Part shown: piece by piece, positions 1 through 64,000 of the stretch | How the letters are laid out: each line of letters opens with the position of its first letter | Numbering within the stretch: the stretch's first letter is position 1 | Assembly (NCBI GenBank): GCA_052327205.1 | Contig: CM126206.1 | Coordinates: forward strand, 81,778,001 to 81,842,000 | DNA length: 64,000 bases | From: Somniosus microcephalus | Lineage: Eukaryota | Direction of reading: 5' to 3' | The notes under the pieces: generated by a model | What the model was told of the DNA's origin: nothing | Databases searched by the model: none | What the model saw: the letters and a program-made list of their open reading frames with translations, nothing else | Translations under genes and position numbers: made by a program

Positions 1-1232
1 CTGGTAAAATAGATAAGGGAGAACCAGTGGATGTGGTGTTTTTGGATTTTCAAAAGGCTTTCGATAAGGTCCCGCATAAGAGATTAGCGTGTAAAATTAA
101 GGCACATGGGATTGGGGGCAAGGTATTGACTTAGATAGAGAACTGGTTGGCAGACAGAAAGCAAAGAGTTGGAATAAACGGCTCTTTTTCCGAGTGGCAG
201 GCAGTGACTAGTGGGGTACCGCAGGGATCAGTGCTTGGACCCCAGCTGTTCACAATATATATTAATGATCTAGACGAGGGAACTAGATGTAATATTTCCA
301 AGTTTGCAGATGACACAAAGCTGGGTGGGCGTGTGTGCTGTGAGGAGGATGCCGAGAAACTCCAGTATGATTTGGACAGGTTGGGTGATTTGCATCTGCC
401 ATGCTTCTGCCCATATAACGTGGATAAATCCGAGGTTATCCACTTTGGTGTCAAAAACAGGAAGGCAGATTATAATCTAAATGGCAATAGATTGCGAGAA
501 GGGGAAGTGCAACGAGACCTGGGCATTCTTGTGCACCAGTCGCTGAAAGTAAGCATGCAGGTGCAGCAGGCAGTTAAGAAGGCAAATGGTATGTTGGCCT
601 TCGTAACGAGAGGGTTTGACTACAGGAACAAGGATGTCTTGCTGCAGTTGTACAGGGCCTTGGTGAGACTACATCTTGAGTATTGTGTGCAGTTTTGATC
701 GCCTTATCTGAGGAAGGATGTTCTTGCCATGGAAGGAGTTCAGCGAAGATTCACCAGGCTGATACCTGGGATGGCAGAAATGACATTTGAGGAGAGATTG
801 GGTCGATTGAGCTTGTACTCACGGGAGTTTAGAAGAATGAGAGGGGATTTCATCGAAACTTATAAAATTCTGACAGGACTGGACAGACTAGATGCAGGAA
901 GGATGTTCCCGATGGTCGGGGAGTCCAGAACCAGGGGTCACTGTCTAAGGATAAGGGGTAGGCCATTTAGGACAGAAATGAGGAGGAATTTCTTCACCCA
1001 GAGAGTGGTGAATCTGTGGAATTGTTTACCACAGAAGGCAGTAGAGGCCAATACATTAAATATATTGAAGAAGGAGTTGGATATATTTCTTAAGGCTAAA
1101 GGGATCAAGGGGTATGGGGAGAAAGCAGGGACCATGCACTGAATTTGGATGATCAGCCATGATCGCATTGAATGGCGGAGCAGGCACGAGGGGCCGAATG
1201 GCCTACTCCTGCTCCTATCTTCTATGTTTCTA
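1..1232 (+). mobile_element. CR1 LINE, 3' portion (RT C-terminal half plus 3' tail), degenerate; runs off the window start
   Basis: ORFs 147-698 and 729-1142 carry CR1 RT motifs (GVPQGSVLGP, KFADDTKL, FFTQRVVNLWN). A stop at 696-698 interrupts them. CR1 tail ...CCTATCTTCTATGTTTCTA ends near 1232. Confidence 0.93.
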
Positions 1233-2905
1233 TTCCGCCCCTCGAGCCTGTTCCACCATTTAATGAGATCATGGCTGATCATCCAAATTCAGTACCCTGT
1301 CCCTGCTTTCTCCCCATATCCCTTGATCCCTTTAGCCTTAAGAAATATACCTAACACCTTCTTGAATATATTTAATGAATTGGCCTCAACTGCCTTCTGT
1401 GGTAGAGAATTCCACAGGTTCACCACTCTCTGGGTGAAGAAATTCCTCCTCATCTCTGTCCTAAATGGCTTACCCCTTATCTTTAGACTGTGACCCCTGG
1501 TTCTGGACTCCCCTGCCATCGGGAACATCCTTCCTGCATCTAGTCTGTCTCGTCCTGTTAGAATTTTATAAGTTTCAATGAGATCCCCTCTCATTCTTCT
1601 AAACTCCAGCGAATATAAGCCCAAACGACCCAATCTCTCCTCATACGTCATTCCTGCCATCCCAGGTATCAGTCTGGTGAATCTTCGCTGCACTCCCTCC
1701 ATGGCAAGAACATCCTTCCTCAGATAAGGTGACCAAAACTGCACACAATACTCAAGGTGTGGTCTCACCAAGGCCCTGTACAACTGCAGCAAGACATCCT
1801 CTCGCTATGAAGGCCAACATATCATTTGCCTTCTTAACCGCCTGCTGCACCTGCATGCTTACCTTCAGCGACTGGCGCACAAGGACACCCAGGTCTCGTT
1901 GCACTTCCCCTTCTCCCAATCTATTGCCGTTCAGATAATAATCTGCCTTCCTGTTTTTGCCACCAAAGTGGATAACCTCGCATTTATCCACATTATACTG
2001 CATCTGCCATGCTTCTGCCCAATCACCCAACCTGTCCAAATCAAAGTGGAGTTTCTCGGCATCCTCCTCATAGCACACACGCCCACCCAGCTTTGTGTCC
2101 TCTGCAAACTTGGAGATATTACATCTAGTTCCCTCGTCTAGATCATTAATATATATTGTGAATAGCTGGGGTCCAAGCACTGATCCCTGCAGTACCCCAC
2201 TAGTCACTACCTGCCACTCGGAGAAAGACCCGTTTATTCCAACTCTTTGCTTCCTGTCTGCCAACCAATTCTCTATCCAGGTCAGTACCTTATCCCCAAT
2301 CCCATGTGCTTTAACTTTACACGCTAATCTCTTATGCGGGACCTTATCGAAAGCCTTCTGAAAGTCCAAATACACCACATCTACTGGTTCTCCCTTATCT
2401 ATTCTATCAGTTACATCCTCAAAAAATTCCAGTAGATTAGTCAAGCACGATTTACCTTTTGTAAATCCATGTTGACTTTGTCCGATCCTGTCACTGTTTT
2501 CCAAGTGCTCTGCTATTACATCTTTTATAATGGACTCTAGCATTTTCCCCACTATCGATATCAGGCTTACCGGTCTATAATTCCCTGTTTTCGCTCTACC
2601 ACCTTTTTTGAATAGTGGGGTTACATTAGTTACCCTCCAATCCATGGGAACTGTTCCAGAGTCTATAGAATTTTGGAAGATGACCAGCAATGCTTCTACT
2701 ATTTCTAGGGCCACTTCCTTAAGTACCCTAGAATGTAGATTATCAGGCCCTGGGGATTTATCGGCCTTCAATCCCGTTAATTTCCCTAACACCATTTCCC
2801 TACAAATACTGATTTCATTCAGTTCCTCCCTCTCATTAGACCCTATGTTCCCCGACATCTCTGGGAGGTTATTTGTGTCCTCCTTTGTGAAGACAGTACC
2901 AAAGT
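1233..2905 (-). mobile_element. CR1 LINE, 5'-truncated, tail-to-tail with the previous copy
   Basis: ORFs 1752-2858 and 1289-1792 encode RT (KSPGPD, NYRPVSL, YLDFQKAFDKV, QGSVLGP). They are split by a frameshifting deletion near 1800 between ATCCT direct repeats. The last ~30 nt of the tail are missing. Confidence 0.93.
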
Positions 2906-3245
2906 ATCAAGAATAGCATCAGTGTTGTAGTAGTTTGGAGATGCAATGCACTGAAGCATGGACCTTCTACACCGAGGAGCAGGAGTATGTGTCTTCATGA
3001 TTATAATTCCTGAGCTGGTGAGAAGCTGTCTCTGCCATATGGGACCACGAGCTACTGAGACTGATCAGAGATGCAGGCTGTGAAACCAACACAGCAAACG
3101 GCTGTTTCATGAACATCTTTCTTGTGTGCATATCATATACTGCTATTCGAGGATGACCACTGTGTGACACTCCTGTTTCCTTTCTGTATTGCCCTACCTA
3201 TCCCATAATAACCTGCACCCTCATGTTGTTGTGCAATAGGCTAAT

Positions 3246-4522
3246 GATGATTGGATCGGTGCAGTTTCCTGCTCTCGCCTTGAACTAGAAAATTTCATTC
3301 ACTTTGCTTCCGATTTCCACCCTTCCCTCACCTTCACATGGTCCATCTCCGACTCTTCCCTTCCCTTCCTCGACTTCTGTCTCTATTTCTACGCTATTGA
3401 CAAACATCCACTAACTCCCACAGCTACCTGGACTACACTTCCTCCCACCCCGCTTCCTGTAAGGACTATATTCCATTCTCCCAGTTTCTCCGTCTCCATC
3501 ACATCTGCTCTGAGGATGCCACCTTCCATACTAGTGTTTCCGATTTGTCTTCCTTTTTCCTCAACTGAGGATTCCCCTCTACCATGGTTGACATGGCCCT
3601 CGACCATGTCTGTTCCATTTCCTGCACTGCTGCTCTCACCCTTGCCCCTCCCTCCCAGAACCACGATAGGGTTCCCCTTGTCCTCACCTTTCACCCCAAC
3701 AGCCTCCACATTCAACGGCTCATCCTTCCCGTGCAAACGCAGGAGATGCAACACCTGCCCTTTTACCTCTTCCCTTCCCACTGTCCAGGGCCCCAAACAC
3801 TCCTTCCAGGTGAAACAGCGATTTACTTGTACTTCTTGCAATTTAGTATACTGTATTCGCTGCTCACGATGCGGTCTCCTCTACATTGGGGCGTCCAAAT
3901 GCAGATTGGGTGACCGCTTTGCAGAACACCTCCGCTCAGTCCGTAAGGGTGACCCTGAGCTTCCGGTCGCCTGTCACTTTAATTCTCCACTCCACTCCCA
4001 CTCTGGCCTCTCTGTCCTTGGCTCATTCTGTTCCAACAAAGCTCAACGTAAGCTCGAGGAACAGCACCTCATCTTTCGATTAAGCACTTGACAGCCTTCT
4101 GGACTTAACATCAAGTTCAACAATTTCAGACCATAACCTCTGCCCCTATTTTTTCACATGGCAGCTATTGATGATTCTGCCATTTCAATTTACACCTCTT
4201 CTAGACCCATCTTTTATTTAGTTACCTGTCCCATTACCACCTCCTTTTACTTTGTACAATCATCCTTTTTGTCATTTAATCACTCCTGCCTTCCACCCTA
4301 TCACAGACCTTCCCTTTTGTTCTTTCCTCCCCTCCCCCCTTTTGCTGCCCCTACACTTGCTTAAAACCTGTTACATCTCTAATCTTTTCCAGTGCTGACG
4401 AAAGGTCATCAACCTGAAACATTAACTCTGTTTCTCCAGAGATGCTGCCTGACCTGCTGAGAAAAACAGAAAATTCTGGAAATAATTTCAGATTTCCAGC
4501 ATCCGCAGAATTTTGCTTTTGT
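3246..4522 (+). mobile_element. Penelope-like retroelement, 5'-truncated (RT C-terminus, GIY-YIG endonuclease, 3' terminal segment)
   Basis: Starts at the RT DD motif (DDWIGAVSCSRLELENFIHF...LPFLD). ORF 3516-4091 has CKRRRCNTC and NLVYCIRCSRCGLLYIG...RFAEH...PVACHF, typical of the Penelope GIY-YIG domain. Flanked by an imperfect TSD, A(A/G)TAGGCTAAT (3235-3245 / 4523-4533). Confidence 0.88.
4391..4427 (+). ncRNA. Minimal type I hammerhead ribozyme motif (degenerate) in Penelope terminus
   Basis: CTGACGA at 4395, stem II AGGTC/AACCT, GAAA at 4416, then CATT-AACT. Confidence 0.65.
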
Positions 4523-7500
4523 AGTAGGCTAATTAACAGAACTGACTTGAAAGTAAAAGATACTAAGAAGTATCAAAAGAGTCAGAATATATCAATTATA
4601 TGGGATCCTGGTCCAAGAAGCACAATGGGCTATTTGCAATAAAAAGGCTTTTAGAGACAAAAACATATCCTCATGCGTTAAATCATAACTGCACAGAGTA
4701 CTGCAAGCTCAGTGGGTAAATGCACTGAGTGCAGTAGTACTCAGAAAAACAGACGAGGAAGGCGCCACCTTCAATGCCTGGTCTGTTGTGTATTAGCTAA
4801 TATCAACCAGGGTACTTTAACAAAAGCAGCATTACAAAACATCAAGAAAGTAATCTCACATCACTGACTTTGCACCAGTTTAAAAATATGACTGCAACCA
4901 ACGTGAAGCAAACATATTAAAGTTTAAAAAGTTCGCAGGAGGTGTAATGCTGGTAAAGAGCCAATGTTCATGCCAATTCTCTGCTAACATTAAAAATATC
5001 ACTAACAATTGGACACTGGTGCGCAGAGCTTCATCTTCCTTGACCACAGATGATGTAGAACCAGCAGTCTAACTCAGTGCTGCCTTCTCACATGGCTGTA
5101 AAGCATGTCTCAGTTTCAGACTGGTACCTGCAGTATAACTGGAGCTGCGTGGGATAAACAGCCTGGGTTCATGCTGCTGTTCACTGTCCAGTGACCCCCT
5201 GCTGAAAGTTTGTGTATGTGAACATTGCATAGGGACAGTATCATGCTTTGGTGGGATTGCTCCATGATCTAATAGCTTGCCAACACTCAATGTATAATCT
5301 CAGATGTGAAAAGAATGACCACTTGAATGAGCTACTGAAGAGGAGCTGCTACTACTTGTTGAACCATCTTGGGGAGGGGAGGAGGGCTAGTGGGGAGGGA
5401 GAGGAGTTTAAGTGTAAAATGGTTGTATCCATTATTCTAATGAAGTGATGTCCTTTTCTTTTAGTCTGCCAAGGATACATAACTATCACCAAACGCATAT
5501 GTACAACCTATTCTCCAACAGTTACAACATAATTGGCTGAGAACCACAATGACATACAAGGGGTGTGGAGTTCACCCATGGGAGTGCATATTGGGAATTC
5601 AAGTGTGCACGCCCCACGGTTTTCCATCCATTCATTTTAATTACTGCTACAGAAAGCAGCATCATTTGCAAGCATCCATTCAGCAGCCATCTCTTCCTCA
5701 CTATAACTCCCAGAAGAACTAATTTTCCCTACATTTTCAGTAATAGATACCAAGGGTTTTTGCCTAAACTTGCCACACTCCAGACTTTCTCCACTGTACA
5801 GCACAATGAAGCCTGAATGAACTGGTTAATACCGCATTATACAAGTTACTGCTGCATAGAAACATTCAGCAATTTAAGAAAACTAATTAGTTAAACCTGG
5901 ATTCTTTCATCTCTGAAAAGGATATTAGTTACAATCTAATATCATTTCACATTCAGGTCATCCACTTTCCGCTTACAGTAACACTCTGGAGTACATGCTT
6001 CCTCACATTTTGGTTTGCTTAATGCTATCTCCAGGGATATAAAGAACGCTTGAACACAGGTTGAACTTTCAGGAAGGTAGCTCTGAAGAGCGTTGCTCTA
6101 AGTAGCTAACACCTTCAGAATACAAATGAACTGTGGCCTGATATAATATGGAATGGAAAATAATGTCTGAGCTACAAGCTGCAATTTATTCTGGGTTTGA
6201 ATTCTATATCAGATTAACGGTAGGGCAATCTTCAATCTTATTGCTTCACACTACAGTAATATAAAAACAGTTCCCCACCCCCATCAAATGGGGTTCGATA
6301 TCAGTAAGGTGCTGAGGTGTATTATTTCTTCTCTGTGCTAAGATTAATTGAAAGGTCAATGTGAGTAAAGGGCTGAGGCAAGTACAAGAAAACAATTAAA
6401 AACCTTTCTTCCATTATTGACCAATGATTCCATTTTTGCTCCCATGCTTATAAGCCTTAACCATGAAATCTTAGTTGCTTTATCGGATTAGTCAACCATA
6501 ACTATCCTACTCAGTTTGGTGCACATTTGGAAAAAAGAAGCTACCTTTACAGCACATTTAAGGAATGAGAACTACAGTAGATTGCAAGTGACGTTTTATT
6601 TAGTGAATTACATTGCTTGTTATATTAGGAGTGTGTTTAATGCAGTTTATATAATCTTACAGTTCAGGAAGGGTGAACATCCATCTAGTTTTTGTACAGT
6701 GCCCCATTTGATTTGTGCACTTATTTTTCTTCATGTGCACGATTATTATGTGCTCCCCCAGTTGAGGGTGCAGCAACGGGAAGCTGAGAGTGGAGCTAAC
6801 TGTTTAGCTGTCAGAGATTCCAAAGATTGGTCACCTGCATGTGCATCTAACTATAATGTATCTGCTACAGTGTCATGTGTACTAGTCACAGGGGCTCAAT
6901 ACTTTGAGGTGCTATCCACAGTCACTTGTGTAGGGCACAGAGCTGCTGCTGGCATCATTATCACCCCTGTGCTTCTCTAGGTGCGACACTGCTGCAGCCC
7001 ACCTCGGTCAGGCACAATGCTCTGTTTGTGCACGGAACCCAACTTTTGCAGTCTTTGAAAGTTCTTTTATTGGTTCTGCTCACGGTTGGTTCAAGGCAGC
7101 TGAAAGAAGCCTTTTCTGCTTCTTAGAATTTAGATTCCAAAGCATCTACTGTAGTAATGGGGACAGTCATCAGAAATGCTTTAACAGTATTTTCGGCCCA
7201 TGCTACAGATTGGCCATGGGTGCTACTCTCTGCTCAATTGTAGACTGCAGCACACATCCATTCTTCCAACCTTTGCAATGACTTGAGTATGGAGTCACAT
7301 ACCTGCTCAACACATTCCATATGTTTGGGCAGAGCCATGTTGGCTGCTTAGCACCTCTTTGGTTACAACTTCATCATCTGTGATGTGTGCTTTCTCATTC
7401 ATATCACTAAATAATGACCATCTGATGACTTTCTCAGGCTACTGCATAGTGACAGTGTAAGTGATGATGCAAGATGGTCTGGTGAATAGTGCTGTTTAAT

Positions 7501-8465
7501 GTCTTGCTGCAGATCACAACATTCACCACACATTGTGAAGAGAGCAAATAAGATCTGATCAGTATCTAAACATACTTACTAATTTTGCTGTCATTATTTT
7601 AATACATGACCTTTAAAACACTTGTGTACAGAACAATGTAATGCAACATCTGCTGTTCATCATTAAACTTATGTTTGATATGGTACACATCAGATTGGTC
7701 TGTCAGCACATCCAACACCAGGCCTTCAATAGCCTCCCTGATGTAAACTGCACAATTTGACTATTGTGTGCTGTTAAGAGTTTTAATATGCTCCATCACC
7801 TGCTCCCTGTTAGTTTGACATTAAGATATTACAGTAAGGTTCAAAGCTAGTAAGACTGATTTACCATAAGGCATGTCAATCGTTCACTCGTATGTGTGAC
7901 CATATTTATTAAGTACTTACATTTCAAGCTACATTTGTGAAGACAAAAATAAATCCCATGTTTGCACAGCCTATTTGCCTAGCAACATATCCAAGTATGT
8001 GAATGTTACAATGGGGCTTATAATATGGTGGGTGGTACCCAATGTATCTGCTCCTCAGAAAATAGGGGACAAACTCTTGGGGTGCTCCACATGCCCCAGT
8101 ACAAGTGGTGAACACAAAGGGTGCTGGGAGCATTCGCATTGGATCACTGGCCCCCAGCTTTTATGCAAATTAGACAACCACCCCATAATCTGGCTGCAGC
8201 GCCTGAGCAGTGCTCCAGGTGCAAGGTGCCTTCAAAAGGTACAAAAGAAAGACTGACATTAAAAGTGTAGCCTCAAAAATTCAGCTACCTCATGCCCAGA
8301 GTCCCAGCCAGAACCAAAGCTACTTTGACAAGTACCTCCTGCGCCCAATGCCCTCTTTCCCCCCAGCCTGTTTTTAGTGTCTCACCCCGCCACCCTCCCC
8401 TCACCCCATCCCGCCCCCCCACTCCCCACCATGCCGGGAAAGTATCTACATCTTGCTGACTTTCT

Positions 8466-10344
8466 GGCCCCGATTTTCGGCTTGTGTGGGAAATGGTCGG
8501 GTTTCCCCGAATGTGGGGTTTCTGACACACATAAAAAAGTGTCAGCCAGCTCCACGCAATTTTCCCTCAAGTGGCCAATTAATTCCCAGCATGTGGGAAG
8601 CCTTGCTAATTGTCCAATTCGAGTCAGAAATCCCCACAGTATGATGTCATCATTTGTGGTGCTTTCAAGGTCCATAGCAAGCACTGCATCATCTGAAGGC
8701 TTCCAAACGATCCATACAGGATGGCAGAGGAGCCTGCAGCAGCTGTGGCCAGTGCCAGACCCCGAGCTGCCTTCAAATTCGACGAGGCTTCACTGCAGGC
8801 ATTATTGGATGGGGTTAGGGCCCACAGGGAGGTCCTTTTCCCTAGGTCAGGGAGGAAGAGGCCTCCCACTGAGACCAATGCTGCATGGATGCAGGTGTCA
8901 GCAGGTGCCAACTCGCTGGGAGTCACCAGAAGAACCTTGGCATTACATCTCTAACTCCTTCCTTTACTCCCCCACAGTACCATCCAGAGCCCCCGTCCTC
9001 ACTGTGGAAGAGGAAGAGGCTGTGCAGCCAGACTCCTCAGAGGAAGCTCCAGCCTCTGAGGGCACAGCGTCAGCAGAAGTAAGCGCACCCAGCACCAGCG
9101 CAGACACTCACACCTCGGGGGGACCTTCGGGACATAGAGTAGTGTTGTCACCTGGTGTTTCATAGCTCACAAGTGAGCCTCAGCAGATTCTGGAGACAGG
9201 GACAGCAGTGGAGAGTCCTCGTCGGAGGGCGCAGGACTCTGCCAGCTCAGCTCAGCTGCGCCGCATGTCGACCCTCTGCCTCTGGGTCCATCCGCAAGAG
9301 AAGACGTGATGGATCTCCATGCACAGATGCAGGAGTCTCTGGCAGGTTTTGTCTCCAGGGTCACTGCGAGTGTGGAGCGAATGGAGGAGTCCATAACGAC
9401 CATGAGCAGAGCCTTTGTGGAGTCATTGGTGCATGAACGCATCACCATGGAAAGGTTGGCAACCTCCATGGAGGAGATAACTCGCCAGGGTACGGAAAAC
9501 ATGGTGAGTGCTCATAAGAGAATGACATCTCTTGAGGAGCGTTGGCCATCTGTTGAACAGAGAAACCAGATCTTCATGGAAGTCCTTCTGAGTAGGACTG
9601 CCAGTGCAGAAACGGGTCCCCATGGCCCCCTAAAGCACAGCAAGGTGCTCTCAAGCCACTTCCAACCGCTGGCCCCTTCTGGCCTGTGCAGCTTCAGGTG
9701 AGTGAGCAGCAGCCTGGTGCTCCTGTTGCTGATCCTGCTGTTCCTGGTTCTGCTGCTGCCGCCTCTGCTGCTGGAGATCCTCTAATGGCAAGAAGGGAAG
9801 GAAAAAAAAGTCCCATGCTTCTCGTAGATGCTTCCGCTGAGGAAGCACTGAATGAGGGTGGCGAGAGGGGCTTCCCAGGAGATCGCATTGGAGAAGTGTG
9901 TGAGGCTCCAACCTTCCACAGCTGTGCCTGAGCCTTGAAGAAGTAGCCCCAAACATGCAACAACAAGGTCCTTCAACATACAAGTGCTGTCCCTTTAAAT
10001 CGCAGCTTCTCCGATTGACCGGCAGCTGACAGCAAGCAAGCCGGCAAGCTTCACGCCAGGTTTCATCAGCAGGGTTCCCCGCAGGCATGTTTGATGTGGG
10101 GAAAGCCCCAAAGTCGCAACGGCCCCGGAAAATCTACTTCAACAAGGTAATTATTGGTCATTAGTGTGCCGACGACCAGTCCCGCCAGCGGTGGCCGGGA
10201 CTGAAGCGGGTCGCGGAGAAACGGCGGTCCAAAAGTCGGATGGAGCGGGGAATCAGGTGGGGGGGGTCCCGACCCACTTTTTCGGCGATTTTCGGCCCCC
10301 GGCCGCGTGAAAAGGCACCCGACGGCTGCCAGAAAATTGACCCC
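8466..10344 (+). mobile_element. Internally deleted non-autonomous PIF/Harbinger derivative, related to 35350-42243
   Basis: TCT TSD (8463-8465 / 10345-10347) and imperfect ends GGCCCCGATTTTC / GAAAATTGACCCC. Myb/SANT exon-1 remnant at 8721-8935 (FDEASLQALLDGVRAHREVLFP...W). 8935-9665 matches 36475-39900 once the CR1 insert is removed. 9668-9990 matches the transposase 5' region near 41583-41900. Confidence 0.82.
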
Positions 10345-12999
10345 TCTGTCTCAGTCACTGGTAGGTAGGTGTGTCTTTGCCTTTAAGTGTGGGTAAGAGG
10401 GTACTGGGAAGTGAGTCTCTGGAAAAGCCTGGCATTTCTCCACTGCTCCTCATATTATTCTAAAAAAGAAACATAAATAAAGTGGAATACCCATTGGGTT
10501 TCCCAATGATAGGCATATAAAAAAAATGGCAATGCCTGAACACTTGGCCCCCGACTAACTAAGTGGAAAGAGAACAGAAACAAGAAAGCCAAGAAAAAAG
10601 GTTGAGAAATAGGCTCAAAATGCTGCTTCCTATTTGGCTCTTTAAATGCAATTCTGCCAATGGCACACTCTGGCAGCCTTGGGTGGCCATTTTATATGGG
10701 CAAATAGATGACTGAGCACTATAACCATCATAAACACCGGGAAACTGCACAGACATCTAAATTACCTCATCAGGGCCTAATTTTAAGGTAATTAACTGCA
10801 AACTATTGTGCATTTCTGACCTGACCAGAAAATTAAATGGGATGCTAGATGGGTGAAAATCTGGCATCACGGACCTCAGCTCATTTTTCCAATCAGTTAT
10901 GCCCATTTTAAACTGAGCAATTGAGAGAAATTGATTGGCAAATCTATGCTAGTGTACTGGACTGGAGTGTGGTCTGTGGGTTTGGCACTACTTTGCGATA
11001 ACCTGCTTTCCACGTATGTAAATAAACGACTTTTGTTTTATCCAGCTATGTCCAGTACTCCATCTGAACTTGGTAACTGAAGCTTGAATGGATTAGAGAA
11101 GTGCAAGGCCAAGGACACCCATTACATAATCACAGCCTTTAAGTGACTCCATTATGTTTCGTAAACAGAGTACCCTGGAATCGGTCCAGGGACTAACGGA
11201 AACAAGGTTTACTAAAATGATCAATAATTTTGTACTGTAAAACTAAGTTGATTGTTCCAGTATCAAAATAGTGGCAGTTAATGTTGGACTGAGTAAGCAT
11301 TATTTAGAATTAGATTTAATTCACGTTGAGAACTTGCACATTCCCATTTCTGCTTGGAAGACTTGGTTATTATGCCTGAAAAGTGCCACTTCAAAATCAT
11401 ATGTAGCCTCAAATCTCCACTGCAACCTTTTTTTGTCCTTCTCTATTTCAGCAACAATACTTTGGTCAGTGTTCATTTGAACTCACCTCTCATGTTCCCC
11501 CTAAGCAGCATATACGCTGTCCTGCACACTAGGGCAGATTTTGAATCCTTGCCCACCACTAGGGGGCATTATGGACACTCTGCCCACAATTTTTCAATAC
11601 GCATGTGGGCGCACAAGTATCTCACTGCAGGCGAGGACTCATACCTGCATCCTCTCTACGTTGAAGACTCATGGCGTAATCTCCTACTCTAACTTCTTCT
11701 TTCCCAGGATCTCAAAATTGTGACATTCCTTATTGTTCTCAGTCCTTTTTTGTCCTACAACCTTTAGATGTTTAAAACCCAATCTTAGCATTGTTTAGTC
11801 ACTGCTTCTCTAGTTACCTTGTCTTCTCTTCTAAGCTTGTCAAGCTTGGTGATGTCCAGCACTATGGACCTTGATCTTCACTTCAGTTTCATGATTTTAA
11901 AAAAATCCTTAGCAGACAACCACAATAGATACTTTGTTAAAGGTTTCAAACGCATTTATGAACATCGAGGGATGATACATCATGTGACTGTAAAACATCT
12001 TGCTGCATAATCAACTTAAAAGCTCACGAAATTTGCTGCAGTCACCTGCCTAACATATTTAAGCACACATGAAAAATTTCAGGTCGTGGGGGAGGGTTTC
12101 CAGTTATGACTCCTGAATGTCAAAAGGGCTGTAGCAGACCTATTAATGCACGATATATAAACAGATTAAGAAATCTGCATCTGCTTGCCACAGGATCAAA
12201 TATACCCATACACTGCAGTTTATAGCCATATGAATTTATTTTAGACAGCAACTACAGGTCCATAATTTCATCAACTAGCCATAATGAGAGATAGCTATTT
12301 CCATATTAATTTAATTTACATTTTTTTTCAATTTTTGGTGCTATTTTTCCCATGAATATAAGAATGCTAAGACTATTTGTACTGTAACAAATAGCATTTG
12401 AGCCTATTTGTGTAACATCAAAAAAACTAATACATTTGAGCCTGGTATGAGGGTATAACATACATTTGGATTTTTTCCCCACTCACTAATTTAGGACGTC
12501 TGGTGTCGCAGCAGGAACATGCTGGCAGTCACGTGACTGAGCTGCCACAACAAGGGCTTCACCCAGGCTATTTTTAAGGATGTTAATTTTTAATCATTTT
12601 ATGTGCAGAAGACTAATTAATACAAGGCACGGTAGTACTTCTTTTTACAAGTCAGATTGGGATAGGAGCAATGTTGATTTTTCTGAAAACACAGAGCGGA
12701 AGAACCACTTGTGTGCTTCTTTCACCCTTGCCTCCAAATCTTAGTTAGAAAATGGAAATAACAGCAATGGAAACGTATCCCTTCTGCATAATATTGTGGC
12801 TGTCAACTGACGTCCCTATTGTGGAGGGCTTGGGATGGGAAGCGTTCTTTTGCACACAGACACAAGTCACAACAGCTAACTTTCCACCAAATGTAAAATC
12901 ATGATTCTATATTTAGACACAGCCACAGATATTGGGCATCACTTTCCATTTGGCACAGCGATGTACAAAACAATGTTAATCCAACGTTGCCATTATCCC

Positions 13000-13036
13000 A
13001 GTTCTGACGAAGGGTCATCGACCTGAAACATTAACT
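13000..13036 (+). ncRNA. Minimal type I hammerhead ribozyme motif
   Basis: Stem I AGTT/AACT, core CTGACGA (13004-13010), stem II GGTC/GACC, GAAA (13025-13028). Stem III is ACAT here against an inferred consensus ACGT. Confidence 0.7.
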
Positions 13037-13135
13037 CTGTCTGTCTCTCCACAGATGCTACCTGACCTGCTGAGTATTTCCAGCATTTTCTGTTTTTATT
13101 TCAGATTGCCAGCATCCGCAGTATTTTGTTTTTGT
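13000..13135 (+). mobile_element. 136-bp Penelope terminal fragment beginning at the hammerhead motif
   Basis: Perfect 14-bp TSD GTTGCCATTATCCC (12986-12999 / 13136-13149). Sequence matches the 3' ends of the other Penelope copies. Confidence 0.88.
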
Positions 13136-13516
13136 GTTGCCATTATCCCTCCTGTTTTAATACTACTGCTTGGAAGATGGTGCTGTGGTTTGTTCGAAGG
13201 AACTGTACCAGTCCACCTCAGGCTAGCTTGCTCCTTTAAACATCTTGGCATCTGGCCTTTCCCTCTTGCTGGCAAGAAGAACGGCAGCAAAAATAAGACA
13301 AACAAAAAGGTGCCGTCACCTTCAGGCAAAACAAGTTCATTACCTGAATTCCTAACCTCTCCGAGACAGGTGTCCATTGCTGGACAGCAAAGAAAAATAC
13401 TTAGGGTGACATTCTGGCTCCATGTGTTGGAATTGGATAATGTGGCCTTGCAAACTGCAATTCCCAAGATCATCATGCAACTGTGCCAGCATGGTGAAAT
13501 GAAGCTACAGTCAAAG

Positions 13517-13689
13517 GGAAGGAAAATTGGAGGATTGGTTGGGAGAATTTTAACTTTGGCCGATTGTGTAAAATAAATAGAAATTAAAATCGGGAGCGAT
13601 GTTTAACGGGCTGCTGATCCGATATTACCCATTTTACACTATCGTCCGAAGTCAAAATTCCCCCGAACCAGTCCGCCAATTTTCCTTCC
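13517..13689. repeat. Nested inverted repeat / Harbinger-type MITE
   Basis: Outer arms GGAAGGAAAATTGGAGGATTGGTT / AACCAGTCCGCCAATTTTCCTTCC. Inner arms GGGAGAATTTTAACTTTGG / CCGAAGTCAAAATTCCCCC. Confidence 0.6.
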
Positions 13690-15686
13690 TTTTAGCCACT
13701 GTCACATATCTAGAGATTGGCTACACAGCAACATCAGCAGTGGCCTGGGAGCAGGTCTGTCCTCTCAGATGGAGCTGATGCATGGTGCAGTGAAATTCAG
13801 GAAGGACACAAAAGAAAAGAATAGTTAAAACTTTACTATTTGAGTCATCTATCAGATCAATTCTCCAAGTCAGTCTGCAAAATGGGCACTTTGCCATGCA
13901 ATCTTTTAAATAGATTATATTATTTCTGTAAATTGAATATACATAATTTATTGTGCCACAGTGAAACAACTGCTTCTTTTTGGAACAGTCACCACAGTCC
14001 TGGGTGTGAGAGCGGGGCTGAGACAAGGAATTCAATCCACTTTTTGTAACTGCCAACAGAATTCTATTAATTTTAGTTTACAAAATCAAAAAAAAAATAT
14101 TGCTTTTAATTTTGATGTACAAACATTTATTTTAATTACATTTATTTTTAGATTTAGATTAACCTCTTGCATGGATTCCAATGGTATGTTATTTATTTGG
14201 AATTATACAAATTTTCTTACTACAGAAGTCACAGAACTTTTAAAATTAATGATCAATTTTTAAAGTGGGCTATTAACTACATTCATTGATGGTATACTTC
14301 TGTTCGTAGAATAAATTCTCCACTATTTATCTCCATATTCAGTTGGTATTTTAGTATTAACAGAATGCCACAGGGAATATTTCTGCCAGAAACTGATGTC
14401 ACTTTTGCTACAGCACAGCACTGTCAAGACAGACCAGCTTCTCAAAACATAGGCTAGTAAGCCACTGGGAATAGCACTGACAGAAACACTGCAGCATGTT
14501 TTCACCACGAGGACTTGTATTATTTTGGACAAAAAAGCAACAAATGTGTTTGTCACAAAGAAATCATCAAAAAAACTACCAGTGATTGACTTAGGTGTGT
14601 TATTTGTAGGGATGTCATGATATGGAAATGTCACAGTATGATAAATGTAGCAAAATTATTGACACATTTGAGATAGTGGTATGGAATTTAGTCAACAAAA
14701 TGCTTTAGAAATAGAGGTTCTTCTGATTTAGTGCGATCCCATCACTAGTGCTTTGGCTAATATTGCCTGTTGCTATTATACATCAAAAAAGTTTGCATTA
14801 GAGAAGGTGCAACATTCATGGTAGCGCAAACTTTCAGAGCAAGGTGGTTTGGGCCTTCTTAAAATGTCTTTAAGGTGAGAACAGCTTTTAAAGAGGATCT
14901 CTCATTCTAAATATGCCTTTATCAATCAGTGGCTGAGCTTTGCAGTGGATGGTCATCAGTCGAAAACAATTAGGTTAGTCGCCATAATGTTTACAGTGGG
15001 GGTAATCATACAAGTCCACACTGGTCAGACAGTGGGCTGATTTTCATCACTTCTGCTGAATGGGAATGGGGTAGTACCGCGATTCAAAATGTCCTGTTCC
15101 CGCTGAAATCTGATTTGCAGCCATTTTGGTTGGGGCCTTGAGATGAGTGTCCAGGCACATGCCAGAAACATGCAGGAGGCTCACTAGCCTGTACAAATCG
15201 GGGTCCTATGGCAAAGCAATTTTGAAGTACCAACGGACAGAGCATGCACAGCATATGCTCCGACCATTGATACTCAGCACTAAGTAGCTTAACCAGTGTT
15301 CCTCCAAGGGACTGCTGCAGGCTGTTCCTAAAGAGTTAGTGAATGCTTCTCTTGGGCCCACAAAATTCAACCCCTGAAATGTCCGACCCTCTGTGCTCGA
15401 ATTCGCCTCCCCACCCCAATTTTACTTGCCATGACCAGCTGGGCTCCAGTAGATTTGCCGTCCTTTCTGATTGGCAAGTTGCTCCAAATGCAGCTCGCCG
15501 ACGGAATGGCAATGAGGCCCGACCGTGAAAACTGATTGGAATTCAGACCACTTGCACTGGGCAGGTGGTGTATTCGTTCTGCCAGCCTTTTACCCAATGA
15601 TAGTAGTCACATGAATGCCTACCCCAGTGTTTGAATTTCCAGTGTGCAACATTGCCTGCCAGCTGTATGGACTCATAAAATTAGAA

Positions 15687-16132
15687 GGAACTTGCTTTTA
15701 TATACCTTTCATGACCTCAGGATGTCTCAAAGCACTTCACAGCCAGTGAATTACATTTGAAGTGTAGTCACTACTGTAATGTATACAACCACAGCAGCCA
15801 ATTGGCACACAATAAGGTCCCACAAACACCACGAGTTCAATGACAAGATCATCTGTTTTAGTGATATTGGTGGAGGGATACATGCTAGCCAGGACACCAG
15901 GAGAGTTCTCTTCTTCAAATAGTGACATGGGATATGTTATGTCCATCTGGGAAGGCAGACGGGTCCTCAGTTTAACATCTCATCTGAAATACAGAACCTC
16001 TGACAATGCAGCACTCCCTCAGTACTGCACTGAAGTGTCAACCTAGATTATGTGCTCAAATCCTGTAGTGAAGCTTAAAACCCACAACCTGCTGACTCAG
16101 AGGCAAGAATGCTACCCACTGAGCTGAGGCTA
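15687..16132 (-). mobile_element. tRNA-derived DeuSINE (SacSINE1-like)
   Basis: Minus strand shows a tRNA-like head (GCTCAGTGGGTAGCA...GTGGGTTTTAAG), a Deu-domain-like GATGAGATGTTAAACTGAGG, and an L2-type tail. Confidence 0.72.
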
Positions 16133-16974
16133 AAACCTTGAATTACCTGGAATAAATCCTCTTTCTATTTATAAATCCCACTGTTTGTGTTCTAGCAATT
16201 CTATGTTGAAGGAATACCGTAAGAAAGGTGAAAGCATAAAAATTTCACCCTGGAAAATTCCAGAATTACATAATAAAAGCAGCAAATGCAGGCTAGAATT
16301 AACAAATCCAAATGTTTAATTTATTTTTTACTCGACCCCCAAAATACCATTTGAACAGATGCTGGAGGCACAGGATTGAGAAATTTGCCCTAATCTTCTA
16401 TTATTTGTATTGCAGGGAAACACGAAAGTGCATTTTTTTGCAATGGGGGAGTTGAACTATTTTGATGGAATCACCAGCACTGAAAATGCGAGATTTATTT
16501 CCTAGGAAGTTCTAGCAGCATGGCCTCCTCACCAGGAAATCTTGATTATATAATTTTTTTTTACAGCTTTAAGTGCTTTTGTCATTCTTTAGGAGTTTAC
16601 TGTAATTCTGCCCTTGAAGCCAGAAATAATTTATTCTGGAATAGTTACAGATGTTTAAAATATTACAATATAGTTGTTACAAGCTGCGATTGACTCTTGA
16701 TATTTGCACTATCGGAAGATAATACATAAATAGCATGATATAGCAGGCCTACGTGTACCATAGTTGAATAATGTAATGATGTAACAACAAATGGTCCTGG
16801 ATTTTGCGCGTGGAATGAAGGAAGCTCTTCCCTTGCACACCTAGCAGTTCTGAACAATGAAGAAAAACTGATTGACTGCAAGTCTTAAACATCAGAAGCT
16901 TAACCTATATTGGGATTTTGCTGTCATTGAAGAAAGATGAGAAAGACAAAAGTGACCATCAACTCTTCTCAATT

Positions 16975-17335
16975 TAGTCCTGGAGGACTGCATTGTGGCA
17001 TTGCTGGCAGGGCCGTCATTCATTGCCCTTGAGAAAGTGATGGTGGGCCTTCTTCTTGAACCGCTGCAGTCCGTGTGGTGAAGGCGCTCCCCAATGCTGT
17101 TAAGTAGAGAGTTCGAGGATATTGGCCCAGCAACAATGAAGGAACAATATATGTGCAAGTCAGCATTGTTTGTGACTTGGAGAGAAACCTGGAGGTGATG
17201 GTGTTCCCATGCAGCTGCCTTTCCCATGCCGTTCTGCTTCTAGATGATAGAGGTTGTGGCTTTGGGTGGTGCTGCTGAAGAAGCCTTGGCAAGTTGCTGC
17301 ATTGTGCCTTGTAGATAGTACACACGGCAGCCACT
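16975..17335 (-). mobile_element. 3' fragment of the CR1/L2-group LINE family seen at 56700-59603
   Basis: Reverse complement resembles 59225-59575 (AAAWEHHHLQV, SFIVAG). Confidence 0.75.
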
Positions 17336-18761
17336 AGATCCTCAGATAAGTTCACCAAAAACACAATGGGTTCGAATTTCCACGGGGGTTCTCCCGATCT
17401 CCTGCCTTAACTGCAATAGAAGATCGGCGCAAACCCCAGGGAACTGATGTAAATGGCTGTTTACACCATTTCTCTGTGATTTACAATGATCTTCCACTGA
17501 AGTTACCAATATCATCTATGAAAAGAGGTGCCGCAATACTTTCACCAATGCCCAACTTCAAAGTCACCTTTTACAATGCCATCCAACACATCACTGTTAG
17601 GGACGTTTAGTACGATACATAGCAGGCGCCAATTTTGTCTCACTCTTTTTTTGCAAAGGTAAGTTCAGTGAGTCTCTCATCTACTATTACACAGATCTTG
17701 GAGCTGGAATACACATTCAAGGTTTGTCCACGCATTCCCATAGCTTCTTTCTTCTTAAGGACCAAATAAGACACAAGGTCAAAAGCCTGTTGATAATCGC
17801 TGAAAACAATATCAATAGGTTTCCCCTTAGTCTTATGATGCTCAGCAATGTCATAAATCTACAATGTGGAAAAATCCAGCCCGTCGTTTTCTGAAGCGAC
17901 TGACCTCCATACCTTCTGACTTGCATGCCATGGCAACCTAAAGAACTACTTTAAAAGCCATTAATATCAGCAAGATACCTCACCAGTTTTCAGGCTTGCT
18001 AGGATCCTCCTTCTTGTAGAAACCACAGCTGCACTCCAGAACACCAAGGGTATGTGTACCTCAAGCAGAATCCTAACCACCGTAGAAGTATCTCCAAAGC
18101 AAATTGATATACCTTAAATAACTACAAAGACTGGTAGTTATAACTCAAACAGTTGGCTTTTATTAGCTTAGAACTGGACAGAACAGAACACACATGTTAG
18201 GCTACTGACCAGCTTCTCAGAACTGCCAGGAGGCGGAGCCAGGGGCGAAGTAACAGTATCAGGACAATCAATGGCACAGCAGAGTGGTATACAGTACATC
18301 AGCATTCCTGGCCAACCAAGAAAGCCGCAGGGTTACAATAGATTACAATAGGAAACTATACACAGGTAGAATAAGGTATATCCTTATGACTTATTTCACC
18401 ACACAAATCAAACCTGTCACTATTCTCTAAGACCATTACCATTTCCCTCCCTTGCCTTAGAGCAGCAAACAAATGCTGACATTTCGCATGTACGCCGCCC
18501 TGATTGTACACTTTACACCACTCTCTCCAGTATACTGCCTTAAAAATGCAGACTGCCTGCATGAAATGCTGGCTGCTGGCATGTATGATATTGTCTGCAA
18601 GACTTTTTCTTTGAACCTGCAAAAGGTTTGAAACACAGAAACGAGACTTACAAAGCAGTTTGGAAATTATGAGAAATATTCTGCTTTTTTTGCAAAACTG
18701 AAACAGATTATAACCACAATAAGCAGTAGCAAGCCAGATTGGCAGTTATTGTGGAATACTG

Positions 18762-19021
18762 GGGGTGAAATTGGTGTTCGGCAATAAGTGAACTAGGTAT
18801 TAGCGAATCCGCAGCTCATTTTACACCATGCCCAATTTTCTTTTCCATCGAATATTTGAGGGTGAAGTTGGTCTTCGCCCATAGCGCAAAACGAGCGATA
18901 ACAACTCGTTTTACACCTCCCCAGATTTTCTTTTCCATTGGCTTCAATGCAGAAGAAAATCAAATGGGATGTAAAACGAGCTGCCGATTCGCGAGCGCCC
19001 ATTTTGTGCCAATTTCGTCCC
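18762..19021. mobile_element. Short Harbinger-type MITE(s), partly duplicated
   Basis: Ends GGGGTGAAATTGG ... CCAATTTCGTCCC, with a second GGGTGAAGTTGG inside. Related to 61335-61488. Confidence 0.5.
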
Positions 19022-19596
19022 TTTTAGCTCTCTTTTTCTCATCTGACAAGGCACCAGTCAGCTAACTTTCAGAGCATGCTGCAAAAAAAGACAACTTACA
19101 TACTCAAGAAAATTAATTGTTTTTTTCTGAATTTAGGGCATTTCCTGAATCTAGGTCCAAAAAAAAAAATCAATGAAATCAGCTGTCAGCAAATTTTTTT
19201 GGGTCACAAACAAAAGAGAATTGCTTGTAATCAGAAAACTATGGGCTAGATTTTCAGTTTAGGCAGTTTTGGGGCGCTAGCTTTAGCGCCCGCCCGAAGT
19301 TAGCGCCCGCCCCAAAGTAGCGCCCCGTTGCCGGGAATTCAGTGGCTTCGCCCTAAGAGGTTGGTGGAGCGCTAAAAGAGGCGTTCCACTACTCTCTTTA
19401 GGCGCTAAGCCGGCGGTCCAGAGGGATAGCGCCCAGGCGGGGCGCAGCACGGGTGCGGTCATTTTTGCACTGACAGCAGACCCCGTGGTGCCGACCAGCT
19501 CTTAAAGGGGGAAGGGACGAATTAGTCTGCTGCCACGCCCTGCACACTGCAGCCTTGCAAAGAGGCCTCAACACTACTGCTCAGCCCCAGGGAGTC

Positions 19597-21645
19597 ATGG
19601 CAACGCCAGAGAAGGCCCGTCAGCGTGCCCTGCGCTTCTCAGAGGGTGATCTGGACATCATGCTCACAGCTCTGGAGGTGAGGCGCAAGATCTTGTTTCC
19701 AGACAGTGGGAGGAATCCAACCCACCACGACTACACCAAAGCCTGGAAGCAGATCGCCCAGAGGGTGACATTCACCGGCGAGGCCCCCAGGACCCACACA
19801 CAATGCCGTAAGAAGTACAACGATCTGACCAGGATTGTGAGGGTGAGTAGCCTTTCCAGTCTCCTCCTCATTCTTGCATGTACACCTGACATGATGGGCA
19901 AAGGGACCTGAAAGTCCTTTTGGCCAGCCCTCAGCCAGCAGCATTGGGACAGTCATGAGCATCAAATGGCCATTCGGCACTCTACACTTTGGCCAAGCTA
20001 TTCCACCATGGGAGGCAGTGCACACTACATCAGGGCTTCACTCTGTCCAAGCTATTCCACCATGGGAGGCAGTGCACACTACATCAGGGCTTCACTCTGT
20101 CCAAGCTATTCCACCATGGGAGGCAGTGCACACTACATCAGGGCTTCACTCTGTCCAAGCTATTCCACCATGGGAGGCAGTGCTCACTACATCAGGGCTT
20201 CACTCTGTCCAAGCTATTCCACCATGGGAGGCAGTGCACACTACATCAGGGCTTCACTGCGCACTTACAGCCCGTCCTTTCTCTTGCAGGCTAAAGTAGC
20301 GTTTAATCGCCAGGCCCGTGCCAGGGGTGGCCGCGCCAAGCTGCAGAAGCTCACTCGGCTGGAGGAGCGCGTGTGTGTGCTCATGGGAGCACGTGTGATT
20401 GTCCCCACAGCGTGCGGTGTATCCGACCCTCCACTGCCCGGCAATGGTAAGGACCTCGCCTTTTGGCCCTCTCGCGTCGCACTGGCCCATCCGAGCTACC
20501 TCCTTTGCCACTGTCCCACCAATGCGCTGAATCCCACCAGTCCTAACTCCCTCGCTGACGCCGTCTCCTCACTCTGAAGCTACTCTTGTGCATTCCTGCT
20601 TTCAGCTGGTGACGACCAGGACCCTGAGGCTGCCAGTGACAGCACCTCCAACCAGGAGGAGGAGGAGGAGCAAGCCGGACCTTCGGGGGAACAGTCACGT
20701 CCCGCAGGAGAGGAGGAAATGCTCGACACCTCCTCACTGGACGAGTGCCTGGAGGAACTGTCGCAGGGCAATGCAGCTTCTGGGACCAGTGGCGTCCAGC
20801 CACCCAGCAGCCGTGCACGTGGCCCGCGGCCTTCCCCCCAAAGGGGGGAAGGATCAGAGGGGAGTGCTGCTGCTCGGCACACTCGCCGTCACCAACGCGG
20901 CAAGGGTCCCCTAGTTCGGCCCCCTCCTCCCCAGCGGGAGAGTCGCGACTCCAGTCCGGACACCTTCACTTCGGAGGAGGTGCGGAAGCTCGATCAGATG
21001 GCCGACGACTCGGACCGGCGCCACACGGAGCTCATGAGCGTGGTGGGGCGCATGCCTGAGGCCATCGAGTCGCTGGCGACCAGTGTGCGCGAGTTCGGGG
21101 CAGCAACTGCCGCGACTGGCCGCATGCTAACTGATGCCGTCAAGACCCTGGCGGATGTGATGCGCGCGCACACCAGGACCACAGGGCCACTCACTGCTGC
21201 CACACGCGCTGTCTCAGGCAGGCATCGCCAGGGCAGGCGCCGCGCTGGACCATCCCAGCAAGCCGGCCGTCGGCTGATTGCTGCGGATCCTGCAGTGCGG
21301 GCCCGGCCGAGTGCCACCGCGCCACAGCACCAGCCAGCGCATCCCAGACGCCAGCTGGCCCACATTGCACCATCCGTCGCCGCCATTCCCCCTCTGGGGC
21401 GTCAAGGGCAAGCGGCTGCAGCTGATGGTGGCCAGGCTCAGGCGCGCCACTCAGGAGACGGCCCCTCGAGGCCCAAACGCCGTGTAGGCCGCCCCCCAGC
21501 GGCATCTGGCGGAAGGGCATCTGAGCCTCAGGCGCCTTCCCCCAGCCTCGCAGCAGCCACTGGGCAGAGCTTGCGAAGGAGCAGCAGGCAGGGCAGGGGA
21601 GGCAAAATGCTGGCCAAGGTCTCGCCCTCGCGGGCCACTCAGTAG
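19597..21645 (+). CDS. Harbinger Myb/SANT-like DNA-binding protein, 3 exons (19597-19842, 20290-20446, 20606-21645), about 480 aa
   Basis: Exon 1 reads RFSEGDLDIML...LFP...AWKQIA...RTHTQCRKKYNDL (trihelix). Donors GTGAGT (19843) and GTAAG (20447), acceptors TTGCAG and TTTCAG. Phases 0 and 1 join in frame with no stops through to the 20719-21645 ORF. Confidence 0.85.
19993..20259 (+). repeat. 54-bp minisatellite, about 5 copies, in intron 1 of the Harbinger Myb gene
   Basis: Unit CCAAGCTATTCCACCATGGGAGGCAGTGCACACTACATCAGGGCTTCACTCTGT starts at 19993, 20047, 20101, 20155 and 20209. Units are near-identical. Confidence 0.95.
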
Positions 21646-22008
21646 AGGGTGTGGCCAGCTTTCCTTTAATATGGCGGTGGCCATCTTTATTTTGCCCATG
21701 GTTGTGCTTTTGGAGGGCTTTTTTTTTGCGTTAGGCCGACGTTGAGGCCCGGTTTCAATAAAGGTGGAGTGGCTCCTCCCCAGTTTGTGGGAGTGAGTCG
21801 TTTGTTGGGCTTTTTGTGGGGCCCGTTTATTGTTTTTGGGGATTCATGTGGGAAGGGCTTTTCATTTTTGTTTAATAAAAAATTATCTTTATTCATGCAG
21901 TCTCCATGGTTGTTCTTCTTAGTGTTTGTTGGCTTCGCCGGCTGAGGGCTTGCGGAGCGGCTGCATTCATCTTCCCTCATGGCCCCTGGCCATTCCCTGA
22001 CAGGGGGC

Positions 22009-23169
22009 TTAGAAGTACCGTGTAATAAGGTGGCGTCGTGCGGCCCTTGGCCCTGGTCGCTCCCTCCTGGGAACGTACTCCTGCTCCTCCTCCTCCTCCT
22101 CCTCCTCCTCCTCATGCTCCTCCTGCTCCTCCTCCTGAGGTGCTGGTCCAACGTCAGGTGGCAGTGCCTGAGTCCTGCGGATAGCCAGGTTGTGTAGCAT
22201 GCAGCAAACCACCACAAATTGGGAGACCCGGTCCGGCGAATACTGGAGAGCTCCTCCGGAGCGATCAAGGCAGCGGAACCGCTGCTTGAGGACCCCAATA
22301 GTTAGCTCGATGATGTTGCGGGTGGTTTGATGGCTCTCGTTGTAGGCCTCTTCAGCAGCGGTCCTGGGCGCGCGGAGCGGGGTCATGAGCCAGGTGCACA
22401 AAGGATAGCCTTTGTCCCCGAGTAGCCATCCTCTTGGGGGAGGCTGTGCCTGGAACATGTCATGCACAGTACTCTGCCGCAGGATAAAGGCATCGTGGCT
22501 GCTGCCTGGGAAGCTGGCATTGACTGCCATGATGCGCTGCTTGTGGTCACAGACCAGCTGCACATTCAGAGAATGGTAGCCCTTCCTGTTGCGATACTGC
22601 TCGCCATGCTCCAGAGGGGCCCGCAAAGCCACATGCGTACAGTCAATGGCGCCCTGCACCAAGGGGAATTCCCCGAGTCTGGAAAATCCCAATGCGCGCT
22701 GATGCTGGCTCTCCAGGGCCATGGGGAAGGAGATGAATTGGCTTCTCCTTCTGAACAGTGCTTCGGTCACCTGGCGGATGCAGCGATGCGCGCCGTACTG
22801 GGAGATGTTTGCTATGTCCCCAGCAGCGTATTGGAAGGAGCCGGTGGCATAGAAGTTCAATGCCACTGTCACCTTCACTTCCACCGACAGAGACGTCCTG
22901 CACCTGAGCTTTGGCCGCAGATCTCGGCGAAGCAGGTGGCAGATCTCTGCAATCACCCCCTTCCGGAATCGGAGCCTTTTAACACATCGCGCGGCACTCA
23001 TGTTTAGGTAGGAGCGCTGCTGGCGGTATAGCCTGACTGGGTAAGGCCTACGTGGCCGACGCCTGTAGCCCCCTCTGCCTCTAGCCAGGGCTGCCCCTCT
23101 CACAATACGTCTGCGAGCCCTACGGACATGGAGCTGCAGCTCCGCGTTGGCACCCCATGCAACCCCCAT
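22009..23169 (-). CDS. Harbinger (HARBI1-like) DDE transposase, about 386 aa, uninterrupted
   Basis: ATG at 23169. Motifs VALNFYATGSFQ (HTH region), [64 protein letters not shown], and an acidic tail. Confidence 0.95.
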   Translation of the reverse strand: MGVAWGANAELQLHVRRARRRIVRGAALARGRGGYRRRPRRPYPVRLYRQQRSYLNMSAARCVKRLRFRKGVIAEICHLLRRDLRPKLRCRTSLSVEVKVTVALNFYATGSFQYAAGDIANISQYGAHRCIRQVTEALFRRRSQFISFPMALESQHQRALGFSRLGEFPLVQGAIDCTHVALRAPLEHGEQYRNRKGYHSLNVQLVCDHKQRIMAVNASFPGSSHDAFILRQSTVHDMFQAQPPPRGWLLGDKGYPLCTWLMTPLRAPRTAAEEAYNESHQTTRNIIELTIGVLKQRFRCLDRSGGALQYSPDRVSQFVVVCCMLHNLAIRRTQALPPDVGPAPQEEEQEEHEEEEEEEEEEQEYVPRRERPGPRAARRHLITRYF

Positions 23170-23844
23170 CAAATCCTGGCAAACACTCTAATTTCCAAAT
23201 GGCCACTTGCAGCGCTGTTGCCTGAGTCCAAAAATACCTGGCTCTTGCTGCTTGAAACCAGTTAGCTATCCTCCTTGTTGTGTCTCCAGAAATGCGTTGC
23301 ACAAGACTGTTTTCTGAAATAATGGATGGCCTTTATACTGGAGAGGACGTTCCCTTTAATTAGCGCCCCCCGGGGCCCGCGCTGGTTGTGTTGCGTTCCT
23401 TTTTCCAAACGCTCCGGCCGCCCGCCGCACAATGGGGCGGTCCGACTGAAGTTTGCAATCGGGGCGGCCAAAGGGCGTTGCACGAGGATGTGACGTCATT
23501 TTCTGCGCGCGCATCCGGGCGGGCGCTAAACTTTGCGCCGGCGCTAACGGGCAACTTAATTTGGGGCGGGGCGCAAACTGCGCTGCGCCCGGGCGCTACA
23601 CGCATAGCGCCCGGAAATCACTTCTCTTAAGGCGCTAACTGCTGGCGCAAGCAACTGAAAATCTAGCCCTTTGTGTTTAATCTGCAAAACAATTAGGAGG
23701 AAATATATTTATATAGTCAATATCCTGTGGTGTTGTACAAGGGGAGTCAAGACCAAGGAGGTAACTTTCAACCTACCCTGCCCGACGGGAAACTGATGGG
23801 GTCGGATTGGCCGCCTGTTTTAAAGCCTGCTCGTTCCATAATGG

Positions 23845-24121
23845 ATAATATAAGATAGTCACTAATAAATCCAATAGGGAATTCAGGAGAAACTTCTTTT
23901 CCCAGAGAGTGGTTAGAATGCGGAACTCGCTATCACAAGGAGTAGTTGAGGTGAATAGCATAGATGCATTTAAGGAGAAGCTAGATAAGGGAGAAAGGAA
24001 TAGAAGGTTATGTTGATAGGGTTAGATGAAATGGGGTGGGAGGAGGCTCATGTGGAGCATAAACACCAGCATGGAGCAGTTGGGCCAAACGGCCTGTTTC
24101 TGTGTTGCATATTCTATGTAA
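23845..24121 (+). mobile_element. CR1 3'-end fragment (different subfamily)
   Basis: RRNFFSQRVVRMRNSL-type RT terminus followed by a CR1 tail ending ATTCTATGTAA. Confidence 0.8.
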
Positions 24122-24413
24122 TAATTGGAGCAGAGCATGCAAATGTAATTCTTTCATTATACAGTATATTCTTTCATTATTTTATTATAATTAATTTTAT
24201 ATTATTATTTTATATTGTTATTAAATAGCAAACGGCAATTTGGGAAGTCGAGAAGTAGACTTGATTGAAGCATGGGAGTTTCTCTGTAGTACAGGCAGAA
24301 TAGCTGGAAGATGCAAAATGTGGGTGCTACCATGCCACTACTGGTGGGAGGGTGTAATTACAGCATGACAAGTTTACATAGGCAGTGTGAACATAGGAAT
24401 TTATAATGGATAA

Positions 24414-27400
24414 TGTTAAGTCCGTGAATGATTGAGACACGGACTAGCAGGAGTGAAAACAGATAGATGTTTACTGGTGGAAGTCCATAACAAAACTAAC
24501 CAACAGAGGCTCTCTAGCGCCTTTTATACAGGGGTGGTCACTGCCGGTACTGCAGCCTGAGACCAGTTATTCCCTTAAAGGTACATACACAACAATTCCT
24601 CCCCTTTTAGATAAACAGTACATAACATTCATTTAACAACTAATGATAACGAATTACAATCACAATTACTGTTGCTAGATACATTGGTTAAGTTTAAGCA
24701 ATTATAAGTTCAGTCTTTGAGGAGGCTTCCTGATTCTGTCTGGATAACGCCTCTTTGGAGTATCAGGTTCTTCTGGCAATGTTGAATTGGAATCAATGTC
24801 GTTGTTTGGTTCATCTGCTTCCAATATTACCGGTTCTGCGGTAGCTGCAATTGGAACGTCGATTTCATTACCAGGTGTATCAGATCGTGGTGTGGAGTTG
24901 ACGTTTTCCAGTGACTCTAGAATCTGGTCAGCATGGCGTCTTACAATGCTCTCCCCAACGTCCACGGTATACATGAGAGGTCCTTGTCGTGTACAAATCG
25001 TTCCTGGCTGCCATTTCTCAGTGCGGTAGTCCCGGGCCAAAACTGGTTGACCTATCTTAAAACTCCTGGTCGGCCTTTCATTCATATTCTGAAACTGCCT
25101 GTTCTCCACATCTCTTCGGACGTTTGGCTTAACCAAATCCAAGCGGCATCGTAGTCTTCGATTGAAGATCATGGCTGGAGTTTGGTTGGTAACCGCATGT
25201 GTCGCATTCCGGTAGGCAAACAAGAAGTTGTCCACCTTGTGTTGTAGGGGTATATCTTCATTACACATTGCCTTGATAGCCTTCTTGAATGTTTGGACAA
25301 ACCTCTCGGCCAATCCATTAGTGGCTGGATGATATGGGGCAGATGTGTAATGCTTAACACCATTGTTCTTTAAGAACCTCCGGAATTCTTCAGACACAAA
25401 CTGTGGTCCATTGTCAGAGCAAATCTGTTCAGGCAGCCCATTCCTGGCGAATATGGTTCGTAAAACTGTGATAGTTTTTTCCGTGGTGGTTGAGGACATT
25501 TTTATTACCTCTGGCCACTTTGAATGTGCATCCACCGCAATTAATAACATTGAGTCCATGAAGGGACCAGCAAAATCAATGTGCACCCTTTGCCATGGAG
25601 ATGAGGGCCACTCCCATGGATGCAGAGGAGCTTGTGGTGGGGCGTTTTGGACCTTCTGGCATCCTGCACAGCTCTTGGTCATCTCTTCGATTTCTCTATC
25701 AATCCCCGGCCACCACACAAACGCTCTGGCTAAGCTCTTCATTTTTGCCCCACCCAGATGACCCTCATGAAGCTCATTGAGCACTCTATCCGTCAACTTA
25801 GGTGGAATTACTACTCTGGATCCACACATCAAGGTTCCTCGGCACACTGACAGCTGTTCTCTTCTCGGCGAGAATGCTGGCAGCAGTGGTTCGCCATGTG
25901 CTGGCCATCCCTTCACCGTTAAATCATAGACCCGTGATAGTGTCGGGTCATTCCGTGTTTCCTTTTCTATGTTTGCATTCGTCACAGGGAGACATTCAAC
26001 TATGGTCGAGTGGAATAACTCCATTGGATCCACTGCAAGGTCTTCTTCTTCCACCGTCGGCAACGGTAGGCGTGACAATCCATCAGCATTTCCATGCTGT
26101 TTAGTTCCTTTGTACTCGATGTCATATTGGTGTGCCCCTAGGAAAAGGGACCATCTCTGCAGCCGTTGTGCTGTCATTATCGGTACGCCCTTCTGAGGGT
26201 TGAAAATGGAGACAAGAGGTTGATGATCGGTTAGTAGAGTAAATTTTTGACCGTGCAGATAGTGATTGAACTTCTTCACCCCCCACACTAGGCTGAGGGC
26301 CTCTCTGTCAATCTGGGCGTAGTTACGCTCGGCAGAAGTTAACGAGCGTGACGCAAAAGCTATCGGCCTCTCCAAACCATCAAGGAATTTATGTGACAGT
26401 ACCGCCCCAATGCCGTAGGGAGACGCATCACACGCCAGCCTGATTGGCAGTGCTGGGTTGTAGTGAGCCAATACTTCCTTCGAAGTGATTAAGTCCTTAC
26501 TCTTCTGAAAGGCCCGCTTACATTCATCGCTCCATTTCCATGCTACCCCCGTTCGTAGCAGGGCGTTCAGTGGGTGCAGAATTGTTGACAAATTCGGCAA
26601 AACCTTATGATAGTAATTCACCAACCCGAGGAATGACCTCAGTTGCGACACATTTTCAGGCGCTGGGGCCTTAACAACCGCTTCAATTTTGTCAGGGGAC
26701 TTATGTAACCCCTCTTCATCAATCACGTGGCCACAATACGATATCTGTTTCTTAAAAAATTCGCACTTGGGGCGGTTGGCTCGCAGCCCATGTTCCCGTA
26801 GTCTAGTGAGCACCTGTTCTAGGTTGTTAAGGTGTTCACTGTCATCTTCACCTGTCACAAGGATGTCGTCCAAGTAACACTTGAGTCCCCGGAATCCCTT
26901 GCAGGACTTGTTCCATCGCTCTTTGCCATATCGCCGGAGCCAATGCTACTCCGAATACCAATCGATGATACTGGTAAAGACCTTTGTGAGTGTTTATCGT
27001 GAGATACTTCCTAGAGGACTCTTCAACCTCCATCTGCAAATATGCTTGTGCTAGGTCAATTTTTGTAAAACGCTTCCCTCCAGACAGTGAGGCAAAGATG
27101 TCTTCTATCCTTGGAAGAGGATATTGTACTGTGTGAAGGACAGGGTTCACCGTCACCTTGAAATCCCCACAGATGCAAATCTTCCTTGGCTCTCCGGACT
27201 TATTGCTTAATGTTTTCTTCATGACAGGAACGATGGGTGTTGCCCACTCACTCCAGTCGACCTTAGACAACACGCCCGCCTTCTCCAGATTCTCCAGCTC
27301 TGTCTCGACGGCTGGACGAATTGCATATGGTACCGGTCTCGCTTTGAAAAACTTGGGAACTGCATTCTCTTCTATTTTTAACGAGGCGGTTATGCCTTTA

Positions 27401-29372
27401 AGCGTGCCCAGTTCTTGTTGAAATACCTCTTTGGCGTTAGCTAAGATTGTTGACAATCGTCCAGGAGTGACGTCTTCATCTTTTTTACCGTCCACCGTCA
27501 CTGCATGAATGGAATGCCAATCTAAGTTTATCTTCCTGATCCATTCCCGTCCCAATAACGGTGGTCCACCATTTTGCAGTATGTAGAGATACAATTTCCG
27601 TATTTTCTTGCCATTGTATTCGACAGGCACCCTTATTTTTCCTCTGGGGTATACTTTTTGCCCCGTATACGTCGTCAAGACGATGGATGTCTATCTCAAG
27701 GGTATGTGTGAAAATAGCTGCTCGTAGTCTCGTCGATTCATGACGGTTAGCGCTGATCCTGTATCCAATTCCATTTTAACTTGGGACCCTGCTATCGTGA
27801 GAGTGACCCAAATGGTTCGGTGATCCTCTTTTGCGATTACATTGTTAAGTTTGAGACAGCTTAGTCTCCTGTTTCCGGATTCACTATCGCTCATCTGGTC
27901 TTTGGAACTACTGTCCGTCATCTTTTGTACTTTCTTGTACGGTTCCTTAGTAGCCTTTTTGTTGTCGCTGGTCTTCTTCCCAGACCTACAAACTCGTGCA
28001 ATGTGTCCAATCTTCCCGCATTGTCTGCATATTTTGTCTTTGGACCAGCAGTCCTTCTGGTCATGGTTAGTTCTGCCGCAGCAATAACATTTTGCAAATC
28101 CCCGTGTCATTTCGTGGGTGCCGTATTCCTGTGGTTTTTGTTGAATTTCTGCAGCTCCCCTGGCTGCTGCTTCATACGATACTGCCACGCTGAAAGCCTT
28201 ATCTAGCGTCAGCTCTTTTTCTGTGAGTAACTTCTTCTGTGTTCCTTCACTCAGGAGTCCACAGACAAATTTGTCCTGTAGGGTATCTGCTAGTCCTGCT
28301 CCGAACTGGCAGTGCTTTGATAGCTTGCGTAGTTCCGTAAGATACTCAGCATTGCTCTCATCTTTGTGCTGAGTTCTCCTGTGGAATTTAAATCTTTCTG
28401 CTATCAACAGCGGTGCAGGGTTTAAGTGCTCCTGTAGAACAGCAACAATATCGTTAAAACTCTTCGCCTTCGGTTTGGCTGGAGTAATCAGATCCCGCAA
28501 TAGGCCATACGTCCTAGCGCCCATTAAGTTTAGCAATATTGATGCCTTTTTCCCCTCCGCTATTTCATTTGCCTCGAAATATACCTCGACTCTTTCCACA
28601 TACGTGGTCCAGTCCTCTAATGTATCAAAAGCAGTGATACAGCCAGTCTTCGGCATCTTGCAAATCTAAAATGGCGCCTCCCGCGCTTTGCCTTCTTCTC
28701 CGATTTAACAAAATGGCGCCTCCCGCGCTTTGTCTTCTTCCCCGCTGTTGTTAGCGCTGCTTTCCACGGTTTCTTGCGCGTATTCTTTTTCTTTTATTAT
28801 TTTCCCGTCGTGGAGCGGACCCTCTGGGACACTTCCCTCCCTCTTCTGAGGTCCGAACCCTGCCCAGCTTCGAAACACCGGCCGCGCCCTGTATGCTCCA
28901 CCCTCTCTCTCTCTCCTTGCTTCCTGACTCGCTGCCCGGCCCCGTTGCAGCCCAGGAAGGATCAGAGCACTACCTGCCACCAGCCCGATTAGCTGGGAAA
29001 CCACGGACCGAGGAACCCAGCCTGGCTCTGGAAAGTCGCTCCTGCAAAGCCTTGAACCTAATGATTGACGGTCGACGCCCATTTCTCGAGTTTCAATGAA
29101 CTCTTTTTTTCTTTCTTCTGGCTCCGACCTTCAACACGTTGTCGGAGCTGCTGCCGAGTTGCAGGTAAGTACGTTTCTTACTCGTCGCCAGTGTTAAGTC
29201 CGTGAATGATTGAGACACGGACTAGCAGGAGTGAAAACAGATAGATGTTTACTGGTGGAAGTCCATAACGAAACTAACCAACAGAGGCTCTCTAGCGCCT
29301 TTTATACATGGGTGGTCACTGCTGGTACTGCAGTCTGAGACCAGTTATTCTCTTAAAGGTACATACACAACA
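24414..29372 (-). mobile_element. Full-length Gypsy (Mag-like) LTR retrotransposon #1
   Basis: 181-bp TG...CA LTRs at 24414-24594 and 29192-29372 (5 differences by eye). 5-bp TSD GATAA. PBS TGGCGACGAG (29190-29181), complementary to the 3' end of tRNA-Ser(GCU). PPT AAAAGGGGAGGAA adjoining the 3' LTR. Confidence 0.96.
24702..28656 (-). pseudogene. gag-pol of Gypsy #1 (Gag with two CCHC knuckles, protease, RT, RNase H, integrase)
   Basis: Motifs CYCCGRTNH..C, LDTGS, YLDD, DASPYG, HEGH/CAGC, HIDFAGP, SDNGPQF, GLAERFVQ. One in-frame TAG at 27691-27693 and one frameshift near 26880. Confidence 0.92.
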
Positions 29373-31011
29373 GATAACGTTGACAGGAGTGCATACAGAC
29401 GTAAAGCTTTTAATAAATATACTATTTCATCTCCCATGGTGTTGCATACAGTATCTTGGAGAATACGGTCACTATCTTACCTGCCTCTAATATATTCATG
29501 TTGCTGTTTCTCTTTGTCTCTCCTCTTCCGCTTCTGTCTCACTTTTTCTCTTCTTCATTGCTCCTCTCTCCCCTTAATTCTTTTTGCTTCTCCTCTTCTG
29601 CTTCACCTTCTATGTTTTTCTTTTCTTCTTTTGGGTAGGAAGTGGTGGATGGTATAGCATGGTGAGGCAGGAAAAGGAACCACTAATGGCTGCAGGTTGC
29701 AATACGGTGGGAGACGTGGGGAAAATGTGCCCTCAGCATCTCCCAACCCATCCCTTCCCCAATCACTAGTGCTTCACTCCATCTTCTCACTCCCATCATG
29801 CCCCCCATCCCTTCCCCTTCCTAGCACAACCCCACCATGCTCCACCGCTCCCATCACTACCCCTACCTCTTCCTCTCAGTGACTCACTCAAACCCTGCAT
29901 CTTCCTCTCCCCCTTGCTCCACTACCACTCACTTCACTTGTAAACCTCCATCCAATCTCCACCATTTCTGCTCGTTTCCTGCATTCTCTTCCTGTCTGTT
30001 TCCCTCAAAAACGCTATGTTTGCTTTCAAAATTCAACTTAAAAAAAAATCTGCCTGTCTGTCTATCCTTTCTATTTGTATCCATCCCTTTGTTTCTCTCT
30101 CCTTCTGTCTCTTTGATGCTTTAAGTCAGAATCTCTCTCTCACCGGGGTAAGCAATTATCATTGACATTTTCAGTCAACAAAACACAGGTGGAGATAACT
30201 CATCATAGAATCTTACAGCACAGAAGGAAGCGATTCGGCCCATCGGGTCTGTGCTGGCTCTTTGGAAGAGTTATCCAATTAGTTGACTCAACAGTGTATT
30301 GTTTGGAAAATTTGAAGTAACATGAAGAAAGCATACTCTCTCTTTCTCGTCCCCTCTATCTGATTCATTTCTCATGCTCTATCTCTCTCCCTTAGTTTAA
30401 TACAATTTTTGAAATTTATAGAACACAAAACAGGAACTATGCGTTATCAGAACATGGACATTTATCTCTCTCTCTCTCTCACTCACTCCCACACACACAC
30501 TCCGAGCCGCTCTGTAAAACAAAATACGGAACATACATATTACCTTAAGCTTTTGAAATCTGTCCTCCTCTTTTTCAAAATGATTTGTGGAAAATAAAAA
30601 CTACTTGGCAAGAAGTGCTAGGAGGTAAAGAAAATTATTCCACTCGTAAAACTAACTGAATTATACTGATGTGTCCTGGAAAATTAAGTACAGTGCACAT
30701 GCTCAGACTGCACAGTTCAAATTCAGCCCACAGGCTGGACAAAAATATCAAATCAAAGATGCCCAGACTGAGGCCTTAAAGGAAAAACTTTAATAATGCA
30801 TTAAAATTCACAAAATACAAGTCATTGGATAAATTTATAAAATAAGTAATTTTTATTTGTTTTATTTTGTTTCAACCCTTAATTTGGGCTTTACAATTTT
30901 CGGTCAGAGAAAAAAATGGCAGCTGAAAGAATTATTAGACAACATTGAGTAATTTTTGCAAACCCAGTAGCCAGACTGCACAATCTCAAGGCAATATACT
31001 CTAACTATATT

Positions 31012-31261
31012 CAGCAAACTCTTGTTTAAACGGCACTTAATCATCCGGAATTCTTTAATAACCGGCAAAATAGATAACTGGTAATCTTGCCGAATCCATC
31101 CATTTTTCATTTTTCCGAGTCCGAGTTTCCCGCAGTGGCCGAGTTAGTCAGTGGTTTTTATTTTTTTGTGTTACAAATTGCCTACCTCTCTGTTATCCAG
31201 AACTTTTCATCAACCAGCACCATCCTGGTCCCGTAGGTGCCGGATACAAAAGAGTTTACTG
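31012..31261. mobile_element. Tc1/mariner (pogo/Tigger-like) MITE
   Basis: Imperfect TIRs CAGCAAACTCTTGTTTAAACGGCAC / GTGCCGGATACAAAAGAGTTTACTG, followed by TA. Same family as 63924-64000. Confidence 0.7.
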
Positions 31262-31512
31262 TAGTGTGACACCTTTAACAGTGAAAATACCTATCACAGC
31301 ACTACCAACAGGAGTAACACAGTAAGTAGGTAAAATAGCAAATGGGTACAACTGCCAATCCACAACCATTAACTACCCCAAAACAACCAATTAAATCATT
31401 GAATAAAACAATGAATCAAATTATTCAAAATCACTCAAAAATGTTTTGCAACTGTGTTGTGCAGCCATTTTCCTATTCACTTCACTCAGTATAATAAGCT
31501 TCTGACCACATA

Positions 31513-31863
31513 GCACGGTGGCATAGTGGTTAGCACTGTTGCCTCACAGCGCCAGGGACCCGGGTTCGAATCCGGCCTCGGGCGACTGTCTGTGTGGAGT
31601 TTGCACATTCTCCCCGTGTTTGCGTGGGTTTCCTCCGGGTGCTCCGGTTTCCTCCCACAGTCCAAAGATGTGCGGGTTAGGTTGATTGGCTATGATAAAT
31701 TGACCCTTAGTGTTAGGGGGATTAAATACGTGGGGTTACGGGGATAGGGTGGGATATGTGTTGGTGTAGGGGTTACGGGGATCGGGTGGGATATGTGTCG
31801 GTGCAGGCTCGATGGGCCGAAATGGCCTCTATCTGCATTGTGGGGTTTCTGTGATTCTGTGTG
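31513..31863 (+). mobile_element. HE1-like V-SINE (tRNA head, V-domain, CR1-type tail)
   Basis: A box TGGCATAGTGG and B box GGTTCGAATCC. V-domain TGTGTGGAGTTTGCACATTCTCCCCGTG...GGGTTTCCTCCGGGTGCTCCGGTTTCCTCCCACAGTCCAAAGA. Tail GATGGGCCGAAATGGCCT...TTCTGTGATTCTGTG. Confidence 0.9.
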
Positions 31864-32519
31864 ATAACCAAGCCCGCCAATTTCCACCTCCGTAACATCG
31901 CCTGTCTCCGCCCTTACCTCAGCTCATCTGCTGCTGAAACCCTCATCCATGCCTTTGTTACCTCTAGATTTGACTATTCCTACACACTCCTGGCTGGCCT
32001 CCTACATTCCACCCTACGTAAACTTGAGGTCATCCAAAACTCGGCTGCCCATGTCCTAACTCGCACCAAGTCCCATTCACCCATCACCCCTGTGCTCGCT
32101 GACCTACATTGGCTCCCGGATAAGCAAGGCCTCAATTTCAAAATTCTCATCCTTGTTTTCAAATCTCTCCATGGCCTCACGCCTCTCTATCACTGTAATC
32201 TCCTTCAGTTACCCCCGCCGAGATATCTGCCCTCTTGAGCATCCTCATTATAATCGCTCAACCTTTGGTGGCCGTGCCTTCTGTTGCCTGAGCCCTAAGC
32301 TCTGGAATTCCCTGCCTAAACCTCTCCGCCTTGCTACCTCTCTTTCCTCCTTTAAGGCGCTCCTTAAAACTTACATCTTTGACCAAGCTTTTTGTCATCT
32401 GCCCTAATAACTCCTTATGTGGCTCGGTATCAAAGTTTTTGTCTTATAATACTCCTGTGCAGCGCCTTGGGACGTTTTGCTACATTAAAGGTGCTATATA
32501 AATACAAGTTGTTGTTGTT
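31864..32519 (+). mobile_element. L2 LINE 3' fragment
   Basis: FHLRNIA.LRP.L, LIHAFVTSRFDY, QNSAA, ITPVLADLHWLP, LWNSLP, and an L2 tail ending (GTT)n. Confidence 0.88.
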
Positions 32520-32537
32520 ATACAGCTAAAAGTAACA

Positions 32538-32548
32538 TCTATCTATCT

Positions 32549-32586
<38 letters not shown>

Positions 32587-33257
32587 AACGGATACTTCTG
32601 TCTGTCTGTCCTCACGTGTGCGTCTGTCCGGCTATGCGCTCGAAAGTTATAGAGCGTACCTACGCGCGCGTTACCTCCAAAGAAAGCTTATGCTTCCGGG
32701 ACGGTCGTAAGCATATTTACTTTTCGGTCGGACGAAAATTGTTCGCGCCTTATGCAAAAAACCTTCAAAATTAAACTCATTATCTGCTACTTAGCATTGA
32801 TTGACTGACGTCAAGGTTCGACCAATCCTGTGCCCTCACGATTGACCAATCCTACAGTACAGTCCCCTGATGGTTGGCCAATCGGTGTGTGTGTGTGGGC
32901 GGGACTAATCGTTTTCATCTCCGGGATGTGCCAGCCATTGTTTCACTGCTTCCAGCTCCAACTACTCTCCTTATCCAGCTTTGAAAAAGTTAGTATCTCT
33001 TAAAAATAACATAACATTTACCAAAAACGTTTTATAAGTACTTTCACTTTCATCTTTCAAGGTATTAAAAGGTAGAAATGTTGCCCGGCAGCAGATTGAG
33101 AGAGGGACACAGACAGGGCCCAAAAGCCTGGGACTCGATTTAAAATGTTGCCCGGCACCAGATTCACAGAGGGACACAGAGAGGCCCCAAAGCCTGGCAC
33201 TCGATTTAAACCGCCCGCCCCAAAACAGCCCTGGCAAAGCCGGGCTCCCCCAGCTAG
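32538..33257 (+). mobile_element. Non-autonomous Helitron, unit 1
   Basis: 5' A|TC followed by a (TCTA)n/TATATAAA head and GTCT/GTCC repeats; the exact start within the microsatellite is uncertain. 3' hairpin AGCCCTGGC-AAA-GCCGGGCT (33227-33246), then CTAG (33254-33257). No TIRs or TSD. Confidence 0.78.
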
Positions 33258-33800
33258 TCTATATATAAAGCAGTCCGTCTGTCCACTCTCTGTATATCTG
33301 TCTGTCTGTCCGCTATACACTCAAAAGTTATAGAGCGTACCTACACATATGTTATATCAAAAGAAAGCTGATGATCAGGGGAGTGTCATAGGCGTATTTA
33401 CTTTTTTGTCAGACAAAAGTTGTTCAGACAATATACAAAAAACATTCAAAAATCCGCTCATTAGCGGTTGACCAATACTACCACTCATTAGCGTTGAGTG
33501 ACGTGATGGTTCACCAATCCTACAGTTCAGTGACCTGATGGTTGACCAATCGGTGCGTCACGGGCGGGACCTAATCCTGCAGCCTCCCGAAACTTCGCCG
33601 CCATTTTTCCCCCTGCTTTTCCTCAACAGCGAGCAGGGCAGCTGCGTCGGCCCGCCGGAGCGGGAGGTGAGTTGGGGTCACTCGGGCCGGGCCTCACAAC
33701 CGCTCAGCCCGAGACACAGAGCGGGGGAGCGGCAGCGGCTGGCCGTCAACCGCGCGGCCCTCTAAACTGCCCTGGCAACGCCGGGCCCCCCTGCTTTTAG
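33258..33800 (+). mobile_element. Non-autonomous Helitron, unit 2 (head-to-tail with unit 1)
   Basis: Starts TCTATATATAAAG immediately after unit 1's CTAG. About 300 bp of its 5' part is homologous to unit 1. 3' hairpin GCCCTGGC-AAC-GCCGGGC (33769-33786) with a degenerate terminus. Confidence 0.75.
33472..33672 (+). promoter_or_regulatory. Promoter-like module inside Helitron unit 2
   Basis: CCAAT at 33472, 33514 and 33546. CRE-like TGACGTGA at 33499, GC box GGGCGGG at 33562, YY1-type GCCGCCATTTT near 33597, and splice donor GAG|GTGAGT at 33667. CpG-rich. Confidence 0.55.
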
Positions 33801-35628
33801 GATATAGGAAACACACTACATTACAAAATTTTGATAGATATTATTAAATTGACTCATAAAATTAGACATTTCATTTTAGAAATGTTCCAACAATTTTCTC
33901 CTCACAAGTATACTTCTCTCCCTTTGTTCTCCATTGCCAAAGTTTCCAGACTTTTGCTGGCCTTCCCTCCCAACATTTCCTGGGCTCTGTGCATACAAAA
34001 GATTTGTGCCCTTCATTTTAAGACCTTAGCGCTTGTGCGTCCATCACCCTACCCAAGGGCTGGATTCCAAATGAGTAACTCAGGCTGTCCTGCTTTGCTC
34101 CAGCTATTGTTTCCAGGCCTAGATTGTGCAATTGTATCTGGTGCCCAAACAATCCCCAATCTGTATGACCGCCCATGCACTCTCTGCCTTCCTCTCCTGG
34201 GCCCCGACTTTCCCATTGCACGGCATGGCTACATTTTTTAAAAATAGCCCGAGTTGCTGAGCTGACTCAGCATAATTCCAATTTGCAATGCAAGATGTAT
34301 GATTTTATTTTGACCAGCAGGAGTGGCAACATTCATCCAGACTGAACTCACACGGGTCTCCATCCCCCACATTTAGAAGACTCTGAAGAAAATCAGAATA
34401 GTGAAAGAATTCTACTGTTTACTGATATAAACACTAAAACTGAATGAAAAAGGTGAATAAACTGCTATCTGGACTTTTTTCATTTCTGTTAGACCCAATT
34501 CTACCTGAATGCTGTCAGCTTCCAGTCCCCTTCACTCAGGGCCAGCTGCCCTTAGCCACCCTCTGCCTCCGCCGCCCCCCCCCTTCAGTTTTGTATCTGC
34601 CAGCTACTGTTGGACCACAGACCCTTCCCAAGTGCCACCCATGACCTGGTCCCAGTCCTCCCCTTTGCCACCCATGGCCTGACCCTAGTTTTGCTTCTCC
34701 TTGCTGCGCATGCCCATGGCCATGGCCTGGTCCTGTCCCAGTCCTCCTTACTCCCCACGGCCCAGTCTGTTCTCATTCCCGCTGGGTTATGGTTTCAGTG
34801 AATCTGAATTGTAAGAGTTTGAAATCTGATATACCGTCAGGAATCATCTCTTCTCAAAACCAAATGAGCTTATTTAGAAGCTGTTAGATGTAAAATGTTC
34901 GGGACAAATTACAGGACTCCTCGTCAGTAATTACTCAGTAAGTTGAACTTTATTAGACAAATGTAATGATATACAATTGTTATCTTTCCTGCTACAAACA
35001 TTTGCATCAAAGCAATATTCTGCTGAACTAACATTTACCCAGAGAATAATAAATTAATGGGCACAATTACAAAGGAGAATGAAGCATCAAGTTAGCTCTT
35101 CAAAATAGATCTGCACCAGTGATTGCAACTGACCCAAATGCGGCCTTGCCAGCCTCTCAGCTTTTATTTTCTGCATCTTTTTACAGTGTTGATCCAACAG
35201 CGGATAATGATCTCAATTCATGCTTCAGTGTAACAGTGGATCAAGAAGGATGTGTGAATGCACCGACACAATATTCATCAACCAAACTCATAAATCTTCG
35301 GCACTTTGATAGTGATACTAATGAGCACAACCTGTCACAGAGAAACCTGGGGCTGGATTTTGATACTGGGGCAGGCTGGGGTCGTGTAATCCGCATTTCG
35401 TGTTAGCCACCCGATTCTAAATCGATGTGGGAAAATGATGCCATTTTAACATAATTGGCCAATTGAGTTCCAACATGTGGGAACCCATGGCCAATGAGTT
35501 TTTCCAGTCTGAAAGTCGCCTCCGATGACGTCATCATTGCTGCTGCATTTAAGGTCTGCAACAAGGCTTGCTTCTTCTGCAGGCTGCCAACCTTTTGCCC
35601 TTGCAGGTTAGAGGCACCTGCAGGAAGA

Positions 35629-38600
35629 ATGGCCAGCCAGAGACCTAGGTCGGCACCCCACTTTGATGACGTTGCCCTGCAGGCTTTAGTAGAGGGAGCA
35701 AGAGCAAATAAAGAGGTGCTCTTCCCTTCTTCAGGGAGGAAGAAGCCTCCCCAGCAAACCAAGGCTGTGTGGATCCAGGTGGCAGAGGAGGTCAACTTTT
35801 TGTCAATAACCTGCAGAACCTGGCTTCAGTGCAGGAAGAGGTTTCATGACCTTCTGCGCACTGGAAAAGTGAGTATGAATTTCCCATCACCCTCAATCTG
35901 ATCCCCACTGCCTCTCCTCACCAGCACTCAGCTTTAGCAATCTCTTCCTCCACATCCCACTAGACATGGACATCCATGCACCCTTATCCATTCCCTCTCT
36001 CTCTATGGTCACATTCACCTATCTATTCGACTATGCAGCCCTCACACTCCCTGTGATGCAATTACAACTTACAACACACAGGGAGGGCCCTTGGTCTTGC
36101 CATCTCACTCCATCTTTGTCTCCTTCTAAGCATCTATGCTATGGATTCTCTACACTCACACATTCATTCTCACTCAAACTCCACTTGTCTCCCTCATTGC
36201 AGTAAAAGAGAGCTCACAATAAGAGGGAAAGAGCGAGGACAGGAGGAGGGCCACCCTCATTAGCCCAGCACACCACCTGGGAGGAGGCGGTCCTGGAGAT
36301 CGTGGGAGTGGAGGAAGATTCCCAAGTGGGGGACGGACAGACGGGCGCATCACAGCAAGCTGGTGACAGAATAGTTTTCCATCTCTCTCAATGTCATTGC
36401 ATGAGTCACTGATAATGATTCTGAAGCTCTAACAGATGGACTTATGATCATCTGCAATATGCAATGTGCATGTAACCTTGGCCTCACATCTCTGACTCTT
36501 TCCTTTACTCCCCAACAGGATCATCGCAAGCACCCGTCCCCACTATCCAGGAGGAAGACCATCAGCCTCAAGACTCCTCAGAGGAAGCTGAAACCTCTGA
36601 GGACACAGCGCCAGCAGAATTCACCGCACCCAGCACCAGCGCAGACACTCACACCTCGGAGGGAACATCGCAAAATAGTAGTGTTGTCACTTGGTGTATC
36701 ACAGCTCACAAGTGAGCATCAGCAGATTGTGCAGACAGGGACAGCAATGGAGAGTCCTAGTCAGAGGGCACAGGACTCTGCCAGCTCAGCTCATAGAAAC
36801 ATAGAAGATAGGAGCAGGAGTAGGCCATTCGGCCCTTCGAGCCTGCTCCGCCATTCAATGAGATCATGGCTGATCATCCAAATTCAGTACCCTGTCCCTG
36901 CCTTCTCCCCGTATCCCTTGATCCCTTTAGCCTCAAGAAATATATCCAACTCCTTCTTGAATATATTTAATGAATTGGCCTCCACTGCGTTCCGTGGTAG
37001 AGAATTCCATAGGTTCACCACTCTCTGGGTGAAGAAATTCCTCCTCATCTCTGTCCTAAATAGCTTACCCCTTATCCTTAGACTGTGACCCCTGGTTCTG
37101 GACTCTCCAGCCATCGGGAACATCCTTCCTGCATCCAGTCTCTCCAGTCCTGTTAGAATTTTATAAGTTTCAATGAGATCCCCTCTCATTCTTCTAAACT
37201 CCAGCAAGTATAAGCCCAATCGACCCAATCTCTCCTCATACGTCATTCCTGCCATCCCAGGTAGCAGTCTGGTGAATCTTTGCTGCACTCCCTCCATGGC
37301 AAGAACATCCTTCCTCAGATAAGGCGACCAAAACTGCACACAATACTCAAGGTGTGGTCTCACCAAGGCCCCGTACAATTGCAGCAAGACATCCTTGTTC
37401 CTGTACTCGAATCCTCTCGCTATGAAGGCCAACATACCATTTGCCTTCTTAACCGCCTGCAGCACCTGTATGCTTACCTTCAGCGACTGGTGCACAAGGA
37501 CACCCAGGTCTCGTTGCACGTCCCCTTCTCCCAATCTATTGCCGTTCAGATAATAATCTGCCTTCCTGTTTTTGCCACCAAAGTGGATAACCTCGCATTT
37601 ATCCACATTATATTGCATCTGCCATGCTTCTGCCCAATCACCCAACCTGTCCAAATCATACTGGAGTTTCTCGGCATCCTCACAACACACACGCCCACCC
37701 AGCTTTGTATCATCTGCAAACTTGGAGATATTACATCTAGTTCCCTCATCTAGATCATTTATATATATTGTGAATAGTTGGGGTCCTAGGACCGATCCCT
37801 GCGGTACCCCATTAGTCACTGCCTGCCACTCGGAAAAAGAGCCATTTATTCCAACTCTTTGCTCCCTGTCTGCCAACCAGTTCTTTATCCAAGTCAGTAC
37901 CTTGCCCCCAATCCCATGTGCCTTAACTTTACACGCTAATCTCTTATGCGGGCCCTTATCGAAAGCCTTCTGAAAGTCCAAATACACCACATCCACTGGT
38001 TCTAGTCTACCAGTTACATCCTCAAAAAATTCCAGTAGATTAGTCAAGCACGATTTACCTTTTGTAAATCCATGTTGACTTTGTCCGATCCTGTCAGTTT
38101 TCCAAGTGCTCTGCTATTAAATCTTTTATAATGGACTCTAGCATTTTCCCCACTACCGATGTCAGGCTTACCGGCCTATAATTCCCCGTTTTCTCTCTAC
38201 CACCTTTTTGAATAGTGGTGTAACATTAGCTACTCTCCAATCAATGGGAACTGTTCCAGAGTCTATCGAATGTTGGAAGATGACCAGCAATGCATCTACT
38301 ATTTCTAGGGCCACTTCCTTAAGTACCCTAGGATGTAGATTATCAGGCCCTGGGGATTTATTGGCCTTCAATCCCATCAATTTCCCTGTCACCATTTCCC
38401 TACAAATACTGATTTCTTTCAGTTCCTCCCTCTCATTAGACCCTATGTTCCCCGACATCTCTGGGAGGTTATTTGTGTCCTCCTTTGTGAAGACAGAACC
38501 AAAGTATGTATTTAATTGGTCTGCCATTTCTTTGTTCCCCATTATAAATTCCCCTGATTCTGACTGCAAGGGACTTACGCTTGTCTTCACCAATCTTTTT

Positions 38601-40157
38601 CTCTTCACATATCTATAAAAGCTTTTAGTCAGTTTTTATGTTCCCTGCAAGCTTTCTCTCATACTCTATTTTCCCCCTCTTAATTAATCCCTTTGTCCTC
38701 CGTTGCTGAATCCTAAACTGCTCCCAATCCTCAGGTTTACTGCTTTTTCTGGCCAATTTATATGTCTTCTCCATGGATCTTATGCTATCCCTAATTTCCC
38801 TTGTTAGCCATGGTTGAGTCACCTTTTTTGTTTTATTTTTATGCCAAACAGGGATGAACAAATTCTGTAGTTCATCCATGTGATCTTTGAATGTTTGCCA
38901 TTGCCTATCCACCGTCAACCCTTTGAGTAACATTCCCCAATCAATCCTATCCAACTCGCGCCTCATACCATCATAGTTTCCTTTTTTAAATTCAGGACCC
39001 TAGTCTCTGAGTCAACTACTTCACTCTCCATCTTAATGAAGAATTCTATCATATTATGATCACTCCGACCCAAGGGGCCTCGCACAAGATTGCTAATTAA
39101 TCCTTTCTCATTACATAATACCCAGTCTAAGATGGCCTGATCTCTAGTTGGTTCCTCGACATATTGATCCAGGAAACCATCTCGTATACACTCCAGGAAT
39201 TCCTCCTCCACAGTATTGTTACTAATTTGGTTAGCCCAATCTATATGTAGATTAAAGTCACCCATGATAACTGCTGTGCCCTTATTGCACGCATCTCTAA
39301 TTTCCCGTTTAATGCCATCCCCAACCTCCGCATTACTGTTTGGAGGTCTGTATACCACTCCCACTAACATTTTCTGCCCCTTGGTATTTCTCAGTTCTAC
39401 CCATACAGATTCCACATCATCAGAGCTAATATCCTTCCTTACTATTGTGTTAATCCCCTCTTTAACCAGCAATGCTACCCCACCTCCTGCTCAGCTGCAT
39501 GTCGACCCTCTGCCTCTGGGTCTATCCATAAGATCAGCAGTGCTGGAATGCCAGGAACAGATGCAGGAGTCTCTGGCAGGTTTTGTCTCCAGGGTCACTG
39601 CGAGTGTGGAGTGAATGGAGGAGTCCATTTTGAATATGAGCAGAGCCTTTGTGGAGTCATTGGCACATGAACGCATCACCACGGAAAGGATGGCAACCTC
39701 CATGGAGGTAATAAGTCGCCAGAGTGCAGAAAACATGGTAAGTGCTCTGAATAGAATGACATCTCTGAAGGAGCGATGGTCATCTACTGAGCAGAGAAAC
39801 CAGACCTTCATGGAAGTCCTTCTGAGTAGGACTGTCAGTGCAGATACGGGTCCCCATGGCCCCCCTGATGTGCAGCAAGCTGCTCTCAAGCCACTTTCAA
39901 GCGCTGAGGGGGACCTAACCCATGAGAGGGAAGTTGGTGGCAAACATCAAGGAAGTGGGGGCTCCTCTCCAAGCGCTCACACTTCCATGCCACTGCAGAG
40001 CCCTCAGTCAGAGCCCCACCAGAGTCCACACCCAACTGAGATCAGCGTCTCAACCCCTGCACAGCCGCAGGAGCAGCAGACTGTTGCCGAGCCCTCAGGT
40101 TCGCAACCCCAGAGGATGCCCGCCAAAGGTGTCGAGACAGGAGCAGCAAGAAAGTGA
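35629..40157 (+). pseudogene. Harbinger Myb/SANT gene, disrupted
   Basis: Exon 1 at 35629-35868 (FDDVALQALVEG...VLFP...W...RTWLQCRKRFHDL, donor GTGAGT). Exon 2 begins at 36203 with TAA. Exon 3 from about 36519 is interrupted by CR1 and has a stop near 39612. Confidence 0.78.
36792..39488 (-). mobile_element. CR1 LINE (part of AP endonuclease plus RT), 5'-truncated, inserted in Harbinger Myb exon 3
   Basis: APE motifs VYRPP, MGDFN, LDWVL, SDHN (38963-39472). RT in ORF 36884-38047. Intact tail (CATAGAAACATAGAAG on +) at 36792. GCTCAGCT occurs on both sides. Confidence 0.94.
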
Positions 40158-40494
40158 GCAAGGGGCCTCCACATCTGCTGAAGCCACAGGGGAAGCACCA
40201 CGTAGGAGCACGCGTAAGAGAAAGATACTGCAAATAGTCACAAGGGTAGTCACTTGGGTGAAATTTGATGTTTTATGTTAAAAAGCCATCAGATGAGTAC
40301 TCTAAATAAAAAATCTGATGGCTACTGCTGTAGTTGTGGCATGTGTCATTTCGCGAATGGGACTTCCACATTGAGGGCATAGGATTACTTGCAATTGTCA
40401 GTATGGTGGTCAAATTGCTAGGAATCCGTTGGTTCTTGGCCACTGTCGATGCTCAGGTAAGAAGCTGCGAGGCAAAAGTGCTTGATTGGCTAGG

Positions 40495-41737
40495 CTAAGC
40501 AAATCTGGCCAAGATGAGTGCATACCTGGCAGCAATGTTCTCGCGTACTGCTGCCGCTGGTTGATGGGCCTCTGCAAGATGTTCGTTTTCGCTTTCTTCC
40601 TCCTCCTCATCTGAAGAGGATATGTGACGAGCCACTTGGTCCTCAGGAATCTGCAAGCCACGGCGCTGTGCCATGTTGTGAAGTGCACAGCAAACCATGA
40701 CAATACTGGAGACCCTGGCTGCTGAGTACTGCGGGGCTCCACCTGATCTATCCAGGCATCTGAAGCGCATCTTCAGCAAACTGATGGTTTGCTTGATTAT
40801 GGCTCTGGTGGACATGTGACTGGAATTGTAGCTCTCTTCAGCTTCGTTGGATGGGCTCCTCAACGGCATCATTAGCCACGTCTTCAGGTGATAGCCCTTG
40901 TCTCCAAGTAGCCATCCGTTAAGTTGATCTGGCGGACTGAATAGCGGAGGCACACTAGACTGGCGCAGTATGAAGGAGTCATGGCAACTGCCAGGGGGCT
41001 TGGCACAAACATGCAAAATTTCTTCTTGTGGTCACACACCAGCTGAACGTTAAGGGAGTGGAAGCCCTTGCGGTTGACAAAAATACCTGAATTGCAATGG
41101 GGTGCCTTAAGAGCCACATGTGTGCAGTTCGCGAGAGCATTGCTGCCCTGGATGCAACAACGCCCTGCACCCTTGGAAAGCCTGCCAGATTAGCTAATCC
41201 AACCGCACACGCCGTGACACTTGCTTGATCCTTGGTGAAATGGATGTGATTGTGCGTGATGGCAAAGATGGCATCGGTTACCTGCGTGATGCAAGTATGT
41301 GCACTCGCCTGGGAGATGCCGCTGATGTCGGCTGCTGATCCCTGGAATGAGCCTGAGGCAAAAAAGTTGAGTGCGGTGTTGACTTTGATGGCCACTGGTA
41401 AGGGTTGTCCACCTGGTCCTCTGGGCTCCAGGTCTTGTTGCAGCATTGCGCAGATGTCACCCACTACCTCTCACGAAAGTCGGAGCCGCCTTTGGCACTG
41501 CTGCTCAGACATGTTGAGGTAGCTGACCCTGTGTCTGTAGACTCTGTTTGGGGGGTATCTCCTGCACCGACGGGCTTCCATGCGCTGGCCCCTTCTGGCC
41601 TGTGCAGCTTCAGGTGGGTGAGCAGCAGCTTGGCGCTCCTGCTGGTGCTGCTGCTGTTGTTCATGGTTCTGCTGGTGCCGCGGCTGGTCTTCGTCATCAT
41701 CTGATGTCCAGAAGGGAAGGAAATTAATGCCTCCCAT
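40495..41737 (-). pseudogene. Harbinger transposase with about three frameshifts
   Basis: Fragments in different frames: [62 protein letters not shown]. Confidence 0.9.
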
Positions 41738-42459
41738 GCGTCTAGTATATGCCTCAGTTGAGGAAGCGCTCAGTCAAGGTGGCGAGAGGGGTTTCCCAAG
41801 AGGTCACACTGGAGATGGGTGTCAGGCTCCAAACTTCCACAGCTGTGGTTATGCCTTCTAAAAGTTCCCCCAAACCTGAGACAACAAAGTCCTGCCACCT
41901 GCAAATGATGGATGATCAAATCTCCTATTTAATGGTTGAACTGCAGCTGATAGTCAGCAGTCCAATTGTGCTACTGCCAGGTTTCACCGTTGTGTTTCAG
42001 AACAGGCGTGCTTCACGTCGGAAAAGGACTAAAATCACAAAGGCCTATCAAAATGGCATTATAGAGACAATTTAGAGCTTGTTAAGGGCCTATCCCGCCT
42101 CTTAGAGGCGGGACGGAGACGGGACCAGTAGACACGATTTAATGAAAATTGCTTGGAGGCGGGATGGGGCCCGCCAGTTTTTGCAATTTTAACACCCCAC
42201 ACGCCTCCAATCCCACCTCAACGGCCCGATGAAATTCGAGCCCCTGGTGTCCCATTTTCCTGTTCCTCCCCACACCCACCCCGCACTTCCTTTACCCAAG
42301 AAGAAAAGGTAGAGGTGAGTCCATTTAGTCATGCCCTTACAAATTATCCTAAGTGTGGAAGGAAAGTTAGCACAGCGACTTCACATTTCAAAAATGAGAG
42401 AAAAATTTCTGCTATGCCCATTGACATAATTCATCTTACAGTCTATTCGAAAGCCATAA

Positions 42460-42629
42460 TGCCAACGTCAGTGTTCTCGCTCAGGCCAACATCCCTAGCA
42501 TCGAAGCTTTGATCACACTCGATCAGCTCTGATGAACGGGCCACATCGTCCGCATGCCCGATACGAGACTCCCAAAACAAGCACTCTACTTGGAGCTCCA
42601 ACACGGCAAGAGAGCCCCAGGTGGGCAGA
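42460..42629 (+). mobile_element. RTE-clade LINE fragment
   Basis: Translates as NVSVLAQANIPSIEAL...GHIVRMPDTRLPKQALYLELQHGKRAPGGQ, typical of the RTE ORF C-terminus. Confidence 0.7.
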
Positions 42630-44651
42630 TCAGGGGACCCTGGAGGTCAGAATCTCGGGACAGGGAGCCTCGGCGATTGGGGTGGCGACTGTGGTAAATT
42701 TTTACCTTTTATTTAAAAAATTGTAGGCGATGCTTAGGGTTGGTTTTCTGCCCCAGGAAAAAAAAATGTTGCAACAGCGACCTGAAGCAGGTTTTAGGCC
42801 CCTTATTTATGCATGCAAAGGGCCTAATGACTGCTTCAGGCGTCGGTAATGGGTGCCGCTTGTTTGTCCTTACCCAAGGACAAACCCAATATGCGTGCTT
42901 CCTAGTCGCCATTTTAGGGCCTTAGGAGGCCAAATAACGCTCGAAAGATGTGCGCTATGCAGCCCAGTTTAACCCCCCATTATGTTCTTTGTCTGCCACT
43001 CAAATCACTCCAATTTCTAAAGTGGCATTACTGCTTGCAGCCAACAGTTCCCAATTGGTTAGGCCCACAATGGGCACCCCTACCAAATGTCTCGGAACAA
43101 TTCAAATGAAGATGACACAATCCCGGTAGAAGCCAGTGATGATCTAGGGCGAGAATGTAACAAGGGGATCTATTGAAGAACGTTTTCCCCAAATCCCATG
43201 GCCTCTATCATTCCTCATAAGGCCACTCCCCGCTATCAAAGGCCTTGTCAGCATCTAAAGAGAGTGCGAGGCTGACACAGCCCAGACTAAATGTTGTTGA
43301 GAGGCTGCTTGACATTATTATAAGAGTACCCGCATGAGGTTTTTTTTTGTTAAGTGAATAATTTTAATTACCATTTTTAAAATAGGAGAAGGGTTGCATG
43401 TATCACAACTTTAATAATTCAAAAAGCATTATCTGCACAGTGATTAGATCTACGTACAAATTGATAAAATTGTGATCCTTCAAAGGCCAGTAGTTCCAAC
43501 AAGTACACTTAAATATCAGTATGGCTTGAAATAATGTATACAAAACTATGTGAAGAAAATAGAATGTCTTAATCAGTTTGTAAAGGGTAAATTTAAAGAT
43601 GTGTGACTTTGAACAAAGGATTGAATTCCAGCTTCTATCTATTTCATTTGATATTGAAGAGATTGAATTAAAATTCATTAATGTTCCAGACTTCATATAT
43701 TGTGTGTGCTTTTAGGTATTTAAAGTTTAACTGCAGCAGCTGTCGAGCAACTCTGAAGTAACTATGCTCAAAGCACTGGTTGATTTGACACAGAATGACC
43801 CCCATCCATTATCAGCCATTTTTGTGCCAATATAAACTAAAAACAAGATGGCTGGTTTTGTGGGTTAGCAATAGTTCCCTAAAACAAAACAACCAGTGAA
43901 TGCAAAACTCTTGGCCTCATAACAAACACAAAGAGGATGCTTCTTATTGTGGACCAGGCTGCATTTAGAATTTTCAATTCCAGTAAAATCATCTTTAAAA
44001 GAAGAGTACTCCTCAGCTCTGCGAAGTGTTTATAAACTAAATTTCATTTATTCACATCCTCACAAATCGTCCCAAGCAAGGTAGGATCCATAAAGGACAA
44101 GGTGCAACTGACAATTGGATTCTATTTTGTATTTTTCTCTCCCTCCAGTTTCTCACTCTGATTATTCTCCCCACCCACCCCACCCCACCCCTAACTTTCC
44201 CATTTTAAGACTGCAACTCTTGTGTGAATCCTTCCATGAATCACTGGCAGCTTTTGGATCACATGATCATAAGATAATTAGAGATGAGGGAGATCATTCA
44301 GCAGCACACAATCGGTTCTTACATGGTTCCAGGATTTCCACTATTCTAACTGGGAGCCCATTCTGCTGGCTGGTCACGCCAAGTAAGCATTCTTCAGATG
44401 CGGATTTTGGTAGGCTAATCAACACTGGATGGTCACCACAGCCTCACCTAGTCCCCTTCAACCCAAATCCAATCATGCCCACTTCCAGCAGGTTTTGGAG
44501 GACAGCAACCAGGAATGGGAAGCCTGGGCTATGAGCACTGATGACAACTGTAGTCCTCCCCACTACCACACAGCTTTATTTTTATTTTTCTCTCTGTAAA
44601 GCATCTGGAACATTTTACTATCTTAAAGGCAGTGGCAATGATGGTGATAAG

Positions 44652-47600
44652 TGATGCGCCTCAATAACTTCAAGGCTCAAAGTTAACTGGATAAAACAAG
44701 GCTTTTATTAGCAAAGAAAGATGCCTGTGTCTTCACCTAGCATTCTGCTGTTCTGCTGCAAGACCAGCCTGGGCTTGTCTTAAGTAGGGCCAGGTATGGG
44801 CGGAGCCGACACACCCAATGGGGAGAAAGGGGGCGGTGCACTATATACAATACAAGGTAAAACACCGGAGCAGGCAATACAATATATGTAGTTAAATACA
44901 GAGTCTGATGAATGACATATTTCATCACATTCACCCCTTCTACAGATTTAGTCTGTCCGGGGGTGTGATAGTCCTCTGTAACGGTTGCGGTGCCGCGGGT
45001 GCCGGCTGGGTGTCCCGGGTGACCTCCTGGGTCTCTGCCGGGGGCGCCACCGGGGTTGTTAAAGGAGTAGGTGGTGGGGGTACCGTTGGCTGGTGTTCTT
45101 CCGGGGGTGATGAAAGAATAGTGGGTGGAGTGGGTGGGTAATAGTTGTTGTGGTTGTTGTCGTTGTTGCTGTCGTTGTCGTTGTCGCTGTTGTTACCGGC
45201 TGGGGCGAGGTCTTTTATGGACACAGTGTCCTCCCATCCGTCGGCATGCCGGACATACGCATATTGTGGGTTGGCGTGGAGCAGGTGCACTGGCTCCACG
45301 AGAGGGTCCGTCTTGTGGCCCCTCACATGCTTCCGCAAAAGTACCGGACCTGGGGTGGAGAGCCATGACGGTATGGATACGCCTGAGGTGGATTTCCAGG
45401 GAAACACAAACATTAGCTCATGAGGCGTGGCATTAGTGGCGGTACACAATAGTGACCGTATTGAGTGGAGCACATCTGGGAGGACTTCCTGCCAGCGGGA
45501 GATAGGGAGGCCCTTGGTCCTTAGAGTTAGGGTGACTGCCCGCCATACTGTCCCGTTCTCTCGCTTCACCTGACCGTTACCCCGGGGGTTGTAGCTGGTG
45601 GTACGGCTCGTGGCAATCCCCTTGGACAGCATGTACTGGCGTAGCTCTTCACTCATGAAGGACGCCCCCCTATCCGTGTGGATATAGCTTGGCATACCGA
45701 ACAGGCAGAACAGGCTGTTGAGGCATTTAATGATCATGGCGCTGGTCATGTCTGGGCAGGGGAAGGCGAATGGGAAACGGGAGTATTCGTCCACAATGTT
45801 CAGGAAGTAAACATTGCGGTCGACGGACGGGAGGGGCCCTTGAAATCTAAGCTAAGCCGCTCAAAGGGCCGTGTAGCTTTGATTAGGTGGGCTCTATCAG
45901 GGCGGTAGAACCGAGGCTTGCACTCAGCGCAAGTGCGGCAGTTCCTGGTCAGGGACCGAACTTCCTCAATCGAGTAGGGTAAGTTGCGGGACTTTATGAA
46001 GTGGAACAGCCGTGTGACCCCTGGGTGGCAGAGGTCGTTGTGGAGGGTCTGTAGCCGATCCCCGGTGGCTTTGGCACACATCCCTCGTGAGAGGGCGTCG
46101 GGGGATTCGTTAAGGGCCCCCGGCCGGTATATGATGTCGTACTCGAAGGTGGAGAGCTCGATCCGCCACCTAAGAATCTTATCATTTTTAATCTTCCCCC
46201 TCTGTTTATTATTGACCATAAACGCTACCGACCGCTGGTCGGTAAGTAGGGTGAAGCGTTTGCCGGCTAGGTGGTGCCGCCAGTGGCGCACTGCCTCCAC
46301 GATGGCTTGGGCCTCCCCACGGAGGAGTGTCTGATCTCGGGCCCCTGGAGGGTCCTCGAGAAGAAAGCTACGGGCCGCCCCGCCTGGTTGAGGGTGGCCG
46401 CCAAGGCAAAGTCAGACGCATCACTTTCCACTTGAAAGGGAGTGTTCTCGTCCACTGCCTGTAGCGTGGCCCGCTCAATATCCTGCTTAATGCTTTTGAA
46501 GGCAGCATGGGCCTCAGCAGAGAGCGGGAAAGAGGATGCTTTCAAGAAGGGGCGGGCTTTATCGGAGTAGTTAGGGACCCATTGGGCATAATACGAGAAT
46601 AACCCCAGGCACCTTTTCAGGGCTTTGGGAGTGTTGGGCAGGGGCAGCGCCCGTAGGGGGCGCAATCGGTCGGGGTCTGGTCCGATTTCCCCATTCTCCA
46701 CCACGCTGCCTAGTATGCAGAGGCGCGTGGTGTTGTAAACGCACTTGTCCTCGTTGTAGTTGAGGTTGAGTTTTTGTGCGGTTTTCTGAAACCTCGCGAG
46801 GTTTGAGTCGTGGTCCTGTTGGTTGTGGCCGCAGATGGTGACGTTGTCGAGATAGGGGAAGGTTGCCTGCAAGTGGTGGTCATCGACCATGCGGTCCATC
46901 TCCCTCTGAAAGACCGAGACCCCATTCGTCACCCCAAAGGGGACTCTGAGGAACTGGTAGAGGCGTCCGTTTGCCTCGAAGGCGGTGTACGAACGGTCCT
47001 CTGGTCTGATAGGGAGCTGGTGGTACGCTGACCTGAGGTCGATAGTGGAGAACACCCGGTATTGGGCGATTTGGTTCACCATCTCGGATATGCGGGGGAG
47101 CGGGTAGGCGTCTAGTTGGGTATAGATGTTGACTGTTTGACTATAGTCAATCACCATCCGCTTCTTCTCGCTACCCCTCACCACCACCACTTGGGCGCGC
47201 CACGGGCTGTTGCTGCGTTCAATAATGCACTCCCTCAGGAGCCTGTCTACCTCGGTCGCGATAAACCGCCTGTCCTCCCAGCTGTACCTCCTGCTTTTGG
47301 TCGCTATTGGCCGGCAGTTAGGGGTAAGGTTCGCGAATAGCGAAGGCGGCTTTACCTTCAGGGTAGCCAGACCGCACACTGTGAGGGGCGGCTGGGTCCC
47401 ACAGAAATTGAGCGTGATGCTTTGGTGGTGGCACTGAAAATCCAGGCCCAAGATCACGCTCACACATAAATCCTTCATAATTAACAGTTTAAAATTATTA
47501 TATACAGTGCCTTTAACGGACAATCGTACCGCGCAGTAACCCGCAATAGTCGATATCTGGGTTTTGTCGGCCATAGAGATCGTGGCCTGAGTAGGGACTA

Positions 47601-48990
47601 TAGTTAGAGTCGTTGTACCAGACCAGGGTGAATGAAGCTCTCCGTGCTCCCGCTGTCAATTAAACATTTAACCTTGCACCCATTTACCTCGATGTCCACC
47701 ATCGATTTGGATAGTGGGTGCGGTCTGGACTGGTCCACTGTGATCGACGCCACTGTAGGGCCCTGATCGGGACAAGATGGTGGGCCACACGAGGCCGGGT
47801 AAGATGGCGTCCACGATGTCTGCTCGCGAGATGGCGGACCCCACGAGGTCGGACAAGATGGCGTCCAAGATGGCCACTCCCACGGCGCGCACGCGGCGGT
47901 GGCGGGTTTGCCTGCGGGGTTCCCTCTGCACACCTTCCCAAAGTGCCCCTTCTTACCGCACTTACAGCAGGTGGTGCCTTTCACCGGGCACAGGTTCCTG
48001 GTGTGCTTCGGCTGCCCGCAGAAGTAGCATTTGGGGCCCCGATGCGTCGCGGCGGTCGTAGGGCTTCTGGGGGGAGAGCAGGGCCCCGACGGTGTTGGGC
48101 TACCGGGCGGGGAAGCAGAGGCGGCGTGGGCCGCACGGCCTGACGAGTAGGAGTCAGAGTTCTTCTGATCCACATCCAGCGATCGCGCTGTGTCCACAGC
48201 CTGTGTCAGATCTAGGCCCGTTTTCTCTAGCAGTCTCTGCCGGATGTAATTAGAGCTAAGGCCTGCGATAAAGGCATCCCGAATAAGCTCGTCTGTGTAT
48301 ACCGTGGCTTTCACGTCTTTGCATTTGCAGTCTTTGCCAAGCACTTTTAGGGTGACTAGAAAGTCCTCTAGCGACTCCCCGGGTCGCTGTGTGCAGGTAG
48401 CAAGCAGATGCCTGGCGTACACCTCGTTGGTAGGCCACTGATAGTGGGCCTTTAGAATGTTGTAGGCGTCCAGGTAGGTGGCGGCATCTTGGATGAGTGG
48501 AAAAACCCGGTGGCTTACCCGATTCTGCAGGATCCCGAGTTTCACATCTCCGGTGGCTTTAGAGGCTGTGACGGCTTCGGAGTTGGCCATAAAAAATTCC
48601 AAGCACTGGAACTAGTGTCCAAACCGTGCCGATGCATCCGAAGCATGCGGGTCCAAATCCAAGCGTTCCGGTTTCAAAAGTTGATCCATCGTTGAAAGTT
48701 TGCTAATAAAATTGATGCGCCTCAATAACTTCAAGGCTCAAAGTTAACTGGATAAAACAAGGCTTTTATTAGCAAAGAAAGATGCCTGTGTCTTCACCTA
48801 GCTTTCTGCTGTTCTGCTGCAAGACAAGCCTGGGCTTGTCTTAAGTAGGGCCAGGTATGGGCGGAGCCGACACACCCAATGGGGAGAAAGGGGGCGGTGC
48901 ACTATGTACAATACAAGGTAAAACACCGGAGCAGGCAATACAATATATGTAGTTAAATACAGAGTCTGATGAATGACATATTTCATCACA
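44652..48990 (-). mobile_element. Full-length Gypsy (Mag-like) LTR retrotransposon #2, without a tRNA primer-binding site
   Basis: 278-bp TG...CA LTRs at 44652-44929 and 48713-48990 (3 differences by eye). 5-bp TSD ATAAG. PPT AGAAGGGGTGAA (44941-44930). No TGG motif after the 5' LTR. Confidence 0.96.
44940..48689 (-). pseudogene. gag-pol of Gypsy #2
   Basis: ATG at 48689 (MDQLLKPERLDLDP). Two CCHC knuckles, LIDSGS protease, YLDN RT, SDASDF RNase H, HHCC zinc finger and integrase core. Stops near 48612 and 47604, frameshifts near 46310 and 45830. Confidence 0.9.
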
Positions 48991-48995
48991 ATAAG

Positions 48996-49830
48996 AACTA
49001 CTATTGCTACTTTTTTTATGTAGTGCGTTGGATATCCCCAGGTACTTTACAGGGGGATTGATGGACATTGAGCAGGAAGTAGCAGAGAAATTAGGGGAGA
49101 TGATCAAAGTTGCAGTAAGTGGTAGACTTTGAATAGACTGTTGAAGTGAGAGGGTGGCAACAAAGCAAAGCGGTTTAGGGAGAGAATTCCTCAGTGCAGT
49201 GTAGTGGCTCAAGGCTCCGCAACTGATGTTGAAGCAGAGATTAGAGGGAATTCACAACTAGACCAGAAACAGAAGGGTTCAGGGTCATTCTGGGATGTAG
49301 AGCTGGAGAATATCAGAAAGGTAGGGTGAGCAAGGCCATGGAGAGATTTCAAGAGGAGTATGAAAATGTTGAAATTAATAGGCTGGAGAACAAGGTGCCA
49401 GTGGAAGTCACCAGGGATGATGGCAATGGGTATGAGGGATTTTGTGTAGGATTGGATATAGGCCGCAGAGTTCTGGATGAGTTGGAACTTGTATATGGTA
49501 GAGTTAGAACGTTTGGCAAGATTAGTGTAGATGATGAACGTGTAGAAGATGATTTCATCACTAGTGGGAGCAAGGTTATGACATAGGCAGGCAATTTACA
49601 GAAGTGAAGGTAAATGGTCTTGGCGATGAAGTGGTTTGAAGTTCACCTTTTAATTGAATAGGACACTGCCTGCACAGCTTTGGGTTTCGTCTGAAGGAGC
49701 AACTAGGGAGGGAGATGGATTCAGTACAGGAGGGAGATGGATTCAGTACAGGAGGGAGATGGATTCAGTGCATGAGATGTAAAGTTTCTGACAGGAGTTG
49801 GTAGAATAAGCTGCCTTTGGTCTTGCCAAT
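48996..49830 (-). mobile_element. Old L2-like LINE fragment containing a 22-bp x3 tandem repeat (about 49707-49770)
   Basis: Minus strand LRNSLPKPL plus an L2-like tail, similar to 32290-32519. Repeat unit GGAGGGAGATGGATTCAGTACA. Confidence 0.6.
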
Positions 49831-51261
49831 ATGGATGCATTCGAAAAGCTTATATTAATTTATATATAACAAAGCATTAGAAATCTGTGAAAAACAGACT
49901 ATCGATTTTATCATATTGCGTCTATATTCACTTATTTAATTTATTTACAGTAGCATTAAATTGAACTGCATGAAATGTTTAAGATAAGTGAAAGATAAAA
50001 CTGCCCATTTAAAGTTTTAAATCCATCCTCAGCTCAACAAAAATGTATTATCAACTTCAATTAATAAAAGATTATTAAAAATCAAACCCTGTGCTGACTA
50101 GCAGCTAATACAATGCTGTGTTATGAATTAGTAGGGGTTCAAACTCACAGCAAGTTTCCAACGGCTGCAAGACCGTCAAGAGGAGGGGCTTTTCCACAAG
50201 GAAACAAGTGAGCAACTTCAGCCCACTCCTGTGAACAATAGAGCAATATGGGGGCAAGCTGCCTACCCAGTCTCGAGGGGAACACTACATGTTGTAGAGA
50301 AACCATAAAAAGCATGAAGAACATTTAAAAAAAATTAAATTGTGCAAAACGTTTTGACCAGACAACTACTTTTCCATGTACAACATTCCCCACACTACTA
50401 CTACAGTAATGTTCCTTAGTCTAAGTGATTAAAAGAAACAAAAAATAAATAGCAACTATTACAAACACAAATTCATACGTCAACCCCTTTAATTCCCTGC
50501 AAAGGATTTGTATAAATGTTCTTCAACTGGAAACTAAAGGTCAAAATTATTTTTTCAATGTCTGAGCACAAGCACAAAATTTAATTTGTGTCAGATAATT
50601 ATTGTTCAAATGTCAAGAAGCTTGCACCTAGGCTTAGGGGAAGGAGTCGACTGACTGAACCAGAACTGGCCATCCTTATTTATTGATTTGTTTACCCTTT
50701 TTCAACATTCATGATACAGGTACAATACTAAACTGAGAGATAAGACTTCTAATTACAAGTCTTTTTATCCTGAGGATTTTGTTCTGCAGCTAATTCCTGT
50801 TCCACTGAGATCATACGCAATGCTTGCAATGCACCCATAACCATCTGTTATGGTACAAACAAGATTCTGAGTGGTAAATTCTAAGTGACACTATGGAAGC
50901 AAACAAAAATATGGATGACTATCAACCATGCTTTCTGGATTAAAAATACTTTGAAAGATGTACTTATTTACAAAAATAGTAAACTAAGCTGGCATTTAAT
51001 CTCCCACCCAATCCAGTTGTGTCCATGTATGCAGGGTATCCTATATTCCTGTGAGATCAGATCTATTATCAATTTAATTTTTGAATTATTCATTACAATT
51101 TTTCATTTTCAATCACCAAATCACAAAATCACTTTAGTCTGAATCACATAATTCAGTGTGGTTCAATTGCAGGCACGAACCAAACATTGAGATGGAGTGT
51201 AATGGTTACTTTCAGATTTGTACATTCTTGCTTACTATCTGTTTGCAGCTAAAAAAACTGT

Positions 51262-51420
51262 CAGCTTGACTAAGTTGGTGGCCCCCTCACCTCTGAGGCA
51301 GCAGGCTGTGGGTTCAAGACCCACTCCAGAGACTTAGGCACATAATCTCACTGACGTTTCAGAATCTCACTGACGTTTCATAGGTGCTGCCTTTTGGATG
51401 AGATGTTAACCAGGACCTAC
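51262..51420 (+). mobile_element. DeuSINE 5' fragment with an 18-bp internal tandem duplication
   Basis: B box GTGGGTTCAAGACCC, AATCTCACTGACGTTTCA twice, and GGATGAGATGTTAA. Confidence 0.55.
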
Positions 51421-53123
51421 CTACTTTGGTGGCAGATCGGCAGAAACGCAGGAGAAACAGTGCAAGCAGCCAAAAACAGGCATGTACTCCATTTCTTTCG
51501 GTTAGAGCAATTGACCAGTGGTAGCTCCGCAGAATTTCAGGGAAATAATGTTTTGATATGTTCGTAAAAGCACATCAAAGCTACCAAGGAACAGAAAAAT
51601 GCAAAAGTTTAGCAACAAATTGCAGCCACGGTGAGCCGATGCCCACCGTGCAACACGTACAGAAGTGTACAAACAGGCAATGGAAGCACAAACAGGCTGG
51701 GGTAGAAAGTTGGGATTGATATATTTTGAATTTCATCCAAATAAATATTTAACCATCATAAACTAGGAACATAGGAATTGCTAGACGAAGAGACAATGAG
51801 CCCTCGCGTTCGCCTGCTACCATCCTGGTAGTCACATGATACAACAATGATGGCACTGTTGACTAATTATAGCAATCAATCTCTAGCAATTAGTCTACAA
51901 CAGACCCCCGCAGAAATTAATGCTGATGATCTTCAATAGCAAGTAGTTACTCATCTAAATGGTCCACTAATCCTGAACTGATGGTAACCATAAAAACCAA
52001 GATGAAAAAAAAAATCTAACCTTTACGTAAATTATACAAATAACAAAAGAATGAATTACAGAGGTCCTCATCGGTTAAGAGAATGTACATAAACGAGTAG
52101 CAGCATCGACTAACGACAAGTAATACATTTCTGTTACTCAACTGAATGATAAATTTCTGGCTACAATGTGTAACCTAAATAACTGGCAAAATTCTGCATT
52201 TAGTTAAGTTACTAGGCACGTAAACGTTCAGTCGATAAAAATTAAACTGATAAATTTGAATTCTTGAAATACCAATCAAGTAGTGAGGAACTAGACTGTT
52301 TTCATACAATCCTGGGGCTCATATAATGTAAGAAACTGCCAAATTTACTTTTCTGGTTTATGGCATCTTGCAAATTTCTCAATTTTGTCTTATTATTCCT
52401 TCTGAGATATCGAGAAAAACTTTAAAAGTTTGTGAAAATCACAATCGCTTTATCGCACCATATAAACAACAAAACATTGGCTTTCAGTTACCAAACACTG
52501 ATATTTTGGGCAGATTTTGATTAATTGACTATTTTAGCAATTATTTTAAGAAATCACATTTAATTTTCAATAACCAACTTTAAATGAGGAAATCATAAAG
52601 CCATCTTTACTTACAAACCTTAGTGGTCAAATATTAGATACATGCTCAAAATTTGGACAAAATATTTTAATTGGGTAACTTTTAATACCTCTTCTTAACC
52701 CATCTAATTACCTTGTTGCATAGAAGTTGAATATCACTGTGACCGTCACAGTTATAGAAAGAGTCACCCTAGTCATTGAGGTTGTTAATAAGTCAGCCTA
52801 CAGTAGATGGCATAGCTCAAATCAGTACCGTAATTTAACAAGTAATATTCCAGGTTTACTTTTTCCATTTGCTCTACAATATCACCTCTCAGACCTGTCC
52901 TTGCTGAAAACCCTCAAGTTTCTCCAGTCTTTCAACCATATTCAATCATTGACACTAGAGATCAGTCTTGTGGCTCTTCTCTGCACTGCCTCAAATGCTT
53001 GAATGTTTTTCTGTGTCGCGGAGACCGCAAGGTGCAGCCTGACCAGAGCACTCTACTCTTTGGTCATGAGTTCCTTTGATTTGTATTCTATCGTTTTAAC
53101 TACTGTATGTAGTTCACCATTCT

Positions 53124-54048
53124 GACAAAAGGTCATCGACCTGAAACATTAACTCTGGGCTGGATTTTGCCAATGGGGAGCTTTTGGAGGCGAGACTCCC
53201 ACTTGTCGTGTTTCAGTCCCGCCTCCATCAACTTCTGGCCAACCCACGCTACTTTTCCTTGATTGACCTTGTTAAGCCTGCCTAGCGGGCTTAGCAGGCC
53301 AATTAAGGGAAAGCCGGTTACAGATGAATTGTCATCATTTGACAGCTCTGTGAAGCTGTCAAACACGGACATTCTCTGTAGTTTGATGAGTTCTTGAATT
53401 CAAGACTCATCAAACCTCTTTATTTAGCAGAAATTGGATGGTTGCTGCATTGGAGAATGCAACGGCCATCTGTCATCTCTGCCACGGAGGTGCGAAACTC
53501 TCCGCACACCCAACTCTTGAAGCCTACAGGAATAAACAAAGGTAAGTAAACATTTTCTATCACTTTCCACTTACCTCACACACTCACCTCTCCACACTTG
53601 CACCCATCACTTACCTCCACAGTGCACTTTTGCACCCCTCTGACCCCCGCAGTCCCACTACTTACCTCGGTGACCCTGGCAGGATTCAGAGCTTTCGGGA
53701 AGCCCGCACTTGTGTGGACAAAATGGGGATAATCCTCTTAACTGCCTGTTAACAGGCAGATAAGTTACACTAATCCCCTTCCTGCCTCCAAGGAGACAGG
53801 ACCCGACGCGGGTCGGCTACCCACCTCCTGGTAAGATGGCACGGAGGTGGGTTGGGGGCGGGTTGGGTACCCGCCCCTAGATTCTGCCATTTTCCCGGCA
53901 GTCCCACCTCCATACCCGCCTCCCCAGGGATGGCAAGATCGCGCCCTCTGTTTCTCTCTCTCTACAGATGCTGCCTGACCTGCTGAGTATTTACAACATT
54001 TTCTGTTTTTATTTCAGATTTCCAGCATCCGTGGTATTTTGCTTTCGT
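53124..54048 (+). mobile_element. Short Penelope terminal insert, interrupted by a MITE
   Basis: TSD A(G/A)TTCACCATTCT (53111-53123 / 54049-54061). Hammerhead-derived GGTCATCGACCTGAAAC, and the same 3' end as the other copies. Confidence 0.8.
53157..53946. mobile_element. Non-autonomous Harbinger element (about 790 bp)
   Basis: TCT TSD (53154-53156 / 53947-53949). TIRs GGGCTGGATTTTGCC / GGCAAGATCGCGCCC. Removing it restores the Penelope sequence AACTCTGTTTCTCTC. Confidence 0.85.
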
Positions 54049-54838
54049 AATTCACCATTCTATTGGCTGTGTTAATTGCTGCTCTGCATTTGTTGGATAT
54101 TTTGAGTGTTGAGTTTACCAAGACTCCTGGGTCCCTTTCAACATCATCCTTCACTATTTAAACACCATTTTTTTCTGACGTGTAGCAATTTACACGTGTC
54201 CATATTAAATTTCATCAGCCATTGTTCTGCTCACTCGCATATTTTATACAACTCATTTTATAATTTCTGAGATGCCTCCTCCAATTCCACTGCCCCTCCT
54301 AGTTTGGTATCATCTGCACATTTGACCACTTTGCATTGAATATCTGAATCCAGGTCATTTATGTGAATCAGAAACAATAATGGTCGCAGCACCAAGCCCT
54401 GAAGTCCCCCAGTTCACCCTGCCCCGACATGACTCGTCTATTGAGTCGTCATTGTATTCTACCATTCAGGCTATTTTTTTTATCCATTCCCAGGGTTTAC
54501 CCTGAATTCGTAATGCTTTGCGTCTAACTAATAGTCTTGTGTGGATCTTTATCAAATGCCTTTCATTTTGTAGGTCTCCCCACAATCAAAGAGATTGGTC
54601 AGGTAGGATCTTCACTTCTGAATTCATGTTGACTGCTGTTAATTAGGTTATTATTGTACAGATAGCCCTCAAGTTTATTCCTGGAAATGGATTCCGTTCT
54701 GTTTAGTGAACAATTAGAGAAATGCTAGACTTCAGCGGCAACTGAAATAACACCAACATTATTTTAAGATGCACACTGATTGGTCACACAAAACATTTTA
54801 AATGCGTATGGCAGGACGGAGCCTCAGCCAAAGTTATG

Positions 54839-56689
54839 GGGGGGAGTTTTTCGGGGGCGGGGGGGGGGGTGGTCAGCGGGCGCACTTGGTGGGGAGTTGG
54901 CTGGGGAAACAAATATTTGACAGCGGGTAGGGAACCCGCTATCAACCCACCGCCGTGCTAGTTTCCCAGATGTCAGGTTTGTCAGAGCTAAACAGACCCA
55001 ACACTAAGCGGCGGGGGAGGTAATTTAGATGATTAAGAGCTTGTTAATAGCCTGTTAGAGAATTCTGAGTTCACCATAACATTTTATGAGGTCGCCACGG
55101 GTTCCACGCTGCTTGGGGATCACGTCAGGTAAGGAGGTCGGGAGTTGTGTAACCATGAAATGATCTCTTTACTTGACTGCTGCAAATGTGCTATAAAAGC
55201 TCCCATCTCACAGCTGTCACTTTCCAAGCTCAGAAGCTGTTGCTTACTGCATTTTGAAGACAGATTGAGCTTTATACAGGATGTAAGTGTTTGGAGCTAA
55301 CATTTACTCGTTTGTTGAAGAAGTTTTTTTGGGTTCTGGTTAAAAGTAGTTTACTTGAAGTGATTTTTTGATATTGTTGTGGGACTTGTTGGAAAAACCC
55401 CTCTCACCATTAAAAGATCGCTTCTGTCACCTCAACTTCACCTGCCATCTATTACATCAGCATCGGTGCCCTTGAAAGTATCTCACCTTGATTCTCAGAA
55501 TCCCACCATGATCAGCCCCAACACCAGCAGCACCAGGCAAATCAGCAGAACCAACAACAACAACCTTCTCCGCAATCAACTGATGCTGCACAGGACACAG
55601 GGCATCAGCACCCAAGCACCCTGCTGCCCGGGTGGCCAGGGATGGCCTCATCATAGCCAGATTTACTTCACTTAACGTTGTACACCCTGCTGCCACATGA
55701 TACGACAGGTTGGCACCACCCCACACCAACACCATAAAGTATCCCTACAATGCCCAAGCAATTCCTTTCACACTCATCAGCATTGAGGGGGGTACAGTTA
55801 TGTCTCATCATTCATTGCAACTCACTAAGCCACTTCCAAAGGTGCACATAAATCTGTCCAAGAATGCAAAGTGTTGAAAATAAAGATTTCAATGTTTGAC
55901 AGCACATTAACAGAAACTTCACACGAACATTGACTAAAACACCCAAGTGCCTTCCCTTGTGTGTTGTTAGTTGGTATGATTGGACTAGGATGAGGGCGAG
56001 TGCGAGGGGTGCTAGTGAGTATGAGGGGTGATAATGTAGATTGAGAGAGGGGGATGGGTGGAAGTGCAAGGTAAGTTGGTGTGAGTAAGGATGTGCAGGA
56101 GTAGGGTCGGGAAGGCAGAGTGATGGGGATGTGATGAGTGGCACAGCAGGATGAGGTTGAGTGTGGCTTTGCAGTAACATTTCATGATCTACTGTGATCA
56201 TTGAAACGTTTGCGCCACAGCAGCCTGGTTCGCCTGATGACATAACATCCCTGCTTGTGTCCTCCTGTGCAATGTGCAACCAGGCTGCGTTAATCCCCTG
56301 GGGAGGTCTGTTCCGCCCATGGGAAGGGAAGAGGACTCCCTGCGTGCTGTGACTCCCTCCATAAGCTTATGGAGGGAGTCATGGGTTGAGACTGGGTGCA
56401 GCCGTGGACCTCTGTGCTGTGCTTGTCAGTGTTTGCAGCACCTCAATGCTGCAGAAGAATGACGGAACATCTGTCCAAATAAATTTGCGCACGGTCCCTT
56501 TAAGGAATCCGGCTGATGATGCATCATCAAGTGACATCATCAGACCTGCTTCCCTCAATTGGCCGGCAAATGCGCTGGGCGGGCTGAACAAGCCCAATCA
56601 ACGTAAAGTCACTTTGGGCAGCAGCGAGGTCGGGACCCGCCACCAACCCTGGCCGCACTGCACCCGCCAAGGTTTGGCAAATCGCGGCC
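54839..56689 (-). mobile_element. Degenerate internally deleted Harbinger derivative
   Basis: Candidate ATG TSD. Myb exon-1-like remnant on the minus strand near 56180-56430 (ending ...RKRFND). A Q/H-rich stretch like the transposase leader lies on + near 55500-55650. TIRs are poor. Confidence 0.55.
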
Positions 56690-56699
56690 ATGATGTTTT

Positions 56700-59603
56700 A
56701 CCACCCGCCATCGACCTCGGCACCGGCTACGGACATGGCAACAGCACACCCAGCCCAGTCAACCCTGCAAAGTCCTCCTTACCAATATCTGGGGACTTGT
56801 GCCAAAATTGGGAGAGCTGTCCCACAGACTAGTCAAGCAACAGCCTGACATAGTCATACTCACAGAATCATACCTTTCAGCCAATGTCCCAAACTCCTCC
56901 ATCACCATCCCTGGGTATGTCCTGTTCCACCGGCAGGACAGACCCACCAGGGGTGGTGGCACAGCGGTATACAGTCGGCAAGGAGTGGCCCTGGGAATCC
57001 TCAACATTGACTCCGGACCCCATGAAGTCTCATGGCTTCAGGTCAAGCATGGGCAAGGAATCCCCCTGCTGATTACCACCTACCGCCCTCCCTCAGCTGA
57101 TGAATCAGTACTCCTCCAAGTTGAAGACCACTTGGAAGAATTGCTGAGAGTAGCAAGGGCACAGAATGTACTCTGGGTAGGGGACTTCACTGTCCATCAC
57201 CAAGAGTGGCTCGGTAGCATCACTACTGACCAAGCTGGCTGAGTCCTGAAGGACATAACTGCTAGTCTGGGCCTGCGACAGGAGGTGAGTGAACCAAAAA
57301 GAGGGAAAAACATACTTGACCTTGTCCTCACCAATCTACCTGTTGCAGATGCATCTGTCCATGATAGCATTGGTAGCAGTGACCACCGCACAGTCATTGT
57401 GAAGGTGAAGTCCCGTCTTCACACTGAGGACACTCTCCATCGTGCTGTGTGGCACTACCACTGTGCTAAATGGGATAGATTCAGAACAGATCTAGCAGCT
57501 CAAAACGGGGCATCCATGAGGCGCTGTGGGCCATCAGCAGCAGCAGAATTGTATTCCACCACAATCTGTAACCTCATGGCCCGGCATATCCCTCACTCTA
57601 CCATTACCACCAAGCCAGGGGACCAACTCTGGTTCAACAACGAGTGTAGAAGAGCATGCCAGGAGCAGCACCAGGTGTACCTAAAAATGAGGTGCCAACC
57701 TGGGGAAGCTACAACACAGGACTACATGCATGCTAAAAAGCGGAAGCAGCATGCTATAGACAGGGTTAAGCGATCCCACAATCAACTGATCAGATCAAAG
57801 CTCTGCAGTCCTGCCACATCCAGTCGTGAATGGTGGTGGACCATTAAACAACTAACGGGAGGAGGAGGCTCCAAGAATATCCCCATCCTCAATGATGGTG
57901 GAGCCCAGCACGAGTGCAAAAGACAAGGCTGAAGCGTTTGCAACCAACTTCAGCCAGAAGTGCCAAGTGAATAATCCATACCAGCCTACTCCTGAGGTTC
58001 CCACCATCACAGAAGCCATTCTTCAGCCAATTCAATTCACTCCACGTGATATCAAGAAACGGCTGAGCGCACTGGATACAGCAAAGGCTATGGGCCCCGC
58101 CAACATCCCGGCTATCGTACTGAAGACTTGTGCTCCAGAACAAGCCGTGCCTCTAGCCAAGCTGTTCCAGTACAGCTACAACACTGGCATCTATCCGACA
58201 ATGTGGAAAACTGCCCAGGTATGTCCTGTCCACAAAAAGCAGGACAAATCCAACCCGGCCAATTACCGCTCCATCAGTCTACTCTCAATCATCAGCAAAG
58301 TGATGGAAGGTGTCATTGACAGTGCTATCAAGCGGCACTTACTCACCAATAGCCTGCTCACCGATGCTCAGTTTGGGTTCCGCCAGGACCACTTGGCTCC
58401 TGACCTCATTACAGCCTTGGTCCAAACACGGACAAAGGAGCTGAATTCCAGAGGTGAGGTGAGAGTGACTGCCCTTGACATCAAGGCAGCATTTGACCGA
58501 GTCTGGCATCAAGGAGCCCTAGTAAAACTGAAGTCAATGGGAATCGAGGGGAAAACGCTCCACTGGCTGGAGTCATACCTAGCACAAAGGAAGATGGTTG
58601 TGGTGGTTGAAGGTCAATCATCACAGCCCCAGGACATCGCTGCAGGAGTTCCTCAGGGCAGTGTCCTAGGCCCAACCATCTTCAGCTGCTTCATCAATGA
58701 CCTTCCCTCCAACATAAAGTCAGAAATGGGGATGTTCGCTGATGACTGCACAGTGTTCAGCGCCATTTGCAACTCCACAGATAATGAAGCAGTCCATGTC
58801 CAGATGCAACAAGACCTGGACAACGTTCAGACTTGGGCTGTTAAGTGACGGGTAACATTTGCGCCACAGAAGTGCCAGGCAATGACATTCAATGGCATTA
58901 CCATCGCCGAATCCCCCACTATCAACATCCTGGGGGTCACCATTAACCAGGAACTTAACTGGACCAGCCACATAAATACTGTGGCAACAAGAGCAGGTCA
59001 GAGACTAGGTATTCTGCGGCGAGTGTCTCACCTCCTGACTCCCCAAAGCCTTTCCACCATCTACAAGGCACAAGTAAGGAGTGTGATGGAATACTCTCCA
59101 CTTGCCTGGATGAGTGCAGCTGCAACAACACTCAAGAAGCTCGACACCATCCAGGACAAAGCAGCCCGCGTGATTGGCACCCCATCTACCACCTTAAACA
59201 TTCACTCCCTCCACCACTGAAGTACCGTGGCTGCAGTGTGTACCATCTACAAGATTGCACTGCAGCAACTCGCCAAGGCTTATTCGGCGGCCCCTCCCAA
59301 ACCCGCAACCTCTTCCACCTAGAAGGACAAGGGCAGCAGGCGCATGGGAACACCACCACCTCCAAGTTCCCCTCCAGGTCACATACCATCCTGACTTAGA
59401 AGTATATCGCCGTTCCTTCATCGTCGCTGGGTCAAAATCCTGGAACTCCCTAACTAACGGCACTGTGGGAGTACCATCACCACATGGACGGCAGCGGTTC
59501 AAGAAGGCGGCTCACCACCACCTTCTCGAGGGCAACTAGGGATGGGCAATAAATGCTGGCATTGCCAGCGACGCTCTGATCCCATAAACAAATTTAAAAA
59601 AAA
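56700..59603 (+). mobile_element. CR1/L2-group LINE, nearly full APE-RT ORF, decayed
   Basis: APE motifs PDIVILTESYL, YRPP, VGDF, LDLVLTN, SDH. RT motifs KAMGP, LDIKAAFDRVWH, GVPQGSVLGP, FADD. Stops at 57240, 58846 and 59218, frameshift near 57910. AATAAA and an A-rich end. Confidence 0.9.
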
Positions 59604-60376
59604 CATAACCCTGATTTACATAAATATTTCATTGAAATTCCTGCAGCGTGACCCCTTTGCTCAGCCCAAAATGTAGATATTAGAAAATTGGGCACGACAC
59701 AAATCCAGCACATAAAACCAGGGGCCTGATTTTCTGACCTCTGCCTGCCCCAGTAAGGCTTCAAACCATCAGCAGAACCTCATATAATTTACCCTCATGT
59801 TTCATGTATAAAATATTAAATTAGATTACCATTCCTGCCCTGCTGTTCGGTTGCACGTGCTCCTGTTATACAACTCAGTCAGTCTCCCTTGTGAATATGA
59901 GCCTGAAAAGAAATTAGCCCCATTTAGCCAGCACATGCAGTTGCCCTGCCTGTAATCATGGACTTTTAAATCCATTTTACACAAAACCCCAACTGCCCTC
60001 AAACCATAACCTTGCTAGCTTTTGTGTGTGCACTGAAAGATAATCATTGAGCATTCCTAATTTAATTTGGTACAAAAAGGGCATCATATTTTTGTGCTAT
60101 TTTCTTTCTTAATAAGCACAAGTATTATTTACATATTAAAGCACATCTATTGACAGTTTTTCTTTTTTCTTTTAAACCAAGACTATCTTTGTCCAGAATA
60201 ACTCACCTCTTTACTGCTGGAAGCCATGTGTTAAAGGCAGTTGTTTTATTTAATACTTACATGTTTTATGCGATGCATAAAAATGTTGCTTGGAGTAAAT
60301 AATTAAACACCTATTTTTCTTGTTATTGTCCACACTAAGGCTTAGCTGAAGACCTGAATTTCGCGAATAGTATTTC

Positions 60377-60620
60377 ATAGAAACATAGAAAAATAGGAGC
60401 AGGAATAGGCCATTCAGCCCTTCGAGCCTGCTCCACCATTCAATATGATCATGGCTGATCGTCTGTCTCAATACCATATTCCCACTCTCTCCCCATACCC
60501 TTTGATGCCTTTTGTGTCTAGAAATCTATCTATCTATCTCCTTTTTAAATATATTCAGTGACTTGGCCTCTACAGCCTTCTGTAGTAGAGAATTCCACAG
60601 GTTCACCACCCTCTGAGTGA
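60377..60620 (-). mobile_element. CR1 3'-end fragment
   Basis: CATAGAAACATAGAAAAATAGGAGCAGGA tail with the RT C-terminus, homologous to 36792-37030. Confidence 0.85.
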
Positions 60621-61334
60621 ATTTCCATCAAATCCATCATGGATTTCCAACATATGTGATTCAGTCATCAGGTACCAGGCTGAGCCAAAGCAGTTGCTGA
60701 AAGATGTGGAACTTGCAGCACCTTTTTATAAAGCACTCTCTTCCTTCCCAGTAATGATGTGAGACAGCTACAGGAATCACAGATCTGAATAATTGACAAA
60801 GGAAGCGCAATGCTCCTGCAGACTTTGCACCAGCAGTGTAATTATTACTGTACATTTTTTATGAAATAAAAATCTTTAGTCAAAGTCCACATGTAGGCAC
60901 TGGAATGAAAATTAGAAGCTTTTTAATTATTTGCACTAAATGATTTTTATTTTCATATGCATCACGTAACACACACACACATATATATACAAAAGTAACT
61001 GCTGGCTTTAACAAATGTTTGTTGTAATGTTTAGCTGCTAAAGTGCAACTATATTTGATCTAGCCTCTCCCTGCTGAGCTGGTCTCAAAGTGAATTGCGA
61101 GGTCAATTAGAAGCTAATTGCCGAGGGATATTTTAGTGGTGTGGCAGCTGTTTGTTAATAACCATTAGAGGTTTCCCTTGGGGAGAAGTCAGGTTATCAA
61201 GGTCAGAAAAGCCAGCACGAAATGACTGGCCCGGAATTACCTCAAAGCTGCTCCTGCTCCACCACTGTAACTTTCCCGAAAGTGTGGCAGAAACCCAGTT
61301 ATACGTGTTTATACATTTGACACTTTCCGTTGTT

Positions 61335-61488
61335 GGGGTGAAATTGGTCTTCATCGGTAGTGCAAAATGGGCTCATAGCAAATTGACAGCCCGTTTCAAA
61401 CTGCACCTGATTTTCTTTTCTATTGAAGTCAATGGGCTGCCAATTCGCTGAGATTGTTTCAGGCTACTGGCATGGACCAATTTCAGCC
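61335..61488. mobile_element. Short Harbinger-type MITE
   Basis: Ends GGGGTGAAATTGGTC / GACCAATTTCAGCCC. Confidence 0.6.
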
Positions 61489-61700
61489 CAAGATGTCTTA
61501 AGAGTGATGGATGCATGCTAACTGCAAAACTTGCTATTTGGATTAAGTTTCCCCTCAACTACATCTCTCACAAATATTCGTTCATTGACTGGTTGTTATA
61601 GTAGGTATGAAGGTTAGCTGTGGATTGCCCATGGAAAACAAAATTTAACACAAGGAACTACTTTGCAAGTTCAGGAATAAGACAACGAGGTTTAAACTAA

Positions 61701-62349
61701 CACAAAAGCAAAATACTGCGGATGCTGGAAATCTGAAATGAAAACAGAAAATGCTGGAACTACTCAGCAGGTCAGGCAGCATCTGTAGAGAGAGAAACAG
61801 AGTTAACGTATCAGGTCGATGACCATTCATCAGAACTGGAAAAAGTTGGCGATGTAACAGGTTTTTAAGCAAGTGTAGGGGCTGGGAAAGGGGGAGGGGA
61901 GGAAAAAACAAAAGGGAAGGTTTGTGATAGAATGGAAGACAGGAGAGATTAAGAGACAAAAGGGATGATGGTGCAAGGCAAAAGCAGATGGTAATGGGAC
62001 AAGTTAAGAAACAAAAGATGACTCTAGATGAAGTGTAAATGGCAATGGCAGGATGATCAACAGCTACCATGTGAGAGAGAGAAAAAAATGATTGGGGCTG
62101 AGGTTATGGTCTGAAATTGGTGAGTCCAGAAGGCTGTAAAGTGCCTAATCGAAAGATGAGGTGCTGTTCCTCGAGCTTACGCTGAGCTTCATTGGAACAG
62201 TGTAACAGGCCAAGGACGGAGAGGTCAGAGTGGGAGTGAAGCGGAAAATTAAAGTGACAGGCGACCGGAAGCTCGGGGTCACCCTTACGGACTGAACGGA
62301 GGTGTTCTGCAAAGCGGTCACCCAATCTGCGTTTGATCTCCCCAATGTA
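61701..62349 (-). mobile_element. Penelope-like element 3' part (GIY-YIG C-terminus and terminus with hammerhead motif at 61801-61837)
   Basis: Perfect 14-bp TSD GAGGTTTAAACTAA (61687-61700 / 62350-62363). ORF 62104-62325 reads GDRFAEHLRSV...PVACHFN. Confidence 0.9.
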
Positions 62350-62780
62350 GAGGTTTAAACTAAGGTGATCGCTCTCTTTTTCTGAACTGCTGAATTTAGG
62401 TACAAATTAAAGTCAAACTTTTTCAAAAGATATGGAATAGCTGTTCATTTATTCTGCTACTGATAGCTAAGAGCTAAGCAATACATAATTTTGTTTGTCA
62501 GACTTTGGTGTCATGTGCGAACTACTTTGTCACATTTGCATCTGATTGGCTCAAGTTTCCTATTTAGAAAACAGTAACAAATCACCATTGAACAAGTTCC
62601 CCTACCAATTTACAAATACCAAGCAGAAATAAAAACTGCCAATCATTAAGTTGAAAAAGCTATAAATCAAAAACGGGCAATAAAAACACTTATACGCCAA
62701 TGAAAAGAGGGTAAACCAATTAAAACATTTTTTTGAAAATGCTTTTGGACACCATCCTGGGTGCTCCATGAAGCGGAGGA

Positions 62781-63672
62781 TTTTTTAAATTATCCGTTCA
62801 TGGGATTTAGGTGTCGCTGGCAAGGCCAGCATTTATTGCCCATTCCTAATTGCCCTTAAGATGGTGGTGGTGGTCCAGTTAAGTTTCTGGTCAATGGTGA
62901 CCCCCAGGATGTTGATGGTGGGGGATTCGGCGATGGTAAGGTCATTGAATGTCAAGAGGCGGTGGTTAGACTCACGCTTGTTGGAGATAGTTATGCCTGG
63001 CAGTTGTGTGGCATTTTCCCCTTGATTCCCATTGACTTCAGTTTTACTAGGGCTCCTTGATGCCAGACTCGGTCAAATGCTGCCTTGACGTCAAGGGCAG
63101 TCACTCTTGCCTCACCTCTGGAATTCAGCTCCTTTGTCCATGTTTGGACCAAAGCTGTAATGAGGTCTGGAGTTGAGTGGTCCTGTCGGAACCCAAACTG
63201 GGCATCAGTGAGCAGGTTATTAGTGAGTAAGTGCCGCTTGATAGGACTGTCGGTGACACCTTCCATCAATTTGCTGGTGATTGAGAGTAGACTGATGGGG
63301 CGGTAATTGGCCGGATTGGATTTGTCCTGCTTTTTGTGGACAGGACATACCTGGGCAGTTTTCCACATTGTTGGATAGATGCCAGTGTTGTAGCTGTACT
63401 GGAACAGCTTGGTTAGAGGCATGGCTAGTTCTGGAGCACAAGTCTTCAGCACAACTGCTGGGATGTTGTCGGGGCCCATAGCCTTTGCTGTATCTAGTGC
63501 GCTCAGCCATTTCTTGATATCATGTGGAGCGAATCGAATTGGCTGAAGACTGGCTTCTGTGATGGTGGGGACCTCAGGAGTAGGCCGATATGGATCATCC
63601 ACTCGGCCCTTTTGGCTGAAGGTGGTTGCAAACGCTTCAGCCTCGTCTTTTGCACTCACGTGCTGGGCTCCA
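62781..63672 (-). mobile_element. CR1/L2-group LINE fragment with two internal deletions (same family as 56700-59603)
   Basis: ORF 62991-63659 is near-identical to the first part of 57892-58848. Jumps near 63010 and 62872. 3' tail near 62781. Confidence 0.88.
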
Positions 63673-63923
63673 CCAAGATAGTACAGTCCCCACCGTTAAC
63701 AGTCAATGTGTTAGTGCTAACATGATTTGCCCGCTATACATATTGACTTCAATGGAAATAAAAATCAGGAAAGATGTAAAACGGGCTACTGACTCGCTAT
63801 CACCCATTTTACACTATCGCACAAAGTCAAGATCTACCCCATGATGTTCAGAAGAGCTGAAATGTCAATGAAATAGGTTTAATGCTAAAATGTCAATAGC
63901 TATGTCTAAAAAAAAATGATTTA

Positions 63924-64000
63924 CAGGAAACTCTCTGGTATCCGGCACCGACGGGACCTGGATGGTGCCAGTTGGTTAAAAATCTCGGATGACAGAGAGG
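63924..64000. mobile_element. Tigger/pogo-like MITE end; runs off the window
   Basis: TA|CAGGAAACTCTCTGGTATCCGGCACC is the reverse complement of the right end of 31012-31261. Confidence 0.65.

Follow-up and report, generated by a model that had tools for sequence, protein, structure and literature searches.

Two short Helitrons lie end to end in the window, the 64,000-nucleotide stretch of DNA analysed here; each carries a promoter-like array of CCAAT boxes, and the second also carries an exon-like segment that ends in a splice donor. Where does this cassette come from, a host gene or the transposon itself? The original prediction was of Helitrons with a captured promoter, first exon and splice donor. 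The Helitrons, the promoter-like layout, the first exon and the donor all stand, as do their presence across the family and their mobility. The capture is not supported: the same block lies in front of the RepHel transposase gene, and no host parent was found among the loci retrieved. We consider it probable (about 80%) that the block of CRE, CCAAT, GC-box and YY1 motifs, together with the donor, is the promoter and first-exon boundary of the element's own transposase gene, and that it has outlasted the loss of the coding region.

The two units abut end to end and neither carries a gene. Their features are as follows.

32538 to 33257, + strand: unit 1, a non-autonomous Helitron of 720 bp with an A|TC start and a CTAG end
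32538 to 32790, + strand: left terminus of unit 1, with TCTA/TA and TCTG microsatellites and a conserved left-terminal block
32806 to 32902, + strand: promoter block of unit 1, with a CRE, three CCAAT boxes and a GC box; a homologous block lies upstream of RepHel
32905 to 33075, + strand: interior of unit 1, with an AT-rich part resembling the start of the RepHel first intron (L145, L075)
33076 to 33210, + strand: 67-bp tandem duplication within unit 1, common to the family
33227 to 33257, + strand: right terminus of unit 1, with a hairpin at 33227-33246 and CTAG at 33254-33257
33258 to 33797, + strand: unit 2, a non-autonomous Helitron of ~540 bp with a TC start and a terminal CTAG that lacks its AG
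33258 to 33460, + strand: left terminus of unit 2 and conserved left-terminal block, up to 97% identical to RepHel loci where the two align
33472 to 33567, + strand: promoter block of unit 2, with a CCAAT box, a variant CRE TGACGTGA, a 32-bp CCAAT pair and a GC box
33597 to 33607, + strand: YY1-type GCCGCCATTTT of unit 2, 91-97% identical to L089 and L139
33608 to 33672, + strand: CpG-rich exon-like module of unit 2, ending in the donor GAG|GTGAGT with its GT at 33667
33673 to 33757, + strand: GC-rich segment of unit 2 after the donor, partly a second copy of the leader module
33769 to 33797, + strand: right terminus of unit 2, with a hairpin at 33769-33786 and a degenerate end

Both units are non-autonomous canonical Helitrons of the Helitron1 type. 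The 5' TC terminus is present at 32538 in unit 1 and at 33258 in unit 2, and the 3' CTRR feature takes the form of CTAG in unit 1 and of a CTAG without its AG in the unit 2 copy found here. The terminal CTAG is present in 24 of 29 other copies of the unit 1 family and 25 of 29 of the unit 2 family, and a T directly follows the element end in 25/29 and 27/29, respectively. Unit 1 is preceded by an A at 32537, which fits an A|T target. The terminal hairpins have folding energies of -7.2 kcal/mol (unit 1, z -2.0) and -6.4 kcal/mol (unit 2, z -1.5), and despite these z-scores the sub-terminal position of the hairpin is kept across the family. The termini are shared with RepHel-coding relatives: 31 such loci have the same left end, and similar right ends with hairpin and CTAG were found in 5 of the 6 RepHel loci read downstream.

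Searches of the genome (6.45 Gb) gave 3577 first-look candidates for unit 1 and 4811 for unit 2, figures that are not copy numbers; the best 40 of each were scored, with full-length matches at 94-98% and 92-96% identity, respectively. Head-to-tail stacking is frequent among the related Helitrons (loci L002-L030 and L032-L060). Another Helitron end lies just upstream of 8/29 unit 2 copies and 6/29 unit 1 copies, and a Helitron start lies downstream at 2/29 and 8/29 of these two sets of loci, in the order given. In the window, unit 1 sits inside an A|T whose A comes from the flank and whose T opens unit 2, and it differs from its family majority at 9 of 613 positions as compared to 14 of 470 for unit 2. 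Because of this placement in the start of unit 2 and the fewer differences, unit 2 was likely the first to insert, with unit 1 arriving later at the A|T that opens unit 2.

Copies of both families show the pattern of decay that is consistent with germline methylation. Departures from the family majority occur at 8.4% of CpG positions versus 1.6% of other sites in unit 2, and at 6.1% versus 1.0% in unit 1, a decay 5-6 times faster than at the remaining sites in both families. The window's own copy is probably both methylated and silent. Across copies, variation at the motif positions is slightly lower than at the other sites outside CpG; we do not read selection on the copies from this, since they were chosen for their similarity and the background includes differences between subfamilies.

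The motifs lie where they had been predicted. The CRE is found at 32806 in unit 1 (TGACGTCA) and at 33499 in unit 2 (TGACGTGA), and three CCAAT boxes are found in each unit (32822, 32846 and 32878; 33472, 33514 and 33546). The last CCAAT pair is 32 bp apart in both units and is followed by a GC box, GGGCGG, at 32897 and 33562. Unit 2 continues with the YY1-type GCCGCCATTTT at 33597, the CpG-rich segment and the donor GT at 33667. The motif blocks of the two units are homologous (~70% over 299 columns), so their presence in both units counts as one observation and not two.

We compared the motifs with 2000 dinucleotide shuffles per unit. Three CCAAT boxes alone are unremarkable (reached in 492 and 188 shuffles), and the CRE (41 and 34), the donor (27) and the YY1 site (11) are modestly unusual. 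The ordered arrangement CCAAT-CCAAT-(30 to 34)-CCAAT-GC box, a pattern defined after viewing the sequence, was reached in 0 of 2000 shuffles for each unit. The motifs are family traits, present in most of the 30 copies examined per unit. Among 30 unit 2 copies, the window's included, at least three CCAAT boxes are present in 26, TGACGTGA in 24, the GC box in 23, the YY1 site in 20 and the donor in 25; among 30 unit 1 copies the corresponding numbers are 30 for at least three CCAAT boxes, 28 for the CRE and 28 for the GC box.

The layout of CRE, CCAAT boxes, GC box and YY1 site is similar to that of NF-Y/Sp1/YY1 promoters, and a CCAAT spacing of 32-33 bp is linked to NF-Y cell-cycle promoters. 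A literature search on this spacing returned no match, and the value is absent from the accessible text of PMC8629999. The proposal of a cell-cycle promoter is unsupported: no CHR hexamer was found within 40 nt 3' of the GC box in either unit. An inverted CHR-like TTCAAA occurs shortly 3' of the GC box in four RepHel leaders only (L073, L145, L148 and L156).

Does the block also occur outside the short elements? RepHel loci were identified with the PF14214 profile (407 candidates, best 150 scored), and upstream DNA was taken for 54 of the 150 scored loci, mostly those with long open frames. A pyrimidine tract and AG lie directly 5' of the RepHel ATG in 39 of the 54, while 15 are without the acceptor pattern used. 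At 31 of the 39 acceptor-bearing loci the family 5' end is found upstream and no right terminus intervenes, and some of these ends, assigned across 4-7 kb, might be a neighbouring element's; at the remaining eight the family 5' end is not within the DNA retrieved. The 31 loci carry at least one CCAAT box in 29 cases, at least two in 23, a pair spaced 31-33 bp in 15, a GC box in 25 and an AG|GTGAG donor within 460 bp in 25. The order of CCAAT, GC box, donor, acceptor and ATG is conserved across diverged RepHel loci. The commonest leader form has a YY1-like GCCATCTT just 3' of the donor, and the distance from the GC box to this site is the same as the distance from the GC box to the YY1 site in unit 2.

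The likeness extends to the surrounding sequence. Unit 2 is 86% identical to L139 over positions 1-351 and 88% identical to L089 over positions 42-351, in both cases through the YY1 site, and its CCAAT block is 94% identical to both loci over 105-108 nt. In diverged subfamilies, too, the promoter block lies upstream of RepHel, with 66-97% identity over the left block, and it is continuous with the left terminus. The interior of unit 1 matches the start of the RepHel first intron (87% over 69 nt in L145 and 96% over 26 nt in L075) and contains a degenerate donor-like GTTAGT near 32989. Since the same block lies upstream of RepHel in elements with homologous termini, we assign the promoter block to the front end of the coding element. 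About ten PF14214 matches with an identical 351-residue open frame lie at 135-145 Mb of contig C4, which suggests local amplification of a broken RepHel.

In the coding elements, NF-Y, CREB/ATF, Sp1 and YY1 would activate transcription from a short non-coding first exon, which would then be spliced across a variable leader intron onto the exon that carries the ATG. Short derivatives may have formed by deletion or end exchange, and the block was presumably kept in them because it adjoins the left terminus, which rolling-circle transposition requires. In the lineage of unit 2, the donor before the YY1 site would have been mutated, with a duplicate donor module still present downstream. The promoter-like cassettes of these Helitrons need no host capture, which corrects a tempting reading, and the likely vertebrate RepHel transcription unit is outlined as a CCAAT array, a non-coding first exon, a variable leader intron and an acceptor at the ATG. 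A narrow literature search, mostly of abstracts, found neither Helitron family nor this transcription-unit layout described.

The exon and donor module of unit 2 is less settled. L089 and L139, its closest RepHel relatives, diverge from unit 2 right after the YY1 site; they are without the donor module and have no AG|GTGAG within 460 bp. In the lineage of unit 2 itself the donor 5' of the YY1 site is mutated. A search with the 134-bp module gave 1650 candidates (best 40 scored), and all 29 other loci retrieved lie within Helitron ends. In a sister family, a leader of the L139 type is joined to this donor module (1033 candidates, best 40 scored, 30 retrieved). The module aligns above all 300 shuffles to the RepHel leaders of L134 and L075, 2 of 11 leaders tested; for the other nine the alignment was not above shuffles. 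The module of L134 was in turn used as a query (479 candidates, best 40 scored), and a Helitron left end lies upstream in 27 of the 30 loci retrieved, the remaining three having leader-type flanks. Many of these homologues match the module of unit 2 at 73-84%, often as tandem copies, and the copy number of the leader module in the segment at 33673 to 33757 differs between family members. Twenty longer elements with the module were also examined downstream, and only one of them gave a RepHel match, which spans 45 residues. From these alignments the module is part of a shuffled repertoire of Helitron leaders.

One alternative is that the promoter is native and the module at 33608-33757 is an ancient capture of a host first exon and intron, since duplicated and shuffled among leaders. 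Its CpG richness, its consensus donor and its absence from the closest RepHel relatives would fit such an origin, and host sequence is present in the lineage, where the leaders of L089, L139 and L156 contain an RPL36 retrocopy. Gene 5' ends are preferentially amplified by bat Helitrons, according to the accessible text of PMC4224331. We nevertheless consider a captured module unlikely, because its homologues include the GAG|GTGAG donor found after the GC box in RepHel leaders, for example in L073, and because no host parent gene or other non-Helitron context appeared in the 29, 30 and 30 loci retrieved, although scoring the best 40 of 479-1650 candidates could miss a single-copy host parent. 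The parent gene that the original prediction had envisaged thus did not emerge from searches with the module and its two homologues, which met Helitron contexts only (best 40 per search).

A broader alternative is that promoter, exon and donor together form one cassette taken from a host housekeeping or cell-cycle gene, and the resemblance to NF-Y/Sp1/YY1 promoters would speak for it. The precedent is HelibatN3, which took its promoter, its first exon and its splice donor from NUBPL (accessible parts of PMC4778049 and PMC4224331). As with HelibatN3, the elements here are short and high-copy and have a promoter, exon and donor that face the right end and could serve as an exon trap. For HelibatN3, in contrast, a single-copy host parent has been identified and chimeric transcripts demonstrated (PMC4778049, PMC4224331), whereas the block described here matches the RepHel leader, and neither a parent (among the retrieved loci) nor a chimeric transcript was found. 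Helitrons of the HelibatN3 type would carry a promoter block foreign to the coding element; the block here lies upstream of RepHel. Capture of the whole cassette is very improbable, since the block runs on from the left terminus and is found before RepHel in diverged subfamilies (66-97% identity over the left block), no coding exon or parent was seen among the loci retrieved, and no CHR follows the GC box in either unit. In a variant of the same idea, the capture may predate the entire family.

The two units also resemble other known Helitron systems. They share with HelibatN1-3, as far as the accessible text of PMC4778049 describes these, a TC start, a sub-terminal hairpin, a CTAG end, a probable A|T target and the lack of coding capacity, and in both cases the genome also holds coding relatives whose ends are similar; HelibatN1-3 are mobilised by Helraiser (PMC4778049, same text). 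The host of the units differs in that it looks like a cartilaginous fish, to judge by the flanking SINE. Heli1Xen1 of Xenopus laevis is likewise a vertebrate TC...CTAG Helitron1 family, and the accessible part of PMC12001565 reports few coding copies, hundreds to thousands of short derivatives and a 5' end with a presumed promoter and ChIP peaks for Myb and Foxn4. The main text of PMC12001565 contains none of the words 'CCAAT', 'splice' or 'shark'.

The RPL36 retrocopy in the leader of RepHel-coding Helitrons (L156:6702-6971, L139:~6630-6895, L089:~6000-6275) is intronless, has a poly(A)-like tail and was identified by Pfam PF01158 (E 4e-38). All 30 loci retrieved (L241-L270, of 2107 candidates) have it behind a GC-rich block, and a Helitron left end lies upstream in 27 of the 30; the retrocopy appears to have been amplified together with its host Helitrons. 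It parallels HelibatN424, an RPLP0 retrogene in a Helitron (accessible text of PMC4224331), with the difference that it is absent from both units of the window. The GC-rich block that precedes the retrocopy in L156 (6470-6700) contains two GCCGCCATCTTG together with CCGGAAG and GACGTCA motifs; as a host promoter that was truly captured, in inverted orientation, it is a stronger candidate than the cassette in the window. No parent of this block was found in the 30 retrieved loci.

Is the native promoter and donor used? A search of sequencing runs for RNA carrying the window sequence found none among the runs listed. Two raw RNA runs (X8 and X9) have the same species label as the DNA run X3, a contig of which is identical across the right junction of unit 2 (135 of 135 letters). 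Mapping 24% and 31% of the RNA runs placed 1497 and 5120 reads on the window stretch. These are mostly 90-99% alike, so that the mapped RNA comes mostly from other copies. It covers both units in both directions, including the DNA upstream of any start, and few parts of the stretch have a lower depth than the supposed exon. At the positions where transcripts had been expected to start (33590) and to splice (33666/33667), no start peak was listed for X8 or X9 (24-31% of the runs, tissue not stated) and no loose end at the donor was among those listed for either run. Depth in the flank at 33820-33900 was 0 in both runs, and the strict acceptor pattern occurs at a single site, 35735, within 6 kb downstream. 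The predicted cassette is mobile and conserved; splicing into its flanks was not seen at the window locus in these reads.

A step in RNA depth was found at the acceptor of a coding element, L084. First-mate-minus depth rises there: in X8 it is 2-7 ahead of the acceptor and 32-69 past it, and in X9 it is below 1 and then 5-23. The DNA run covers both sides of the acceptor with no such step. This is consistent with a spliced sense RepHel transcript, in libraries whose strandedness is not stated; no joint of donor to acceptor on L084 was among the loose ends listed (X8 and X9, 24-31% of each read). Many RNA starts lie at L084:6217-6218, inside the presumed leader intron (43 at a depth of 107 in X9, and 5 in X8), and acceptor-like and donor-like sites flank a 17-nt stretch just upstream of them. 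That GC-rich transposon DNA with internal duplications produced the motifs by chance, and that they play no part as a promoter, can be set aside as extremely improbable: the CCAAT count alone is not above shuffles, several CCAAT boxes are internal duplicates (family D8) and family RNA spans the block in both directions with no start peak, but the order from CCAAT through GC box, donor and acceptor to ATG is kept across diverged RepHel loci and a rise in RNA depth marks the RepHel acceptor.

If the cassette is the transposase promoter, as we favour, some copies might still act on host genes. We regard it as possible, though doubtful, that the transposon's own NF-Y/YY1 promoter and donor escape methylation at some sites and start chimeric spliced host-gene transcripts. 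Such elements would be an exon trap like HelibatN3 that works from its own promoter, in thousands of short copies and with no capture. Should a share of the thousands of copies be active, they would supply alternative promoters on a large scale; of such activity there is no sign at the window locus.

Other mobile elements are found around the two units. Of 228 open frames of at least 75 residues in the window, 86 were compared to Pfam, and no host gene was recognised nearby, short exons being easily missed at this scale. The Pfam matches are to reverse transcriptase, integrase, endonuclease, Harbinger-type DDE and Myb/SANT domains, with one match below the cut-off to DUF5967. An Rfam scan of 30000-37000 gave no match, and no tRNA genes were found in the window. 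An LTR retrotransposon at 24414-29372 has 181-bp LTRs that are 97% identical and a gag-pol region split over several frames, and a second LTR-type element with 281-bp repeats lies at 44649-48990. Frames for a Harbinger-type DDE transposase and Myb/SANT proteins are found at 19474-23187, 35467-35898 and 40498-41031, and a 54-bp minisatellite is found at 19985-20258. In the first part of the window (1-2410), fragments of LINE reverse transcriptase form a large inverted layout that is 89% self-complementary.
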